64,000 nucleotides of DNA, taken from the NCBI GenBank assembly GCA_963666315.2, contig CAXXHG010000038.1, positions 94,015 to 158,014 on the forward strand, written 5' to 3'. Under the pieces are notes generated by a model that was given only the letters and a program-made list of their open reading frames with translations, did not search any database and was not told the origin of the DNA. The stretch comes from Candidatus Binatia bacterium (GTDB lineage Bacteria > Desulfobacterota > Binatia > Bin18). The position numbers and the translations under genes were made by a program. This document shows, one piece after another, positions 1 through 64,000 of the stretch; position 1 is the first letter of the stretch; every line of letters begins with the position of its first letter.

Positions 1-975
1 GGGCGAGCAGTGGACAGGTATGAGGCTTACATCCGGGTGCGAGCGGGCGAAGACACGGAAAAGCTCGTCTGCAAAAGCTTGCCCGATGGTCGAGATTCCC
101 TGGAAGTCCAGCTCCACGCGCCTAAACATCTCAAAACGGTAGGAAACACGACGGGCCTGGGAACGCGAGACCAGAACGTGACCTTCCTGCTGAGCCAAGT
201 GTAGCGGCACCACAGTCTTGTCGAAGCTGTACTCCTCCGGGTCCGAGTACGCGTCGAAAACGTCGCTCGTGGTCCGCTCGCTTTGATTGCCCAGCCGAAG
301 ACGGACGATTGTACCACCGGCGGAGTCACCCTCCTCTTCATCGAACCTATCGAAGGAGTGTTCTGAGTGGCGAAACCGCAGCCGCCCCGACTCAATGTCG
401 AATGCATCCATAACCCGCGAAGTGAAGAAGATACCTTCACCGGAATGGTTCTCCGGCGCGGTTGTCAGCTTGCCTTTGGCCAGTTCAAGAATCGCCTCCC
501 GCGGGTCACTCAGCCCCAGAATTCGCTGGATCTTCAGAAAGATGCCCTCCCCATCGTCGCGGACTGTCACTTCCGTGTGGAGCGCATCCCGGCGAACGCC
601 CACATGGACCTGGCTGGACCCGGAGTGCTCGATCGCGTTGTTGATCATCTCGCTGGCAGCGTAGCGCCAACTATTCTGGACATTGTGAGGCAAGTCTGCG
701 ATGACCGGGGATATGACCTGTGTCACTACTCGATCCTCCTCAAGGCCGTCGCACGCGAAGGAGTCGTGCCTATCGCTGAGCAGCTTCAGACTGTAGACGC
801 ACGCACGCGTCGCGCCCTCCACATTGACCATGCCGTCGCTGGCAAGGCGCTTTAAGTAGCCGTTAGCGACCTGCCGTGATACGCCGATGGCAGACGCCAA
901 TCGAGGACCGAGGCGGCGGCCGTCCTCGAAAATAAGTTCCAAGGCTCGCAAACGGACGGAATTTTTGTCAGGCAT
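1..975 (-). CDS. wHTH + GHKL (HATPase_c) + STAS-like (DUF4325-type) protein, 3' end outside the window
   Basis: Not in ORF track because no stop falls in the window. Manual translation from ATG 975 is open to base 1: MPDKNSVRLRALELIF..LASAIGVSRQVANGYLKRL (HTH), SEMINNAIEHS, VRDDGEGI, HSGEGIFFT (GHKL boxes), LVSRSQARR..LDFQGISTIGQAFADELFRVF (STAS-like). Confidence 0.85.
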   Translation of the reverse strand, partial: MPDKNSVRLRALELIFEDGRRLGPRLASAIGVSRQVANGYLKRLASDGMVNVEGATRACVYSLKLLSDRHDSFACDGLEEDRVVTQVISPVIADLPHNVQNSWRYAASEMINNAIEHSGSSQVHVGVRRDALHTEVTVRDDGEGIFLKIQRILGLSDPREAILELAKGKLTTAPENHSGEGIFFTSRVMDAFDIESGRLRFRHSEHSFDRFDEEEGDSAGGTIVRLRLGNQSERTTSDVFDAYSDPEEYSFDKTVVPLHLAQQEGHVLVSRSQARRVSYRFEMFRRVELDFQGISTIGQAFADELFRVFARSHPDVSLIPVHCSP

Positions 976-985
976 AGTGGAAAAA

Positions 986-1015
986 TTTGTATCATTATTA
1001 GGTCCATATTGTCAA
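986..1015 (-). promoter_or_regulatory. possible sigma70 promoter (TTGACA-N18-TACAAA, TG extension) of the HTH-GHKL gene, probably near-leaderless
   Basis: Minus strand TTGACA at 1015-1010 and TACAAA at 991-986 in an AT-rich spacer; ATG 10 nt further, no SD. Confidence 0.35.
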
Positions 1016-1066
1016 ATTTCTTGAGTAATTTGGAAAGAAAATAGAAAGAATTAGCAAGGGTCGCTT

Positions 1067-4000
1067 TTACTCCTTCTCAAACCCGTGACTGGTGAACTTG
1101 AGTGTCCGGCTGTTTTCCGTCACCGTCCGCACGACATGTTCCGGCGCCCCATCAGGAATATCCGCTTCAATCTCTAGAGTGATTCGTACTGATGCCCCAA
1201 CGAGACCGGCAAGGTGAGTAATTACCTCGTCAGCGATCCGGCTTGCGTCACGTCCAGCACGCTCAGGATCAAGCGTTATGGTACCGTGATAGCGTTTGGG
1301 TTGAGTTGGGGGTTGCGGGTCCGACGTTCCGTTCTCTGTGTCGCCATTATCCTCACCTGGGCCTCCCCCTATGGGAGGTTCTGCCTCTTGCGATTCTTCA
1401 TCCATCTGCTGACGGGCAACATCGGACTGTACAATAAATCCGCTATCACTGTTCGTTATGGCTATATTCTGCCCGGCATGTAAGCCACGATAACGCGACG
1501 CGGACTCGTCATACGTCTCCGCATAGGCGAAGGAGTCCTGTCGCCAGGTTAATAGGCCCACACCAGTACCCATTGCATCTAACAATACCGTTGAGTCTTG
1601 AACCCGTGGTAAATAAAGATACCGTCCAAAATCGTCAACCACTTGGCCGACTGCAACGTGGTCACCGCGCCACAGTGGGACCCGATCCAGCTCCATTCGG
1701 AGGCGAACCCCGCCCAGACTGGTAATGAGCAACTCGTCTCGCTCCAATTTCTTAGCGGCTCGGACCGCAAGGGCGTCCTGACCGGAGAGTCGGATAGCTT
1801 GCCATTCTACCGCTGCTTGAGGCGTATCTTGAATGGGGACAAGTAACCATTGGTAGACCTCGGGCAGTCTCGCCGTCACTGCCCCATCGGCTGCGCTCTT
1901 CTGCGTTTCCGCCTGCTTGACCTGATTGGGGGATAAGTCCAGGAGCTCCTTCTCACCCAGGATGGATTCCCAGGCGAGATATTTCCGCGCTGCCTCGTCC
2001 AAATCCTGTAGCCGCGTCTGATCCGCCGCGAGAAATACGAGCGTGTTGCGATACAGTCGTGGGATATTTCCTCGCGTTTCGAGAATCGCCTGCGCGGCCT
2101 TCTGTGCCGCGTTACCCGAGTCCTTGCTGTAGACGTTCTGGGTGCCAAGGACGACCAACCGAGCATCAAGATCATCAGGCACGTCCGCGCTGGAACCGGG
2201 TAGGGGGTGTACGCGGCTAAAAGTGCCCGTCTTGCTCAAATCCGCCCGCAGCCGGCCATCAATTTCCTGGGTGACCTTGTCGAGGTCGCGTGTCAGTTGT
2301 GCGGCCCGGTCTTCAGCGAGTTTGGTGACGGTGGGCTGCGTGGAATACCAATAGCGTGGCCCGTCCTGATACAGGTATGTCGCGGACGCCGCCAGTCGTC
2401 GGAGCGCATCCCCGAAGACGGCTGGCGACTCACCGGGCATCACGCACCCCAGCTTGACACGCCGATCTTCTAAGCCCCGGTTGGCCGCAGCCGTCGTTGG
2501 CGCAGAGCCAAGATAAATCGTTCGCGCCACCCGCCGCGTCGCGTGGTACTTCCCAAGGTTCGGCTGCTCTTCATCAAGCCGCAACGGTAATGAATTGGGT
2601 CCAGCAATGTCTTTCTCAATAATCGGTACCCAGTTATCCGACAGGTAGCGAGTGAGTTCAAATTGAACGCGCTGGTTGTCAATGAGGATATGACCCGGTT
2701 GGATCAGGGCGTTGCGGTCGCCCTGTTCCCAGAGGCTATGGATGACGGCCGCCATGAGCCGCAACACCCCGCGAGTGCGCTGGAATTTCACGAGCGAAGA
2801 CCAGTCGTTGTAGAGCCGGTCAAAGACTTCCGGGTGAATGGGGTAGGCCGCACGGATCCGTTTCTCATAGTCCGCTTCCCGACATTCCGGCGGAAACTCC
2901 TGATGCTGAGCGCGGTAAAACTCGGCATACGCACGGGCGACCACGTCCCGCTCGGTAAACTGTACAGGATCAATCAATGGCTCAAACAGCCGGCGGCGGA
3001 CAATCTCAAATCCTTCTTCTGCGCTTGCGGGGCGCCAAGACGACTCGACACGAGCGATGACGTTCTGTAACCGGTCCAGAGCCTCACGGCCGCGCTGACC
3101 GCCGACTTCCACATCTTCGGCGTGGGTATGCGGCGATCCTGGCGAATCAGACGCCGGCAAACTGATGACTAGGAGACAGTTTTTAGCGGCTTTGGCGGCT
3201 TCTGTAAGGGCCTGGGCAAAGGTGAACTGCGTCTCAAAACTGCCTGCCGGGAGGTCACTCTGGTCATGCAGTTGACGGGCATAGGCCACCCACTCGTCGA
3301 TAAGGATGAGGCAGGGGCCATACGTATTGAAGAGTTCTCGGATGACATCGCCTGGGCTGGTGGCTTTCTCGTCGTCGGCGCGGACCCGTTTCAACGCTTT
3401 TTTGCCACCAAGTTGCCACGCCATTTCTCCCCAGAGGGTCCGGACAACACTGCCATCCGGCTTGGTGACGGGGTTGCCTGGCGAAATCTTATTCCCAACA
3501 AGGACCACTCGATTGATAGATGGGATGTTGTTGACCCCGGCCTCTTGCATCACCACGTCGATACCGGCTAATTCGCTCAGGGGCGTACCGGAGAAGAGAT
3601 GGTAGAGCGCAAGCATAGAATGGGTTTTCCCGCCACCGAAATTGGTCTGGAGATCGACCACCGGATCACCGCCTTGACCGACAACCCGTTGGAGAGATCC
3701 GACTAACAGTCGTTTCAGGCTTTCCGTGAGGTACGTGCGCCGGAAAAACTCGGTCGGGTCGCGGTACTCGTCCGTGCCCTCGCCGATATGCACTTGCCAC
3801 AGATCTGCGGCAAATTCCGCCTGCTGATAGCGTCCACTCGCCACGTCCTGATGCGGGGTTACGACTTCCCGCCACGGTTTGAGGGTCCCGGTTACTGCAG
3901 TTTCCACCGCTATCTTCGTGGTCTTCCGTTTTTCATAGCGGACCTGCTCGTCGTAGCGGATCCGAAGCAATTCCATTTTGGTTTTTTCAATCTCATCCGA

Positions 4001-4375
4001 TTGCGGCGCGGAGACGGCGGCTAGGAGACGCCCTGCAGAGTCAAGCATCCGGTACGTATCGTCACTGGAGAATGTCTGCTGGTGTGCCCATTCGTTGCGC
4101 TGGCCTCGCAGTTCGCTTACCAGTGTACGCTCGGACTGGCCCAACGTATTACGGAAAACGTCATTCCAGGCGTTCCACATGAGTCGGAGTAGGGCGGCGG
4201 CATCCCATTCGGTTACGGGTTTGTCACCGACTAGACGATCGTCGCCAAGATACATTAACGCTTGAGGCTGTGCCTTGGCCTCGTAGGTATGGGTAAACTC
4301 TCGTTCGATAAATGGTCCGAGGCCGTCTTTGAGCAAATCCAATGCCTTCCCGACACGTTCATGATTGGTAGCCAT
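1067..4375 (-). CDS. Swt1-like HEPN + DUF499 AAA+ ATPase
   Basis: N-terminal ELRGQRNEWAH (HEPN RxxxxH), LKPWREVVTPH..EFAADL, Walker A TNFGGGKTH, Walker B LILIDE, YPIHPE, FQRTRGVLR. Confidence 0.9.
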   Translation of the reverse strand: MATNHERVGKALDLLKDGLGPFIEREFTHTYEAKAQPQALMYLGDDRLVGDKPVTEWDAAALLRLMWNAWNDVFRNTLGQSERTLVSELRGQRNEWAHQQTFSSDDTYRMLDSAGRLLAAVSAPQSDEIEKTKMELLRIRYDEQVRYEKRKTTKIAVETAVTGTLKPWREVVTPHQDVASGRYQQAEFAADLWQVHIGEGTDEYRDPTEFFRRTYLTESLKRLLVGSLQRVVGQGGDPVVDLQTNFGGGKTHSMLALYHLFSGTPLSELAGIDVVMQEAGVNNIPSINRVVLVGNKISPGNPVTKPDGSVVRTLWGEMAWQLGGKKALKRVRADDEKATSPGDVIRELFNTYGPCLILIDEWVAYARQLHDQSDLPAGSFETQFTFAQALTEAAKAAKNCLLVISLPASDSPGSPHTHAEDVEVGGQRGREALDRLQNVIARVESSWRPASAEEGFEIVRRRLFEPLIDPVQFTERDVVARAYAEFYRAQHQEFPPECREADYEKRIRAAYPIHPEVFDRLYNDWSSLVKFQRTRGVLRLMAAVIHSLWEQGDRNALIQPGHILIDNQRVQFELTRYLSDNWVPIIEKDIAGPNSLPLRLDEEQPNLGKYHATRRVARTIYLGSAPTTAAANRGLEDRRVKLGCVMPGESPAVFGDALRRLAASATYLYQDGPRYWYSTQPTVTKLAEDRAAQLTRDLDKVTQEIDGRLRADLSKTGTFSRVHPLPGSSADVPDDLDARLVVLGTQNVYSKDSGNAAQKAAQAILETRGNIPRLYRNTLVFLAADQTRLQDLDEAARKYLAWESILGEKELLDLSPNQVKQAETQKSAADGAVTARLPEVYQWLLVPIQDTPQAAVEWQAIRLSGQDALAVRAAKKLERDELLITSLGGVRLRMELDRVPLWRGDHVAVGQVVDDFGRYLYLPRVQDSTVLLDAMGTGVGLLTWRQDSFAYAETYDESASRYRGLHAGQNIAITNSDSGFIVQSDVARQQMDEESQEAEPPIGGGPGEDNGDTENGTSDPQPPTQPKRYHGTITLDPERAGRDASRIADEVITHLAGLVGASVRITLEIEADIPDGAPEHVVRTVTENSRTLKFTSHGFEKE

Positions 4376-4378
4376 CGG

Positions 4379-7258
4379 TTACTCCTGTTCAAAGAGCGCG
4401 TCTTGCTCAGTGATCGCGGTTTGCCTACCGCCAGCTTGACGAGCAAGCTTGATAATCTCAGGCCAGCTCTGGACGAGGCTGTTATAGGCCAAAGCTTCCT
4501 GCGCCCATTTTTTTCGTTCACAGACGGTGTAAAGCCGATAGGCTAGTTCACGGGCGGTCTCCGCCTTGGATCCGAGCTTCCTTACTAACTCCCCGGCGGC
4601 AATTTCCCCCTCTTCCAGTACACGTACTAAGTGATGCACTGTCTCCCAAACTGTGAGCCTGGAATCGGCGGTTGGGTCCCAATCGTCGGGAAGTTCATCC
4701 GGTTTGAGCAAACGTACCTTTCCTGCTTTAGACGCCGCGATGCCTGCTTCCACCATGCCGTCTACACTAATGTTCTTGGCTTTGGAGAGCGTCTCAGCTA
4801 CCCCGTACTCGCCCTCAGCGAATCCACAATGCTCAAACCATGATAATGCCCAGCGACTGTCAGCGTCCAAATCGCCTTCCTGTTCGGCAAGGACCTCGTC
4901 AAGCGTCTGGTTTATGAGCACCAGTGCATCATGCACCCGCATCTCGTTCCCCTCAGCATCAAGAACCTTGGCATAGCGGGTGAAGACAGCCATGCCAGGG
5001 CCGATGGCTGACTGTTGTAGGTCCACTGGAGCGATATTGCCACGCTGCAAATACGCCAAGGCTTTAGGTAGCTCACGCTTAAGCGCGTTCAAGAAATCCC
5101 GGCGTGTAGCGGCCGGGGAATCTTGCGGGCGAGGACGGCAGACTAAAATGATACTCGATGCCAACGCGTTGGTATTCTTCTTCAGAGCTTCTGTGCGTTC
5201 CGTTCGCATTGGCCACGTCCCGCTGATGGAAAACCCGGCATGGATTACGGCGTCGAGAAACGTCTCCCAACCGGTGCTCGCAGTGTCCGAGTCATCTTTG
5301 CTCTCAGATTGTCTAAACGCATAGTAGATTGTGACCGGGAAATCTGGGTGAGCCTGCTCTGCCAGTCGTTTCATCACTTGGGTCATGCCGTCGAGAAAGA
5401 AGGTCTCGGCTTTCTCCTTGTCGCCGTGGCGGTAAGGAGTGGCGACGAGTTCCTCTGCTTTAGGAACTGCCATCGTTGTCAGTAGATCAGGATAAATGGA
5501 CTTGAGAGATCGTCGTAGCCAAACATAAAAGAAATCAGATAAATCCGCGTAGCAAATATTGTCATAGTAAGGTGGGTCGGTTGACACTACTTTGTTAGCA
5601 CTAATTGACTGAAGTCTGGCATCTAGCTGGGAAGAATGCCCGTCGGGTGTAGAAGGAAGACTAACCGAAAGTTTGTATATTGTCTCAATCGTAGAACTGA
5701 AGGATGCACCATTTCCAAACGGGTTTGACTCAGCATAATCCCAAACCATTGGAATGGCGTGCCTAGAGAAAAGATTCTTAATATTTTGATTTGTAGTGTT
5801 CCAAGCGGAGAGCGTGCAAAATAAGTCAGTCCATCGGGAGAGCGCCAAACTCAAATATACCCTCACCGCCTCGGCATATGCGGTCGCGCCCATGCCATTC
5901 TCTCGCAGAGGCTTGCCGTCATCGGACATGCCTGACTCAAGGGCGTCGCGTAGTATCAACTGGTGAACATCTCTTATTAGATCGGAAAAGGTTGTGAGTG
6001 ATACGAGTTGACGAGGCGTAAAAAGATCGCTGTATTTTGTTAATCCGTATAATTGCGGTCGGATATCTCGGGGATTGTGATTTATATTTAGTTCGGGGAC
6101 CCATGTCGGCGAAGCACCCAGGGCAGTCTCTTCAGACTCCAAGTTCGGTTCTATATACACGCGTCCAGATTTCCCCTCAGCAACAATCGCAATCAATCGA
6201 GCGCCTAGACGTCCGGCCTTCCCTTGCTCTCTTATGTAGTCAACTGAAATAGGAGTGCCAGTCAGTAGGCATCTAAAGTGCCCGCCCCTACCTACCTTGG
6301 TACCGTTCGCAATTGTCTGATTATCCTTAGGTTTGCCGATTTTGACAGTGAATCGGTATTTTTCTCCATCGATCAGTGGCTCTACATAGGCTTCTTTGCT
6401 TTTTTTGGTGGATAGCATAAACGTAGAAGCCAGAGGCACGTGTGCATTGGCGAAGGCTGGGTTAGGACTCTTGACCGTTCGCGCCCATAGCCAGGTGTTA
6501 ACAATAAGTTTTTGACCTACTAAGGGCTTTAGGTCCGGACGAGACGTGGACATTTTGGTAGTAATCTCAATCTTCGAATAAAGGTGCCCTATACGTTTTT
6601 CTGCTTCGTCTCGTACCCACTTCGCATAGTAGCGTACGTCTTCTGCCAGTCGTCGTGCGCCTTGCGGAACATCAGCAAATACATTCCCCATCGAAGGTGC
6701 CTCTGGATTTACTGATGACTGCCCAGCGAACTTAGGCGGAATCTCGATCATTGCTTTATTAATCAGCACCGCTACTGGGTTAAGATCGCTGGCATATGCC
6801 TCAAGCCCGAGGCGTTGCGCCTCTAGTGGAAATGCGCCACCGCCAGCGAACGGATCATGAAATGCTGGCAGCTTGTCCGGATTAAAGAGTTCTGCCGCTT
6901 GTGGATGATTCTTATTCTCGGCGCACGTAGTACGCCAACTCTTCCAAATCTCATCTTGTGCTTGGGATAGCACCATTTTATTTGTGGTATTCTCCCATTT
7001 CACCAGTTCTTCGATCAGGCGAAAGAGGCGCTGCCGTTCTTGCTCTTGAGATTCCTCAGTCGGGAACTGGTTCGGATGAGCTGACGGATCGTCTACCATT
7101 TGGCCGAAAATCACAGCCCGGGCTGCCGCAAGTCGCCGACGTGCCCACCAGACGTGCAACGAGCGAGGGTGGCGCGGCGTGAAAGGACTAGCCTCTTTCA
7201 CGCAGGCCTTGTTAATGGCCACTAATGGCATGGCAACCTCAATGAGTTTTTTCTTCAT
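4379..7258 (-). CDS. DUF1156 adenine-specific DNA methyltransferase
   Basis: MKKKLIEVAMPL, LHVWWARR, SAM motif DPFAGGG, catalytic TDPPYYDNI; AT-richer central variable region. Confidence 0.9.
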   Translation of the reverse strand: MKKKLIEVAMPLVAINKACVKEASPFTPRHPRSLHVWWARRRLAAARAVIFGQMVDDPSAHPNQFPTEESQEQERQRLFRLIEELVKWENTTNKMVLSQAQDEIWKSWRTTCAENKNHPQAAELFNPDKLPAFHDPFAGGGAFPLEAQRLGLEAYASDLNPVAVLINKAMIEIPPKFAGQSSVNPEAPSMGNVFADVPQGARRLAEDVRYYAKWVRDEAEKRIGHLYSKIEITTKMSTSRPDLKPLVGQKLIVNTWLWARTVKSPNPAFANAHVPLASTFMLSTKKSKEAYVEPLIDGEKYRFTVKIGKPKDNQTIANGTKVGRGGHFRCLLTGTPISVDYIREQGKAGRLGARLIAIVAEGKSGRVYIEPNLESEETALGASPTWVPELNINHNPRDIRPQLYGLTKYSDLFTPRQLVSLTTFSDLIRDVHQLILRDALESGMSDDGKPLRENGMGATAYAEAVRVYLSLALSRWTDLFCTLSAWNTTNQNIKNLFSRHAIPMVWDYAESNPFGNGASFSSTIETIYKLSVSLPSTPDGHSSQLDARLQSISANKVVSTDPPYYDNICYADLSDFFYVWLRRSLKSIYPDLLTTMAVPKAEELVATPYRHGDKEKAETFFLDGMTQVMKRLAEQAHPDFPVTIYYAFRQSESKDDSDTASTGWETFLDAVIHAGFSISGTWPMRTERTEALKKNTNALASSIILVCRPRPQDSPAATRRDFLNALKRELPKALAYLQRGNIAPVDLQQSAIGPGMAVFTRYAKVLDAEGNEMRVHDALVLINQTLDEVLAEQEGDLDADSRWALSWFEHCGFAEGEYGVAETLSKAKNISVDGMVEAGIAASKAGKVRLLKPDELPDDWDPTADSRLTVWETVHHLVRVLEEGEIAAGELVRKLGSKAETARELAYRLYTVCERKKWAQEALAYNSLVQSWPEIIKLARQAGGRQTAITEQDALFEQE

Positions 7259-8928
7259 TGTTTCAAGCCCTCAAGTTTTTCAGCAAGCGTTTTCGGGTCG
7301 GAGCCTTTTATTACTTCCCAAATCAATTTACACCGGTCTTTCGATTCAATTGGGGATGTCTCGATTCGGGCGATAAGTTCAAGTTCCGATCTGGAACGTT
7401 CCCGGATTCCTAGTAGTCCTTGGTCGCGGAGTAGCGCATCGTCCGCCACATTCATCGCTTCCACTAGTTCATCTTCCGATACTCGGAAGCCTTGAAAAAA
7501 CCGTGAATTAGTGAGGCTCTGACGCGGGAACGCTGCAATATCTGAGAGCAGGGCGTAAGCCTGCCCCCACGGGTTTGCCCATGTGTTTGATTGAGTGCTG
7601 AATTGGATGGGTGAGTAGGTCAGTGCTGGCATGAAGTTGGCAGTCTGTGCCTTGATGAGACGTTCTTTGAGACTTTTTTCAACCTTCTCTATCGCTTCCT
7701 GTGGCACTGGCCCCTGCCGTCCCAGTTCTCGGGACATTGCGTTAAGGTCTGTGACGAGAGCGTCTCTCTTCCCTTTTATGAAAGCATCAACATCGCCTTT
7801 TAATAAATCAGTAATCAGATTTTGCCCTTCCCGGTTAATCCTCTCTACCTCACTCTCAAACAGGGCTCTAGCGGGATGCGGCATCCATCGGATGTTGTCC
7901 GCAAGCTTAAAGCTGAACTTATTCAGCAGCGTGCGCGGCGCCTTCCGCCTATTCTCAATCTCGCGGAGTGTCTTATCGTCAATGATGGAGACTCTCATCT
8001 CTACTTTGCGCTTAACGCTGCCGCGTTGGAGTTCCGCCACTTCCCCGAATATTGCCGGGTCCACGGATGTATCGAGCGGGCGGATGCGACTCAGCTTGTC
8101 TATCGTGACGAGTGAGCCTTTAGGATAGAGACGGGCAACAAAATCGGCGAGGGGGTCAAACTGTGGGAGCCCAATTTCCTCTCCAGGCGAAGCAATAGGT
8201 ATATTGTCTTCAGATATGAGGATGACCTCGCCGGTCTCTAGATTAATCTGTGCGGTTTCGATGGGCGCATCATGACGCCAGGCGTCAGAGAACGTCTCCC
8301 ATCGTTGTTGAGCTTCCACCGAGCCTTTTGGCAGGACAAGTTCAGGGATATCAGGGAGGCCTTCTGCTCGAATGTCCTGGGACTCAACCCACAGCCACGT
8401 AAAATGCCGCTGGAAAGACTCAACTAATGCCGGATCAGCATGAAAGACAAAATTGATCTTCCCGGTTGGACTAGGGTCAAATCCGAAATTTTCGCTGGAT
8501 CCTGTCACAATGTCCGTGGCGCCTAGAGCACTATCGTGGAAGCAAAGCGCGTTGGTTGGTCGATCGGTGACCTGGTTGTACGGTCGAATACGGATCTGGA
8601 GTCTGTCGTGACAACGACGTACGAGCTCCTTCACTCTCTCAATGTCGGTTTGTTTAGTGGAGCAGGTCGGGTAGACAGCCACAATCAGTGTCGCCTGGAG
8701 CTCTGCATTGTCCGTCAGCCACCTCTCAAGGCAATCTATGCCCAGCGAGCTGAGCGAGGCCACGATACCTAATAAAGATTCTGCCTGCTGAACTACGCCC
8801 TCGAAAGCAACTTCCGATTCATACGATCGGATATCAGCCAAAACTATTGGTTCAGGCCAGATAAACGGAATCTCCGGCTTTATCGAGTCAGGCACGTATT
8901 TCCCCCTTGCTCTGAGAGCAAATGCCAC
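7255..8928 (-). CDS. hypothetical 557-aa protein with degenerate PLD-like N-terminal domain
   Basis: Long ORF whose stop overlaps the methylase start by 4 nt; IVTGSSENFG and FQRHFTWLW resemble PLD GSxN and F..LW elements; no HxK motif. Confidence 0.7.
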   Translation of the reverse strand: MAFALRARGKYVPDSIKPEIPFIWPEPIVLADIRSYESEVAFEGVVQQAESLLGIVASLSSLGIDCLERWLTDNAELQATLIVAVYPTCSTKQTDIERVKELVRRCHDRLQIRIRPYNQVTDRPTNALCFHDSALGATDIVTGSSENFGFDPSPTGKINFVFHADPALVESFQRHFTWLWVESQDIRAEGLPDIPELVLPKGSVEAQQRWETFSDAWRHDAPIETAQINLETGEVILISEDNIPIASPGEEIGLPQFDPLADFVARLYPKGSLVTIDKLSRIRPLDTSVDPAIFGEVAELQRGSVKRKVEMRVSIIDDKTLREIENRRKAPRTLLNKFSFKLADNIRWMPHPARALFESEVERINREGQNLITDLLKGDVDAFIKGKRDALVTDLNAMSRELGRQGPVPQEAIEKVEKSLKERLIKAQTANFMPALTYSPIQFSTQSNTWANPWGQAYALLSDIAAFPRQSLTNSRFFQGFRVSEDELVEAMNVADDALLRDQGLLGIRERSRSELELIARIETSPIESKDRCKLIWEVIKGSDPKTLAEKLEGLKQ

Positions 8929-8976
8929 AACCGCACATTACAGACGCTATTGGTTTGGTTTACGGTTGTCTTTCAC

Positions 8977-11900
8977 TCATGATGGCTGCTCCGCTCGGTC
9001 CAGTAACGTGGCAAAGCGATAATTTACACTTGTCGCCCCGAAATCCGGCTCCCGCTGGAACGGGTGGCGCACGTAATGGACGCGATGTTCGTCCCCTGGC
9101 AGAAACTCCACAATGGCCAGGATGAAATGGTCCGGTTTGTTGAGCGAGTAGAGAATCTCGTTCTTGGTGACGGTAATCGTCGCCGCGCTTGAATCCCGCC
9201 CCTTTACTTCCAGAAATCGTAACCGTCCCGTAGTAGGATCCCGACTTTCAATGTCATAGCCAAGTTTTTCGTACTCGCGGTCAACTGGCTCAAACCCGAG
9301 TTGACGTTCCGTATCCATAATAATCGCACGGGCACGAGCACCTGAGGCTTGCGTATTTGTCGGGTGGGCTGGGGTCCTCTGACCGGTCATGTGTGCAACG
9401 AGGCCGATTGGCACTACGGCCATCCCACCGAGAACTACGGGGGGCAGTGCCGAAATCTGCCCTTCCAGGTCTAATTGTTCCATACGTTTCTGTAGCCGAG
9501 CCTGGAGATCGTCGGCGCGTCGGCTGGATTCCTGCGAGTTCAACCGCGCATTAGTCTTCCCGGCTTGCTCTTGTAGTCTGAGGTCTGCGGCGCGGTGATC
9601 CCAGTAGCCGATTTCCTTGGTGAGCCGGTCTTTGACCGACACTCGCGTTTTTTTGATCCAACCCGTGCGCCGCTCCCGCACCTCTTGCAGATGCTCCGGG
9701 ACGACGTGCGCAATAGCGTGTACCGTGGCCTTTTGTTCCAGGTCACGGGCGATCCAGGCGCACTCCGGACGCGATAGCAGTTCGTCAACACTGGGTTCAT
9801 CACGTTGAAGCGGACGATAGTCGAGGTAGGGGGCATAATGTAAGTGGTGGGCCTCCCCATCTTGATCGATTTCTACATACAGCAGCTGCCTGGAAATCGT
9901 GCGCCGTTCCCCACTCTGGGTACTGCTCGCATCCTGAATCGCGTGTTCCAGATAAAACAGGACACGCGGAGCCATACCCGGATCACGCTCATCGACCAGC
10001 ACCGTGCCACGTCGTAACAGATCGCGGTGGCGCTCGAGCGTCAAGTCTAATGTCGCATCAAGCAGTGGGTGGCCAGGACAGACAAAGGCGGCGAGTGGCT
10101 GCCCTTGGGGTGAAAGAAGCGTTTTCTCGAACGCAATACGTTCATACCGTTGCAGCACCGGTTCTCCCACGCCGATGAGCCGATCACGATTGCGGATGGG
10201 CGCTGGGACATGGGAGACTTGGTACCGCCGCGGTTCTCGCTCGCGCAGTGTGCCGCCTAACTGTTTAAAGGCTTCCAGAAAAAACGACTCGATATAGTGC
10301 GGCTGTAGACGACGCGCTTCGGCCCGTTCCATATCTTCCCGCACTCGCGCCACCCGACTGGCGTCCATAGCGTCATGGGCCAGGGCACGCTCTTCGAGGA
10401 GATCCTGGAGTTGTTTGCGATCGACCGCATCCGTAATGACCTGCGTGAGCCTTGCCTTCACCTCCGGTTGCTCACCGTAGCGGATGGCCTCAATGAGCAG
10501 CTCCCGCAGTGGGCGCCCATCAAACTGCAGCTTGCCGAGCACGTCAAAGACCTGGCCCCCCAGGGATTCACGGGCCTGGTCCAGTTTCTCAAGTAGCGTC
10601 CGGTAGACGTCGCCTTCCCTGGTCTCTTGCGCCACAAGATTCCAGAGGTGGCAGACCTCTTTCTGGCCAATCCGGTGAATCCGCCCAAACCGCTGTTCCA
10701 ACCGGTTGGGGTTCCAGGGGAGATCGTAGTTCACCATCAAATGCGCCCGCTGCAGATTGATACCTTCACCCGCCGCATCCGTGGCAATCAAGACCTGCAC
10801 TTCGGGGTCATGCCGAAAGGACTCCTGCGCTTTCAGCCGCTCCTCACGACCCCTCCCGCCATGAATGATCACCACGGCGTCCTCGCGTCCTAAGGCTGTT
10901 CTGACCCGATCGGTGAGATAGCTCAGCGTATCGCGGTGTTCCGTAAAGATGACCAACTTCTGGTGGGGTGAGGGTGCCAACCGGTCGGCAGTGTCAGAGG
11001 ACACCGTCTGTCGGTTAACATGCTGCGCGAGCGCAGCCGGTGTGAAGATGGCGCTGAGAAGGCCAGCCAGTTCACGCCATTTCCGATCCTCGCCACTGCG
11101 GCGTACGGTGGCCGCGAGCGATTCCAGCCGGCCGAGGATGGCGATCTCTGCTTTCAACTCGTCAATTGTACGGGCCGCAGTCGCTTGGTCGAGAATCTCT
11201 TCTTCTACCGTGTGGACTTCATCGTCTGGGGCCTCATCGAGGTCCTCAACGTCTTCCAGATCAAGCGTCGGCACACCGATAGCCTCAATCGTGGCGCCTC
11301 GCTGCAACAGCTGTAACTCGCGTTGGCGCTTCTCCAGCCGCTCGCGGCGACGGCGTAACGACTGGTAAATCGCCTCAGGCGACGATGCCAACCGACGCTG
11401 CAAGATAGTGAGGGCAAATCCTACCGTCCCGGCGCGTTTGTCATTCTGGAGCGCCTCTGCACGATTAAACTCTTCACGCACATACTCGGTGACCTGTTTA
11501 TAGAGCTGGGCTTCTCCATCTGAGAGGCGGTAGAGGACCGTATGGGCGAGCCGCTCCGGGAAGAGGGGGGTGCCGTCAAAGGTGAGCAGGCTTTCCTTGA
11601 CCATCCGGCGCATGAGGTCAGAGACGTCCACTTGGTGGACTCCATCGCGGAAGCGTCCCTCAAAGCGGTCGCCGTCCAGTAGGGACAGGAAGAGCTGAAA
11701 ATCTTCCTCTTTGCCGTTATGCGGCGTAGCGGTCATGAGCAGAAAGTTCCGCGTCAGGGTGCCGAGTAACTGGCCGAGTTTGTGGCGTTTGGTGTATTTG
11801 ATCTCGCCGCCAAAAAAGGTTGCCGACAGTTTGTGCGCCTCGTCACAGACCACCAGATCCCACCGACAATCCGGTGCTTGCAACTTTTGCTGGACGTCCT

Positions 11901-12537
11901 CATTCCGCGACAGCTTATCCAACCGTGCAATCACAAAATTATTCTCCAGGAACCAATTGCCGGTGCGTGCGGCCTCAAACTTGTCGTTTGTCATGATCTC
12001 AAAGGGCAACTGAAACCGGCGGTACAGCTCGTCCTGCCATTGTTCGGCCAGACTCCCGGGGCAAACGACAAGGCACCGTTGGAGATCGCCGCGGACGATT
12101 AGTTCCTTCATGAGCAACCCGGCCATGATCGTTTTGCCAGCGCCTGGATCGTCGGCCAGCAGAAAACGGAGCGGTTGACGCGGGAGCATCTCTTCATACA
12201 CCGCCGTGATCTGGTGGGGGAGCGGATCGACCAGTGAGGTATGGACGGCGAGCACGGGATCAAACAGATGGGCCAGACGGATGCGGTACGCCTCAGAAAC
12301 GAGCCGAAATGATCCACCGTCCCCGTCAAAACTCCACGGTCGGCCCTGTTCTACGACTTCGAGGCGCGGTTCGTCATGCCGGTAGAGGAGCTCGTTAGCG
12401 ACACGGCCGGTTGGGGTCTTGTAGGTTAGTTCGAGCGCCTCAGAACCAAACCATTGGACGCTGGTGACCGCTACGAGGCTGTCGGGAAGGATACCCCGTA
12501 CGGCGGCATTAGGCTGGAGGTCTTCGAGTTTACTCAT
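8977..12537 (-). CDS. SNF2-family helicase with C-terminal DUF3883 (PD-(D/E)xK-like) nuclease domain
   Basis: LLADDPGAGKT, CDEAH, LMTATPH, GEGINLQ, LEQRFGRIHRIG; C-terminal GYDIES..RFLEVKG. Confidence 0.92.
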   Translation of the reverse strand: MSKLEDLQPNAAVRGILPDSLVAVTSVQWFGSEALELTYKTPTGRVANELLYRHDEPRLEVVEQGRPWSFDGDGGSFRLVSEAYRIRLAHLFDPVLAVHTSLVDPLPHQITAVYEEMLPRQPLRFLLADDPGAGKTIMAGLLMKELIVRGDLQRCLVVCPGSLAEQWQDELYRRFQLPFEIMTNDKFEAARTGNWFLENNFVIARLDKLSRNEDVQQKLQAPDCRWDLVVCDEAHKLSATFFGGEIKYTKRHKLGQLLGTLTRNFLLMTATPHNGKEEDFQLFLSLLDGDRFEGRFRDGVHQVDVSDLMRRMVKESLLTFDGTPLFPERLAHTVLYRLSDGEAQLYKQVTEYVREEFNRAEALQNDKRAGTVGFALTILQRRLASSPEAIYQSLRRRRERLEKRQRELQLLQRGATIEAIGVPTLDLEDVEDLDEAPDDEVHTVEEEILDQATAARTIDELKAEIAILGRLESLAATVRRSGEDRKWRELAGLLSAIFTPAALAQHVNRQTVSSDTADRLAPSPHQKLVIFTEHRDTLSYLTDRVRTALGREDAVVIIHGGRGREERLKAQESFRHDPEVQVLIATDAAGEGINLQRAHLMVNYDLPWNPNRLEQRFGRIHRIGQKEVCHLWNLVAQETREGDVYRTLLEKLDQARESLGGQVFDVLGKLQFDGRPLRELLIEAIRYGEQPEVKARLTQVITDAVDRKQLQDLLEERALAHDAMDASRVARVREDMERAEARRLQPHYIESFFLEAFKQLGGTLREREPRRYQVSHVPAPIRNRDRLIGVGEPVLQRYERIAFEKTLLSPQGQPLAAFVCPGHPLLDATLDLTLERHRDLLRRGTVLVDERDPGMAPRVLFYLEHAIQDASSTQSGERRTISRQLLYVEIDQDGEAHHLHYAPYLDYRPLQRDEPSVDELLSRPECAWIARDLEQKATVHAIAHVVPEHLQEVRERRTGWIKKTRVSVKDRLTKEIGYWDHRAADLRLQEQAGKTNARLNSQESSRRADDLQARLQKRMEQLDLEGQISALPPVVLGGMAVVPIGLVAHMTGQRTPAHPTNTQASGARARAIIMDTERQLGFEPVDREYEKLGYDIESRDPTTGRLRFLEVKGRDSSAATITVTKNEILYSLNKPDHFILAIVEFLPGDEHRVHYVRHPFQREPDFGATSVNYRFATLLDRAEQPS

Positions 12538-12676
12538 TGGGTATTACAGTAGCCCTATGAAGTGGAGTGGGAATTGTCTGAATCGAACTCCTTGACGGGC
12601 TATCAAATCCGGTCGGAGAATAGAACCTCCAAACCAATTGATTTGTTCGGGGCGATTGTGTGCGGTGCCCGACTAT

Positions 12677-12703
12677 CCCCAGTTTTCGAATTCTGGGGGT
12701 TTT
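12677..12703 (+). terminator. terminator-like hairpin
   Basis: CCCCAG-N10-CTGGGG followed by GTTTT. Confidence 0.35.
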
Positions 12704-12719
12704 GTGCATCGTTGCCATA

Positions 12720-12747
12720 AGGTAACATAAAGGACGTTATGCTCTAT
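12720..12747 (-). other. dif-like XerC/XerD recombination site
   Basis: Minus strand ATAGAGCATAA-CGTCCT-TTATGTTACCT has the 11-6-11 layout; compare E. coli dif GGTGCGCATAA-TGTATA-TTATGTTAAAT (XerD arm 9/11). Confidence 0.65.
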
Positions 12748-13060
12748 TAAACAACGGGGGATGAAGAGGCGGAAAATGTCACAACAATTAGTGCCTGTGA
12801 AGGCGCAGAGCTCGCGCGTGGATGGGTCAAATTAAACAAACTGGGTAAAAGTTTCATAGAACCGTCCCATTAACTGACAGGGAGTTGAGTTTGTGGGAGC
12901 ATGTTTTCTGAGATAGCCAGATGAGATAGATTTTTCGGATTCCCCCCCCCATCACGCTCTCCAAACCGTCTTAAAAAATCATCCTTCGTTGATACGCGCC
13001 GAACCCTTTTGTTGTCCCCTCAGAGATGGTGAGGCGGTGACTAAAAGGAGGACACTCGCT

Positions 13061-13275
13061 ATGCCTGTCTCGATTCCCTTTACGGGTGGGTGCGCGTGTG
13101 GCGCGATTCGGTATGAATGTTCGGCTGATCCGATGATGTCTCTCAATTGTCACTGTCGTGACTGCCAACGCGCCACGGGTAGCGCATACAATACCGTAGT
13201 TGGTGTGCCTGCTGCCAGGGTGCAATTCACACAAGGGGTCCCCAATATTATGAGACGACTGGGGAGCGAGGGACA
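13061..13275 (+). pseudogene. GFA (glutathione-dependent formaldehyde-activating) family protein, frameshifted and truncated
   Basis: SD AAGGAGG; MPVSIPFTGGCACGAIRY..NCHCRDCQRATGSAY; family-like text continues as YYETTGERG only after a frameshift near 13243; C-terminal CxxC absent. Confidence 0.8.
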
Positions 13276-13346
13276 TTGCTCTATTGCCGTCCCAGCGCGG
13301 AACTCTTTATCATACTGGCCTAGGGGAAAGTGGACCACTATACCAC

Positions 13347-13434
13347 GGCCCGTGAAAGCCAGTTCTTTCCGCTACCAGGTGTGCTCTGTGGATACCGAGC
13401 AATACGACCCAAAAGGATTTTGAGTCCACTGCGT
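13347..13434 (+). repeat. 88-bp direct repeat, copy 1 (copy 2 at 43053-43140)
   Basis: GGCCCGTGAAAGCCAGTTC...GGATTTTGAGTCCACTGCGT; 2 mismatches between copies by eye. Confidence 0.95.
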
Positions 13435-13444
13435 CTACCAATTC
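13415..13444 (-). other. tRNA-Leu(CAA) fragment (D-arm plus anticodon loop), att-like remnant
   Basis: Minus strand GAATTGGTAGACGCAGTGGACTCAAAATCC; no acceptor or T arm. Confidence 0.7.
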
Positions 13445-13605
13445 TGGCTTCTTAGGGCAGAGGAGAGAGTTTCGGGTGAACTTCCTCTGAAGGCATGATC
13501 GTCTATCCGATTTTGCTGACTCTATGCTGACTCACTCCGTCACAAGCTCGTCTCACGTAACATGGCTAAAGAAAAACCCCCTGCAAACACAGGGGGTTAA
13601 AGAAG

Positions 13606-13648
13606 GCCACCCATCGGAGTCGAACCGACGACCTACTGATTACGAATC
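13606..13648 (-). other. tRNA-Thr(CGT) 3' half, att-like remnant
   Basis: Minus strand GATTCGTAATCAGTAGGTCGTCGGTTCGACTCCGATGGGTGGC; neighbours are hairpin AACCCCCTG/CAGGGGGTT (13575-13598) and TGCTGACTC x2 (13514-13533). Confidence 0.8.
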
Positions 13649-13703
13649 GCTAGTCCTAAACACGCTCGCCCGCCGATTAGGGTCTAGCACTTGGTCCATA
13701 GCC

Positions 13704-14258
13704 TTATTTTTTTCTAGTTTTTCCCGTCGAGAAATACCCCTTGAGCCACGCCCATGACAGGCCTCCCACGACACCTGCAACAAGGCCCGCAATCATCGAA
13801 CTACTGAGCCCAGCCGTGCGTTGTAGCTGGCTTGTCGTTACGCGTTCGACGGCCTGACGGTGATCTTGTTCGATCCAGTCTTGTACCCGTTTTACCAATG
13901 GCCCAATAGGGATCTCGTGATCTCGGAGCATGTCGATTAAGGCCGCCGCACCAAACCGGCCGACGAAATGTCTACGCGTCGGGTCGTTTTCGAGTATGTG
14001 GCGAAGCGCCTCGACTTTGTCGCCATGTGGCCCGTCGTGGAGACCGTAGAGGTAGTTCAGCACCAAGAGCAGCGCCCCGGTTGGTCCTCCGACAGCTACA
14101 TTATACTGCTCGCGACGCGCAATCGTTGCCTGGGCTTCCGAGGTCAACTCGGCAAACGGCCCCAGCTGAAGTCCTAACCAACGACGGATCAGCTTCAACT
14201 GTCGCCCGGTGAGAGGGGATTCACTCGCATGCTGTGCGGTGGGCATGTCGCTATTCAT
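13704..14258 (-). CDS. XRE-like HTH protein with hydrophobic C-terminal segment
   Basis: LTGRQLKLIRRWLGLQLGPFAELTSEAQATIARRE; divergent from the integrase. Confidence 0.65.
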   Translation of the reverse strand: MNSDMPTAQHASESPLTGRQLKLIRRWLGLQLGPFAELTSEAQATIARREQYNVAVGGPTGALLLVLNYLYGLHDGPHGDKVEALRHILENDPTRRHFVGRFGAAALIDMLRDHEIPIGPLVKRVQDWIEQDHRQAVERVTTSQLQRTAGLSSSMIAGLVAGVVGGLSWAWLKGYFSTGKTRKK

Positions 14259-14354
14259 ACCACAGAAAGGGGGAATCGTCTGGTATCATCGTATGATAAC
14301 TATTGTTATATATTATTGATCGATCTCAAGCCACCTGAACAAGGGAGTTCATTC

Positions 14355-15487
14355 ATGGGCGTCAAAGTCCGCCAGAAGAATGGTAAGTGGTGGGTCTTCA
14401 TCGACCACCACGGCAAACGCAAGGCCAAGTGTGTTGGGGAGAAGCGAACAGCTCAACACGTCGCGGAGCAGCTCCGGGCGAAACTCGCGCTGGGTGAGTT
14501 TGAGATTGCGGATGAGCAGGATCGAAGGCCCTTTGCTGACGTCTTTCGGCACTGGCTCGATACCTACCCCAGGCGCACTGCAAAGCCTCTACCATCGCCG
14601 GTTATGAGACGGCCTTCCGGGTCTATCTGTGTCCTCGTTTTGGCGAGAAGGAAATCACAGACGTCACCCGAGAAGACGTCAAGACCCTTGCCTATGAGAT
14701 GTTAGCGCAGGGCAAAAGCCGCAGTTACGTCAAAGCCACTCTCGCCCCCCTCTCTGAGATGTTCAATCATGCGATTGAGGACGGGCATCTTACTGCTAAT
14801 CCGGCCCTGCGTATCTTACGGCGTAGCCGAGCAGAAGAGGGCAGACAAATCGCCACCTTTCTGACTCGAGGCGATCTCGGGCATTTTCTGGATACCTGTC
14901 GTGAACACTTTCCACAGCACTATGCCTTCGTCCTGCTCCTGGCGCGAACCGGGCTGCGCATTGGGGAAGCGGTGGCTGTGCAGTGGGGTGCTTTGGACTT
15001 TCATAATCGCTTCATCGATGTACGTCTGAACTGGGTCGATGGGGTGCTGACTTCTCCGAAACCGGGGCGACAGCGGCATGTCGATATGTCCAAGATGTTG
15101 ACCAAGAGGTTGCAGGCCTTCCAGATCGAACGGAAGAAAGAAACCTTGCAAAGAGGGTGGGGCGAGGTGCCGGCCTGGGTTTTCACCAGTCGCACCGGGA
15201 CCATGATGGACCCGGACAATTTTCGCGCCCGCGTGTGGCCAAAACTGCTGGCCAAAGCCGGTATCCGACAAATCCGTATCCATGATCTGCGCCACACGTA
15301 TGGGTCGTTGCTGATCGCGCAAGGGGAGTCCTTAGTGTATGTGAAAGAGCAGATGGGGCATCACAGTATTCGGGTCACCGTTGACACCTATGGACACCTG
15401 GCTCCAGGCGGCAACAAAGCGGCCGCAGATCGGCTCGATGAGCCTGAAGAGCCCGCAACCAACCGCAACCTATCCGCAACCAAGTAA
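14355..15487 (+). pseudogene. int: phage-type tyrosine integrase with one frameshift near 14567-14570
   Basis: N-terminus MGVKVRQKNGKWWVFIDHHGKRK; continues as QAHCKASTIAGYETAFR in the frame of ORF 14699-15487; catalytic motifs RTGLRIGE, HDLRHTY, MGHHSI..TYGH intact. Confidence 0.9.
15453..15481 (+). repeat. CCGCAACC x3, probable integrase arm-type sites
   Basis: Copies at 15453, 15463 and 15474, at the int 3' end next to the att. Confidence 0.6.
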
Positions 15488-15525
15488 AGAAACAAAGTTT
15501 CCAAAAAGCGCTAAGTCCTTGATTT

Positions 15526-15573
15526 AAAAGTGGAGCCGATGAGAATTGAACTCACGACCTCTAGAGTGCGATT
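15526..15573 (-). repeat. 48-bp copy of the tRNA-Ala 3' half (att site), identical to 43373-43420
   Basis: AAAAGTGGAGCCGATGAGAATTGAACTCACGACCTCTAGAGTGCGATT at both places; identity ends in the anticodon loop; GCTAAGT(C/G)CTTGA precedes both. Confidence 0.95.
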
Positions 15574-15716
15574 GCAGCGGTACCAAGATCACCGAGTGTG
15601 ACTGAGCATGAGGGAGAGATATGGAGGAGATCAAGAACCTCTGATTTGCTAGGAGGTTATGTCCTCTCTCCTATCACTGAGTGCTATCCAGGATGATTAA
15701 GGTCTACGTCGTGTAC

Positions 15717-15770
15717 TGGCAGCAAATACGGCAGCAACGGTACTTGAGTGGCAGCAAAAGTGGCAGCAAA
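15717..15770 (+). repeat. GGCAGCAA x4, probable arm-type sites
   Basis: TGGCAGCAAA, CGGCAGCAAC, TGGCAGCAAA, TGGCAGCAAA as two pairs about 150 bp inside the att. Confidence 0.6.
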
Positions 15771-16116
15771 AATACCGGCTTTTCTTTAGCCTTTCGGCTC
15801 GTGTAATCACTCCGACCCACCCGTCACCTTACGGTCGCCTTTCTTGGTGGGGCCAGGACTCACTCGCTCAATGAAACGGGACAAGACAATTTTCCTCCCC
15901 CCTGCCGGAACACGGCTTACGCGCTGCTGGGCAGATGAACAGACACCGATTCAGCGAGGGCCTTAGTATAAGTCAAGCCGGGATCGTGCTGCACAGGCCA
16001 AATATGGCGGTCAGTCCATACGAGCTGGTGAAGCTGTTCAGGAGGGCGCTCGGGGGTAAAGCCGTAGTGGGGGAGGTTACCGTCAAAGATCGTCATTCAA
16101 GAGGGGAGCGCGGGGT

Positions 16117-16458
16117 ATGAGTGGCGTTCAACCCGATGGCCCGAAGCCAAACCCCTTTGCAGCGCTACCGCGCTGTGATGCTAAAACCCGAGCGGGCCAT
16201 CCCTGCCGGCAACCCGCCGCCCGTAAAGGCCGATGTCATTGGCACGGTGGTTCGCGCCTATCAGGAGCACCCAAGGGCAACAAGAATCGTTGGGTGCAGG
16301 GGCAACGGTCGAGGGCGGCCATAGCGGAGCGGAAGCGCGTTCATCCTTTGCCGAGCTGTTGTTGTCACTCCCTTTTTCTGCTCTTATTTCCTCAGTCGGC
16401 TAAGGGGATTCCGGTTAGCGTCACCGTAAAGATGCTGAGTCGCGCTGCTCGGAGATAG
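16117..16458 (+). CDS. HGGxSTG-like small protein (phage/satellite associated), probably truncated
   Basis: CDAKTRAGHPCRQPA..GRCHWHGGSRLSGAPKGNKN; SD-like GAGGGGAG. Confidence 0.65.
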   Translation: MSGVQPDGPKPNPFAALPRCDAKTRAGHPCRQPAARKGRCHWHGGSRLSGAPKGNKNRWVQGQRSRAAIAERKRVHPLPSCCCHSLFLLLFPQSAKGIPVSVTVKMLSRAARR

Positions 16459-16466
16459 TTCAAGCC

Positions 16467-17177
16467 ATGAAGACCAAAGGCTGCGCACATGATCATGGCC
16501 ACTTCTACGAATTGTTGAGCATCCTTGAGCAGCGTCTGGACGGTCCACGAAGCCTCTCGCGCTCCTCGGGTCGAATGAATTGGCCGCAGCGAGGCGTCTA
16601 TTTTTTCAGGGAGGGAGGCGAAGGTCGCACGGACACTGGACTTGGTCCACGTATTGTACGTGTGGGAACGCACGCACTAAAGGCGGGCGCGGGGACGAAG
16701 CTGTGGACACGGTTATCACAACACAAGGGACAAGTGCGTAGCGGCGGCGGAAACCACCGGGGATCGATCTTTAGGCTCATAGTGGGCGCGGCGTTGATAG
16801 AACGGGATCGCCTTGATTATCCAACTTGGGGTCAGGGGAATTCAGCGCCACGCGAAGTACGGAATGGAGAGCAGAATCTGGAGAGAACAGTCAGCGAAGT
16901 GATCGGCAAAATGCCGTTCCTTTGGTTGGCCGTAGAAGACGAACCTGGACCAGACAGCCAGCGCGGCTATATCGAACGCAACGCGATTGCGCTGTTGAGC
17001 AACTTCACCAAAGACGCGCTTGACCCACCATCTCCAAATTGGCTCGGCCATTTCTGTAATCGGCAACGCGTTCGGGCATCAGGTCTGTGGAACTCGAACC
17101 ACGTCGATGAGCCATACGATCCGACGTTTCTGAATAGGATGGAAGAGCTGGTTGACCAACTGGAGGAAACAGCATGA
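16467..17177 (+). CDS. GIY-YIG-like nuclease
   Basis: RGVYFF..IVRVGTH..LWTRLSQH, GNHRGSIFR, YIERNAIALL, GLWN match the GIY/YIG/R/E/N arrangement. Confidence 0.65.
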   Translation: MKTKGCAHDHGHFYELLSILEQRLDGPRSLSRSSGRMNWPQRGVYFFREGGEGRTDTGLGPRIVRVGTHALKAGAGTKLWTRLSQHKGQVRSGGGNHRGSIFRLIVGAALIERDRLDYPTWGQGNSAPREVRNGEQNLERTVSEVIGKMPFLWLAVEDEPGPDSQRGYIERNAIALLSNFTKDALDPPSPNWLGHFCNRQRVRASGLWNSNHVDEPYDPTFLNRMEELVDQLEETA

Positions 17178-17830
17178 TCGTCATCATTCAGTGCGCTGGG
17201 AGTAAGAAGCCCGAGGCTGGCCATCTTCGGCGGCGAGATGGACGGAACGTGTTATTCGTCGCTGATCCCAAGACTGCGCCAGCAGATGGGCCATATGTGT
17301 ATGCCCGCCCTGACGATGTCAGCGATACGGGCCGCTCATGGAGAGAGGAACTGTGCAGGTATAACGTTGCGCCTGGCAAAAACTCCCTACAACTCCTGCC
17401 AGCGTGGCAGCTCTATAAAGAAAGAACGTATGCGCTGCTCAAGGAGCGGTACGGCCTAGATCGGTTATATATCCTTTCTGCGGGTTGGGGATTGATTGCG
17501 GCAGATTTTCTGACGCCAGCTTACAACATCACATTTAGCGGCCCTAATGGGTACCAGCGAAGAAGCAGCAAGGAGTACTACGCTGACCTGTGCATGCTGC
17601 CTGACGAGATTGATGAGCCAATTGTTTTCCTGGGTGGTAAGAAGTATGTGGACCTGTTTTGCAAGCTGACCGAGCGCGTCATGGGACCGAGGTATCTGTT
17701 CTATAAAGCACCAAATGCTCCCGTCGTGCCCGGTTGCATGCTTAAAGGGTTCGAAACCACACGACGAACGAACTGGTACTATGGATGTGCTAAAGCTCTC
17801 GTCGAAGGCAAGATTGGGATAGGCGAATGA
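17174..17830 (+). CDS. YaaA/DUF6884-like protein
   Basis: ATGA overlap with upstream gene; IIQCAGSKK, LLPAWQLY, LYILSAGWGLI..YNITF, FLGGKKY. Confidence 0.65.
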   Translation: MIVIIQCAGSKKPEAGHLRRRDGRNVLFVADPKTAPADGPYVYARPDDVSDTGRSWREELCRYNVAPGKNSLQLLPAWQLYKERTYALLKERYGLDRLYILSAGWGLIAADFLTPAYNITFSGPNGYQRRSSKEYYADLCMLPDEIDEPIVFLGGKKYVDLFCKLTERVMGPRYLFYKAPNAPVVPGCMLKGFETTRRTNWYYGCAKALVEGKIGIGE

Positions 17831-17835
17831 TTTGA

Positions 17836-18381
17836 CTACTGGGTTCTGCGAGAGAGCTGTTCTTGGATAATCGATGCTTGTCTTTCCGCATCCACTCCTT
17901 CCTCCTCGAGCCCCTCGCTGTAATAAAGTGCCGCAAGGTTATGAAATCGAAGAGCCATTTCTTGATTGTATACTCCTACTGCCTCTTTCCAGATCGCTAC
18001 GGACCGTTTGAAACAGTGTTCCGCCTCGGAGAATCGGCTGAGTTGTGTATACAGGAGCGCGAGGTTATTGAGGTCGGTGGAGAGACACGTCTGGGGGTCC
18101 CCAGGCGAAATCCGAAGTCGATTAGGCTGAGGGGACGGTGCTGGCTGTGAAAGCTGCTCGCCCGTTTCGATGGCCCGCTGAAATAAAGGCTCAGCCGCTT
18201 CATCCTTCCCTTGAAGCCGATAAATCTCTGCGAGGCTGCCAAGGCTGATGGCTAAACGTAGATGTGGCCTGCCGACGGATTCTGCTTTCTGGAGAGCTAT
18301 TTTGTGCATCTGCTCTGCCTCGTCGTAGTCGCCGCGCTTTTGAGCCTGATAACCGGCGTGGTTATACGTTTTCCATGACAT
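17836..18381 (-). CDS. tetratricopeptide repeat protein
   Basis: SLGSLAEIYRLQGKDEAAEPLFQRAI, LNNLALLYTQLSRFSEAEHCFKRS; SD AGGAG. Confidence 0.85.
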   Translation of the reverse strand: MSWKTYNHAGYQAQKRGDYDEAEQMHKIALQKAESVGRPHLRLAISLGSLAEIYRLQGKDEAAEPLFQRAIETGEQLSQPAPSPQPNRLRISPGDPQTCLSTDLNNLALLYTQLSRFSEAEHCFKRSVAIWKEAVGVYNQEMALRFHNLAALYYSEGLEEEGVDAERQASIIQEQLSRRTQ

Positions 18382-18653
18382 AGCATCTCGCTCCTACTCC
18401 GTTAGTGCCTGCTATCGAAACCACCTGGCGCTCATCATTACAGGTGTCGACTTCCTCGTCCAACATTAGCATCTCGAAACGCCAACAATGCAAACTACGC
18501 ACATGACCCCTAATATTCGTGATCTCAACAGGGCGGGTCAGACTAACTTTTTCGGGATTCGATGATGTAGGCTATTGTACTAGGAGGGGATTCAATCGAT
18601 AGTGCTACTTAGGACGCGACGAGCGACTGGCGATAATCACAGAGCGAACTGAA

Positions 18654-19685
18654 ATGATTCCCGTATTCCTCACAACCTGCTCAAAAAGCAAGGTGGGCGT
18701 GGGGTCGTCATACCGCGATTGGCACACCGGAGTAACTGTACCAAACAAGATTCTCAAGGCCAGGAATAGTCTGTATGAGGTATTAAGACAGCGCGAGTTG
18801 CGGAGCCTCAGGGAGGCTGTTCGAGGGCTTGATTTTGTCAAGGATAGCTCAATGGGTGGGGCATATTTGCCGGCACATGTTCGGTATGCCCGCGGGCAGT
18901 TTATGACATCCCTGGAAAGAGAGCTTCAAGAAACCCTCAACCTTTGGTTCGGTGCGAATCGGCTTTTTTTCCTCTCCGGTCTTTATGGGATTGTGAGCGC
19001 GTTGGAGCCAATTCAGAACTATGATGTCGAGTTGGCGGGCAGGGCGGCGGTTCATTGGAACGAGAATCGAAACGCCTTGACTGATTACCTTCTGGGATTG
19101 CTCGAAACGGGCTCGGTATTGCTGGACTGCTGCGGGGATGCGCGCTACTCCGATCTTGTGGACTGGAAGAAGATCGAAGAGAGTGGCTTTCCAGTCTTGC
19201 ATGCAACCGATAGACAACGCGAAGGCGCGCAAGTGCGCGCAGAGGCAGGATTTCTCGCGGCCAACATCAATGAAGAACGTCTTAAGAGAATGAGAGATGG
19301 TGAAAAGTTTCCAGGGATAAATGCCGACATCAAGTTTATCAGCCACAAGGACTTCCGCCAGCTTCCTACTGATACTTCTGGGCATCTTCCTCTGGTGGGC
19401 GTAGTTGAGACGGGTGAAGATGAGTTCTGTGACGTCATTAAGGAGGCCGCACGTCAGCGATGGGACGAGCATTTTAGATTCGAAAAAATTTTAGCATTTG
19501 AAAAGCTTAAACGTTCCTTCAAAGATGGGGTGAGTCAGTGCATCTGTATCATCCCCAAAAAAGGCCACGCGTACCTAGTTCAATGGTGTAAAGGGAGCCA
19601 GATTGAGGATGTTTTTGGCGGTGAGCTACTCAAGGTTCACTCCCCTCATGAACTTACCGTGAAGGAAAGACTAAGCCGTCGATAA
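18654..19685 (+). CDS. YaaA (DUF328)-like protein with extra C-terminal region
   Basis: LTTCSKSK, YLPAHVRYARGQFM, LFFLSGLYGIVSALEPIQNYDVEL. Confidence 0.7.
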   Translation: MIPVFLTTCSKSKVGVGSSYRDWHTGVTVPNKILKARNSLYEVLRQRELRSLREAVRGLDFVKDSSMGGAYLPAHVRYARGQFMTSLERELQETLNLWFGANRLFFLSGLYGIVSALEPIQNYDVELAGRAAVHWNENRNALTDYLLGLLETGSVLLDCCGDARYSDLVDWKKIEESGFPVLHATDRQREGAQVRAEAGFLAANINEERLKRMRDGEKFPGINADIKFISHKDFRQLPTDTSGHLPLVGVVETGEDEFCDVIKEAARQRWDEHFRFEKILAFEKLKRSFKDGVSQCICIIPKKGHAYLVQWCKGSQIEDVFGGELLKVHSPHELTVKERLSRR

Positions 19686-20217
19686 TCTCACTCTCACTGG
19701 TTTCCCCTCAAGAAATTACATCGCGCGAGCTGAATACGAAATCATTTCGCTGGTTTGGTCCACTCATTCTGGGAGCGCTCCCTGAAACTCAGTCGCGCGT
19801 CTCCTGGTTGGATCGTAGAGTTTCCCTTTCGCTGAAGCGTCCCACTGTGTGCTCTGCATTTTTATCGAGGGGCAGAGGGAAGATGGACACTAGCTGAGCC
19901 TCACCTCCTATAACGGTGAGACTCTTTCCTCGCCTTGTCAGCGAATGTTTCGGATTAGGAAAGCTATCATTTCGTACTTTCCGCCACAATTTGGAAAATG
20001 ATATTGCGGACAGGAAAATGTACATGCTGACTTCTGCGACCACCCGGGATTAACTTTTCCCATCACAGAAAGGCCTCCACAGGCCCGCATGTTCGCATTT
20101 GCGTCTGTAACTAGGTACTGGGCTTTGGTCACAGCTAATCTTTGACGAGTGAAAGGGGGATACCTATGGCTAGGTTTGCTTTGTCTATGCTTTCTGGATT
20201 CATTGGTGGTGTGATTG

Positions 20218-21780
20218 CTACATACCTGGGGGCCGTGACGGTCTTCCGCGTTGCGCCAGAAAGTGTGCAATCTCCACCAATGCCCAGGTGTCTTGCCGAC
20301 AATACCTGCGCAGTTCTTGCTCTAACCGAGCCTTGTCTTCGTCCGGCGTATTTTCGTTGAGGGCGGCCTCCAGGTAGGCTATTTGGGCAGCAGTTCCTTC
20401 TTGCACGCCATCGAGCGCGCCATAGTCGAGGTCGGGCGCGATAGCCGGCAATACTTTCTTCATAGAGAACGAGCCGCACATGTGCGGGTGGTAGAAATGT
20501 TGCTTCACCAGCGGAAGCAGATCGACGACACGATTCAGGTATTTTTCGACCAAGTCAGCATAACGGGAATGGCGCTCTGAAAGCTCCCGTAAACGTGTTT
20601 TCTCGTAGGCTGCAAAGTAGACAAAAATAGGCCCATCATCATCCTGATCGATCATCTCCTCCATGCGTTGGATGCACGGAAGCGAGGGATCGCCGCCGGT
20701 GAGATCAAGAAACTCCGCGTGCTCGAAAACGCCCGGCGCGCGCTCTATATGACATGACCATTGAAAGGGAATTTGTTCGTAGGGCCGAACACCTGGCCAG
20801 ACCGGCACCGGGAGATCAATGCCCTCGAAATCGAAGTAATAGCGCGGATACGGGAAGCGTTCGATAATTTCGGCACTGCCAGGCACTATGACAGCCTGTC
20901 CTGAACGGTGGGCTTCCTGAATGCGTCGGTACAGGTCTTTCTGCGAGCCCGTCAGCTCTTCGGGGCTCGGGTCGAGAATGGAGAGATATCCTTTTTTCTC
21001 CCGCAATTTCCTAGCAAGCGACTTCCCACCGACATCTGGCAACAACTCAATCGGATGATCTGGTTCCGGCGGCTCCAGGGTCCGACAATGGTCTTGGAAC
21101 TGGCACTCATAGGGGTTGTGGCAGTGTTTCCCTGTGCGGACTTCGGGTTTGTCGCCATTGATCGCTGATTGCGCGCCGTCAAGCCATCCTGGCACTTGGC
21201 CGACTCTATCCCTGATTTCCGCTGTCGCGTCGAATTGGCGAAATAGGCCGGAGTAGTCACCACCTCCCGGATAACGCCATCTGTTGTTCAGGAGGTTAAG
21301 TTCAGCTCGATTCATTGGAATCCCGCTGTGCGACATCACCCACGCTTGTATTGCCAAATCGTCCAAATGGTGTTCCTTTGGCTTCCCTAGTGTGACCTTG
21401 TCCGATTTCAGCGGAAAAGTTGATGCCTTTGTTTCCTGGAGGACATAGCCCCCACCTTCTGGGATGAGCGCATCCGTACGTGCGTACAATCCTCCATGAA
21501 CCATCGGGACTTCCGTGGCGGGTGACTGCGGATATCTGCGCAGAAGAGATTTTGCCTCTTCCGCCGCTACGGTCTGATCGTCCAACGCCGGAGGCCACAG
21601 GAAATCTTGACTTAGCTGCTCACGTGCCTTTGCACCGACGAGGTTCCCATCAACAGATCTTCGACGGCTTGAAGCATCCTCGGGGCTGGCAAGCTCCGGC
21701 TCATGCTGCTCAAGCCAAAGCTTCCGTGCACACTGTAGGTACGACAGGATATTTGATTTGCTGAGCATATTTAGCTCCAT
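20218..21780 (-). CDS. DUF2779 protein (Cas4/RecB-like PD-(D/E)xK domain plus RNase H-like domain)
   Basis: LSKSNILSYLQCARKLWL, RTDAL..QETKAST, GKHCHNPYECQFQDHC, YFDFEG..YEQIPFQWS, SFSMKKVLP, YCRQDT. Confidence 0.85.
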   Translation of the reverse strand: MELNMLSKSNILSYLQCARKLWLEQHEPELASPEDASSRRRSVDGNLVGAKAREQLSQDFLWPPALDDQTVAAEEAKSLLRRYPQSPATEVPMVHGGLYARTDALIPEGGGYVLQETKASTFPLKSDKVTLGKPKEHHLDDLAIQAWVMSHSGIPMNRAELNLLNNRWRYPGGGDYSGLFRQFDATAEIRDRVGQVPGWLDGAQSAINGDKPEVRTGKHCHNPYECQFQDHCRTLEPPEPDHPIELLPDVGGKSLARKLREKKGYLSILDPSPEELTGSQKDLYRRIQEAHRSGQAVIVPGSAEIIERFPYPRYYFDFEGIDLPVPVWPGVRPYEQIPFQWSCHIERAPGVFEHAEFLDLTGGDPSLPCIQRMEEMIDQDDDGPIFVYFAAYEKTRLRELSERHSRYADLVEKYLNRVVDLLPLVKQHFYHPHMCGSFSMKKVLPAIAPDLDYGALDGVQEGTAAQIAYLEAALNENTPDEDKARLEQELRRYCRQDTWALVEIAHFLAQRGRPSRPPGM

Positions 21781-21951
21781 TCGCTCATTGACGACACCCT
21801 ATAAAAACGACGGCAATGACCACAACGAGGCGTACACGCATAAACAATCCCTCTATCTGGTAGGGATACTTTCCCCTTAGCCGGTCCCGATCTGCGCGGT
21901 CAAGGAGGAATTATCGAGATCATTGGCGACATCGAGAGAACTCATACAACG

Positions 21952-24207
21952 TCACGGATTCATCAGATTCTCAGCGTCGCGATGTTTAGCCGGTTCTGTC
22001 GGCAGAGACCCCAATTTTGACCGTCGTTCTTCTTCAAACGCTTGTTCCAGTAATCCTTTCAGAGACTCTGGATTCACCGCCTCCTGGGCTGCCTCCTTCA
22101 GCGCACTCCGATCAGCATAGGCCATAATATCTTTGATCTTCGATCCTAAGAGCGTTCTCAGTCGCTCGTCATAGGTGTCCTCTGCAATCAGACGATGGAC
22201 ATGCACGCGACGCAACTGACCAATACGCCGCGTTCTCGCGATGGCCTGCCATTCTGTCGTCGGCTTCGTCTGTGGCTCCATGATAACAACAACAGATGCG
22301 GCCTGGAGATTCAGACCAACCCCGCCGGCATTGATCTGAGAGACGAGGATCGCGTGCCCCGGCTCGTTAGTGAACTCCTCAACAGTCCGTTGCCGCTCAT
22401 TTGATGAAAGAGCGCCCGTAATCACGTAGCGCGTCCCACAGGTCCCTTGGACGGTTCGGACAATATCGAGATAGAAGGAGAACACTAGAACTTTCTCATT
22501 CGTTTCTTGATAATTCACGATGAGTTCGTCAAGCCGCTGCATTTTGCCGCTTTGTCCATCTCCACGTCCAATTGTGGCTGCACGCAAGGCATCGTGGTAG
22601 GTGCCTCCCATAAGGGCGTCCATATACGCGCCATGGTCCGTCGAGGTCAGGTCCACCCATTCATCTTCCTCAATCATTTCCGGTAGCTCCGGGAGAACAT
22701 CTTCCTGTTTGCGTCGCAGATAGACAGGCGCAATGGCCTTCCGAAAGCGCAGCGGTCCTAGCGTGCCGGCGTCGTGCGAGTCGGCCAGGCGCCGACCAAG
22801 TGATGGTTGAAGCATGGCAATCAACGCGATCATCTCCGACGGACGGTTCTCGATAGGCGTTCCGCTCATCAGCATGGCGTAGTCAGCCCATTTTACAATG
22901 CGCTGCGCCTGATGAGACCTGTTTGCTGCGGGATTCTTCACATAATGGCACTCGTCGATGACGGCCAGATCGACTTGCGGTGGCAGTTTGCAAGACGCCC
23001 GTGATAAGGCTCCGAGCGAGATGATGAGTACGTCAAATTTCATCATCTTCTCCGAAACCTCGCGGGGGTTGGCAATATCAACCGTGAGGGACGTGAGTCG
23101 TTCGATTTCGTGACGCCACTGTGCACAGACGGGAGCTGGCGCTACGACAATGGCGTTGAGACGCTTGCGTTCACGTTTCAGATGCGTCGCCACAGCAAGG
23201 GCTTCTATCGTCTTGCCCAAGCCCATCTCGTCACCAAGCAGCACACGCTCCTGCGCTAATGCGAACTTCGCACCAAACGCTTGATACCGTCTCAGCGAAA
23301 TCTCTTTGAAGTGCGGGTGTAAGGGAGTCGCTTCGATCCGTTCGACTAGATCATCGCTCTTGAGTCCGTGGACTTTGCCTGGGTGAAAGCGGTCAAGGAG
23401 TAGTTCTATGACCTGAGTCCGGCTTTCGGCATAGAGATCGGTGAGAGACGATTCTGCTCGTTTAGCGTCTTTGCTTTCCAGATCGGCCTTGAGCGCGCGG
23501 GCAGTCTCTCGCGTCTCATCTACGTTTGACTGGTTGCGAGCGGTGGATACGTGCTCTCGTATGTGTACCGGCTTTTGTCCAGCCAGACATCGAAGGAGCG
23601 CGCGGCGGTGCACCTTTTTCCAGGCGCGGTGCTCTTGTGGCAGAGCACGTTCTTGGGCAGCAATTTGCTCTTGAAACTCGTCATCACTGTCGAGGAGGGC
23701 CAGGGCCGTCGTGGCGACGTTCGTCTCTTCAGGGAGCAAATGGGCTCCTGGGATGGCTGTCCAGTGTTCCTCCCAATATTCGTCGCGGAGGCTGTCTTTC
23801 AGAGAAAGGAGATTGAACAGAGCGTCGCCGCGCAGACGCGGGATTGTCGGAACGCCTCGGTCGACGTCCGCGATTCGGCTGTACCCGTCTGACTCAAGCC
23901 GCTCCACCCCCTGTTTCCCCAGCCCATCGACTTTGAAATCACGGATACGGAGTTTACGCCATTCCCGTTCAAACCGCTCTGTCGCCAATCTCCGGTATGC
24001 TATATCGAGCCGATCTTGACGTGTACTGAACTCATTGGCGGCCCAGGCCATATCAGCTTGGCAGCTCGCCAGGGTCCGTTTCCAGTCCCTTATTTCCTTG
24101 CGCCAGATGAACAAGTAATAGCGTGCCAAGAGGCACGTGATCACGATGATGACAGCAGCTATGCCGGCCAGCTCAGTTGTCACGGCGGACTCCTGTGGTG
24201 GGATCAT
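21952..24207 (-). CDS. SNF2-family helicase with N-terminal transmembrane helix
   Basis: LAGIAAVIIVITCLLARYYLFIW; LGDEMGLGKT, DECH, SGTPIEN, GVGLNLQ, QAIARTRRIGQ. Confidence 0.88.
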   Translation of the reverse strand: MIPPQESAVTTELAGIAAVIIVITCLLARYYLFIWRKEIRDWKRTLASCQADMAWAANEFSTRQDRLDIAYRRLATERFEREWRKLRIRDFKVDGLGKQGVERLESDGYSRIADVDRGVPTIPRLRGDALFNLLSLKDSLRDEYWEEHWTAIPGAHLLPEETNVATTALALLDSDDEFQEQIAAQERALPQEHRAWKKVHRRALLRCLAGQKPVHIREHVSTARNQSNVDETRETARALKADLESKDAKRAESSLTDLYAESRTQVIELLLDRFHPGKVHGLKSDDLVERIEATPLHPHFKEISLRRYQAFGAKFALAQERVLLGDEMGLGKTIEALAVATHLKRERKRLNAIVVAPAPVCAQWRHEIERLTSLTVDIANPREVSEKMMKFDVLIISLGALSRASCKLPPQVDLAVIDECHYVKNPAANRSHQAQRIVKWADYAMLMSGTPIENRPSEMIALIAMLQPSLGRRLADSHDAGTLGPLRFRKAIAPVYLRRKQEDVLPELPEMIEEDEWVDLTSTDHGAYMDALMGGTYHDALRAATIGRGDGQSGKMQRLDELIVNYQETNEKVLVFSFYLDIVRTVQGTCGTRYVITGALSSNERQRTVEEFTNEPGHAILVSQINAGGVGLNLQAASVVVIMEPQTKPTTEWQAIARTRRIGQLRRVHVHRLIAEDTYDERLRTLLGSKIKDIMAYADRSALKEAAQEAVNPESLKGLLEQAFEEERRSKLGSLPTEPAKHRDAENLMNP

Positions 24208-24417
24208 TTACTAATGGGTCATCTGTTGGCCCTCTGTCAACAGGCGACGCTCAAGAGGACCGCGCGCGTTTCGCCATTGCCGGCAAATGACGGGTCGTAC
24301 CTAGGGCGCGAGTGAACCCAGATAGGCCATGGTATCGACTCTCTTCGCTTGACCCCGGCATATCCCGCGCGGTACATTCCGGCATTATCACGACACACAT
24401 TAGGAGAGGGGGTCTTC

Positions 24418-24564
24418 TTGCCGGCAAACACCACGGAGATAGAAAAGCGGCTGTGGGATGCGGCGGATGAGCTACGCGCCAATTCCCGCCTCAAAGCATC
24501 GGAATACTCAGTGCCCGTCTTGGGTCTGATCTTCCTCAAGATCGACGTGAGGGAAGCCGCATGA
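24418..24564 (+). pseudogene. hsdM: N-terminal fragment of a second, different hsdM
   Basis: SD AGGAG, TTG start, [40 protein letters not shown]; stop overlaps the next ATG. Confidence 0.8.
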
Positions 24565-26816
24565 GCGAAATGTTATTCCAACAGGTCCAGTACAATCTGG
24601 AGGCGTTAGTCAATTTCATCGAGTTGGGACAGATTGGTCTGCCGAACATCCAGCGGCCCTTTGTCTGGAAGAATACCAAGGTACGCGACCTGTTCGATTC
24701 CATGTACCGAGGATATCCGGTCGGCTACCTGCTCCTGTGGCAAAACGGCTTTAGCGATGACATCCGCACCATCGGCACCGATCACAAGCAAACGGCTCCA
24801 CGGCTCCTGATCGTGGACGGCCAGCAACGCCTCACCTCTCTCTACGCCGTTGTCAAAGGTGTCCCGGTGCTCCGAGAGAACTACAGCACCGAAACGATTG
24901 CTATTGCCTTTAGTCCGCTGTTAGAGCGCTTCGAGGTGGCCGACGCCGCTATCCGGCGTGACAAGTTCTATATCCCGAATATTTCCGTCCTCTGGAGCCC
25001 CGATACCGACCTGTTCGACCTGGTCGATGACTATCTCGAAAACCTGTCGTCGAATCGCGAGGTCAGCGCAGAGGAACGCAAACACATCCGCAAGGTCATC
25101 CAGCGGCTCAGCAACTTGCTCACCTATCCGTTGACCGCGCTGGAGCTGTCTCCCAAGATTGACGACGAGCAAGTGGCGGAAGTTTTTGTTCGCATTAATA
25201 GTAAAGGGACCGCCCTCGTTGAGGCCGACTTTATCCTGACTTTGATGTCAGTCTTTTGGGATGATGGCCGAGCCGAATTGGAGACCTTCTGCCGCACGGC
25301 TCGCACGCCGACCGTCGGCGAGGCGTCCCCATTTAATCACTTTATCCACCCGGACCCGGATCAACTGCTGCGTGTCAACGTCGGTGTCGGATTCAAACGG
25401 GCGCGGCTCAAGTTCGTCTACTCCATCCTGCGGGGCAAAGACCTCGAAACCGGGCAGTTCAGTGCCGAGCGCCGGGACGCGCAATTTAAGATACTCAAAC
25501 AGGCGCAGACTCGTACCCTCAACCTCCAATACTGGCATGACTTCTTTAAGGCCATTGTCCAGGCGGGCTACAAGGGAGGCCGGCTCTTTACCTCACAGAA
25601 CAATCTGCTGTTCACCTACGTCATGTATCTGATCGGACGCACCGAATACGGCGTCGGTGAACGCACCTTACGGCAGGCCATCGCCAAATGGTTCTTCATG
25701 TGTAGCCTCACCGGGCGGTATACCCGCTCCCCCGAAAGCGACTTCGAGTTCGACTTAGCCCGGCTGCGTGAAATAAAAGACGGCGACGCCTTCATCACCA
25801 TGTTGCATCAGATTTGCGATACCACCCTGACCGGCGACTTCTGGACGCTCACGCTGCCGAACGAGCTGGCAACCTCCTCACCCAGGAGCCCCTCACTCTT
25901 CGCGTATTACGCCTCCCTCATCCTCCTAGACGCCAAAGCCTTGTTCTCCCCGCAACGAGTCGTGGACCTTATGGACCCCTCAGTGCACGCGCGCCGCAAT
26001 GCCATTGAGCGCCATCACCTGTTTCCGCTGGGCTATCTCAAAACCCTCGGCATTACCGATATCCGAGAAACCAACCAGATCGCCAATTACGCCATTACCG
26101 AATGGAATGACAACGTGGACATCAGCGACCAGCCGCCGGCAGTGTATCTGCCACAACTGATAGAGCAAGTGGACGTCAAAGAACTGGATCGCATGACCTA
26201 CTGGCACGCCCTCCCAGACGGATGGGAGAACATGAAGTACAGCGATTTCCTGACCCAGCGCCGGGAGCGCATGGCCCGTGTCATGGCCGACGCCTATAAG
26301 CGCCTGTCCGGCCCCAGCGAGGAAGAACGGCGCGGACAAGAGGTCTCCTTAGTCGATCTGATCGGAGACGGCGAAACGAGCCGGGTGGAGTTCAAAGCCA
26401 CCTTGCGGGTCAATCTGCACACCGGCCAAAAAGACCCACGCATGGAGCTGGCCATCCTCAAGACCGTCGCCGGCTTTCTCAACACCCAAGGCGGGACGCT
26501 GCTGATTGGGGTGGGCGATCACGGCAATCCGGTCGGCATCGAGGCAGACGGCTTTGCCAATGAAGATAAGATGAACCTGCATCTCATTCACCTGCTGCGG
26601 GATCGCATCGGGACCGCCAAACTCATGTATGTGCATCCCCGCTTTGAAGACCATGAGGACGAGCGGGTGCTCGCCGTCGATTGCTGGCCGGCCAAGTCGC
26701 CGGTGTTTGTCAAAGACGGCAATACCGAACACTTCTACATTCGCACCGGCACCTCGACCTCGGAGCTGACCTCCAGTCAGACCCACGACTTCATTACACA
26801 ACACTTCGACTCTTAG
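24561..26816 (+). CDS. GmrSD-like (DUF262 + HNH-type DUF1524) protein fused to a C-terminal Schlafen/AlbA_2 domain
   Basis: [27 protein letters not shown]; ERHHLFP..NQIAN; [34 protein letters not shown]. Confidence 0.88.
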
Positions 26817-26952
26817 CTGACAATTATGATGGCTAGCGACTACTCCGAAGATGTCCTTGTTGGATAGCCGACAATCGCCCTGTTGCCGAACTCGGCTACA
26901 AGACCGCCAATTGTCTCTACGGGCAATCGATGCGTAAGGAACCCACATAGCC

Positions 26953-29352
26953 ATGGCCATCAAGAAATCCGACCTCTACTCATCGCTCTGGTCGAGCTGC
27001 GACGAGCTGCGCGGCGGCATGGATGCGAGCCAGTACAAAGACTACGTGCTCGTGCTGCTGTTTGTAAAATACGTCAGCGATAAATATGCCGGCCAGCCCT
27101 ACGCGCCGATTTCTATCCCTGACGGCGCGAGTTTTACGGACATGATGGCCCTCAAGGGGTCGAGCGACATCGGCGACCAGATCAACAAGAAGATCCTAGG
27201 CCCCTTGGCCAACGCCAACGAGCTGTCCGACATGCCGGACTTCAACGACGCCACCAAGCTCGGCACCGGCAAAGAGATGGTGGATCGACTCACCAATCTG
27301 ATCGCCATCTTCGAGAATCCCGCACTCGACTTCTCCAAGAACCGGGCGGATGACGATGACATCCTGGGCGACGCCTACGAATACCTGATGCGCCACTTCG
27401 CCACCGAGAGTGGCAAGAGCAAAGGGCAGTTCTACACCCCGGCTGAAGTGAGTCGTATTATCGCCCAACTGCTTGGCATCCGTGACGCCGTCACCACTAA
27501 CGATACAACTGTCTATGACCCGACCTGTGGTTCAGGCTCACTACTCTTGAAAGTGGGCGAACAGGCGACCGCACAGGTCACACTCTACGGGCAAGAAAAA
27601 GATGCGGCCACTTCCGGCCTCGCCCGTATGAACATGATCTTGCATGATAACCCCACGGCGCTGATCCGGCAGGGCAACACGTTGACCAATCCGCTGTTTA
27701 CAGAAAATGGGCGGCTCAAGACCTTTGACTATGTGATTGCCAATCCGCCCTTTAGCGACAAACGCTGGAGTACCGGGCTCGACCCGCTCAACGACCCCCA
27801 TGAGCGCTTTAGTCATTTCGGGGTACCGCCGGCCAAGCAAGGCGACTATGCCTATCTCCTGCATATTGTGCGCTCACTGAAGAGCACCGGCACCGGCGTG
27901 TGTGTGCTCCCGCACGGGGTCTTGTTTCGCGGCAACGTCGAGGCCGACAGCCGCCGGAATCTGATCCGTCGGGGCTACATCAAAGGCATCGTTGGCCTAC
28001 CGGCCAATCTCTTCTATGGCACGGGTATCCCGGCCTGTCTCATTGTCCTCGATAAAGCGCGCGCGGCGGCCCGCACAGGCATCTTCATGATCGACGCCTC
28101 CAAGGGTTTCATGAAAGACGGCAACAAGAACCGCCTGCGAGAAATGGACCTCCATCGGATTGTCGATGTCTTCACCAAACAGCGCGAAGAGCCCAAGTAT
28201 TCCCGCCTGGTGCCTTTTGAGGAAATAGAGAAAAACGAGTTCAACCTGAACATCCCGCGCTACATCGACAGCCAGGAACCTGAAGACATTCAGGACATTG
28301 AGGGCCACCTACGCGGCGGGATGCCGGTAGCCGATGTGGATGCTCTGGAATCATATTGGTCGGTCTGCCCACACCTACGCGGGAGTCTCTTCAACGAGAT
28401 GCGTCCCGGATACCTGAGCCTGGCCGTCGACACGTCAGCTATCAAGCCGGTCATCTATGAACACGCGGAGTTCGCCGGTTTCATCGCCCGGATGGAGGAT
28501 CATTTTAATCAATGGCGCAATCAGGCCGTAGCGGGGCTCAAGTCCCTGGCGCAGGGCTGTCATCCCAAAACTATTATTACCGAGTTGAGCGAGGGCCTGC
28601 TCAACCACTACGCCGGCATGCCGCTCATAGGCAACTATGATGTCTATCAGCACCTCATGGATTATTGGGCCGCAATCATGCAGGACGACTGCTATCTGAT
28701 CGCCGCCGATGGGTGGAAGGCCGAGCCAGAGCGCATCATCGAGACAGATAAAAAAGGCAAAGAGAAAGACAAGGGCTGGGCCTGCGACCTGGTGCCCAAG
28801 GCCCTTATTGTGGCCCGCTACTTTGCGGAGGAGCAGGCGGCCCTCACCGCGTTGGAGGCTGAACTGGAAAGTATCAGCGCGCAAATGGCCGAACAGGAAG
28901 AAGAGCACGGCGGAGAGGAGGGTCTTTTCGCGGAGCTGGAGAAGGTAAACAAGGCCAACGTCACCGCCCGGCTGAAGGATATCAAACGTGATCCCGATGC
29001 CAAGGACGAAGCCAAGGCGCTGAACGACTGGCTCATGCTCTGCAACGAGGAGGCAGCAAAAAAGAAAGTCATCAAAGAGGTCGATGCCGCCCTCGATGCC
29101 AAAGCGCTGGCCAAGTACCCGATGCTCAGTGAGGATGAGGTCAAGACGTTGGTGGTGGAAGACAAATGGCTTACGACCCTTGCCGGCGCTCTGCACGGCG
29201 AGATGGACCGCATCAGCCAATCTTTGACACAGCGTGTGAAAGAGCTGGCCGAACGCTATGAAACCCCGCTGCCCCAAGTCGGAAGCCAGGCTGCTGAGCT
29301 GGAGCAGAAAGTGAATTGCCACCTGGAGAAGATGGGTTTCTCATGGAACTGA
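26953..29352 (+). CDS. hsdM: type I R-M methyltransferase subunit
   Basis: LWSSCDELRGGMDASQYKDY, GQFYTP, YDPTCGSG, ANPPF. Confidence 0.96.
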   Translation: MAIKKSDLYSSLWSSCDELRGGMDASQYKDYVLVLLFVKYVSDKYAGQPYAPISIPDGASFTDMMALKGSSDIGDQINKKILGPLANANELSDMPDFNDATKLGTGKEMVDRLTNLIAIFENPALDFSKNRADDDDILGDAYEYLMRHFATESGKSKGQFYTPAEVSRIIAQLLGIRDAVTTNDTTVYDPTCGSGSLLLKVGEQATAQVTLYGQEKDAATSGLARMNMILHDNPTALIRQGNTLTNPLFTENGRLKTFDYVIANPPFSDKRWSTGLDPLNDPHERFSHFGVPPAKQGDYAYLLHIVRSLKSTGTGVCVLPHGVLFRGNVEADSRRNLIRRGYIKGIVGLPANLFYGTGIPACLIVLDKARAAARTGIFMIDASKGFMKDGNKNRLREMDLHRIVDVFTKQREEPKYSRLVPFEEIEKNEFNLNIPRYIDSQEPEDIQDIEGHLRGGMPVADVDALESYWSVCPHLRGSLFNEMRPGYLSLAVDTSAIKPVIYEHAEFAGFIARMEDHFNQWRNQAVAGLKSLAQGCHPKTIITELSEGLLNHYAGMPLIGNYDVYQHLMDYWAAIMQDDCYLIAADGWKAEPERIIETDKKGKEKDKGWACDLVPKALIVARYFAEEQAALTALEAELESISAQMAEQEEEHGGEEGLFAELEKVNKANVTARLKDIKRDPDAKDEAKALNDWLMLCNEEAAKKKVIKEVDAALDAKALAKYPMLSEDEVKTLVVEDKWLTTLAGALHGEMDRISQSLTQRVKELAERYETPLPQVGSQAAELEQKVNCHLEKMGFSWN

Positions 29353-30624
29353 GACCTGGTTACAAGCAGACTGAGGTGGGGGCGATCCCGGAGGATTGGG
29401 AAGTTGGCTCTTTAGAATTTTTGACTGACCCGAGACGGCCCATCTCCTACGGTATCGTTCAGACAGGGCCGACTGTCCCGAATGGGGTGAGATGCCTGCG
29501 CGTCTTGGATGTTAATGATGGCCGAATAAGCAAGGACAAGCTCATAACGACAAGCAAAGAAATCAGCAGCGCTTACAAAAGAACCATCCTAAAAGCTGGC
29601 GACTTGGTTATGCCGCTGCGCGGCAAAGTGGGAGACGTAGCAATCGTTGATCAGGACCTGGCTGGCTCCAATCTCACTAGGGGCATCGCGCTAATTTCGA
29701 TTCGGTCAGATTGGAGCGCCTCCTACAGTCAGCAATTTATTTCGTCGCCTGCCACGCGAAACAGGCTAGAGCACTCCTTAAACGGATCGGCTTTACAGGA
29801 GATTCCAATAGCAACCTTACGCGCCTTCAAAATTGCCCTCCCCCCCACCAAAGCCGAACAAGAAGCCATTGCCCAGGCGCTCTCAGATGCGGATGCCCTC
29901 ATCGCATCCCTAGAGCACCCTCATCACCAAAAAACGCCGGATCAAACAAGGTGCCATGCAGGAATTGCTCACGGGGAAGAAGCGACTGCCGGGGTTCGAG
30001 ACTAATCCGGGTTACAAGCAGACCGAAATCGGAAGGATTCCAGAGGATTGGGAGGTTCACGGGCTGGGTCAACTCTGTAATTGTTTCTCTGGTGGAACGC
30101 CAAGTACTTCGAATCCTAGCTATTACGGCGGAAACATTCCATGGATTACTTCAAGTGATTTGAACAAGGAACGAATAACAGAAGTCGAAGGCCGCATTAC
30201 TGATGCTGGCCTCGCAAATTCTTCAGCCAAGATCACCAACGAGAATTCATTGCTTCTAGCCCTTTATGGTGCAACTGCTGGAGTAAGTGCCATAACTGAG
30301 ATACGGGCAGCGATAAACCAAGCTGTATTAGTGATTATTCCAGTTAGACTAAATGTCGATTACCTTTTTCAGTATCTACGACTGAAAAAGGACTCATACA
30401 TCAAGACATATACCCAAGGTGGGCAGCCAAACTTTAGCGGCGAGATCGTTAAGTCATTTTTAATTCCGATCCCCCCCACCAAGGCCGAACAAACCGCCAT
30501 CGCCGGCATCCTCACCGACATGGACACCGAAATCACCGCCCTAGAATCAAAACTGACCAAGACCCGCCAGCTCAAACAGGGCATGATGCACAACCTGCTC
30601 GCCGGGAGGATTCGCCTGGTATGA
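29343..30624 (+). pseudogene. hsdS: type I specificity subunit, copy 1, +1 frameshift in the central conserved region (29918-29920)
   Basis: GYKQTEVGAIPEDW-TRD-PPTKAEQEAIA; GAGCACCCTCATC versus GAGCAACTCATC in copy 2; span is 3n+1; second half is ORF 29956-30624. Confidence 0.9.
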
Positions 30625-30668
30625 CCACCATCGGCACACCCGAACGAGTCACCCAGGACCGCGTCTGA
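30621..30668 (+). pseudogene. duplicated first 15 codons of hsdR (mini-ORF MTTIGTPERVTQDRV)
   Basis: Matches 32067-32111 except one base; ends in TGA. Confidence 0.9.
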
Positions 30669-30672
30669 AACC

Positions 30673-30744
30673 ATGAGCAAGGTTGCTGAGCTGGAGAAGA
30701 AAGTGAACGGCCACTTGGAGCAGATGGGATACTCATGGACATGA
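30673..30744 (+). pseudogene. diverged copy of the hsdM 3' end (mini-ORF MSKVAELEKKVNGHLEQMGYSWT)
   Basis: Compare HsdM end SQAAELEQKVNCHLEKMGFSWN; overlaps hsdS2 start by 10 nt exactly as hsdM overlaps hsdS1. Confidence 0.9.
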
Positions 30745-32070
30745 TGAGCCGTTCTTCATGTCCGAAAGGGTACAAGCAGACCGAGGTAGGGGTGATCCCG
30801 GAGGATTGGGAGGTTGTCTGTTTATCTGACGTATTGGATGGGTTTCAGAATGGTTACGCTTTTTCTGCCCAAGCATATACTTCTTCGGGAGTGCCTATCG
30901 TAACAATGGCGCAAATCAGCCTCGATGGCTCGTTTCAGTTTGATGAGGCTATTGTAAATAACTGGGACGATGAAGAGGCTAAGAAACTCAAGGCTTTCTT
31001 CGTAAATGATGGCGATGTCATTGTTTCCATGACTGACGTAACACCCTCCAAGAATCTGATTGGCAGAATGGCTTTGACCAAGCTCGATAAGCCAGCTCTT
31101 CTAAATCAACGAGTGGGTTTACTACGGCTAAACAGGGATAGAATCCTTCCTGGGTATCTCGTCCCTTTATCCAATCAGAGTGCATGGCGAAGCTATTGCA
31201 AAGGAGCCGCTACCTTAGGAGTCCAGGCAAATATTGGAACGAAGGAGCTGAAAAATGGACTAATTCCTCTCCCCCCCACCATCGCCGAACAAGAAGCCAT
31301 CGCCGAGGCGCTCTCCGATGCGGATACCCTCATCGAATCCGTTGAGCAACTCATCACCAAAAAACGCCAGATCAAACAAGGGGCCATGCAGGAATTGCTC
31401 ACTAGCAAGAAGCGCCTGCCGGGGTTTGAAATCAAATCCGGCACCAAGCAGACCGAGGTCGGGGTGATTCCAAACGATTGGGAAGCAAAGCAAATTCAAG
31501 AAGTTTGTGATTTCATCGTGCCAGGAAGAAACAGACCCCGAGTTTTCAACGGGGATATTCCCTGGATTACGACTCCCGATTTAGAAGATGGCAGAAATGT
31601 ACATGAGTCCCGTTTGTCGCTCAGAGTATCGATAAGCGAGGCCAAGGCCGTCGGATCGAAGGTTGTTCCAGAAGGCTCAGTGTTGATGTCGTGCGTTGGA
31701 GAATTGGGGATCGTGGCGCTGGCTGGACGTGACATTGTCATCAATCAACAACTTCATGCTTTCTTACCGACGGGAGCGATCAACCCAGTGTTCCTAGTTT
31801 ACGCTATCAAGACCCAGGCATCTTATATTGAAAGCGTCGCAACGAAGACGGCTTTACCTTATCTGAATAAAGAAAACTGCAACTCAATTCCAATTCCACT
31901 GCCTCCTCTTGCCGAACAAGAAGCCATAGCCGACGCGCTCTCCGACATGGACACGGAAATCGACGCCATACAATCAAAACTGACCAAGGCCCGCCAACTC
32001 AAACAAGGCCCGCCAACTCAAACAAGGCATGACGCACAACCTGCTGACCGGGAGGATTCGCCTGGTATGA
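30735..32070 (+). CDS. hsdS: type I specificity subunit, copy 2 (different TRDs); a 19-bp duplication fuses it in frame to hsdR
   Basis: Two TRDs with conserved regions; CAAGGCCCGCCAACTCAAA x2 at 31985-32022; removing one copy restores the stop at 32068-32070. Confidence 0.88.
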
Positions 32071-34676
32071 CCACCATCGGCACTCCCGAACGAGTCACCC
32101 AGGACCGCGTCATCACACTCTTCCGGGAAGAGCTGGGCTACGACTATCTCGGCGACTGGCAAGATCGTGCCGACAACAGCAACATCGAAGAAGACCAGCT
32201 CACCGCCTATCTAAAAAAGACCGGCTACAGCGCAGAGCAAATTGCCAGGGCGCTGCACGCGCTTCGCACTGAAGCCAACAACCCGAACCGCAGCCTCTAC
32301 GACAACAACAAAACGGTCTATGGCCTACTCCGCTACGGCGTGCCCGTGAAAGCGGCGGCTGGCGAAAACACCGAAACCGTCAAACTCATCAATTGGGACG
32401 AGCCGGCAGCAAACGACTTCGCCCTTGCCCAAGAGGTTACCCTCAAAGGCAACCACGAACGCCGGCCTGACCTGGTGCTGTATATCAATGGCATCGCCGT
32501 GGGCGTCATCGAACTCAAGAACAGCCGCGTCTCCATTGGCGATGGTATTCGCCAGAACATCTCCAACCAGCAAAAAGAGTTTAACCAATGGTTCTTCGGT
32601 ACCGTGCAATTCGTCTTTGCCGGCAATGACAGCGAGGGACTCAAATACGGCACCATTGGCACCCCGGAGAAATACTACCTTCAGTGGAAAGAAGACGAGG
32701 CCGACAATACCCGCTTCACGCTCGACAAATATCTACTCAAGATGTGCGCCAAGGACCGGCTCATCGAATTGATACACGACTTCGTGCTCTTTGACGGCGG
32801 GATCAAGAAACTGCCGCGCGTGCACCAGTATTTCGCCGTGAAGGCCGCCCAGCAGCGGGTCGATGAAGGGAAAGGCGGCATCATCTGGCATACCCAGGGC
32901 AGCGGCAAAAGCATCGTCATGGTGCTGCTGGCTAAATGGATGCTGGAGCACCAGCCCAACGCGCGGGTGGCCATCGTTACCGACCGCGACGATCTGGACA
33001 AACAGATCGAGAGTGTTTTCTCCGACGCCGGCGAGGACATCTACCGCACCCGCAATGGTAGCGACCTCATGACCCGGCTCGGCCACGCCACGCCACGACT
33101 GATCTGCTCGCTGGTCCATAAGTTCGGCAAAAAGGAAGTCGATAATTTCGAGCAGTTCATCACAGAACTTGAGGCCCAGCCCTGCCATACCGTCGGCGAT
33201 ATTTTCGTGTTCGTGGACGAGTGCCACCGCACGCAGAGCGGCAAGCTGCACCGCACCATGAAGGCAATCATGCCACACGCGGCGTTTATCGGCTTCACCG
33301 GCACGCCGCTGCTCAAGAAAGACCAGCAGACCAGCCTGGAAGTCTTTGGCCGCTATATCCATACCTACAAGTTCACCGAAGGGGTCGAGGACAAGGTGAT
33401 CCTCGATCTGGTCTATGAGGCACGTGACATCGACCAGCGTATCGGTTCCGAAGACAACATCGACGCCTGGTTCGAGGCCAAGACCAGGGGTCTCAACGAC
33501 TGGCAAAAAGGGGTGCTGCGCGAGCAGTGGGGCACGATGCAGCAGGTGCTCAGTTCCCGCTCTCGTATGGATAAAGTGGTGCAGAACATCGAGCTTGATT
33601 TTGCGGTGAAGCCCCGGCTGGCCAATCAACGCGGCACGGCCATGCTCATCGCCGCCAGCATCTACGAAGCCTGCAAATACTTCGCGCTGTTCCAGCGCTC
33701 AACGCTCAAGGACAATTGCGCCGTGATCACGTCCTACAGCCCCCTGACACAAGACATCACCCTGGAGGACACCGGCGCCAATACCGAGACGGACAAGGAG
33801 TTCATTTACCATACCTACACCGAGCTACTGAAAAATATCGACGCGCGCCCGGGCAAGACCAAGACCGAGACCTACGAAGAGGATGCGAAAGACCTCTTCA
33901 AAAAGCAGCCGGCCAATATGAAGCTCCTGATAGTGGTAGACAAGCTGCTCACCGGCTTCGACGCGCCGAGCTGTACCTATCTCTATATCGACAAATCCAT
34001 GCAGGACCACGGCTTGTTCCAGGCGATCTGCCGCACCAACCGGCTTGACGGCGACGACAAAGAGTTCGGCTATATCGTGGACTACAAGGACCTCTTCAAA
34101 AAGGTTGAGAAGGCCATCGCCGTCTACACCGCCGAGCTGGATCAGAGTGATGGCGGCCCGGCTCCCGAGATTCTCCTGCACGACCGTTTGACCAAAGGCC
34201 GTGAGCGGCTCGAAAACGCGCGGGAAGCTATTGCTCTGTTATGCGAGCCCGTAGAGCCCCCGAAAGGGGAACTCGAGTATATTCACTATTTTTGCGGCAA
34301 CACCGAGCTGCCCGCTGATCTGGCGGCGCGCGAACCGCAGCGGGTGGCCTTGTACAAAGCCACCGTGTTGTTGGTCCGGGCCTTCGCCAATATTGCCGAC
34401 GAACTGGAGGCGGCGGGGTACAGCCCGACCGAGACGAACCAGATCAAGCAGGACCTCGACCGCTCTCTGAAGCTCCGCGAAGTCATTCGCAAGGCAAGCG
34501 GCGAGACTATTGACCTCAAAGCCTACGAGGCCGACATGCGCCACTTAATATCCCCACTCCTCATGGCGGACCGGCAGCCGATTCAGCTCATCCCGCCGTT
34601 GCTGCCAGTGCGGAAGGAAGCGATCCAGTACGGCGGTGAACCGACTATTGTGACTCGGCTCAATCAGGTGTCCTAA
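32067..34676 (+). CDS. hsdR: type I restriction subunit, apparently C-terminally truncated near 34550
   Basis: RPDLVLYING..IELK, WHTQGSGKS, DECHR, GFTGTP, LLTGFD; family-like sequence stops at AYEADMRHLI. Confidence 0.9.
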   Translation: MTTIGTPERVTQDRVITLFREELGYDYLGDWQDRADNSNIEEDQLTAYLKKTGYSAEQIARALHALRTEANNPNRSLYDNNKTVYGLLRYGVPVKAAAGENTETVKLINWDEPAANDFALAQEVTLKGNHERRPDLVLYINGIAVGVIELKNSRVSIGDGIRQNISNQQKEFNQWFFGTVQFVFAGNDSEGLKYGTIGTPEKYYLQWKEDEADNTRFTLDKYLLKMCAKDRLIELIHDFVLFDGGIKKLPRVHQYFAVKAAQQRVDEGKGGIIWHTQGSGKSIVMVLLAKWMLEHQPNARVAIVTDRDDLDKQIESVFSDAGEDIYRTRNGSDLMTRLGHATPRLICSLVHKFGKKEVDNFEQFITELEAQPCHTVGDIFVFVDECHRTQSGKLHRTMKAIMPHAAFIGFTGTPLLKKDQQTSLEVFGRYIHTYKFTEGVEDKVILDLVYEARDIDQRIGSEDNIDAWFEAKTRGLNDWQKGVLREQWGTMQQVLSSRSRMDKVVQNIELDFAVKPRLANQRGTAMLIAASIYEACKYFALFQRSTLKDNCAVITSYSPLTQDITLEDTGANTETDKEFIYHTYTELLKNIDARPGKTKTETYEEDAKDLFKKQPANMKLLIVVDKLLTGFDAPSCTYLYIDKSMQDHGLFQAICRTNRLDGDDKEFGYIVDYKDLFKKVEKAIAVYTAELDQSDGGPAPEILLHDRLTKGRERLENAREAIALLCEPVEPPKGELEYIHYFCGNTELPADLAAREPQRVALYKATVLLVRAFANIADELEAAGYSPTETNQIKQDLDRSLKLREVIRKASGETIDLKAYEADMRHLISPLLMADRQPIQLIPPLLPVRKEAIQYGGEPTIVTRLNQVS

Positions 34677-34703
34677 TTCGTGGACAATAATATACTCGAG
34701 GCA
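34545..34703 (-). pseudogene. inverted C-terminal fragment of a YgjP/DUF45 (M48-like) zinc metallohydrolase gene
   Basis: Minus-strand translation CLEYIIVHELGHLIEPSHNSRFTAVLDRFLPHWQQRRDELNRLPVRHEEWGY* (HExxH..H); no start codon. Confidence 0.85.
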
Positions 34704-34819
34704 CGCGCGCGTGCTGCACGTTTGGCCTACGCCAATAATAAGCGCTTGAATCCCCAGCCAGCAACGCCTATGAGTTAAGGTCTTCCAAGAATGAACGATG
34801 TAAGCCTGAGCTGTTCCGC

Positions 34820-37800
34820 ATGGATAATAGATTCTTCGAACGCCCGATCTTGAACTCTCCTTACGAGTATCCCGCGCAATATTGGGAGCTTGATGGGGAT
34901 GGGCAGCCGACTCATCAGATAATGGAAGGCCGCCGCCCGGCTAAATTTGTTACTCCGATACCGAAACCAAGAAAACGTAAAGGAGCCTCGGACCAACAGC
35001 AGTTTGTCTTTGATGAAGGCCAAGGACTTTCATCCGCAGAGCAGCAATATGAACGGACGGCGACAATTATCAATGCGATTCGTCGTCAGGTGGATCGGTG
35101 GCGAAATCGACCCAATGTAGCCGACTGGCATGTGACCCCCGAGACTGCTCGTTTGCTACAACACTGGCGGCACCATGAATTTAGTAATATCCGGCCATTT
35201 TTCTGTCAGTTGGAAGCGGTTGAAACCGTCATCTGGTTGACTGAGGTCGCGCCCACGGCTGGCAAGACGGGCAAAGATTTCCTTGATCATCTTCTAAGAG
35301 CAAGTGCTGACGCCAATCCAGACTTGATCCGGTTGGCCCTCAAGTTGGCTACCGGTGCGGGTAAAACTACAGTCATGGCTATGCTGATTGCTTGGCAGAC
35401 TATCAACGCCAAGCGCAGCCCCATGAGCAAGAGATTCACACGTGGCTTTCTAGTCGTTACGCCAGGTCTGACTATCCGTGACCGGCTGCGTGTCCTGCAA
35501 CCGAACGATCCGGATAGTTACTTCCGAGACCGTGAACTCGTACCCAATGAGATGCTCGGCGATTTGAAAGGCGCCAAGATTGTTATCACCAACTACCACG
35601 CATTTAAGCTGCGCGAGCGGATGGAACTATCGAAAGGCGGGCGCTCATTGCTGCAAGGCCGGGGTCAGGCGTTGAGCACCCTAGAAACGGAAGGACAGAT
35701 GCTCCAGCGTGTCGTGCCCGATCTGATGGGCATGAAACACATCATAGTCCTGAACGACGAAGCACATCACTGCTATCGTCAGAAGCTGGGAGAAGAGCAA
35801 GAAGGAGACCTGAAGGGAGACGAAAAGAAAGAAGCCGCAAAGCACAAGGAAGCTGCGCGAGTGTGGATCTCGGGTCTTGAAGCGATTAACCGGAAACTCG
35901 GTGTGACCCGAGTGATTGACCTGTCTGCCACGCCTTTCTTTCTCAGTGGGTCTGGCTACGTGGAAGGTACACTGTTCCCTTGGACGGTGAACGACTTCTC
36001 GCTCATGGATGCAATCGAATGCGGCATCGTTAAGCTGCCACGGGTTCCAGTGGCCGATAACATTCCGGGTGGGGAAATGCCAAAGTTTCGCAACCTGTGG
36101 GAATATATTCGCGCCCGGATGCCCAAGAAGGGTCGGGGCAAGGGTAAGACCCTCGATCCGCTCAGCCTTCCTGTTCAGCTCCAGACCGCTCTGGAGGCAC
36201 TCTACGGACATTACAAGAAAACATACGAACTGTGGGAAGAAAGTGGTATCCGCGTTCCTCCTTGCTTCATCGTAGTTTGCAACAATACCTCTACTTCCAA
36301 GCTGGTCTATGACTATATCTCGGGCTTCACTAGAGAGAACGAAGACGGTTCCAGCACACTGGAGAATGGACGTTTGGCATTGTTTCGGAATTTTGACGAA
36401 CACGGCAATCCATTGGCGCGTCCTCGCACGTTGTTGATCGACAGTGAGCAGCTAGAATCCGGCGATGCGCTGGACACCAACTTTCGCAATGTGGCGAGTG
36501 AAGAGATCGAACGTTTCCGGCGCGAAATCGCCGAGCGCACGGGCGACCGGAGTCAGGCCGAGAATATTACCGACCAAGAGCTGCTCCGCGAGGTTATGAA
36601 CACAGTCGGCAAGCAGGACCGCCTCGGCGAGTCGATTCGCTGCGTTGTGTCAGTTTCCATGCTCACCGAAGGCTGGGATGCAAATACGGTTACACATGTT
36701 TTGGGCGTCCGGGCCTTCGGTACCCAGCTTTTGTGCGAGCAGGTGATTGGCCGTGCATTACGCCGCCAGTCGTATGACCTCAATGAAGAAGGCCGGTTCA
36801 ACCCTGAGTACGCAGACGTACTCGGGATTCCGTTTGACTTCGCTGCTAAGCCCGTTGTCGCCCCACCCCAACCACCACGTGAGACTATTCGGGTAAGTGC
36901 GGTTCGTCCGGACCGCGACCATCTTGAAATCGAATTTCCACGAGTGCAAGGCTATCGAGTCGAACTGCCCGAAGAGAGGCTCACGGCAGAGTTCAATGAC
37001 GACTCGATCCTGGAGCTGACGCCGGAGCTTGTCGGTCCTTCCATCACGCGTAACGCCGCAATTATTGGTGAAGATATAGACCTCAGTCTGAAGCACCTGA
37101 AAGATAGGCGGCCCTCCAGGGTCCTGTACAACGTTACTACGCGGTTGCTTTACACAAAATGGCGCGACCCTGGAGAAGACCCTAAACTCCACCTATTTGG
37201 ACAACTGAAACGTATTACTAAGCAATGGTTCGACAACTGCTTAACCTGCAAAGGCGGCACCTACCCCGCCCAGCTCATGTACCAAGAATTGGCTGACATG
37301 GCCTGCGAGCGCATAAATGCCGGTATTACTCGCGCCTTGGTTGGCACTCGACCTGTCAAAGTTCTACTCGATCCGTACAACCCTACTGACTCCACAATGC
37401 ATGTGGACTTCACCACGTCAAAAAGAGGTCGATGGGAAACGGATGCACGACGTTGCCATATCAACTGGGTTATCCTCGACAGCGACTGGGAGGCCGAATT
37501 CTGCCGCGTCGCGGAAGCGCATTCAGCGGTCCAGACATACGTGAAGAATCACAACCTCGGCCTCGAAATCCCCTACCGTTATGGATCGACGATGCGCACT
37601 TACATTCCGGACTTCATCGTGGTGCTGAACGATGGCCATGACGATCCATTGCATCTGATCGTTGAGATCAAGGGTTATCGGCGTGAAGACGCCAAGGAAA
37701 AGAAATCCACCATGGAAACCTACTGGGTGCCAGGGGTGAATAACCATGGGCAGTATGGTCGCTGGGCATTTGCCGAGTTTACCGAGGTCTATCAGATGGA

Positions 37801-37879
37801 GGCCGACTTTGAGGCCAAGGTCGAGAACGAATTCAACAAGATGGTAGACCAAATCATTAACCCCCAACTCCCGGTTTGA
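34820..37879 (+). CDS. res: type III-like restriction endonuclease/helicase (BPTD_3080-like Res)
   Basis: PILNSPYEYP, LKLATGAGKT, NDEAHHCY, SMLTEGWD, EQVIGRALRR, C-terminal YIPDF..IVEIKG. Confidence 0.88.
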   Translation: MDNRFFERPILNSPYEYPAQYWELDGDGQPTHQIMEGRRPAKFVTPIPKPRKRKGASDQQQFVFDEGQGLSSAEQQYERTATIINAIRRQVDRWRNRPNVADWHVTPETARLLQHWRHHEFSNIRPFFCQLEAVETVIWLTEVAPTAGKTGKDFLDHLLRASADANPDLIRLALKLATGAGKTTVMAMLIAWQTINAKRSPMSKRFTRGFLVVTPGLTIRDRLRVLQPNDPDSYFRDRELVPNEMLGDLKGAKIVITNYHAFKLRERMELSKGGRSLLQGRGQALSTLETEGQMLQRVVPDLMGMKHIIVLNDEAHHCYRQKLGEEQEGDLKGDEKKEAAKHKEAARVWISGLEAINRKLGVTRVIDLSATPFFLSGSGYVEGTLFPWTVNDFSLMDAIECGIVKLPRVPVADNIPGGEMPKFRNLWEYIRARMPKKGRGKGKTLDPLSLPVQLQTALEALYGHYKKTYELWEESGIRVPPCFIVVCNNTSTSKLVYDYISGFTRENEDGSSTLENGRLALFRNFDEHGNPLARPRTLLIDSEQLESGDALDTNFRNVASEEIERFRREIAERTGDRSQAENITDQELLREVMNTVGKQDRLGESIRCVVSVSMLTEGWDANTVTHVLGVRAFGTQLLCEQVIGRALRRQSYDLNEEGRFNPEYADVLGIPFDFAAKPVVAPPQPPRETIRVSAVRPDRDHLEIEFPRVQGYRVELPEERLTAEFNDDSILELTPELVGPSITRNAAIIGEDIDLSLKHLKDRRPSRVLYNVTTRLLYTKWRDPGEDPKLHLFGQLKRITKQWFDNCLTCKGGTYPAQLMYQELADMACERINAGITRALVGTRPVKVLLDPYNPTDSTMHVDFTTSKRGRWETDARRCHINWVILDSDWEAEFCRVAEAHSAVQTYVKNHNLGLEIPYRYGSTMRTYIPDFIVVLNDGHDDPLHLIVEIKGYRREDAKEKKSTMETYWVPGVNNHGQYGRWAFAEFTEVYQMEADFEAKVENEFNKMVDQIINPQLPV

Positions 37880-37883
37880 AACT

Positions 37884-40700
37884 ATGGCAAAGAGAGCAAC
37901 CAAAAAGAAGAAGACGGTCGAAACGCTCAAGCACCAAGACGCGTCGCGCAAGAACATCCCCACCGCCGAGTTCCAGTCCGTCATGCGCAAAGACGAGCAA
38001 AGCCCTATTCAAGTTGCCTATGAGCGGCGCAACCGCGAGCTCGACCCACAACTTGTCTGGCGAGGTAAGGACGAACAGAACTGGTCAGACTTGGTGGTCC
38101 AGGCACCGCCACTCTATATCCAAGAGAAAGTCCACCCGAAGGTGCTTATTGACGACCTACTCCGCCACACTAAGGCGGAGTACAAAGCCGCCGAATCCCA
38201 GTTCGACCTGTTCGCTGACTTCAACGGTCTGCCTGACGAGGCGCACTCAACCGAATTCTATCAACACGATGCTAACTGGACCAACCGTATGATCCTGGGT
38301 GACGGCCTGCAAGTCATGGCGTCCCTAGCCGAACGCGAGGGCCTGCGTGGCAAAGTCCAGTGCATCTATATCGACCCGCCCTACGGCATCAAGTTCAACT
38401 CTAACTTCCAGTGGTCTACCACCAGCCGGGAGGTAAAGGACGGCAACGCCGAGCACATTACGCGTGATCCTGAGCAGGTAAAAGCATTTCGGGATACGTG
38501 GCGAGATGGAATTCATTCGTATCTGACCTACCTACGTGACCGACTCACCGTCGCGCGTGATCTTCTTTCCGATACTGGATCGATTTTCGTTCAGATGGGC
38601 GATGAGAATGTCCATAGGGTTCGTGCTTTGATGGACGAAATTTTCGGGGACGTAAACTTCCTGAGCTTGATTACAATTCAGACGACGACCGGATTCGAGG
38701 CCCGCTATGTTGGTAACATGTCAGACTTTGTTCTCTGGTACGCGAAGGACAAAGATCGCGGTAAAGCAAGACCTTCATTCTATCGTAGGGAGTTCGAGCT
38801 TGGTCAAGGAAATGCCAGGTGGCTTATGTTCGACGACTTCACCTATCGTGGCGTTACCGCGAAAGAGAAGCGGAATGAAGAGACCATTCCGTCAGGCGCG
38901 AAGCCGTACCAACCCGACAACATCATTTCGCAGGGTCGTGCTAAGGATCGCCAGCCTTTCACGTTTCGGAGCGAATCATATGACACGTGGGAAAAGAACT
39001 CGCACTGGAAGGCATCTTACCCGAAAGGGATGCAAAGGCTCGGAAAAGCAAACCGGATTCACATCGCTGAGAATTCGATTCGATACGTTCGGTATCACGA
39101 CGACTTTGAACTCGGAGTCCACGGAAACATTTGGACTGATACAGGAACGGGCAATTTCACTGACGAGAAGCTCTACGTCGTCCAAACGAACACGAAAGTC
39201 GTTGAACGGTGCATACTAATGGCGAGCGACCCGGGCGACTTGGTTCTCGATCCAACCTGCGGTGCAGGCACGACCGCTTACGTCGCTGAACAGTGGGGCC
39301 GTCGTTGGATCACCGTTGATACGTCTCGGGTCGCCTTGGCATTGGCGCGTGCTCGCATCATGGCCGCTCGCTATGCGTATTATCTGCTGGCCGATAGTCG
39401 AGAGGCGCAACTCAAAGAAGCTGAAGTCACCCGTTTGGCTCCTTCCGAAGCGCCAACGCACTGTAATATTCGACACGGGTTTGTGTACGAACGCGTGCCA
39501 CACATCACACTTAAATCTATCGCTAACAATGCGGAGATTGACGTGATCTGGGAGAAGTTTCAGGAAACGCTTGAACGGCTAGGCGAGAAACTGAATCGCG
39601 ATTTAGGGAGAGCGAAACAGCCGTGGGAAGAGTGGCAAATCCCTCGTGAGGCTAGCGAAGACTGGCCGAAGAAAGCGCAGAAACTCCATGCAGAGTGGTG
39701 GGAGCAGCGGATTGCTCGGCAGAAGGAGATCGACGGGTCTATCGCTGCCAAGGCCGACTCTGAATACCTGTACGACAAACCCTATATTGACAATAAAAAG
39801 GTTCGCGTCGCCGGGCCGTTCACCGTCGAGAGCCTGTCCCCGCACCGCGTATTTGTCGTGGATGAGAACGATGAGCTAATCGGCGGCGTCGCAGAGCCGC
39901 AAGCCAGTTACTGAGAGGAGCAGGACTTCGCCCAGATGATATTAGAAAACCTCAAGACCGCCGGCGTGCAACAGGCTCACAAGGAAGACAAGATCAATTT
40001 CACGTCGATTACACCCTGGCCGGGAGAGCTGATCTGCGCTGAAGGACGCTACATCGAAGGTGATGAAGAAGCAGGCATCGAGAAACGTGCAGCGATTTTT
40101 ATCGGTCCGGAGTTTGGCACGGTCTCTCGTCACGACTTAGTAGAAGCTGCCCGCGAAGCTGGAGACGCGGACTTCGACGCATTGATCACCTGCGCCTTTA
40201 ACTACGACGCCCATTCATCGGAGTTCAACAAGCTCGGACGTATCCCCGTGCTCAAGGCACGCATGAATGCCGATCTGCACATGGCCGATGATCTGAAGAA
40301 TACCGGCAAGGGCAATCTATTCGTCATATTCGGCGAACCGGATATTGATCTCCAGGATGCTGAAGATGGGCAGATCCAAGTGAAGATCAACGGCGTAGAC
40401 GTATTCCATCCGAACACTGGTGAAGTCCGTAGCGACACTGCGGACGGGATTGCGTGCTGGTTCATCGACACCGACTACAACGAAGCAAGCTTCTTTGTTC
40501 GCCATGCCTATTTCCTTGGTGCGAACGACCCATACAAATCTCTCAAAACCACTCTCAAGGCTGAGATCAACGAAGACACTTGGGCCACGCTCAATAGTGA
40601 TACGTCCCGACCGTTTGATAAACCCATGTTTGGTCGCATTGCGGTAAAAGTGATTAATCATCTTGGAGATGAAGTGATGAAGGTGTTCCGGGTGGATTAG
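37884..40700 (+). pseudogene. mod: type III-like DNA methyltransferase (Mod) split by an in-frame TGA at 39912-39914
   Basis: YIDPPYG, LDPTCGAGTT; ORFs 37884-39914 and 39936-40700 share a frame (ASY*EEQDFAQMILENL); ends RIAVKVINHLGDEVMKV. Confidence 0.88.
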
Positions 40701-42770
40701 ATGGACTTTCGCATCGCCGACACGTTCACCACTAGCCTCACCAAGCTGACCGACCAGGAGCAGAAGGCAACAAAAACCACGGCCTTCGACTTACAACTCG
40801 ACCCTGCGAATCCAGGGTTGCAATTTCATAAGCTCGATAAAGCCAAGGACCCGAATTTCTGGTCAGTACGCGTCAGCCGGGATGTCCGTTTGATTCTGCA
40901 CAAAACTGAGGCGAGCCTGTTGTTGTGTTATGCCGATCATCACGACGACGCCTATCGCTGGGCCGAGCGTCGTAAGCTGGAAACACATCCGAAGACGGGC
41001 GCTGCCCAGTTCGTAGAGATCCGTGAAACAATAAAAGAAATCACTATCCCCCAATATGTAGAGGTCGAACCGGCGGCGACGACCCGACCCTATTTGTTCG
41101 CCGATGTCTCGGAGCAAGATCTGCTGAGCTACGGTGTACCGATCGAATGGTTGGACGACGTACGCCGAGCGAATGAAGACTCTCTCCTTGAGTTGGCCGA
41201 TCATCTACCCAGTGAGGCGGCTGAAGCACTGCTGGACCTAGCTACAGGCGTAGCACCGCAAATGTCGCTACCTTCAGCCGGCTCAGATCCATTCGACCAT
41301 CCCGACGCACAGAGACGTTTTCGAGTCATGAGTGACGTGGAAGAACTCGAACGTGCACTCGAATACCCCTGGGAGAAGTGGACCCTTTTTCTGCATCCAG
41401 CCCAGCAGCAGTTGATTGAAAGGAACTTCAATGGTCCCGCGCGGGTTTCAGGTTCAGCAGGCACAGGGAAAACCATAGTCGCCCTCCATCGGGCTGTGTT
41501 TCTTGCCCGAACGAATCCTGACGCGCGGGTGTTGCTCACCACATTCTCAGATATATTGGCCAATGCGTTGAGAACTAAGCTGAGGCAGTTGATCAGCAAT
41601 CAGCCACGTCTTGGTGAACGCATAGAAGTGCATGCTCTAAACGCCATCGGCCAGCGACTGTACACGTCACACTTTGGTCGCCCACAGCTCACAACGCGAG
41701 AAGAGTTGCGTCAGTTTCTTGAAGAAGCCGCCGACCAGGTCAGCGATCATCAGTTTACGTCCCATTTCTTGCTGACGGAGTGGAACGAGGTTGTTGATGC
41801 CTGGCAGTTGGAATCCTGGGATGCGTATCGTGAGGTTCGCCGGCTGGGCCGTAAGACTCGATTGCCCGAGCGTCAGCGTGAGGTGCTGTGGTCGATTTTC
41901 GAGCGGCTGCGATCCAAACTCAAGGCGGGGAATCTCATCACCTATTCGAACATGTTCAGTCGGCTGGCATCTCAGTTTGCTGAGAGCAAACGCTCGCCTT
42001 TTGAGTTCGTCGTCGTCGACGAAGCACAGGACATTAGCGTCACCCAGTTGGGTTTTCTTGCTGCGTTCGGGGCTAACAATCCCAACAGTCTCTTCTTTGC
42101 TGGTGACCTTGGGCAGCGTATATTCCAGCAACCCTTCTCATGGAAGGCGCTCGGGGTAGACATCCGCGGGCGTTCGCCCACGTTGAGAATTAACTACCGC
42201 ACGTCGCACCAGATCAGAATGCAGTCCGACCGGTTATTGGGGCCCGCATTGTCCGACGTGGACGGCAACATGGAAGACCGGCGAGGTACCGTCTCAGTAT
42301 TCAACGGACAGAGTCCTAGCATCATAATTTCGGACAGCCAAGAAGGCGAGATCAAAACAGTCAGTCTGTGGCTTTTGGATCGAGTGGAAGAGGGAGTGAT
42401 GCCGCACGAAATAGGTGTCTTCGTGCGTTCTGCGGCAGAGCTGGGCCGAGGCCGAGCAGCCGTCGAGGATGCTGGGTTTTCCGTTAGTATTATGGACGAC
42501 AACATTGAAACGATCACTGGGCACATATCGCTGAGCACCATGCATCTTGCCAAGGGGTTGGAGTTCCGAGCCGTCGCCGTGATGGCGTGTGATGATGAGG
42601 TCCTCCCCCTACAGGCACGGATTGAAACGGTCGCGGATGATAGCGATCTAGAAGAAGTGTATAACACGGAACGGCACCTGCTGTACGTTGCGTGCACTCG
42701 CGCACGTGATTATCTCCTCGTAACCAGTGTAGATCCAGCCTCCGAGTTCCTGGACGATCTTCGCATGTAA
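40701..42770 (+). CDS. RelE/ParE-like N-terminal domain fused to UvrD-like SF1 helicase
   Basis: TFTTSLTKL..NPGLQFHKL..FWSVRVSRDVRLI; GSAGTGKT, VDEAQD, NYRT, AKGLEF, LYVACTRA; ATG directly follows the mod TAG. Confidence 0.85.
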   Translation: MDFRIADTFTTSLTKLTDQEQKATKTTAFDLQLDPANPGLQFHKLDKAKDPNFWSVRVSRDVRLILHKTEASLLLCYADHHDDAYRWAERRKLETHPKTGAAQFVEIRETIKEITIPQYVEVEPAATTRPYLFADVSEQDLLSYGVPIEWLDDVRRANEDSLLELADHLPSEAAEALLDLATGVAPQMSLPSAGSDPFDHPDAQRRFRVMSDVEELERALEYPWEKWTLFLHPAQQQLIERNFNGPARVSGSAGTGKTIVALHRAVFLARTNPDARVLLTTFSDILANALRTKLRQLISNQPRLGERIEVHALNAIGQRLYTSHFGRPQLTTREELRQFLEEAADQVSDHQFTSHFLLTEWNEVVDAWQLESWDAYREVRRLGRKTRLPERQREVLWSIFERLRSKLKAGNLITYSNMFSRLASQFAESKRSPFEFVVVDEAQDISVTQLGFLAAFGANNPNSLFFAGDLGQRIFQQPFSWKALGVDIRGRSPTLRINYRTSHQIRMQSDRLLGPALSDVDGNMEDRRGTVSVFNGQSPSIIISDSQEGEIKTVSLWLLDRVEEGVMPHEIGVFVRSAAELGRGRAAVEDAGFSVSIMDDNIETITGHISLSTMHLAKGLEFRAVAVMACDDEVLPLQARIETVADDSDLEEVYNTERHLLYVACTRARDYLLVTSVDPASEFLDDLRM

Positions 42771-42963
42771 GATTGGTGCTGGTTGACCGGATCAACTTCC
42801 AGACCTCGTACTGAATATTTTGATGCTTTGTGTCGGGAATTGGCGCAAAGCTCGTCCGCCGCTACCGCTATCAATTCCGGTGGGCAATCATAGACTTCAC
42901 GCGATGTCGTAACGTGGCTTCTATCTCGCCTGTGTTCCAAGTAGCCGAGGTAAAAGCCGAGTC

Positions 42964-42993
42964 GGGCAGCTAAGGGTAGCTAAACGGGTAGCT
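42964..42993 (+). repeat. GGG(C/T)AGCT x3, probable arm-type sites
   Basis: Copies at 42964, 42974 and 42986, 60 bp before the 88-bp repeat. Confidence 0.5.
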
Positions 42994-43052
42994 GTTAGTG
43001 TCAGATACTGGCGAATACCGAGGAATATGGAGTAGCCGGCCAAGTCGCCTAA

Positions 43053-43140
43053 GGCCCGTGAAAGCCAGTTCTTTCCGCTACCTGGTGTGCTCTATGGATA
43101 CCGAGCAATACGACCCAAAAGGATTTTGAGTCCACTGCGT
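43053..43140 (+). repeat. 88-bp direct repeat, copy 2 (ends in tRNA-Leu-like core)
   Basis: Matches 13347-13434 with 2 mismatches. Confidence 0.95.
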
Positions 43141-43377
43141 GCCAGCGGCAGCAGCAGCGTCCGTCCATCCTGTCAAAAACCGTCAATATCTTCTGCCACC
43201 AAGGCTGGTGTTGCGCCGCACACCTGAAAGATATCCTGACACACCCGCGGCCCAACTTCCGTTGCAATCGGCTTGGCCTCTGCTATTGAGGAAATCGGCT
43301 ACAGGAACCGTAGAGTGAGCCGTAGATTCGAGTCAAACAGCGTTTCCGAGAGGTTGCTAAGTGCTTGAAAAGAAAAG

Positions 43378-43450
<73 letters not shown>

Positions 43451-43609
43451 ACACGAAGGTTGTCTGGCGGTTAAAACGAGCGGGGAAATCCCCCCGAAAT
43501 GACTGTAATCAGGCTAGCAGCCACCTCTATTCTTTGCAAGGGTGAGAAGGCCCCATGACCTCTAGACCGCGCTTCCAGCGCTCCGTGTGGGGCGAGGATT
43601 TCTTGGGGG

Positions 43610-44836
43610 TTAAACGAGCCCCACAGATAAATAGGTGAGCACCCCGCGCAGCCCGGTTGCATCGAAGTGGGCATTGATCTTAGAGCGGAAAATAAAATGA
43701 TAGAAGCCATCGTCGGATTTGGCCTCCGCGGGCGGGTTCTCATCCCAGGCCCCTTGTTGGCATGCGTCGAGCAGGCTTTCATCTACCGCGTAACTTCCGG
43801 ACCGGGTATGAAACGTGAGTCCCCGCAGTACGCCCTGGCCGTCCAGTTTAGCTTGGATTTGAACTGGATTGCTCGCAGCAACAACATCGTCAACTTGCAG
43901 ATTTCGACGCTGGTAAATCAGCAGGTTTTGAAAAACACGCTGGGCGACACGGCGAACGAATGGCGCAAAACGGCTCGCCTTGGTGTTCAGAAAGGTCAGA
44001 TTGCCTTTGCGGACGTCGGGCAGATGATCGAGGGTGCCGCGTGGTCCGGGCATAGTGAGGAAATTTTCGCGGGCTGGTGGCGGGGCCATGGCGAGGAGTT
44101 CATTGCCGGACGGTGGCGTACGCTGCGCTTCGGCATCGCCGTCTTGAGAGAGCCAACCTCTGGCTAATAAATCATTCGGGCGTGCAAAGAGCTGCGGTTT
44201 TGCCCTTGGAGCCTGAGGAGCTCCCTTGGCTGGCGACCGCTTTTGGCGGGCCTCTTTGACTGCCTTCTCCAGCGGATTCTCGACCGGAAGCTTGCGGCTC
44301 GGGTCCCGTACGGGTGTATTGAGTGCGAGCTGGGTCGGCTTTTCTTGCTGGGTTTTATTGGGATCAGCTTTTTCCGGGGTCTGTTGCTTCTGCTCTTCGG
44401 GCGGTTTGGTCAGTGGGGTGCCAATGGCGACTGTCTGCTCTTTGACGGCGGTGTTGCGGTCGCTCAGCAAACGCGTCTTGTCCGGAACTTGGTCATTGAC
44501 CTCATCTGGTACACTAACGATCTGTTCCTCTGGAACTGCCGGCATTGGCTTGTCTTCTTCTTTGGGCGGCTCTTCCGGCGGCGGCTCCTCTTTGACTTGC
44601 AGCTGGACTTGGGCCTGCGGCCGGACTTGGGCTATCTGTGGGGGAGCTGCGGCTTCCGGGGGGAGAAGCTCAATCTCGGTGAGTTGCTCTTGGAGGGGGC
44701 CTACCGCGCGCTTGAACTGTGGCCACAAGAGTAATAATACGAGGTGCAGGATAAGAGACAGGATGAGGAAGCGCGCAAGCGGATCGTGTGGATCACGCTG
44801 TGCAGGGCGGGGCAGTGTTGAAGCCATAACCGACAT
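43610..44836 (-). CDS. TonB/TolA-like energy transducer protein
   Basis: N-terminal TM with SLILH, Pro/Glu/Lys-rich linker, C-terminal [16 protein letters not shown]. Confidence 0.75.
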
Positions 44837-44943
44837 CGGGGCATTCTAGCTGTCAGGTGGTGAGGCCGCAAGGAAACGCCCCTCTAGCGACCGACGACGC
44901 AGTCTTGCTTGGCCAGGTGCACCAGCTTATAGTAGACAATACG

Positions 44944-45144
44944 ATGTTTGGTCTTGGCGTTGGCGAGCTCCTCATTATATTGGTTATTGTCCTGATCATT
45001 TTTGGGGCAGGAAAATTGCCGGAAATAGGCGAGGGCCTCGGGAAGGGCATACGCAGCTTTCGGAAAGCGGTTAAAACGCCAGATGAGATTGATGTCACTC
45101 CTGAGCAGGAACCTGAAGAAAGCTCCAGCGAAAAACCTCAGTAA
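44944..45144 (+). CDS. tatA: twin-arginine translocase subunit TatA
   Basis: [42 protein letters not shown]. Confidence 0.95.
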
Positions 45145-46136
45145 GACTGTTCGAACTGGGCGGCGATCACCCGGATGCTAAACTCCGCGATCTGAGACGG
45201 TGGGTCGGTAAAGGTGATCAAAAAATCGACGGCTGCCCCAGCCGGAACACGAAACTGCCTCGGCGGCATCAAACTTTGCAAGATATTCACCTCGCGCCGG
45301 GTGAGACTCTCAAGCACCTCCGGCGCGGTCTCAGTCCCACAGAAGATCATCCGTTGTCCTAAAACTTTTCCATTCGCATGTAGCAGGGTGCCTTCAATTT
45401 GGATGCTGTGTGCCGGCACGCCAGCCTGATTTATTGCCCTGCCGGCAATGGCAAAGATCCGCTGCTTGTCTTTCGTGAGCCAAAACCCGCCGCGCATTTT
45501 TGTTAAGGCAATATGTCGGGCTGAGGGTCGTTCTGCGTCGAGCATGGGGCCTAATACGGGAATGCGGGAGAGGGTGGCTGCTGTCGTTTCTAGATACGAG
45601 AAGGCGAGAAAGGTGAATGCTGCATAGCCTGATACGACAAGGCCCAGCACCAGTATCAACAGCTTTACTGAGAAGATCATTTCTTGCGGAGTTGCAGGAG
45701 GAAGTGGGGCAAGTTCAATGCGGCCTTCGTCTTGCTCGGTTCCGTCGAAAAACGGAGCGTCCGCAGACGAAAAGTCCCCGAGCAACGGCTCTTCGCCCTG
45801 GTCTGTCTCCGTTTGCTCTGTCTCTGTTATAGTGTCTAAAGCCGTAGCAGCGGCGTCAGAATCGGCCCACTCTTCATGAGATTGGAGCGAGTCAACGGTT
45901 GGACCGGGAGGCACAGCAGGCCTGATAGGGGGATCATCAGAGGGATTCTCGGCGGGATCATCGACGGAAGCCTCGGCTTCATGCTCGGGGCCTGGTTCTG
46001 TTTGCAGAGCAGGGCGAGAGTAAGGGAAAACGTGTCCGCAGTCTGCTTGCGTGCACTCAAAAAATGTTGTTTCGTCGGGTGCCCCTGCCGTATCAGTCCT
46101 GTAGCGGGTATGGCAGGATGGGCATTCCACAATCAT
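45138..46136 (-). CDS. zinc-ribbon / DUF3426-like membrane protein
   Basis: [30 protein letters not shown], acidic linker, one TM, beta-rich C-terminal domain. Confidence 0.8.
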
Positions 46137-46263
46137 GCGCCACCTCCTCTGAACCCTCCTGGATTGTAGGCAGAAGTGGAGAAAAATCAACATCGTTGAC
46201 GGCAAGTCAGAGAAAAACCTATAATACTCTTGTTATGTGTTCATACATACATAAGAGGAAGAT

Positions 46264-47091
46264 TTGATCATTTTTGCTGCTCTGCGCATGGGTTTCATTG
46301 TGCTGCATACGCTCCTGTGGGGCGGCCCGGTGTATCTGTGCTCTTTCTTAGACCCCTATGCTGAACGTGCCGCGCGTCTGATCCGTTTCTGGGCAAGAGG
46401 AAATTTGCGAGCGTGCGGCGTGACAGTTCACTCACGGGGGCTAGATCGACTCGACCCGCACACGGCCTATCTCTTTATGTCAAATCACCAGAGTCAGTTT
46501 GATATCCTTGCTCTTATGTCGGTGCTGGTAGATTTTCAATTGCGTTGGGCAGCCAAGCAAGAACTGCGGAAAATTCCGATACTTGGCGCGTGTATGCACC
46601 GGACGCATCAGGTCCTGATTGATCGCGACAGTCGGACTCAGGCGGTTGCCACGTTACGCAAGGTCAAAGAACTCCTGCACGCTGGTATCTCGGTGTTGTT
46701 TTTCCCTGAGGGGACGCGAGGTCCGGACCGAGGCCTGTTACCTTTTAAACCGGGTGGTTTTGCGGCTGCGGTGGCAGCCGGGCTACCGGTCGTACCGATC
46801 ACTATCAACGGCAGTCGGGCGATACTGCCGCCCGGGGACTGGAAAATACGGTCCGGAGAAATAGAGATTGTATTTGGAGAACCCATTCCGATCAAAATAG
46901 ACGGGAACAAGAAGGCTGCGCGACGAGCATTGTTGGCGCAGGTCGAAGCGGCAATTGCTGCTCAGATCAGCCCCGGGCTGTCCGATTCGTCCATGCGAGA
47001 GACCGCGGCAGAGGCCGCCGGCAGACAGGCTGCGATACAGCCTGGACGGCGTAAACATTCTGAATATTGTCAGCCTGGGATGCCTGCATGA
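46264..47091 (+). CDS. plsC: 1-acyl-sn-glycerol-3-phosphate acyltransferase
   Basis: SNHQSQFD, FFPEGTR, PFKPGGF. Confidence 0.92.
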   Translation: MIIFAALRMGFIVLHTLLWGGPVYLCSFLDPYAERAARLIRFWARGNLRACGVTVHSRGLDRLDPHTAYLFMSNHQSQFDILALMSVLVDFQLRWAAKQELRKIPILGACMHRTHQVLIDRDSRTQAVATLRKVKELLHAGISVLFFPEGTRGPDRGLLPFKPGGFAAAVAAGLPVVPITINGSRAILPPGDWKIRSGEIEIVFGEPIPIKIDGNKKAARRALLAQVEAAIAAQISPGLSDSSMRETAAEAAGRQAAIQPGRRKHSEYCQPGMPA

Positions 47092-48755
47092 GTGAGGGGA
47101 GTCTACGTATCATTCCTTTGGGCGGATTGGGTGAGATCGGTCTCAATCTGATGCTGATTGAGTACTGTCCGGCTGGATCGGGAGAAACGGTCGCCATCGC
47201 AGTGGACTGTGGCCTCATGTTTCCTGAGCAGGAAATGTTGGGGATAGATATCGTCATCCCTGATTTCAGCTATCTGCGCGACCAGCACCATCTCCAGGCC
47301 GTTGTGCTGACGCATGGACATGAAGACCATATTGGCGCGTTGCCGCATCTCTTGAAAGAATTTAATGTTCCCGTATACGGTACGCCGTTTACCCTGGGCT
47401 TGCTGCGCGACAAACTCCGCGAACACCGCCTCTTCGAGCAGGTTGAGTTGCACGAATTCCGGCCGCGCGAATCCTGGGACATCGGCCCCTTTACGATTGA
47501 GGGCATTCACGTCACGCACAGTATTGTGGATGCTTCCGCGCTGGCCATTACCACGCCGCTCGGTACGATTATCCACACCGGAGATTTTCGGTTGGATCAG
47601 ACGCCGATAGATGGCAGGCAGTCGGATCTGAATCGTTTTGCTGAGTGGGGCGAGCGTGGTGTACTGCTGCTCTTATCGGACTCGACGAATGTGGAGCGGC
47701 CGGGCTCAACCCGGTCCGAAAGTGTGGTGACGCGGCCGATTGAGGATCTCATAGCGCACGCCTCAGGCAAAGTCTTGGTGGCCACCTTTGCGTCGCATAT
47801 TCACCGCATCCGCCAAATCATCGATCTGTCGGTGAAACAAGGACGCAGTGTGGGCATTGTAGGCAGACGTCTGGTCGGGAATATCGGGATTGCCGAGCAG
47901 ACGGGGCATTTACAGCTTCCGGCCGAGGCGATGATCGACCCGTCGACCGTGCAAGACCGAGATCCACGAACGGTGACCTTGCTCACAACCGGGTCTCAAG
48001 GTGAGCCGCTTTCGGCTTTGTCTCGTATTGCCACCGGCGGACATAAGCAGATTAAACTTGAGGCTGGAGATACGGTCATCTTGTCGTCGCGAGTCATTCC
48101 GGGCAACGAGCGTACGATTGCGCGCTTGATTGACCACCTCTATCGCCGCGGAGCTGAAGTTTATTATGAGGCTATTGCCTGCGTCCACGTCTCTGGTCAC
48201 GCTGCGCAGGATGAGTTGCGGATCATGCTGAATCTTGTCCGGCCTACATACTTTGTGCCCGTACACGGCGAATATCGTTTCTTAGTGCGGCACTGCGAAC
48301 TTGCGCGTGAGGTCGGCGTTGATCCGAACGGTGTCTTCCTGGTTGAGAACGGGCAGGTCTTGGAGATTGATGCGCACGGAGCGCAACTCACCGATCCTGT
48401 CGTGGCCGGGCGCGTGTTTGTGGATGGGTTGGCTGGTATTGAAGAAGAAGTTTTGCGAGATCGTCGGCATGTCGCAGAAGACGGATTGGTTGTCGTCATT
48501 CTCGGCCTTGATCTACAGACCGGTCAGCTGTTGAGTGGACCGGACCTGCTGTCACGGGGATTTCTGCCCTCAACAAACGGGGATGGATTTGCTGAGGCTA
48601 AGGATGCCGTACGAGCCACGCTGGACGAACTGCCGCACGAATCGTGTACAGACGTGGGTGTCGTCAAAGAACAAGTCCGTCTGGCGCTCCGGCGCCATTT
48701 TCGCAAAACTCTGGGGCGACGGCCCGTGGTCCTGCCCTTTGTGATGGAGATGTAG
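47088..48755 (+). CDS. rnj: ribonuclease J
   Basis: IIPLGGLGEIGLN, LTHGHEDHIG, TGSQGEP, HVSGHA, PVHGE. Confidence 0.96.
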   Translation: MSEGSLRIIPLGGLGEIGLNLMLIEYCPAGSGETVAIAVDCGLMFPEQEMLGIDIVIPDFSYLRDQHHLQAVVLTHGHEDHIGALPHLLKEFNVPVYGTPFTLGLLRDKLREHRLFEQVELHEFRPRESWDIGPFTIEGIHVTHSIVDASALAITTPLGTIIHTGDFRLDQTPIDGRQSDLNRFAEWGERGVLLLLSDSTNVERPGSTRSESVVTRPIEDLIAHASGKVLVATFASHIHRIRQIIDLSVKQGRSVGIVGRRLVGNIGIAEQTGHLQLPAEAMIDPSTVQDRDPRTVTLLTTGSQGEPLSALSRIATGGHKQIKLEAGDTVILSSRVIPGNERTIARLIDHLYRRGAEVYYEAIACVHVSGHAAQDELRIMLNLVRPTYFVPVHGEYRFLVRHCELAREVGVDPNGVFLVENGQVLEIDAHGAQLTDPVVAGRVFVDGLAGIEEEVLRDRRHVAEDGLVVVILGLDLQTGQLLSGPDLLSRGFLPSTNGDGFAEAKDAVRATLDELPHESCTDVGVVKEQVRLALRRHFRKTLGRRPVVLPFVMEM

Positions 48756-48794
48756 TGGTCCTGCGATGTGTGGTGGAGATTTGGGGAGGTGGGT

Positions 48795-51221
48795 ATGGTG
48801 CTGAGAAGAAAACCGCGGCAGCGGCCGCAGTACGGGCGGGAGCGGTCCTTCCTTGATGAGGGCGGCTGGGTCCTGTGTACCGCGCTGACAATATTCTTTG
48901 CTTTAGCCTTCTCTTCGTATCAGCCGGGTGTTGCGGAGAGTAATCAGGTCGGCCAGGCCGGCTATGTCTTGGCAGACTTCTTGTGTCGGGCTTTTGGTCT
49001 GGCTTGTTATGTCATTCCCGGGATGTTGTTGTTCGGGATGGCGCTGCGATTTCGTTTAGTCCGCTGTCCTGCGCCGCTGATTCAGGCTGTTTCTTTTGTC
49101 GTCTTCACGCTGGCGAGCGCGGCTTTTTTGGCTTTGTGGCTTGATGGGCGCCCGCTCTTTGAGGCCGGAGGCTGGGTCGGCGGATTCATTGCTCTGCATC
49201 TCCGACAAGCCGGGAATCTTGTCGGCGCTTATTTATTTCTGTTACCGCTCTTGCTCCTGTCTTTTATGGGAACGGCGCAGATCTCGCTGGTGAAAGCCGG
49301 AGCCGCCGTACTGTCTGGAGGGAGCATCCTGGGACTGTTTGTGTGGCGTCGCCTGCGAACGATTCCGCACCAGGGGCGGCACCTGGTGGCGAGATTGACG
49401 ACGTGGTGCAGGCAGCGGCGCAGAAGAGACGCTGACCTCCCGAGCTCTGAAGAGTGTGGATCTCAGGTCTATCGCCTTGAGAAAGAACCGGCGCGACCAG
49501 GTGTGTCGGGGAAGAAAAAGGTCCGTCCGGGCCAAGCGCAAGAGGATGAAGCAGGCGCAGCGAGGCAAGAGGCCAAGCCTCCGATCATCATCAGCCGGCC
49601 GTCCTCCTCGGAAGACAGAGCGAAGAAGGGTCCCTCCCGTCCGGCCTTCGTGCCCAGCCCGACACAGGGGGTGGATAATCGGCCGTATCACCTCCCGTCC
49701 CTGTCCTTGCTTGATCCGCCCGTCCGGTTAGCGGTGAAGGTTGATGAAGGGGCGCTCCACGCCAGCTCACAGATTTTGGAAAGTAAATTGAATGACTTTG
49801 GTGTGGCCGGGAGCGTGGTCGCCGTGCGACCAGGGCCAGTGATTACAACCTATGAGTTTGAGCCCGCCCCGGGTGTCAAAGTCAATAGAATTGTCTCATT
49901 GGCCGATGATCTGCAGATGGCCTTGCGCGCGGTCTCCGTCCGTATCCTGGCCCCGATTCCTGGCAAAGCCGTTGTGGGTATAGAAGTCTCGAACCCCAAA
50001 CGCGAGAAGGTGTGTCTACAGGAGATTCTGAGCAGCACGGTATGTCAGCAAACGGAATCGCCTCTGGCGCTTGCTCTGGGCAAAGATACGGTCGGCAATC
50101 CCGTGGTCGCCGATCTCTCGCGTATGCCCCATCTACTCGTTGCCGGGGCGACGGGGACAGGGAAATCGGTCTCCCTCAACGTCATAATTATGAGTATCTT
50201 GGCCCGCGCGACGCCCCGAGACGTGCGCTTCATCATGATAGACCCGAAGATGCTGGAGCTGTCGCTGTACGAAGGGCTGCCGCATCAGCTTTCGCATGTG
50301 ATTACGAATCCCAAAGAAGCTGGTGTTGCCCTACTCGAGATCGTCCGGCGCATGGAATATCGCTATAAGCTGCTCAAGGATAAGGGCGTGCGGAGCATTG
50401 CCGCGTATAACCGCGCGCTCGAAACCGGGGAAGTGGAAACAGACGGGATTATTAAGCTGACGGAGGTCATTCACGACGATGAAGACGAGGCCGGGCCGGC
50501 TGCCCCAACACGTCCATCCCAGGCTGCCCTTGAACTGAAGCATGAACGCTTACCCTATCTCATTGTCTTGGTCGATGAATTCGCAGACCTCATGTTGACG
50601 GTTGGTCGAGAGATCGAGGAACCGATCACCCGGCTGGCGCAAATGGGCCGTGCCGCGGGCATCCATTTGATTCTGGCAACCCAGCGCCCGTCGGTTGACG
50701 TCATCACCGGACTGATCAAAGCGAATTTCCCGGCGCGGGCCTCATTTCAGGTGTCGTCTCGCATTGACTCTCGGACGATTTTGGATGCCATTGGGGCGGA
50801 ACGCCTTTTGGGCGATGGCGATATGCTGTTTCTGCCCCCGGGCAGTGCGAAGCCGCAGCGTATTCACGGTGCCTTTGTTTCAGAGCCGGAGATCCGCAAG
50901 TTTGTTGGCGCGATTAAGAAGCAGGGCAAACCCGTCTTCGATGCGGACTTGGTCTCTGCGCTGGAAACCGCGCGTACGCAGAAGGGCACCAACCAGCAGG
51001 AGGACGACGATTACGACGAGATGTATGAGCAGGCACGTGAGCTGGTGATAGAGAGCCGCCAAGCGTCTATCTCGTGGATCCAGCGGCGTTTGCGGGTGGG
51101 CTATAACCGGGCAGCGCGAATGATCGAACGCATGGAACGCGAGGGGCTCGTGGCCCCTGCGGGTGCAGCCGGGACACCGCGCGAGGTCCTCGTTCAAGCG
51201 CAGCAGGCAGTGGTAGAGTAG
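48795..51221 (+). CDS. ftsK: DNA translocase FtsK
   Basis: N-terminal TMs, PHLLVAGATGTGKS, DEFADL, ATQRPSVDVITG, gamma domain RLRVGYNRAAR. Confidence 0.96.
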   Translation: MVLRRKPRQRPQYGRERSFLDEGGWVLCTALTIFFALAFSSYQPGVAESNQVGQAGYVLADFLCRAFGLACYVIPGMLLFGMALRFRLVRCPAPLIQAVSFVVFTLASAAFLALWLDGRPLFEAGGWVGGFIALHLRQAGNLVGAYLFLLPLLLLSFMGTAQISLVKAGAAVLSGGSILGLFVWRRLRTIPHQGRHLVARLTTWCRQRRRRDADLPSSEECGSQVYRLEKEPARPGVSGKKKVRPGQAQEDEAGAARQEAKPPIIISRPSSSEDRAKKGPSRPAFVPSPTQGVDNRPYHLPSLSLLDPPVRLAVKVDEGALHASSQILESKLNDFGVAGSVVAVRPGPVITTYEFEPAPGVKVNRIVSLADDLQMALRAVSVRILAPIPGKAVVGIEVSNPKREKVCLQEILSSTVCQQTESPLALALGKDTVGNPVVADLSRMPHLLVAGATGTGKSVSLNVIIMSILARATPRDVRFIMIDPKMLELSLYEGLPHQLSHVITNPKEAGVALLEIVRRMEYRYKLLKDKGVRSIAAYNRALETGEVETDGIIKLTEVIHDDEDEAGPAAPTRPSQAALELKHERLPYLIVLVDEFADLMLTVGREIEEPITRLAQMGRAAGIHLILATQRPSVDVITGLIKANFPARASFQVSSRIDSRTILDAIGAERLLGDGDMLFLPPGSAKPQRIHGAFVSEPEIRKFVGAIKKQGKPVFDADLVSALETARTQKGTNQQEDDDYDEMYEQARELVIESRQASISWIQRRLRVGYNRAARMIERMEREGLVAPAGAAGTPREVLVQAQQAVVE

Positions 51222-51297
51222 GCAGCGAGCGTCCTTACAACTATCTATTCTCTCGCACGCACGCTTCTTTTCTCATCCAGTGGTGTTGATACCTGCA

Positions 51298-52020
51298 ATG
51301 ATACAAAATACTCCGCTCCGTTGTCTGGTTGTTATTCTGGTCTTACTCCTTCCGGTGGACAGTTTCTGTGCGTCACCGTCCGTCCTGGACGCGTCTGGTA
51401 TGCAGGACGGTGACGCCTCCGCACAGGACGACAAAACCGGTGTTGCAGAGGTCGTCGCGCGCTTGCAGGCCCACTACGATGAGACCGACGGTTTTCGAGC
51501 TGATTTTACCCAAGAGGTGACCTCAGCCACCTTGGGGCAGACGCTGAATTCACGCGGACGTGTTTTCTTTAAAAAGCCCGGCCGCATGCGCTGGGAGTTT
51601 GAAGAGCACAAACAAACGCTGGTGTGTGACGGCAGCTTCTTGTGGTTATACCAGCCGGATGAGCAGCAGGTGGTGAAAACCCCTTTTCAACACGCGTTCA
51701 GTTCGCAGACGCCGGTGTCGTTTTTGACCGGGGTGGGGCGGCTGGAAGAGGATTTCTTCGTTGCGCTACAAGGCGAGACAGAGACTGTCTACCGACTGCG
51801 TTTGACGCCGAAAAAAGCGGCCGAGGCAGTCGGTCTTTTGGATATCGAGGTCAGCAAGCAGACGTTCGACATCCTTCAAGCCAGGATGACCGACCCACTC
51901 GGCAATACGACTCGTTTGCGATTTGCGAACATTGAGCGTGGTATTGTTATAGACGAAGCATTGTTCACATTTGAGTTGCCACCGGGCGTTGATCTGGTTG
52001 AGCCGTTGTCCGGTTTGTAA
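51298..52020 (+). CDS. lolA: outer-membrane lipoprotein carrier LolA
   Basis: FRADFTQ, KKPGRMRWE, DGSFLWLYQP, FTFELPPGVDLV; follows ftsK. Confidence 0.9.
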   Translation: MIQNTPLRCLVVILVLLLPVDSFCASPSVLDASGMQDGDASAQDDKTGVAEVVARLQAHYDETDGFRADFTQEVTSATLGQTLNSRGRVFFKKPGRMRWEFEEHKQTLVCDGSFLWLYQPDEQQVVKTPFQHAFSSQTPVSFLTGVGRLEEDFFVALQGETETVYRLRLTPKKAAEAVGLLDIEVSKQTFDILQARMTDPLGNTTRLRFANIERGIVIDEALFTFELPPGVDLVEPLSGL

Positions 52021-52111
52021 AGAAGAGGGCAACCGTTGGTTGGGCTCTGCAACAAGAAACGCTAAGAGTCGCCATTCGCTTTGAGGTGAGAATTCGTCTA
52101 TCCTTATTCTG

Positions 52112-52150
52112 AGGGCCTGGACTGCAAAGCCGGGACCCTTTCCTTTTCCC
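52112..52150 (+). terminator. terminator-like hairpin after lolA
   Basis: AGGGCCTGGACT-GCAA-AGCCGGGACCCT then pyrimidine tract. Confidence 0.5.
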
Positions 52151-52284
52151 CTCCCCTCCCTTTTTTCCCGTCTAGTCTTTCCGCCTGTTGATGCTCTCGT
52201 TCCTTCTGGACCCTTGCTCGTTGCGCTCATTCAGCGCTGATTGCAAGCACACGGCGCCACGTCTAGCGGGGAAACCCCACGCAC

Positions 52285-52311
52285 TAAAGTTCAGGCTCTT
52301 TTGCCCGATAC
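52285..52311 (+). promoter_or_regulatory. sigma28 (FliA)-type promoter
   Basis: TAAA-N15-CCCGATAC (consensus TAAA-N15-GCCGATAA) directly upstream of the flagellin remnant. Confidence 0.7.
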
Positions 52312-52328
52312 GAGTAGCAGTGGACGCT

Positions 52329-53334
52329 GTAAAGTTTCAGATCGGCGCCAACGCCAATCAGACCATCACGTTCTCCATCAACAGCGGGAAAACCCAGGAC
52401 CTGGAGGCCAAAGCGGGCAACGGGTCTCGATCAGCAACACTACCTATTCGGACCTGACCGCCACCTCAGCGATTACCATGAACGGGACGTCGGTCACCAT
52501 CGGCATCCAAAGCACGGTAGGCGGCATCGTCGATGCGATCAACGGGCCGTCCACCACGACCGGCGTGTCAGCCAAAGTGGACACTCAGACCTCGGTGAGT
52601 GTGACCGGCTTTGTCGCCCTTACTACGGCCGTCGCCTCAGGCTTTTCGACTACGCTGGCGATTAATGGGGTGAGCATCGTCTTGAATAGCGCCAATTCCA
52701 GTGGGTTTGCCGAGTTTGCCGCCACGGTCAACGCCTTCTCCAACCAAACCGGGGTGGTGGTGACTGGGGTTGCGTCGGCGTACACGTTCACCAATCAAAG
52801 CGTCGGGAACATTGCTATTTCGGGAACATTGCTATTAATGAGCAGTCCACAGGGAGTGTTAATGCGATACAAGACTCGGTTGCCAGCAGTACGGCGACCG
52901 GCTTAACCCAGAGCCTTGAGGCGGGTCTCACGCTGTCGACGAAAATCGGCGGGACGATCTCCGTGACGACGACGGTTGCGGGACTCGATGTGGGGCTGGC
53001 GGCGTTTACGGCGACCGACCAGCGGCTCAATAATGTGTCCATCCTGACCACAGCGGGGTCGAACACGGCGATTGAGACCATCGACTTCGCGCTGGATCAG
53101 CTGAATAGTATTCGGAGCGGTATTGGTGCGGTCCAGAACCGATTCTCCTCAACCATCAACAGCTTGTAGGTGGCCGGGGAAAACCTGTCCGCAGCCCGAT
53201 CCCAGATTCGGGACGCGGACGCGGCGCGTGAGACTGCGGAACTGACCCGAAACCAGATTCTCCTTCAGGCCGGTGTGTCTGTGTTAGCACAGGCCAACCA
53301 GCTGCCACAGATCGCCTTGTCCCTCCTCCAATAA
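52329..53334 (+). pseudogene. fliC: flagellin pseudogene (5' deletion, frameshifts, internal TAG)
   Basis: FQIGANANQTITFSI; AIETIDFALDQLNSIRSGIGAVQNRF, TAG at 53167-53169, then [40 protein letters not shown]; 17-bp tandem duplication at 52803-52836. Confidence 0.93.
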
Positions 53335-53486
53335 TAATCCGGGCTTAACCGAGCGGGCAGCGCGCTCGCCCGACCGAGTAAGCGGATGAGTTTGAGGATA
53401 CAAATGGCAACCGGAAGACAAACAAGAGCAAGTTCCTGGCGGCGTCTCACGCCGGCAGGACAGCCTCCTACTCCTCCCATACTCTA

Positions 53487-53525
53487 AGGGCCAGGTCTGC
53501 AAATCCGGCCCCCTTTCTTTTTTTC
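53487..53525 (+). terminator. terminator-like hairpin after fliC remnant
   Basis: AGGGCCAGGTCT-GCAA-ATCCGGCCCCCT then T-rich tract. Confidence 0.5.
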
Positions 53526-53770
53526 TCTTCGTAAATCAATAATTCTTAGCGGTTAAGCCTCTAGCGGTGCTAGTTGGGCTGTGGGACTCGCCGAGACTAA
53601 CCGGGGTGCTTGGGCTCGGGATGGTCAATGGGCCTGACCGACAAAAGGGATGGGCTGGACCGTAAGACTTCGCTGTCCGCAAAATGCGCCACACCTTGCA
53701 AGAACACAGAGATGATGTCAAAAAAGGGAGCCTCTCGGGTCAACCAGAAACACGAGGCGAGGAGGAGCGC

Positions 53771-54937
53771 ATGGAATCGCTGCGAGGAAAAGTCGCCATT
53801 GTCGGAGCGGCGGACACTGACGTCGGTGTAGTGCCGCAGTTCAGTACGACACAAATGTACGTCAATGCGGCCAAACGGGCGTTAGAAGACGCTGGTATCA
53901 CAAAAAATGACGTTGACGGGCTGATTACCTGCAACTCGTTTGTTGAACCGTATATGTATCACGCTGAGATGATAGCCGAGTATATGCAGATCTTTCCGCG
54001 CTATTGTCTAAATGTGGCGACCGGCGGCGGGACGACCTTGGCCATCATGCACCATGCTGCGTCGGCCATTGCCAACGGCGTGTGTAATACTGTGCTCATC
54101 ACCATGGCCGATAATATGCTGTCAGGCTTATCCCGAGATCTGGCGATTGAAGCCATGTCCACCGCGGGCCATGCCCAGTTTGAACGTCCCTATGGCCCGC
54201 CGATTCCGGCTTTTTATGCGCTCATTGCCCAGGCGCATATGCACGCCTATGGCACCACGAGCGAACAATTAGCAGCGGTAGCGGTGGCGTGCCGGAAACA
54301 TGCATCTATGAATCCGGCTGCCCAAATGCGCGATCCGATTACCATTCAGGATGTGGTCAACTCAAGAATGATTGCCCAGCCACTTCATCTTTTGGACTGC
54401 TCATTAGTGTCAGATGGCGGCGCGGCGATTATCCTGACCTCAGCCGAACGTGCCAAGGATTTCCCGCATCAGCCGGTTTATATTCTCGGTGCAGGCGAGG
54501 GACACTCGCACGAGCACATTAGCCAGGCGCAGAGTTTGACAACGTCTGCGGCAAAAGAGGCGGGCGAGCGCGCGTATGCTATGGCCGGCCTAGGGCCCAA
54601 AGACATTGATGTGGCCGAACTATACGACTGCTTCACGCCAGTGGTGGTGATCGAGCTGGAGGATCTGGGCTTTTGTGCCAAGGGTGAAGGGGGCAGTTTT
54701 GTTGAGAATGGCCGGATTGAACTCGGGGGCGAGTTGCCCATCAACACCCACGGGGGACTGATGTCGCACTGTCATCCCGGCCATCCCGGGTCGATGTTTT
54801 CCGTCACTGAGGCGGTGTTTCAGTTGCGCGGTGACTGTGGTCCGCGTCAGGTCAAAGATGCGGAAATTGCCTTTGTGCATGCACAGGGCGGGATTATGTC
54901 CACCCACTGTTCCATGATTCTCGGCAGTGGACTCTAG
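53771..54937 (+). CDS. thiolase-like (SCP-x/lipid-transfer type) protein
   Basis: VAIVGAA, LDCSLVSDGGAA, AELYDCFT, PINTHGGLMS; SD GAGGAG. Confidence 0.9.
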   Translation: MESLRGKVAIVGAADTDVGVVPQFSTTQMYVNAAKRALEDAGITKNDVDGLITCNSFVEPYMYHAEMIAEYMQIFPRYCLNVATGGGTTLAIMHHAASAIANGVCNTVLITMADNMLSGLSRDLAIEAMSTAGHAQFERPYGPPIPAFYALIAQAHMHAYGTTSEQLAAVAVACRKHASMNPAAQMRDPITIQDVVNSRMIAQPLHLLDCSLVSDGGAAIILTSAERAKDFPHQPVYILGAGEGHSHEHISQAQSLTTSAAKEAGERAYAMAGLGPKDIDVAELYDCFTPVVVIELEDLGFCAKGEGGSFVENGRIELGGELPINTHGGLMSHCHPGHPGSMFSVTEAVFQLRGDCGPRQVKDAEIAFVHAQGGIMSTHCSMILGSGL

Positions 54938-54977
54938 AAAAGGAAGCTACATAATAACGACACCCCAGGAGATACCT

Positions 54978-55379
54978 ATGGAAAAGCAGCTGCCCGTTCC
55001 GACCAGCGAAACTCAGCCGTACTGGGAGGGCTGTCACAATCATGAATTGCGCATTCAGAAATGCCCGGCCTGCGGTCACCATCAGTTTTATCCGCGCTTA
55101 TATTGTACGGACTGCATGAGTGACCAGGTCGAATGGGTTCGCGCGTCCGGCCGGGGAACCGTCTTATCGTTTACGATAGTGTATCGCCCGGTGACCAAAG
55201 CCTTTGCTGCAGACGTGCCGTATGTGGTGGCCCTTGTGACGCTGGACGAAGGGCCACAAATGATGAGCAATATTGTCGAGTGTGAGCCTCAGCAAGTCAG
55301 TATCGGTATGCCGGTTACGGTGACCTTTGAGGATTGGTCTGAGGAGATTTCGGTTCTGAAATTTCGGCCTTGGGCATAA
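54978..55379 (+). CDS. Zn-ribbon/OB-fold (DUF35) protein
   Basis: PYWEG, CPACG..YPRLYCTDC, SGRGTVLSFT, LDEGPQMMSN. Confidence 0.92.
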   Translation: MEKQLPVPTSETQPYWEGCHNHELRIQKCPACGHHQFYPRLYCTDCMSDQVEWVRASGRGTVLSFTIVYRPVTKAFAADVPYVVALVTLDEGPQMMSNIVECEPQQVSIGMPVTVTFEDWSEEISVLKFRPWA

Positions 55380-55477
55380 CGCGGAATAGCGCGAATAACG
55401 CTGGCATGGGTAGGATGCGCTTGCGCTGATTGGTCTCCGGCTTCCATAGGTTAGGATGCACATGGGAAGACCCGTCT

Positions 55478-56965
55478 ATGCTGTACGACATCGTCATTCG
55501 TAAAGGGACGGTCATCGACGGCTCTAGCCGACCTGGGGTGCAAGCTGCCGTCGGCCTTCAGGCCGAACGGATTGTTGGGGTTGGTGATTGCGGTGGTGAG
55601 ACTCGACAGACGCTTGACGCCACGGGCTGTATTGTTGCCCCAGGGTTTATTGACGTCCATTCCCACGACGATTTTGCTGTGCTTGATCGCCCCGAGTGTG
55701 ACTTCAAGATCCTGCAGGGCGTGACGACAGAGGTGGTCGGGAACTGTGGCTTTGGCGCAGCTCCGGCAAACGCTGCCTATAGAGATTTTTTACGCGGATT
55801 CGGGCCTCTCCTGTTCGGTCCGCTTGGACGTTTTGACTGGGAGACGACTGAGGGATTTTATCAAGCGCTTGAGGCTCGGCTGGCCGCAGTGAATGTTGCC
55901 AGCCTGGTGCCGCATGCTGCTGTCCGCTACGGCGTGCTGCCTGACGAAAAACGTGAACCGTCTGCCCACGAACTGACGCAGAGGCAAGACCTGGTGCGTG
56001 AGGGGATGGAAGCTGGGGCGGTCGGGCTGGCAACCGGCTTGTTCTATGCCCCCGGTCGTTATGCTCAGACGGAAGAAGTGATTGCCCTGGCGCAAGTGGT
56101 GGCGGAGTACGGTGGGGTGTATGCCTCCCATATGCGGGACGAGGCTGAGCATCTGCTCGACTCGATCAACGAAACGGTGCGCATTGGCGAAGAAGCTGGA
56201 GTAGCGGTCCAGATTTCCCACCATAAGGTTATGGGGCGGAGTAACTGGGGCAACGTCAACAAGAGTTTGGCTTTGCTTGAACAGGCCCGTACGCGTGGTT
56301 TAGCAATTACCTCAGACGCCTACCCGTACACGGCCGGCAGCACAACGCTGGCGGCATTGGTCCAGGGCGGCGTGCTAGAACGTTCTGCCCCGAGTGATGT
56401 TCTGATTGCCTCAACGCCGTCCCGACACGACTATGAGGGCAAAACCTTACAGGAAATTTGCCAACTGACCGGAAAGCCACTCCAGGCGACTGTCAACGAG
56501 CTGCTTGCAGGAGAGGGTGCGAGTACGATCGCCGTAATCTTTGGTATGGATGAGACCGATGTGCGTCGCGTGTTGGCCCATCCCACGACTATGATCGGCT
56601 CTGACGGCATCCCGTCGATTGAAGGAAAGCCGCATCCGTGTTTGTATGGCACTTTTGCCCGCGTCTTAGGAAAATATGTCCGCGAAACAGGCCTGCTCAC
56701 TCTGGAGGATGCTGTCCATAAGATGACGGGGCTATCCGCCGAGAAATTCCATCTCACGAATCGTGGCCACATCCGTGCAGGGGCGTATGCCGATATTGTG
56801 GTCTTCGATCCACACACTATTGCCGATGTGGGGACGTACCAAGAGCCCCGCCGGTATCCTCCCGGCGTCAGCTATGTCCTGGTGAATGGTCGGACTGTTG
56901 TCGACCGCGGTCAGCATACCGGCGTTTGCAATGGACGTCTGCTGCGCCACCGTCCTGTACATTAA
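55478..56965 (+). CDS. N-acyl-D-amino-acid deacylase family amidohydrolase
   Basis: APGFIDVHSHDD, GNCG, SHMRDE, ISHHK, IGSDG. Confidence 0.92.
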   Translation: MLYDIVIRKGTVIDGSSRPGVQAAVGLQAERIVGVGDCGGETRQTLDATGCIVAPGFIDVHSHDDFAVLDRPECDFKILQGVTTEVVGNCGFGAAPANAAYRDFLRGFGPLLFGPLGRFDWETTEGFYQALEARLAAVNVASLVPHAAVRYGVLPDEKREPSAHELTQRQDLVREGMEAGAVGLATGLFYAPGRYAQTEEVIALAQVVAEYGGVYASHMRDEAEHLLDSINETVRIGEEAGVAVQISHHKVMGRSNWGNVNKSLALLEQARTRGLAITSDAYPYTAGSTTLAALVQGGVLERSAPSDVLIASTPSRHDYEGKTLQEICQLTGKPLQATVNELLAGEGASTIAVIFGMDETDVRRVLAHPTTMIGSDGIPSIEGKPHPCLYGTFARVLGKYVRETGLLTLEDAVHKMTGLSAEKFHLTNRGHIRAGAYADIVVFDPHTIADVGTYQEPRRYPPGVSYVLVNGRTVVDRGQHTGVCNGRLLRHRPVH

Positions 56966-57031
56966 AAACTCTGCTTTTTCCGTCTCGAACATATTCCCAT
57001 GCGTAAGCCTTTGTGATCGGTCGATAGAGCT

Positions 57032-57511
57032 TTACCCCTCGTCTGATATGGGATGAAAACCTTCAAGCTCAGTCAGCCGCCCTTCGCTCAGGACCTGGAC
57101 CACCCATTGATGCCCTTCCTCCGCTTCCTGACGTTCTCTCCATTGCAAGCCGTATAGCGCCTGGGCCTCCTCCGCTACTTCGTCCTCTTCCTCTAGGAGC
57201 GTATACACGCCCGTCCCAAACTGCATACCGCCACGTTTTTTCGCCTGGGTAAGATAAGGTGGATACTGCTGGGTTGATACAACGTAGAGCTGATCGGTTC
57301 CGGTCACGTGCTCTTCCCACCCACGCGGCTGCCACATCGGACTAAAGCCGTAATACCAACCCAGCAGGCCCCCGGCGCCACCCAGCATGAATCCCCCCCC
57401 GGCGATGGCTGCGCCAAAGGGAGAATTATACATCCATGCCAGGCTGCCAAAGAATAATCCTGCGAAGCCTGTGACTACCCCAGCATGAGAGAGAATTGTA
57501 ATGAGTCGCAC
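57032..57511 (-). CDS. hypothetical membrane protein (start uncertain)
   Basis: Two Gly-rich hydrophobic segments then a soluble acidic tail. Confidence 0.55.
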   Translation of the reverse strand: MRLITILSHAGVVTGFAGLFFGSLAWMYNSPFGAAIAGGGFMLGGAGGLLGWYYGFSPMWQPRGWEEHVTGTDQLYVVSTQQYPPYLTQAKKRGGMQFGTGVYTLLEEEDEVAEEAQALYGLQWRERQEAEEGHQWVVQVLSEGRLTELEGFHPISDEG

Positions 57512-57682
57512 AGAGAAATATCCTTGCTAATAGAGCATTGCATGCACAAAAGAGCAACTTATGGGAGCGCTGCTCGGGTGTAGCGTGTTTTTTCGTATCC
57601 GACCACTCCCCCGCCTTGGGTTCATATACATACTGTTGCTGATGGTTGCTGAACAGCTATCGTAGCTGCGCCCAAGAAAAGT

Positions 57683-58105
57683 TTGACTACGACCCAGACC
57701 CGGCCCAGCTTGGCTACGCGCCAGGCATGTATGTTTCAGATTGATGAGAAACGCGCCCAACATGAGGCGGCTGAGCATGCCGCCTTCTTTTTGAGTAAAG
57801 CGTTTAAGATTCCGCCTCATTTTTTGATTCCACCCAGCTATTTGACGGAAAAGTCGCTCAGAGGCTTTTTGGCAGCGGGAGAGAGCTCCTTAGGCTCCGC
57901 CATTGCCGGAACACCGAAGACGGTGCTCGACAAGCTGATCGCTGACCACGAATATGTGGGCGGGTTTGGATATATTGTCTGCGGTGCCGGCCCTGGCAAC
58001 GCAACCCATGAACAGACGGTGAAGCATATGACATTATTTCAGAATGAGGTGATGCCTGCATTCAAGAAATACCACGAACAAAAAACGAAAACGCGCCCGT
58101 CGTAG
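57683..58105 (+). pseudogene. C-terminal fragment of an LLM-class flavin-dependent oxidoreductase
   Basis: AIAGTPKTVLDKL..GGFG..THEQTVKHMTLFQNEVMPAF; N-terminal part absent. Confidence 0.7.
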
Positions 58106-58144
58106 AGACCGTTTCGGCATAGTGCAAAGAGCGATTTTGGGCAG

Positions 58145-58175
58145 AAAGGGGATGAAATATTTCATCCCCTTTTTT
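58145..58175 (+). terminator. rho-independent terminator
   Basis: AAAGGGGATGAAA-TA-TTTCATCCCCTTTTTT. Confidence 0.85.
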
Positions 58176-58314
58176 CGTTTCGCTTGCTGAAAGTCTAATT
58201 TCGGCGGGATGTTACCTCAAGTCAGGCATGGACTGCGAACCGCCCTTGTGCGTTTACTCCGTGCTGGGAATGTGTTACCCCTATCAGAAAGCCCACTGCC
58301 GCGAGGAGACAGTC

Positions 58315-59067
58315 ATGTCCGGCCATTCCAAATGGAGCACGATTAAACATAAGAAGGCGGTCAAGGATGCCCGCCGTGGGAAGATGTTCACCAAACTCAT
58401 TAAGGACCTCACCATGGCCGCCCGGATGGGAGGGAGCGACGCGACCACGAACCCACGTCTACGTACGGCGATTGCAGTAGCAAGAGGGGCAAGTATGCCG
58501 GGCGATACCATAGACCGGGCGGTAAAAAAGGGCGCCGGGGAGCTTGAAGGCGTCAGCTACGAGGATGTGACGTACGAAGGCCATGCGCTGGGTGGGGCTG
58601 CCATTCTGCTGCAGACGCTCACCGATAATAAGAATCGGACCGTTTCTGAGGTGCGCCATCTCTTCACAAAAAACGGGGGAAGCTTGGGGCAACCCAATTC
58701 AGTCGCGTGGATGTTTACCCACAAGGGCATTATTAGCATAGAAAAAGATCAGACCGATGAAGATCGGCTCATGGAGATCGCCCTCGATGCCGGAGCGGAA
58801 GATGTCACAGTTGGCGACGGCATGTTCGAAGTGGTGACGGCGCCTAACGGTCTCGAAGATGTGCGGCAGGCCCTCGAAGACGCTCATATTGCGATGGTGT
58901 CTGCAGAAGCGATCATGGTGCCCCAAAATACGGTGAGCCTAGCAGGCAAGGAAGCCGAGCAAACGTTACGCTTGCTGGATGCACTCCAAGAGCTTGATGA
59001 TGTCCAGACGGTTTCTGCTAATGTCGAGATTGCCGAAGAAGAGATGGAAAAGTTGAGCGCGGCGTAA
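58315..59067 (+). CDS. yebC: YebC/PmpR family protein
   Basis: MSGHSKWSTIKHKK, NPRLR, TDNKNRT, LDDVQTV. Confidence 0.96.
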   Translation: MSGHSKWSTIKHKKAVKDARRGKMFTKLIKDLTMAARMGGSDATTNPRLRTAIAVARGASMPGDTIDRAVKKGAGELEGVSYEDVTYEGHALGGAAILLQTLTDNKNRTVSEVRHLFTKNGGSLGQPNSVAWMFTHKGIISIEKDQTDEDRLMEIALDAGAEDVTVGDGMFEVVTAPNGLEDVRQALEDAHIAMVSAEAIMVPQNTVSLAGKEAEQTLRLLDALQELDDVQTVSANVEIAEEEMEKLSAA

Positions 59068-59081
59068 GGGAGGGGGGCGTT

Positions 59082-59744
59082 ATCGAATCCCACAAATCTC
59101 GTGCATCTCGGCCTGCCGGTCCCCAGCTGCGCGTATTGGGGGTGGACCCCGGAACGCTACACACGGGATGGGGCGTGGTCGAGCAGACGCGGCGTGACCT
59201 GATCTTCTGCGCCGGAGACGTGGTCTCGGTCAAAGGCTTTCGTTCTTTGCCTGAGCGATTACGGGCCATCTATGAGGAGATTGTCGCGGTTATTGATCGC
59301 TGGGGTCCTCACGCCTTGAGCCTCGAAAAAGCCTTTGTTGCCTATAATGTCCAAAGCGCCTTGCGCCTGGGAGAGGTACGCGGAACCATCCTCCTTGCCG
59401 CAGCTCAAGCTGGTCTGCGGATTGCTGAGTATAACCCTACGGAAATAAAAACTGCTGTGGCAGGCTATGGGCGTGCCGACAAAATGCAGATCCAGAAAGC
59501 CGTCTTTGCCCAGCTCCGCCATCCGGACGGAGAGGGAGGGGCATTCCCCTCAAGTCTGGACGCGACAGATGCCCTGGCTGCGGCGATTTGTCACTGTGGG
59601 GCGGCACGCATGTCGGATGCGTTGCGCCAGGCCGGCGTTCATGCGCGGCGTACGAGTGGGACCCGTTCGTGCTCGTTGCGCGACGTTTTTACCGAGCGGA
59701 CTGTTGCTCGAATGCTGGCAGCAGAACAGAAGAAGCGTGGCTAA
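59082..59744 (+). CDS. ruvC: Holliday junction resolvase RuvC (start codon uncertain)
   Basis: LRVLGVDPG, LEKAF, LGEVRG, GYGRADK, DATDALAAAICH. Confidence 0.92.
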   Translation: MESHKSRASRPAGPQLRVLGVDPGTLHTGWGVVEQTRRDLIFCAGDVVSVKGFRSLPERLRAIYEEIVAVIDRWGPHALSLEKAFVAYNVQSALRLGEVRGTILLAAAQAGLRIAEYNPTEIKTAVAGYGRADKMQIQKAVFAQLRHPDGEGGAFPSSLDATDALAAAICHCGAARMSDALRQAGVHARRTSGTRSCSLRDVFTERTVARMLAAEQKKRG

Positions 59745-59765
59745 CCGTCTCGCCCGGCGACACTT

Positions 59766-60353
59766 ATGATTGCGCGTCTACATGGAGTACTACACGAAAA
59801 GACGCCTGAGCAGCTCATTGTCGATGTCGGCGGAGTGGGCTATCAGGTGCTGGTGTCCTTACAAACCTTCTATCATTTGCCAGGCGTAGGAGAGCAGGTC
59901 AGCTTGCTCATTCATACGCATACGCGTGAAGATACGCTCCGGCTCTACGGCTTCCTCGAAGAAAAGGAAAAGTCGTGTTTTTTGCTGCTGCGCGGTGTGA
60001 GCGGGATTGGGCCCAAGCTGGCCTTAAATATCTTGTCTGGGATTCCCGTTGATGAACTTGAAGCTGCGCTGCGCGCACGCGACGTGACGCGTTTGGTTGC
60101 GGCTCCCGGTGTTGGGAAGAAAACGGCTGAGCGCATGGTGGTCGAGCTTCAAGAGAAGGTCGGCGCGCTCGCAGATGCCAACGGCGCGTCCCCCGGAACC
60201 CCAGACCCGCTTTCGACTGAAGCAGTCTCCGCCCTTGTCAACCTGGGCTATCGTCAGGCCCAAGTCGAGAAGACCGTGCGCGAGATAGTACGCAATGGGA
60301 CAACCGCTATTTCAGATGTCATCCGAGCATCATTACGGAGGCTCAGCGCATGA
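59766..60353 (+). CDS. ruvA: Holliday junction branch migration protein RuvA
   Basis: [34 protein letters not shown]. Confidence 0.96.
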
Positions 60354-61507
60354 GCCAGAAAGAAAAAGGAGAAAAACTGGAAAGCCCTGCGCGGGAGCTG
60401 GAGAGCCCTACGCAGGATCTGGAAAGCTCTGCACGGGATCCGGAAGGCCCTGCGCGGGAGCTGGAAAGCCCTGCGCGGGCGCTCCTTGATCCGCAGCTGG
60501 AAGATGAGACTGCTTGGCTCGAAGAACGGCGGGCTCAGGGATCGCTCCGACCACGCAGCCTTGAGGACTATATTGGCCAGGAAGGGACGAAGCAGAATCT
60601 GCATATTGCGATTGAGGCCGCAAAGCAGCGGGGCGACGTCCTGGACCATCTCTTGTTTTGCGGCCCACCTGGATTAGGCAAGACCTCGCTCGCCCATATC
60701 ATAGCGCATGAGATGGATGTGGCCATCCGAGCAACGACCGGACCCGTGATCGAACGGACTGGAGATATGGCCGCGATTCTGACGAATCTGGAAGAAGGCG
60801 ACGTCCTCTTTATCGACGAAATTCATCGACTCAATCACGTGGTTGAGGAGTTTCTGTATCCGGCTATGGAAGACTTCGAACTCGATCTTGTAGTCGGCCA
60901 AGGCCCATCGGCACGAACAGTGAAGCTGCCGCTCAAACATTTCACCTTAGTCGGCGCAACCACACGTGCCGGGTTGTTGACTGCTCCACTGCGTGACCGT
61001 TTTGGGGCAACGTTTCGATTGGATTTTTACCAGGTGTCCGAGCTGGAACAAATCATTCGGCGGTCGGCATCAATTCTTGAGGTCGAGACAGATGTCGGCG
61101 GAATCGGAGAAATCGCTCGCCGCTCGCGTGGAACGCCTCGGATTGCCAATCGCTTGCTCCGACGGGTGCGCGATTTTGCCCAGGTTAAAAATAAACCTAT
61201 TGTGACCCGAGAGGTCGCCCATGCGGCGTTGACCTTGGTGGAAGTTGATGAGGCCGGCTTCGACAAGATGGACCTGGCGATTCTCCGCACGATTATTGAA
61301 AAATTCAGCGGCGGGCCGGTCGGCGTAGAGACCATAGCGGCTGCGATTGGGGAAGAGAAAAATACGATTGAGGACGTCTACGAGCCGTATCTCTTGCAGG
61401 AAGGATTTCTGCAGCGGACGCCTCGGGGCCGTCTGGCAACGCTGAGAGCGTACCAGCATCTGCAGATTGATTATCCCGGTGGAAAAGAGCCGGGCGACTT
61501 GTTCTAG
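60350..61507 (+). CDS. ruvB: Holliday junction helicase RuvB with N-terminal heptapeptide repeats
   Basis: [40 protein letters not shown]. Confidence 0.97.
60377..60481 (+). repeat. 21-bp tandem repeat x5 (LESPARE-like) within ruvB
   Basis: CTGGAAAGCCCTGCGCGGGAG and four variants, in frame. Confidence 0.92.
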
Positions 61508-63808
61508 ATGGCTGTGTGTATGGAAAGCCCAGCTCGCCAGCCACAATCAGATGAACACAAGCGTCACCAGCGCTGGGAGGGCGTGGTCATCCTCGCCGCG
61601 GCGCTCGGCGTCTTCCTGTTTGCCTTTCTGCAGAGTCGTTCCCCGCAGCTGAGCGATAGTTCCAGTCTCGCCAGCAACATCACCTTCGTTCTTCTGATTA
61701 ATCTCAATATCATTCTCTTGGTCCTGCTCGTTTTTCTGGTTGGACGGAATCTGATCAAGCTGTTTTACGAGCGACGCCGTAAGCTACCTGGCTCGTTTCT
61801 GCGTTCGCGTCTCGTCCTTGCGTTTCTGGCGATTTCGCTTTTCCCGGCGGTCCTGCTGTTTATCATCGGCGTGGGTTTTATGACCAAATCCATTGAGAGT
61901 TGGTTTGCCCTGCGTGTTGAGAATTCGCTGAGCGGCGCGCTTGAGGTGGTCGACGGTGTCTACGCCCGCCTTGCGGATGAGGCCCTCGTTGACGCACGGG
62001 CAATATCTCAGACTATAACGACACAGGATTTGCTTGAGCCGACTCGGTACGAAGGCTTGCAAGCGCGCATGACGCTGGAACAGCAAGGCCGCGGCTTAGC
62101 TCAGCTGGTTGTCTATTCTCCCCGGCTGACGCTCCTGGCCAACGCGCCCGAGACCAGTGGCGCGCTGACCGCTCCACAACTCAACGATGCGCTCTTGGAA
62201 CGGATTCTGTCTGAGACCGAAGAGGTCCGCCAGATCGTGCCTATGGGACAGGCCGAATTGGTATATGGCGGGGTGCCCATTGTCGTCGGAGCGCAACTCA
62301 TTGGCGTCGTGGTGGTCGGCACCCAGGTGCCTGATGACATTGTCAAACAAGGCCTGCAAGTCGTTCAGGCGCTGAGTGAATACCGGCAGTTGAAAATCCT
62401 CAAGCAGCCCATCAAAAACAACTATGTGATTACGATGTTTCTGGTTACCATGGTGGTCGTGTTTTCGGCGATATGGGTCGGTCTGTATTTGGCGAAAAAG
62501 ATTACCGTTCCTCTGCAGCAATTATCAGCAGCCACGCACGAGGTCGCCCAAGGCCACTGGGCACATCGTATCGAAGGCGAGGGTGAGGATGAAATTGGGA
62601 CGCTGGTATCCGCCTTTAACCAGATGACCGTAGAGCTCGAACAGAGCCACCGGGAACTCGAAGCCCGGCGACGCTATATGGAAATCTTACTGGGTAATAT
62701 TAACGCCGGTGTGGTCTCGTTTGACCGGTACGGACGGCTTTCTACGGTGAACCGTGCGGCAGAGCGCTTGCTTGGGCTGCGTGCTCCGGACGTCATCGGG
62801 CACGATTACCGTGAGGTCTTTCCAGTAAATGATTTTCAAGAAGTACGGCGTATCGTGCGTGAGCTTTTGCCCGTTCAGGAGCTGAACGGAAAAAGAGGCA
62901 GCCAGGAACAGCAAGGCCAGCTCCGCCTGGACCGCGGCGGCCAGGTCCTCTCGCTCCTGGTCACCGGGACATCTTTGCCTGACGATCGCGGCAATGCCCT
63001 GGGCGTGCTGTGCTTCTTTGAGGACGTGACCCAGATCGTCCAAGTTGAACGCATGGAAGCCTGGCGAGAAGTGGCCCGTCGAATTGCGCATGAAATTAAG
63101 AATCCGCTGACCCCGATTCAGCTTGCCGCCCAACGGCTGCGGCGGCGTTTTGCGCCACAAGTGACAGAGGATGCAGCGGTGTTTGACGAATGTATCCAGA
63201 GTATTGTCCAAGAAGTGGACGCGATTAAAAATTTGGTCAACGAGTTTTCCACCTTTGCCCGGCTACCGGCCGGAGACCATATTCCCCATGATCTGAATGC
63301 CCTCGCCCAGGAGTGCCTGGTTTTACTCTATGAAGCCCATCGTGACTTGGATTTTGCTTTTGTCCCGGACCGATCATTGCCGCCCCTGGAAATTGACCGC
63401 GAAGGCATGCGACGGGTGATCCGCAATCTGTTAGACAATGCGGTCGCAGCCTGTCGCATAAGAGCGGATGGGACTGCGGGGCGCATCGAAGTGACGACAC
63501 AATATTTACAGCCGGTGGGGATTGCGCGTCTTGAGATCGCTGATAATGGCTGCGGCATTCCTGCGCAGATGAAAGGGCGATTATTTGAACCGTATTTTTC
63601 GACCAAAAAAGAGGGCACAGGACTGGGATTGGCCATTGTGGCAGCGATTGTGGCTGATCATCAGGCGTTTATCCGGGTGCGAGACAATACCCCTCAGGGC
63701 AGTCGATTTGTGATCGAAATGCCGGTACGTAGGAATGTCCGAGTGGCGAGTGCAATACCGGATACGCCCTCGTTTGGCGCGGACGAAGATGCAACCCGGG
63801 GAATATAA
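61508..63808 (+). CDS. ntrY: NtrY-like sensor histidine kinase (TM, HAMP, PAS, HisKA, HATPase)
   Basis: AWREVARRIAHEIKNPLTPIQL, NLLDNA, DNGCG, GTGLGL. Confidence 0.9.
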   Translation: MAVCMESPARQPQSDEHKRHQRWEGVVILAAALGVFLFAFLQSRSPQLSDSSSLASNITFVLLINLNIILLVLLVFLVGRNLIKLFYERRRKLPGSFLRSRLVLAFLAISLFPAVLLFIIGVGFMTKSIESWFALRVENSLSGALEVVDGVYARLADEALVDARAISQTITTQDLLEPTRYEGLQARMTLEQQGRGLAQLVVYSPRLTLLANAPETSGALTAPQLNDALLERILSETEEVRQIVPMGQAELVYGGVPIVVGAQLIGVVVVGTQVPDDIVKQGLQVVQALSEYRQLKILKQPIKNNYVITMFLVTMVVVFSAIWVGLYLAKKITVPLQQLSAATHEVAQGHWAHRIEGEGEDEIGTLVSAFNQMTVELEQSHRELEARRRYMEILLGNINAGVVSFDRYGRLSTVNRAAERLLGLRAPDVIGHDYREVFPVNDFQEVRRIVRELLPVQELNGKRGSQEQQGQLRLDRGGQVLSLLVTGTSLPDDRGNALGVLCFFEDVTQIVQVERMEAWREVARRIAHEIKNPLTPIQLAAQRLRRRFAPQVTEDAAVFDECIQSIVQEVDAIKNLVNEFSTFARLPAGDHIPHDLNALAQECLVLLYEAHRDLDFAFVPDRSLPPLEIDREGMRRVIRNLLDNAVAACRIRADGTAGRIEVTTQYLQPVGIARLEIADNGCGIPAQMKGRLFEPYFSTKKEGTGLGLAIVAAIVADHQAFIRVRDNTPQGSRFVIEMPVRRNVRVASAIPDTPSFGADEDATRGI

Positions 63809-63817
63809 GGAGCCCAT

Positions 63818-64000
63818 ATGGAAGAGTCGATCTTAATCGTGGATGATGAAGAACACATTCGGACGACTTTACGTGGGGTGTTGGGTGATGAAGGGTTTCG
63901 TACGCTGGAAGCGGACTCGGGCGAAGGTGTGTTGGATCTGGTTGCCCAGCGGCGTCCGAGTTTGGTCATCCTCGATATCTGGATGCCGCACGTTGACGGC
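63818..64000 (+). CDS. ntrX: NtrX-like response regulator, partial
   Basis: SD AAGGAG; MEESILIVDDEEHIRTTLRGVLGDEGF..LVILDIWMP; runs off the window. Confidence 0.85.
   Translation, partial: MEESILIVDDEEHIRTTLRGVLGDEGFRTLEADSGEGVLDLVAQRRPSLVILDIWMPHVDG

Follow-up and report, generated by a model that had tools for sequence, protein, structure and literature searches.

A tandem pair of hsdS genes with relics of hsdM and hsdR between them: probable fossil of additive recombination in a decaying Type I restriction-modification operon

Introduction

In Type I restriction-modification systems, specificity is diversified by TRD swapping, by invertase shuffling and, at one pneumococcal locus, by recombinase excision and reintegration. 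How, then, does an operon come to hold two complete hsdS genes in tandem, with pieces of both hsdM and hsdR lying between them, and is such an operon able to switch its specificity? These questions are raised by an operon found in a 64,000 nt stretch of DNA from Candidatus Binatia bacterium (the window, i.e. the whole stretch that was analysed). A first-pass annotation had interpreted the arrangement as the footprint of a circular specificity cassette and proposed a recombinase-free means of switching.

Results

The operon is a Type I restriction-modification operon with a real tandem pair of complete, differing hsdS genes. The order on the + strand is hsdM, hsdS1, 45 nt of an hsdR head, 10 nt, 69 nt of a diverged hsdM tail, hsdS2 and hsdR, and the gene order and positions given in the first-pass annotation were all borne out in the sequence. 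The hsdM gene (26953..29352, + strand) is intact and encodes 799 aa with matches to Pfam N6_Mtase (PF02384, E 8e-99) and HsdM_N (PF12161, E 2e-12), and residues 1-798 align to the HsdM of relatives with 75% identity. On the same strand, hsdS1 (29343..30624) runs from an ATG at 29343 to a TGA at 30622-30624 and includes TRD1 (about 29406-29837) and TRD2 (about 30058-30468), and hsdS2 (30735..32070, ATG at 30735) includes TRD3 (about 30816-31268) and TRD4 (about 31488-31898). Methylase_S (PF01420) was matched by both halves of hsdS1 (E 2e-10 and 4e-26) and by two stretches of hsdS2 that lie within a 1313-aa ORF (E 1e-38). The hsdR gene (32067..34676, + strand, ATG at 32067) encodes HSDR_N, SWI2_SNF2 and T1R_D3-like domains and is truncated. 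Of the components expected of a Type I system, the window contains the HsdM domains and a two-TRD HsdS but not a full-length HsdR.

The four TRDs are indeed different, with pairs sharing 17-24% amino acid identity while the conserved regions align, and every part of both hsdS genes is on the + strand. Nor is there an invertase near the tandem pair, as no recombinase gene was found within about 13 kb. The 2 kb or so around the hsd genes contain none, and the sole ORF of the Phage_integrase family (14699-15487) is 11.5 kb from hsdM; this Pfam scan covered 43 of the 44 non-overlapping ORFs with 100 aa or more in the window, the ORF cut by the window start being excluded. In a scan of 26500-35000, promoter and terminator sites were no commoner than in shuffled sequences and none was at the joint described below.

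The segment between the two hsdS genes consists of the remnants of two genes. Immediately after hsdS1 is an hsdR 5'-end relic (30621..30668, + strand) of 15 codons (MTTIGTPERVTQDRV) closed by a TGA at 30666-30668, the ATG of which overlaps the hsdS1 stop, as does that of the real hsdR. The copy of the hsdR head at 30621-30665 is identical to 32067-32111 at 44 of 45 positions, and a search for the head allowing up to 3 mismatches found two matches in the window and none in 100 shuffles. At the other side is an hsdM 3'-end relic (hsdM tail', 30676..30744, + strand) that is identical to 29284-29352 at 58 of 69 positions. It lies inside a mini-ORF of 23 codons (30673-30744) that ends in a stop overlapping the start region of hsdS2, and its translation (SKVAELEKKVNGHLEQMGYSWT, followed by the stop) is 52-62% identical to the HsdM tails of relatives. 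Only 4 nt separate the stop of the hsdR relic from the start of the mini-ORF. In the alignment, hsdR homology stops at 30665 and ungapped hsdM homology begins at 30676, leaving 10 nt (30666..30675, + strand; TGAAACCATG) that can be assigned to neither gene. Microhomology at this point is weak (GAcCGC in hsdR and GAaCGC in hsdM, a few nt apart). The junction of hsdR head and hsdM tail is truly a novel joint, i.e. a recombination scar, and each cassette, as its sequence shows, retains its native upstream translation-start context.

A joint of this kind could also be produced by an assembler that concatenated two strain alleles of one locus, and here the genome is a draft of 47 contigs (92% complete), the runs are from mixed communities with other related hsdS sequences, and the Logan contigs break at a 24-nt node common to both cassettes (30608-30631 = 32054-32077). 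However, the joint is foreign to normal hsdM-hsdS or hsdS-hsdR loci, yet it was bridged by contigs from four runs belonging to two studies. Contigs from X12 (30512-30772), X8 (30608-32014) and X9 (30608-30934) cross it with no other letters, and one from X10 (30608-31301) has 2 other letters; X8, with 0.98 of the words, is possibly the source sample and hence not independent. Moreover, the X12 contig crosses the shared node: it starts in hsdS1-specific 3' sequence and continues across the node into the joint and hsdS2. An assembly chimera is, thus, already largely refuted and we regard it as extremely unlikely. The link from the end of hsdS2 to the body of hsdR runs through the shared node and is bridged by none of the listed contigs. 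Among the contigs listed at the organism's likeness, none joins the hsdS1 end to the hsdR body and none closes a circle, though contigs break at the node and drop rare variants. Listed joints such as 29267>30771 (depth 99.7) were rejected as collapsed alleles as they come from other, more abundant organisms that pass the 85% likeness threshold. The depths of the three X8 pieces (5.4, 6.7 and 6.9) look equal but are not copy numbers.

When the two cassettes were compared, a pair of direct repeats was found that spans the hsdS C-terminal conserved region and the hsdR head (30558..30665 and 32004..32111, both + strand), with 94% identity over 108 nt and a spacing of 1446 (repeat search, family D5). 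The final 64 nt of these repeats are identical at 63 positions, and outside them identity between the cassettes is 81-88%, namely 50/57 in the N-terminal conserved region, 76/87 and 111/134 in the central conserved region, and 60/74 and 38/44 in the C-terminal conserved region. The five longest stretches of exact identity measure 36, 27, 20, 19 and 18 nt; the first two are both in the boundary repeat, and the central conserved region has at most 20 nt. Only one inverted repeat (23 nt at 83%) was found in 29000-32400. By this identity profile, the two cassettes are different alleles joined at a single near-identical patch.

The reading that we favour, and hold to be probable, is that the locus is a fossil of additive recombination, in which a segment of approximately 1.45 kb was added beside a resident hsdS in an operon that is now decaying. 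The segment would have come from an allele that had diverged within the same Type I family and would have comprised the last 70-80 nt or so of hsdM', the whole of hsdS' and the first 45 nt of hsdR'. One illegitimate join would have made the hsdR-head/hsdM-tail junction (30665-30676), and one homologous exchange would have occurred in the hsdS-end/hsdR-start boundary, the sole stretch that is nearly identical (63/64 nt). The simplest physical route would be circularisation of the incoming fragment followed by a RecA-type single crossover, but the same product would arise from a linear fragment joined by homology at one end and illegitimately at the other, and either cassette could be the newcomer. 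The features of a Campbell-type scar, an insert between direct repeats of a homologous segment and one novel joint, are present, though other routes give these too. The circle integration by single crossover that had been proposed from the sequence is, therefore, upheld in so far as the product is the expected one and has an experimental precedent, but the scar does not discriminate a circle from a linear fragment or from duplication with allelic replacement. The precedent is from E. coli conjugation, where 56 of 60 clones are described as carrying a 109-950 bp duplication of the homologous locus, put down to a circular molecule entering by a single crossover (PMC3240628). Ku (PF02735), a candidate for the end-joining activity that would make a circle, was not found in the 92%-complete genome. 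The weak microhomology at the joint and the 10 unexplained nt there also speak against additive recombination.

The same near-identical patch, lying just before the joint with only 81-88% identity everywhere leftward, is also what would be seen if a tandem duplication had been followed by allelic replacement. Here, the resident [hsdM tail-hsdS-hsdR head] would have been duplicated when the hsdR head of one sister chromosome was joined illegitimately to the hsdM tail of the other. Ordinary homologous recombination with a foreign hsd allele would later have overwritten copy 1 as far as about 30601, together with the 3' part of hsdM, so that the last 64 nt stayed identical and the sequences that were resident from the start are hsdM tail' and hsdS2. 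Foreign alleles are plentiful, given that members of the hsdM family sharing 55-81% amino acid identity were found across many phyla, and the same runs hold contigs with other related hsdS conserved regions at higher depth. On the other hand, two rare events are required, and an unstable, perfect 1.4-kb duplication must persist between them. In addition, the present hsdM tail is nearer to that of same-genus relatives (77-79% amino acid identity) than is hsdM tail' (58-60%), which is unexpected if tail' is the older, though the family moves horizontally. On balance, we consider duplication with replacement unlikely.

For additive recombination, a donor was sought. In a DNA search of 400 other genomes of the class, the conserved regions alone were matched, and a protein search found no close hsdS2 among 80 loci in metagenome contigs, the best sharing one TRD at 71% amino acid identity; this is TRD4, which matches a TRD in the N-terminal position of L120 and L122. 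An intragenomic donor was rejected, as the genome's one further hsdS, part of another Type I system (contig C6), is of a different family, with an HsdM 30% identical and no DNA match. As the donor allele was not found, it is divergence alone that points to a foreign origin.

Nor was the architecture found in the related loci searched. A second hsdM tail was present in none of 70 related loci and a tandem hsdS pair in none of 25 genomes. There were no matches to the exact 45-nt hsdR-head pattern in metagenome contigs, and a search of the literature open without subscription found no account of an hsdR-head/hsdM-tail joint that separates hsdS genes in tandem. Self-probe hits in six loci (L048, L063, L073, L087, L091 and L116) were rejected as extra relics because, by their probe coordinates, they fall in hsdS conserved regions, which are alike within a single gene, and that in L081 is a palindromic intergenic repeat. 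L025 also gave a self-probe match.

However the second cassette arrived, three lesions that the first-pass annotation had overlooked, an extra C in hsdS1, a 19-bp duplication in hsdS2 and a truncation of hsdR, bear on what the operon can do now. In the window, a single surplus C in the CCC run at 29918-29920 breaks hsdS1 into two ORFs (29343-30005 and 29956-30624). The extra C at 29918 is absent from an X8 contig (28900-30631) that is the sole listed contig over the site. With this single contig, of mean word depth 5.4, as support, hsdS1 is probably intact; alternatively, the frameshift may be a true one.

The lesion in hsdS2 is a perfect tandem duplication of 19 bp (31988..32025, + strand) in the C-terminal conserved region, with GGCCCGCCAACTCAAACAA present twice, at 31988-32006 and 32007-32025 (31985-32028 in TRF, with period 19, 2.3 copies and 100% matches). 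It shifts the hsdS2 frame into that of hsdR, creating one ORF of 1313 aa (30735-34676), and puts the ancestral hsdS2 stop (TGA, 32068-32070) out of frame. The duplication is covered without gaps by contigs from X9 and X10, two runs of one other study, and the blastn pieces of three genomes (G314, G225 and G330) overlap on the subject at this site, as a single copy would predict.

At the far end of the operon, HsdR homology to relatives ends near codon 828 (about 34545-34550) and 41 unrelated codons follow before the stop. In tblastn searches against relatives, matches halt at residue 835-843 of 869, while the relatives' ORFs are 1041-1051 aa, and approximately 210 C-terminal residues are missing. 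A search of the 92%-complete genome with L017 as query did not recover these residues at another site. Abutting the point where homology is lost is an inverted 3' fragment of a YgjP-like metallopeptidase gene (34548..34703, - strand, 52 codons; tblastn of the 239-aa L017 protein, matched over residues 188-239, 60% identity, E 1e-19). In relatives the YgjP-like gene is downstream of hsdR on the same strand, and PF01863 was found in the gene of a relative.

The C-terminal part of HsdR is required for assembly with the methylase. The operon appears to be degenerating, with hsdS2 frameshifted and fused, hsdR truncated, and hsdM and probably hsdS1 the only genes that look intact. Judged from these lesions, the operon is probably restriction-dead, and the locus would be an M+S1 methyltransferase at most rather than a specificity switch.

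A working switch had been envisaged in which RecA recombination at direct repeats, needing no recombinase, would excise a 1,446-bp circle or make a hybrid TRD1-TRD4, thereby giving active gain and loss of specificity. The boundary repeats do share two exact runs (36 and 27 nt), duplications at the boundary are seen again in the genus (see below), and at the pneumococcal tvr locus excision between long direct repeats is reported to occur, inefficiently, even without TvrR and in a recA- background (PMC6265443). Nevertheless, with 81-88% identity between the cassettes outside the last 64 nt and no exact run longer than these, a frameshifted hsdS2 and a truncated hsdR, the switch finds no support here. 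Efficient RecA exchange needs about 25-30 nt of exact identity. Only the boundary repeat has exact runs near this length, and the central conserved region, which would have to recombine to make hybrids, falls short of it. All deletion products that include the hsdS2 3' end retain the frameshifting 19-bp duplication, restriction specificity is left without an effector, and the arrangement, 19-bp duplication included, is identical in runs of two studies and absent from the 70 related loci and 25 genomes. Since hsdS2 is frameshifted and hsdR is truncated, there is little left to switch, and active switching appears very unlikely.

Among 10 loci of relatives that were examined, two, both of same-genus relatives, have scars analogous to this one at the hsdR boundary, in each case around another cassette. 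In G007 (locus L022), 321 nt of the hsdR head are duplicated at 92%, flanking a PIN and Phd cassette, and in G027 (locus L023) 194 nt (the 3' end of a PIN gene and 17 nt of hsdR) are duplicated at 93%, flanking an HTH gene. It is conceivable, though we think it improbable, that the hsdS-end/hsdR-start boundary is a recombinase-free landing pad in this lineage, at which small circles that carry the boundary integrate and excise by host homologous recombination. If that were true, the cargo could be a specificity gene, a toxin-antitoxin pair or a regulator, the window, G007 and G027 would be three snapshots of one process, and Type I loci would trade specificity genes and defence cassettes in an integron-like manner without an integrase.

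Discussion

To the three known routes to new Type I specificity, this locus adds the clean scar of a fourth outcome, the addition of a second complete hsdS, in which the relics of hsdM and hsdR mark exactly the point at which the incoming piece had its ends joined. It shows how a specificity gene can be added by recombination, in an operon that today looks broken rather than like a working switch. For the organism the practical message is more modest, as its operon has probably lost restriction. Scars of this type offer a simple criterion for asking how loci with multiple hsdS genes arose; in the passages that describe their searches, two REBASE surveys sought inverted repeats only (PMC7394358, PMC7672463).

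Several known systems resemble parts of this arrangement. Short tandem repeats within hsdS are one, the known repeat in the conserved helix-coding region changing the length of the spacer and thus the specificity. That repeat is 12 bp and in frame. In contrast, the 19-bp duplication of the present locus is frameshifting and costs hsdS2 its stop.

Another likeness is to the tvr (SpnIV) locus of Streptococcus pneumoniae, where hsdS genes in direct orientation and direct repeats are found at a Type I locus (PMC6265443). Its description includes a tyrosine recombinase (TvrR), a Phd-Doc pair, defined repeats and the movement of TRD segments, and a circular intermediate of approximately 1.0-1.5 kb that leaves and re-enters the locus (PMC6265443). 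Here, a circle is only proposed, there is no recombinase within 13 kb and no Phd-Doc pair between hsdM and hsdR, the repeats are the gene boundary itself, and what was added is a whole hsdS together with relics of both neighbouring genes. The tvr locus, with its direct repeats and circular intermediates, also runs counter to the earlier premise that hsdS shuffling normally needs inverted repeats (PMC6265443).

Inverting loci such as SpnD39III also have more than one hsdS, with different TRDs and conserved regions in common (PMC7394358, PMC7672463). They are reported to include inverted repeats, one partial hsdS that is silent and, usually, an invertase no more than 2 kb away (PMC7394358, PMC7672463), whereas both hsdS genes here are full length and co-oriented and there is no invertase.

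The product of circle integration in E. coli likewise has an insert between direct homologous copies (109-950 bp there and 108 nt here) and an illegitimate joint, but it was obtained in an experimental plasmid/lacZ system (PMC3240628), while the event at this natural locus is old and is inferred. Classical homology-facilitated illegitimate recombination was considered and rejected for the present locus, as it predicts a deletion in the recipient (PMC3240628) and here the hsdR head is present twice, which is a duplication. Finally, in the arrays of T6SS effector-immunity, Rhs and CDI genes, a new module enters beside an anchor gene and the displaced old module is kept, leaving fragments of conserved genes between diverged modules, and this has been explained by homology-facilitated illegitimate recombination (PMC5361080). 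What is displaced in the arrays as described is an orphan immunity gene or a toxin tip (PMC5361080), whereas at the locus reported here the modules are DNA-specificity subunits accompanied by relics of hsdM and hsdR.

Structure of the hsd operon

The hsd operon (Type I restriction-modification; 26953-34676, plus strand) lies inside a large defence island spanning 1067-42770 of the window. The island also encodes HEPN_Swt1/DUF499 and DUF1156 proteins (1067-7258), an SNF2 helicase with NOV_C (8977-12537), a small Phage_integrase-family ORF (14699-15487), DUF2779 (20218-21780), another SNF2 helicase (21952-24207), a GmrSD_N plus Schlafen AlbA_2 protein (24561-26816), a ResIII/endonuclease protein (34820-37879) with an N6_N4 methylase (37884-39914), and a UvrD-like helicase (40701-42770).

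All parts of the operon described here are on the plus strand. The 799 aa HsdM (26953-29352; N6_Mtase and HsdM_N domains) aligns end to end with its relatives at 75 % identity, and the hsdM stop is overlapped by the ATG of hsdS1 at 29343. The TGA of hsdS1 (30622-30624) overlaps a 15-codon relic of hsdR (ATG at 30621, TGA at 30666-30668) that matches the true hsdR start (32067-32111) at 44/45 nt; with up to 3 mismatches allowed, this hsdR-head pattern occurs at two places in the window versus none in 100 shuffles. Ten nucleotides at the joint (30666-30675) are attributable to neither gene and are followed by a 69 nt relic of the hsdM tail (30676-30744; 58/69 identical to the final 69 nt of hsdM), which hsdS2, starting at 30735, overlaps just as hsdS1 overlaps the real hsdM. 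The start of hsdR itself is at 32067. Each hsdS gene includes two Methylase_S domains and the four target recognition domains (TRDs) share only 17-24 % pairwise identity. The gene order, relics, four TRDs and coordinates reported in the first-pass annotation were all recovered, and what it overlooked are an extra C in hsdS1, a 19 bp duplication in hsdS2 and the truncation of hsdR.

A relay of small ORFs that overlap or nearly abut, namely the hsdR relic (30621-30668) and an hsdM-tail mini-ORF (30673-30744), leads from hsdS1 to hsdS2, and each cassette carries its own translation-start context. Hence, it is plausible that two specificity subunits would have been co-expressed while the array was young. 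Runs of seven C inside the hsdS frames (29850-29856, 30471-30477 and 31271-31277) occur in the coding sequence of three of the four conserved PPT/PPL motifs that come after the TRDs and are potential slippage sites; no variants in their length were found among the Logan contigs listed for sequencing runs X8, X9, X10 and X12.

Support from sequencing runs

Twelve runs contain part of the stretch and four contain at least half of the sampled words. Four runs were compared, using Logan contigs only: X8 and X12 from study P7 and X9 and X10 from study P8; X8, X9 and X10 each include at least half of the words (0.98 for X8, which may be the source sample) and X12 includes 0.32. The joint is spanned with no differing letters by contigs from X8 (30608-32014), X9 (30608-30934) and X12 (30512-30772), and with two by a contig from X10 (30608-31301). 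The two cassettes have a 24 nt node in common (30608-30631 is the same as 32054-32077), and the X12 contig, which runs from hsdS1-specific sequence through this node and the joint into hsdS2, carries the most weight. As none of the contigs listed bridges the shared node between the end of hsdS2 and the body of hsdR, the connection of these two depends on the original assembly. Both studies show this arrangement, with the 19 bp duplication included.

Lesions in hsdS1, hsdS2 and hsdR

One surplus C in the CCC run at 29918-29920 breaks hsdS1 of the window into ORFs 29343-30005 and 29956-30624, and the reading frames on its two sides abut within one codon. The sole contig listed over this site (X8, 28900-30631, mean word depth 5.4) lacks the surplus C; the gene may therefore be unbroken, in which case the frameshift is either polymorphic or was introduced by the assembly. 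In the C-terminal conserved region of hsdS2, a perfect 19 bp tandem duplication (31988-32025; found using TRF) shifts the frame into hsdR, creating a single ORF of 1313 aa. It is spanned without gaps by contigs from X9 (31352-32077) and X10 (31284-32077). In three other genomes (G314, G225 and G330) the blastn pieces overlap on the subject exactly at this site, as expected if they hold one copy of the 19 bp unit.

Homology of HsdR to its relatives, whose ORFs are 1041-1051 aa, ends at approximately residue 828-843. The last 52 codons (156 nt) of a YgjP-like metallopeptidase gene, which in the relatives comes immediately after hsdR and reads the same way, are found here inverted (34548-34703, minus strand). 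The region 34545-34703 marks another rearrangement of the locus, by inversion or deletion. With a single query from the related locus L017, the missing parts, including the C-terminal part of HsdR, were not found in the genome, which is 92 % complete. The C-terminal part of HsdR is required for assembly with the methylase. With hsdR cut short, the locus probably has no restriction activity left for a specificity change to act on.

The first-pass annotation had proposed a recombinase-free specificity switch, for which we found no evidence: the exact runs common to the cassettes are short, hsdS2 is frameshifted and hsdR is truncated. To form hybrid TRD1-TRD4 genes, the cassettes would have to recombine within the central conserved region, whose longest shared exact run measures 20 nt, and any product that retains the 3' end of hsdS2 also retains the frameshift. 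Exchange in the 36/27 nt boundary repeat could in principle delete the 1446 bp cassette 2 and restore hsdS1-hsdR, though this was not observed. The operon is decaying, and the recombination scar that it carries within the large defence island is well preserved.

Origin of the tandem cassettes

When cassettes 1 and 2 were compared, identity was 84 % in the hsdM tail, 88 % in the N-terminal conserved region, 87 % and 83 % in the central conserved region, and 81 % and 86 % in the C-terminal conserved region, and the TRDs were unrelated. The cassettes are clearly distinct alleles. The final 64 nt before the joint, comprising the end of the C-terminal conserved region and the hsdR head, match the true boundary at 63/64 positions and include the only long exact runs common to both (36 and 27 nt); shorter ones follow at 20, 19 and 18 nt. 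Copies of the hsdS-end/hsdR-start boundary lie on both sides of cassette 2 as direct repeats (family D5; 108 nt, 94 % identity, spacing 1446), and there is a single novel joint, uniting the hsdR 5' end with the hsdM 3' end. Flanking direct repeats together with one novel joint are what one illegitimate join, producing the hsdR 5'/hsdM 3' joint, plus one homologous exchange, producing the boundary repeats around cassette 2, would leave.

Integration of a circle, as put forward in the first-pass annotation, fits the scar, and comparable events have been seen in experiments. Among 60 clones from E. coli conjugation, 56 carried 109-950 bp duplications of the homologous locus, which were ascribed by the authors to a single crossover with a circular molecule, true homology-facilitated illegitimate recombination (HFIR) being expected to delete recipient DNA instead (PMC3240628). 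However, two other routes could give the same product. A linear fragment could have been joined illegitimately inside the hsdR head of the recipient, or a simple tandem duplication could have been followed by replacement of the first copy and the hsdM 3' end by a foreign allele. Hence, the scar is plausibly, though not uniquely, the footprint of circle integration. Microhomology at the joint is weak, and a search of the 92 % complete genome for a Ku homologue was negative. A donor allele for cassette 2 was not found among the class genomes or metagenome contigs, and the other Type I system in the genome is unrelated to this operon.

TRD4, at the C-terminal position in hsdS2, shares 71 % amino acid identity with N-terminal-position TRDs in two metagenome hsdS genes (L120, 265-900, and L122, 1605-2207), and 80 % nucleotide identity with that of L120. 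Here a TRD has moved from one hsdS position to the other.

Boundary duplications in related loci

Matches to cassette 2 were found in 26 of 401 class genomes, including the window's own. The central conserved region is present in 18 of the 25 others, once in each, and is found twice only in the window's genome. In the best 80 HsdM-family loci from genome contigs, the hsdM tail is present in 70 and the hsdR head in 56, and none has a second hsdM tail or an hsdS span longer than approximately 1.5 kb; recurrence of the joint, which the first-pass annotation had suggested seeking, was not seen in this set. Applied to the window, the same screen detected its hsdM tail relic and missed the 15-codon hsdR relic. 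Self-probing the two boundaries at the DNA level, a more sensitive test that recovered both relics in the window, revealed no convincing boundary duplicate in the best 80 loci.

Analogous boundary scars were present in two of ten loci examined from relatives, both in the window's genus. In genome G007 (locus L022), 321 nt of the hsdR head are duplicated (92 % identity) around a PIN + Phd cassette. At L022 3497-7479, hsdM is cut at approximately residue 592 and abuts half an hsdS, followed by a membrane ORF, a KwaB-like gene, a 109-codon hsdR-head ORF, the PIN + Phd pair and a full hsdR. In G027 (locus L023; 5354-6250, minus strand), an HTH gene has been inserted between direct copies of a 194 nt segment (93 % identity) that consists of a PIN gene's 3' end and the first 17 nt of hsdR; the HTH ORF therefore begins with the first hsdR codons. 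Counting the window, additive insertion that duplicates the hsdR 5' boundary has thus occurred on at least three occasions in the genus, and hsdS is the cargo in the window alone.

In another decayed locus of this family, L087 (10397-11782) from an Acidobacteriota MAG, hsdS is broken into several frames and hsdR is reduced to its first ~35 codons, followed by unrelated genes. In L081, from a Caldilineaceae MAG, a palindromic element of ~37 nt (core CCCTCCCCAAGGGGAGGG) is found after hsdM, after hsdS and before hsdR (copies at 5851-5880, 10404-10440, 11865-11911 and 12402-12438) and looks like a REP or terminator hairpin marking gene boundaries. HsdM proteins of this family are 55-81 % identical even between phyla that are very far apart, archaea among them (Methanolobus, Methanosarcinales, Argoarchaeum and Micrarchaeota), which indicates that the family has spread widely by horizontal transfer.

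Comparison with known systems

Loci with more than one hsdS are common, with 3292 in REBASE, 827 of them with an invertase (PMC7672463), and the systematic surveys consulted sought only inverted repeats (PMC7672463, PMC7394358). The pneumococcal tvr locus is the one well-studied direct-repeat system; it forms circles but relies mainly on its own recombinase (PMC6265443). Outside subscription journals, literature searches returned no account of tandem hsdS genes separated by an hsdR-head/hsdM-tail joint. The closest mechanistic analogues are the single-crossover duplications seen in E. coli conjugation (PMC3240628) and, in T6SS, Rhs and CDI loci, the arrays built by additive displacement (PMC5361080). 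The locus is a variant of known multi-hsdS loci and additive arrays.
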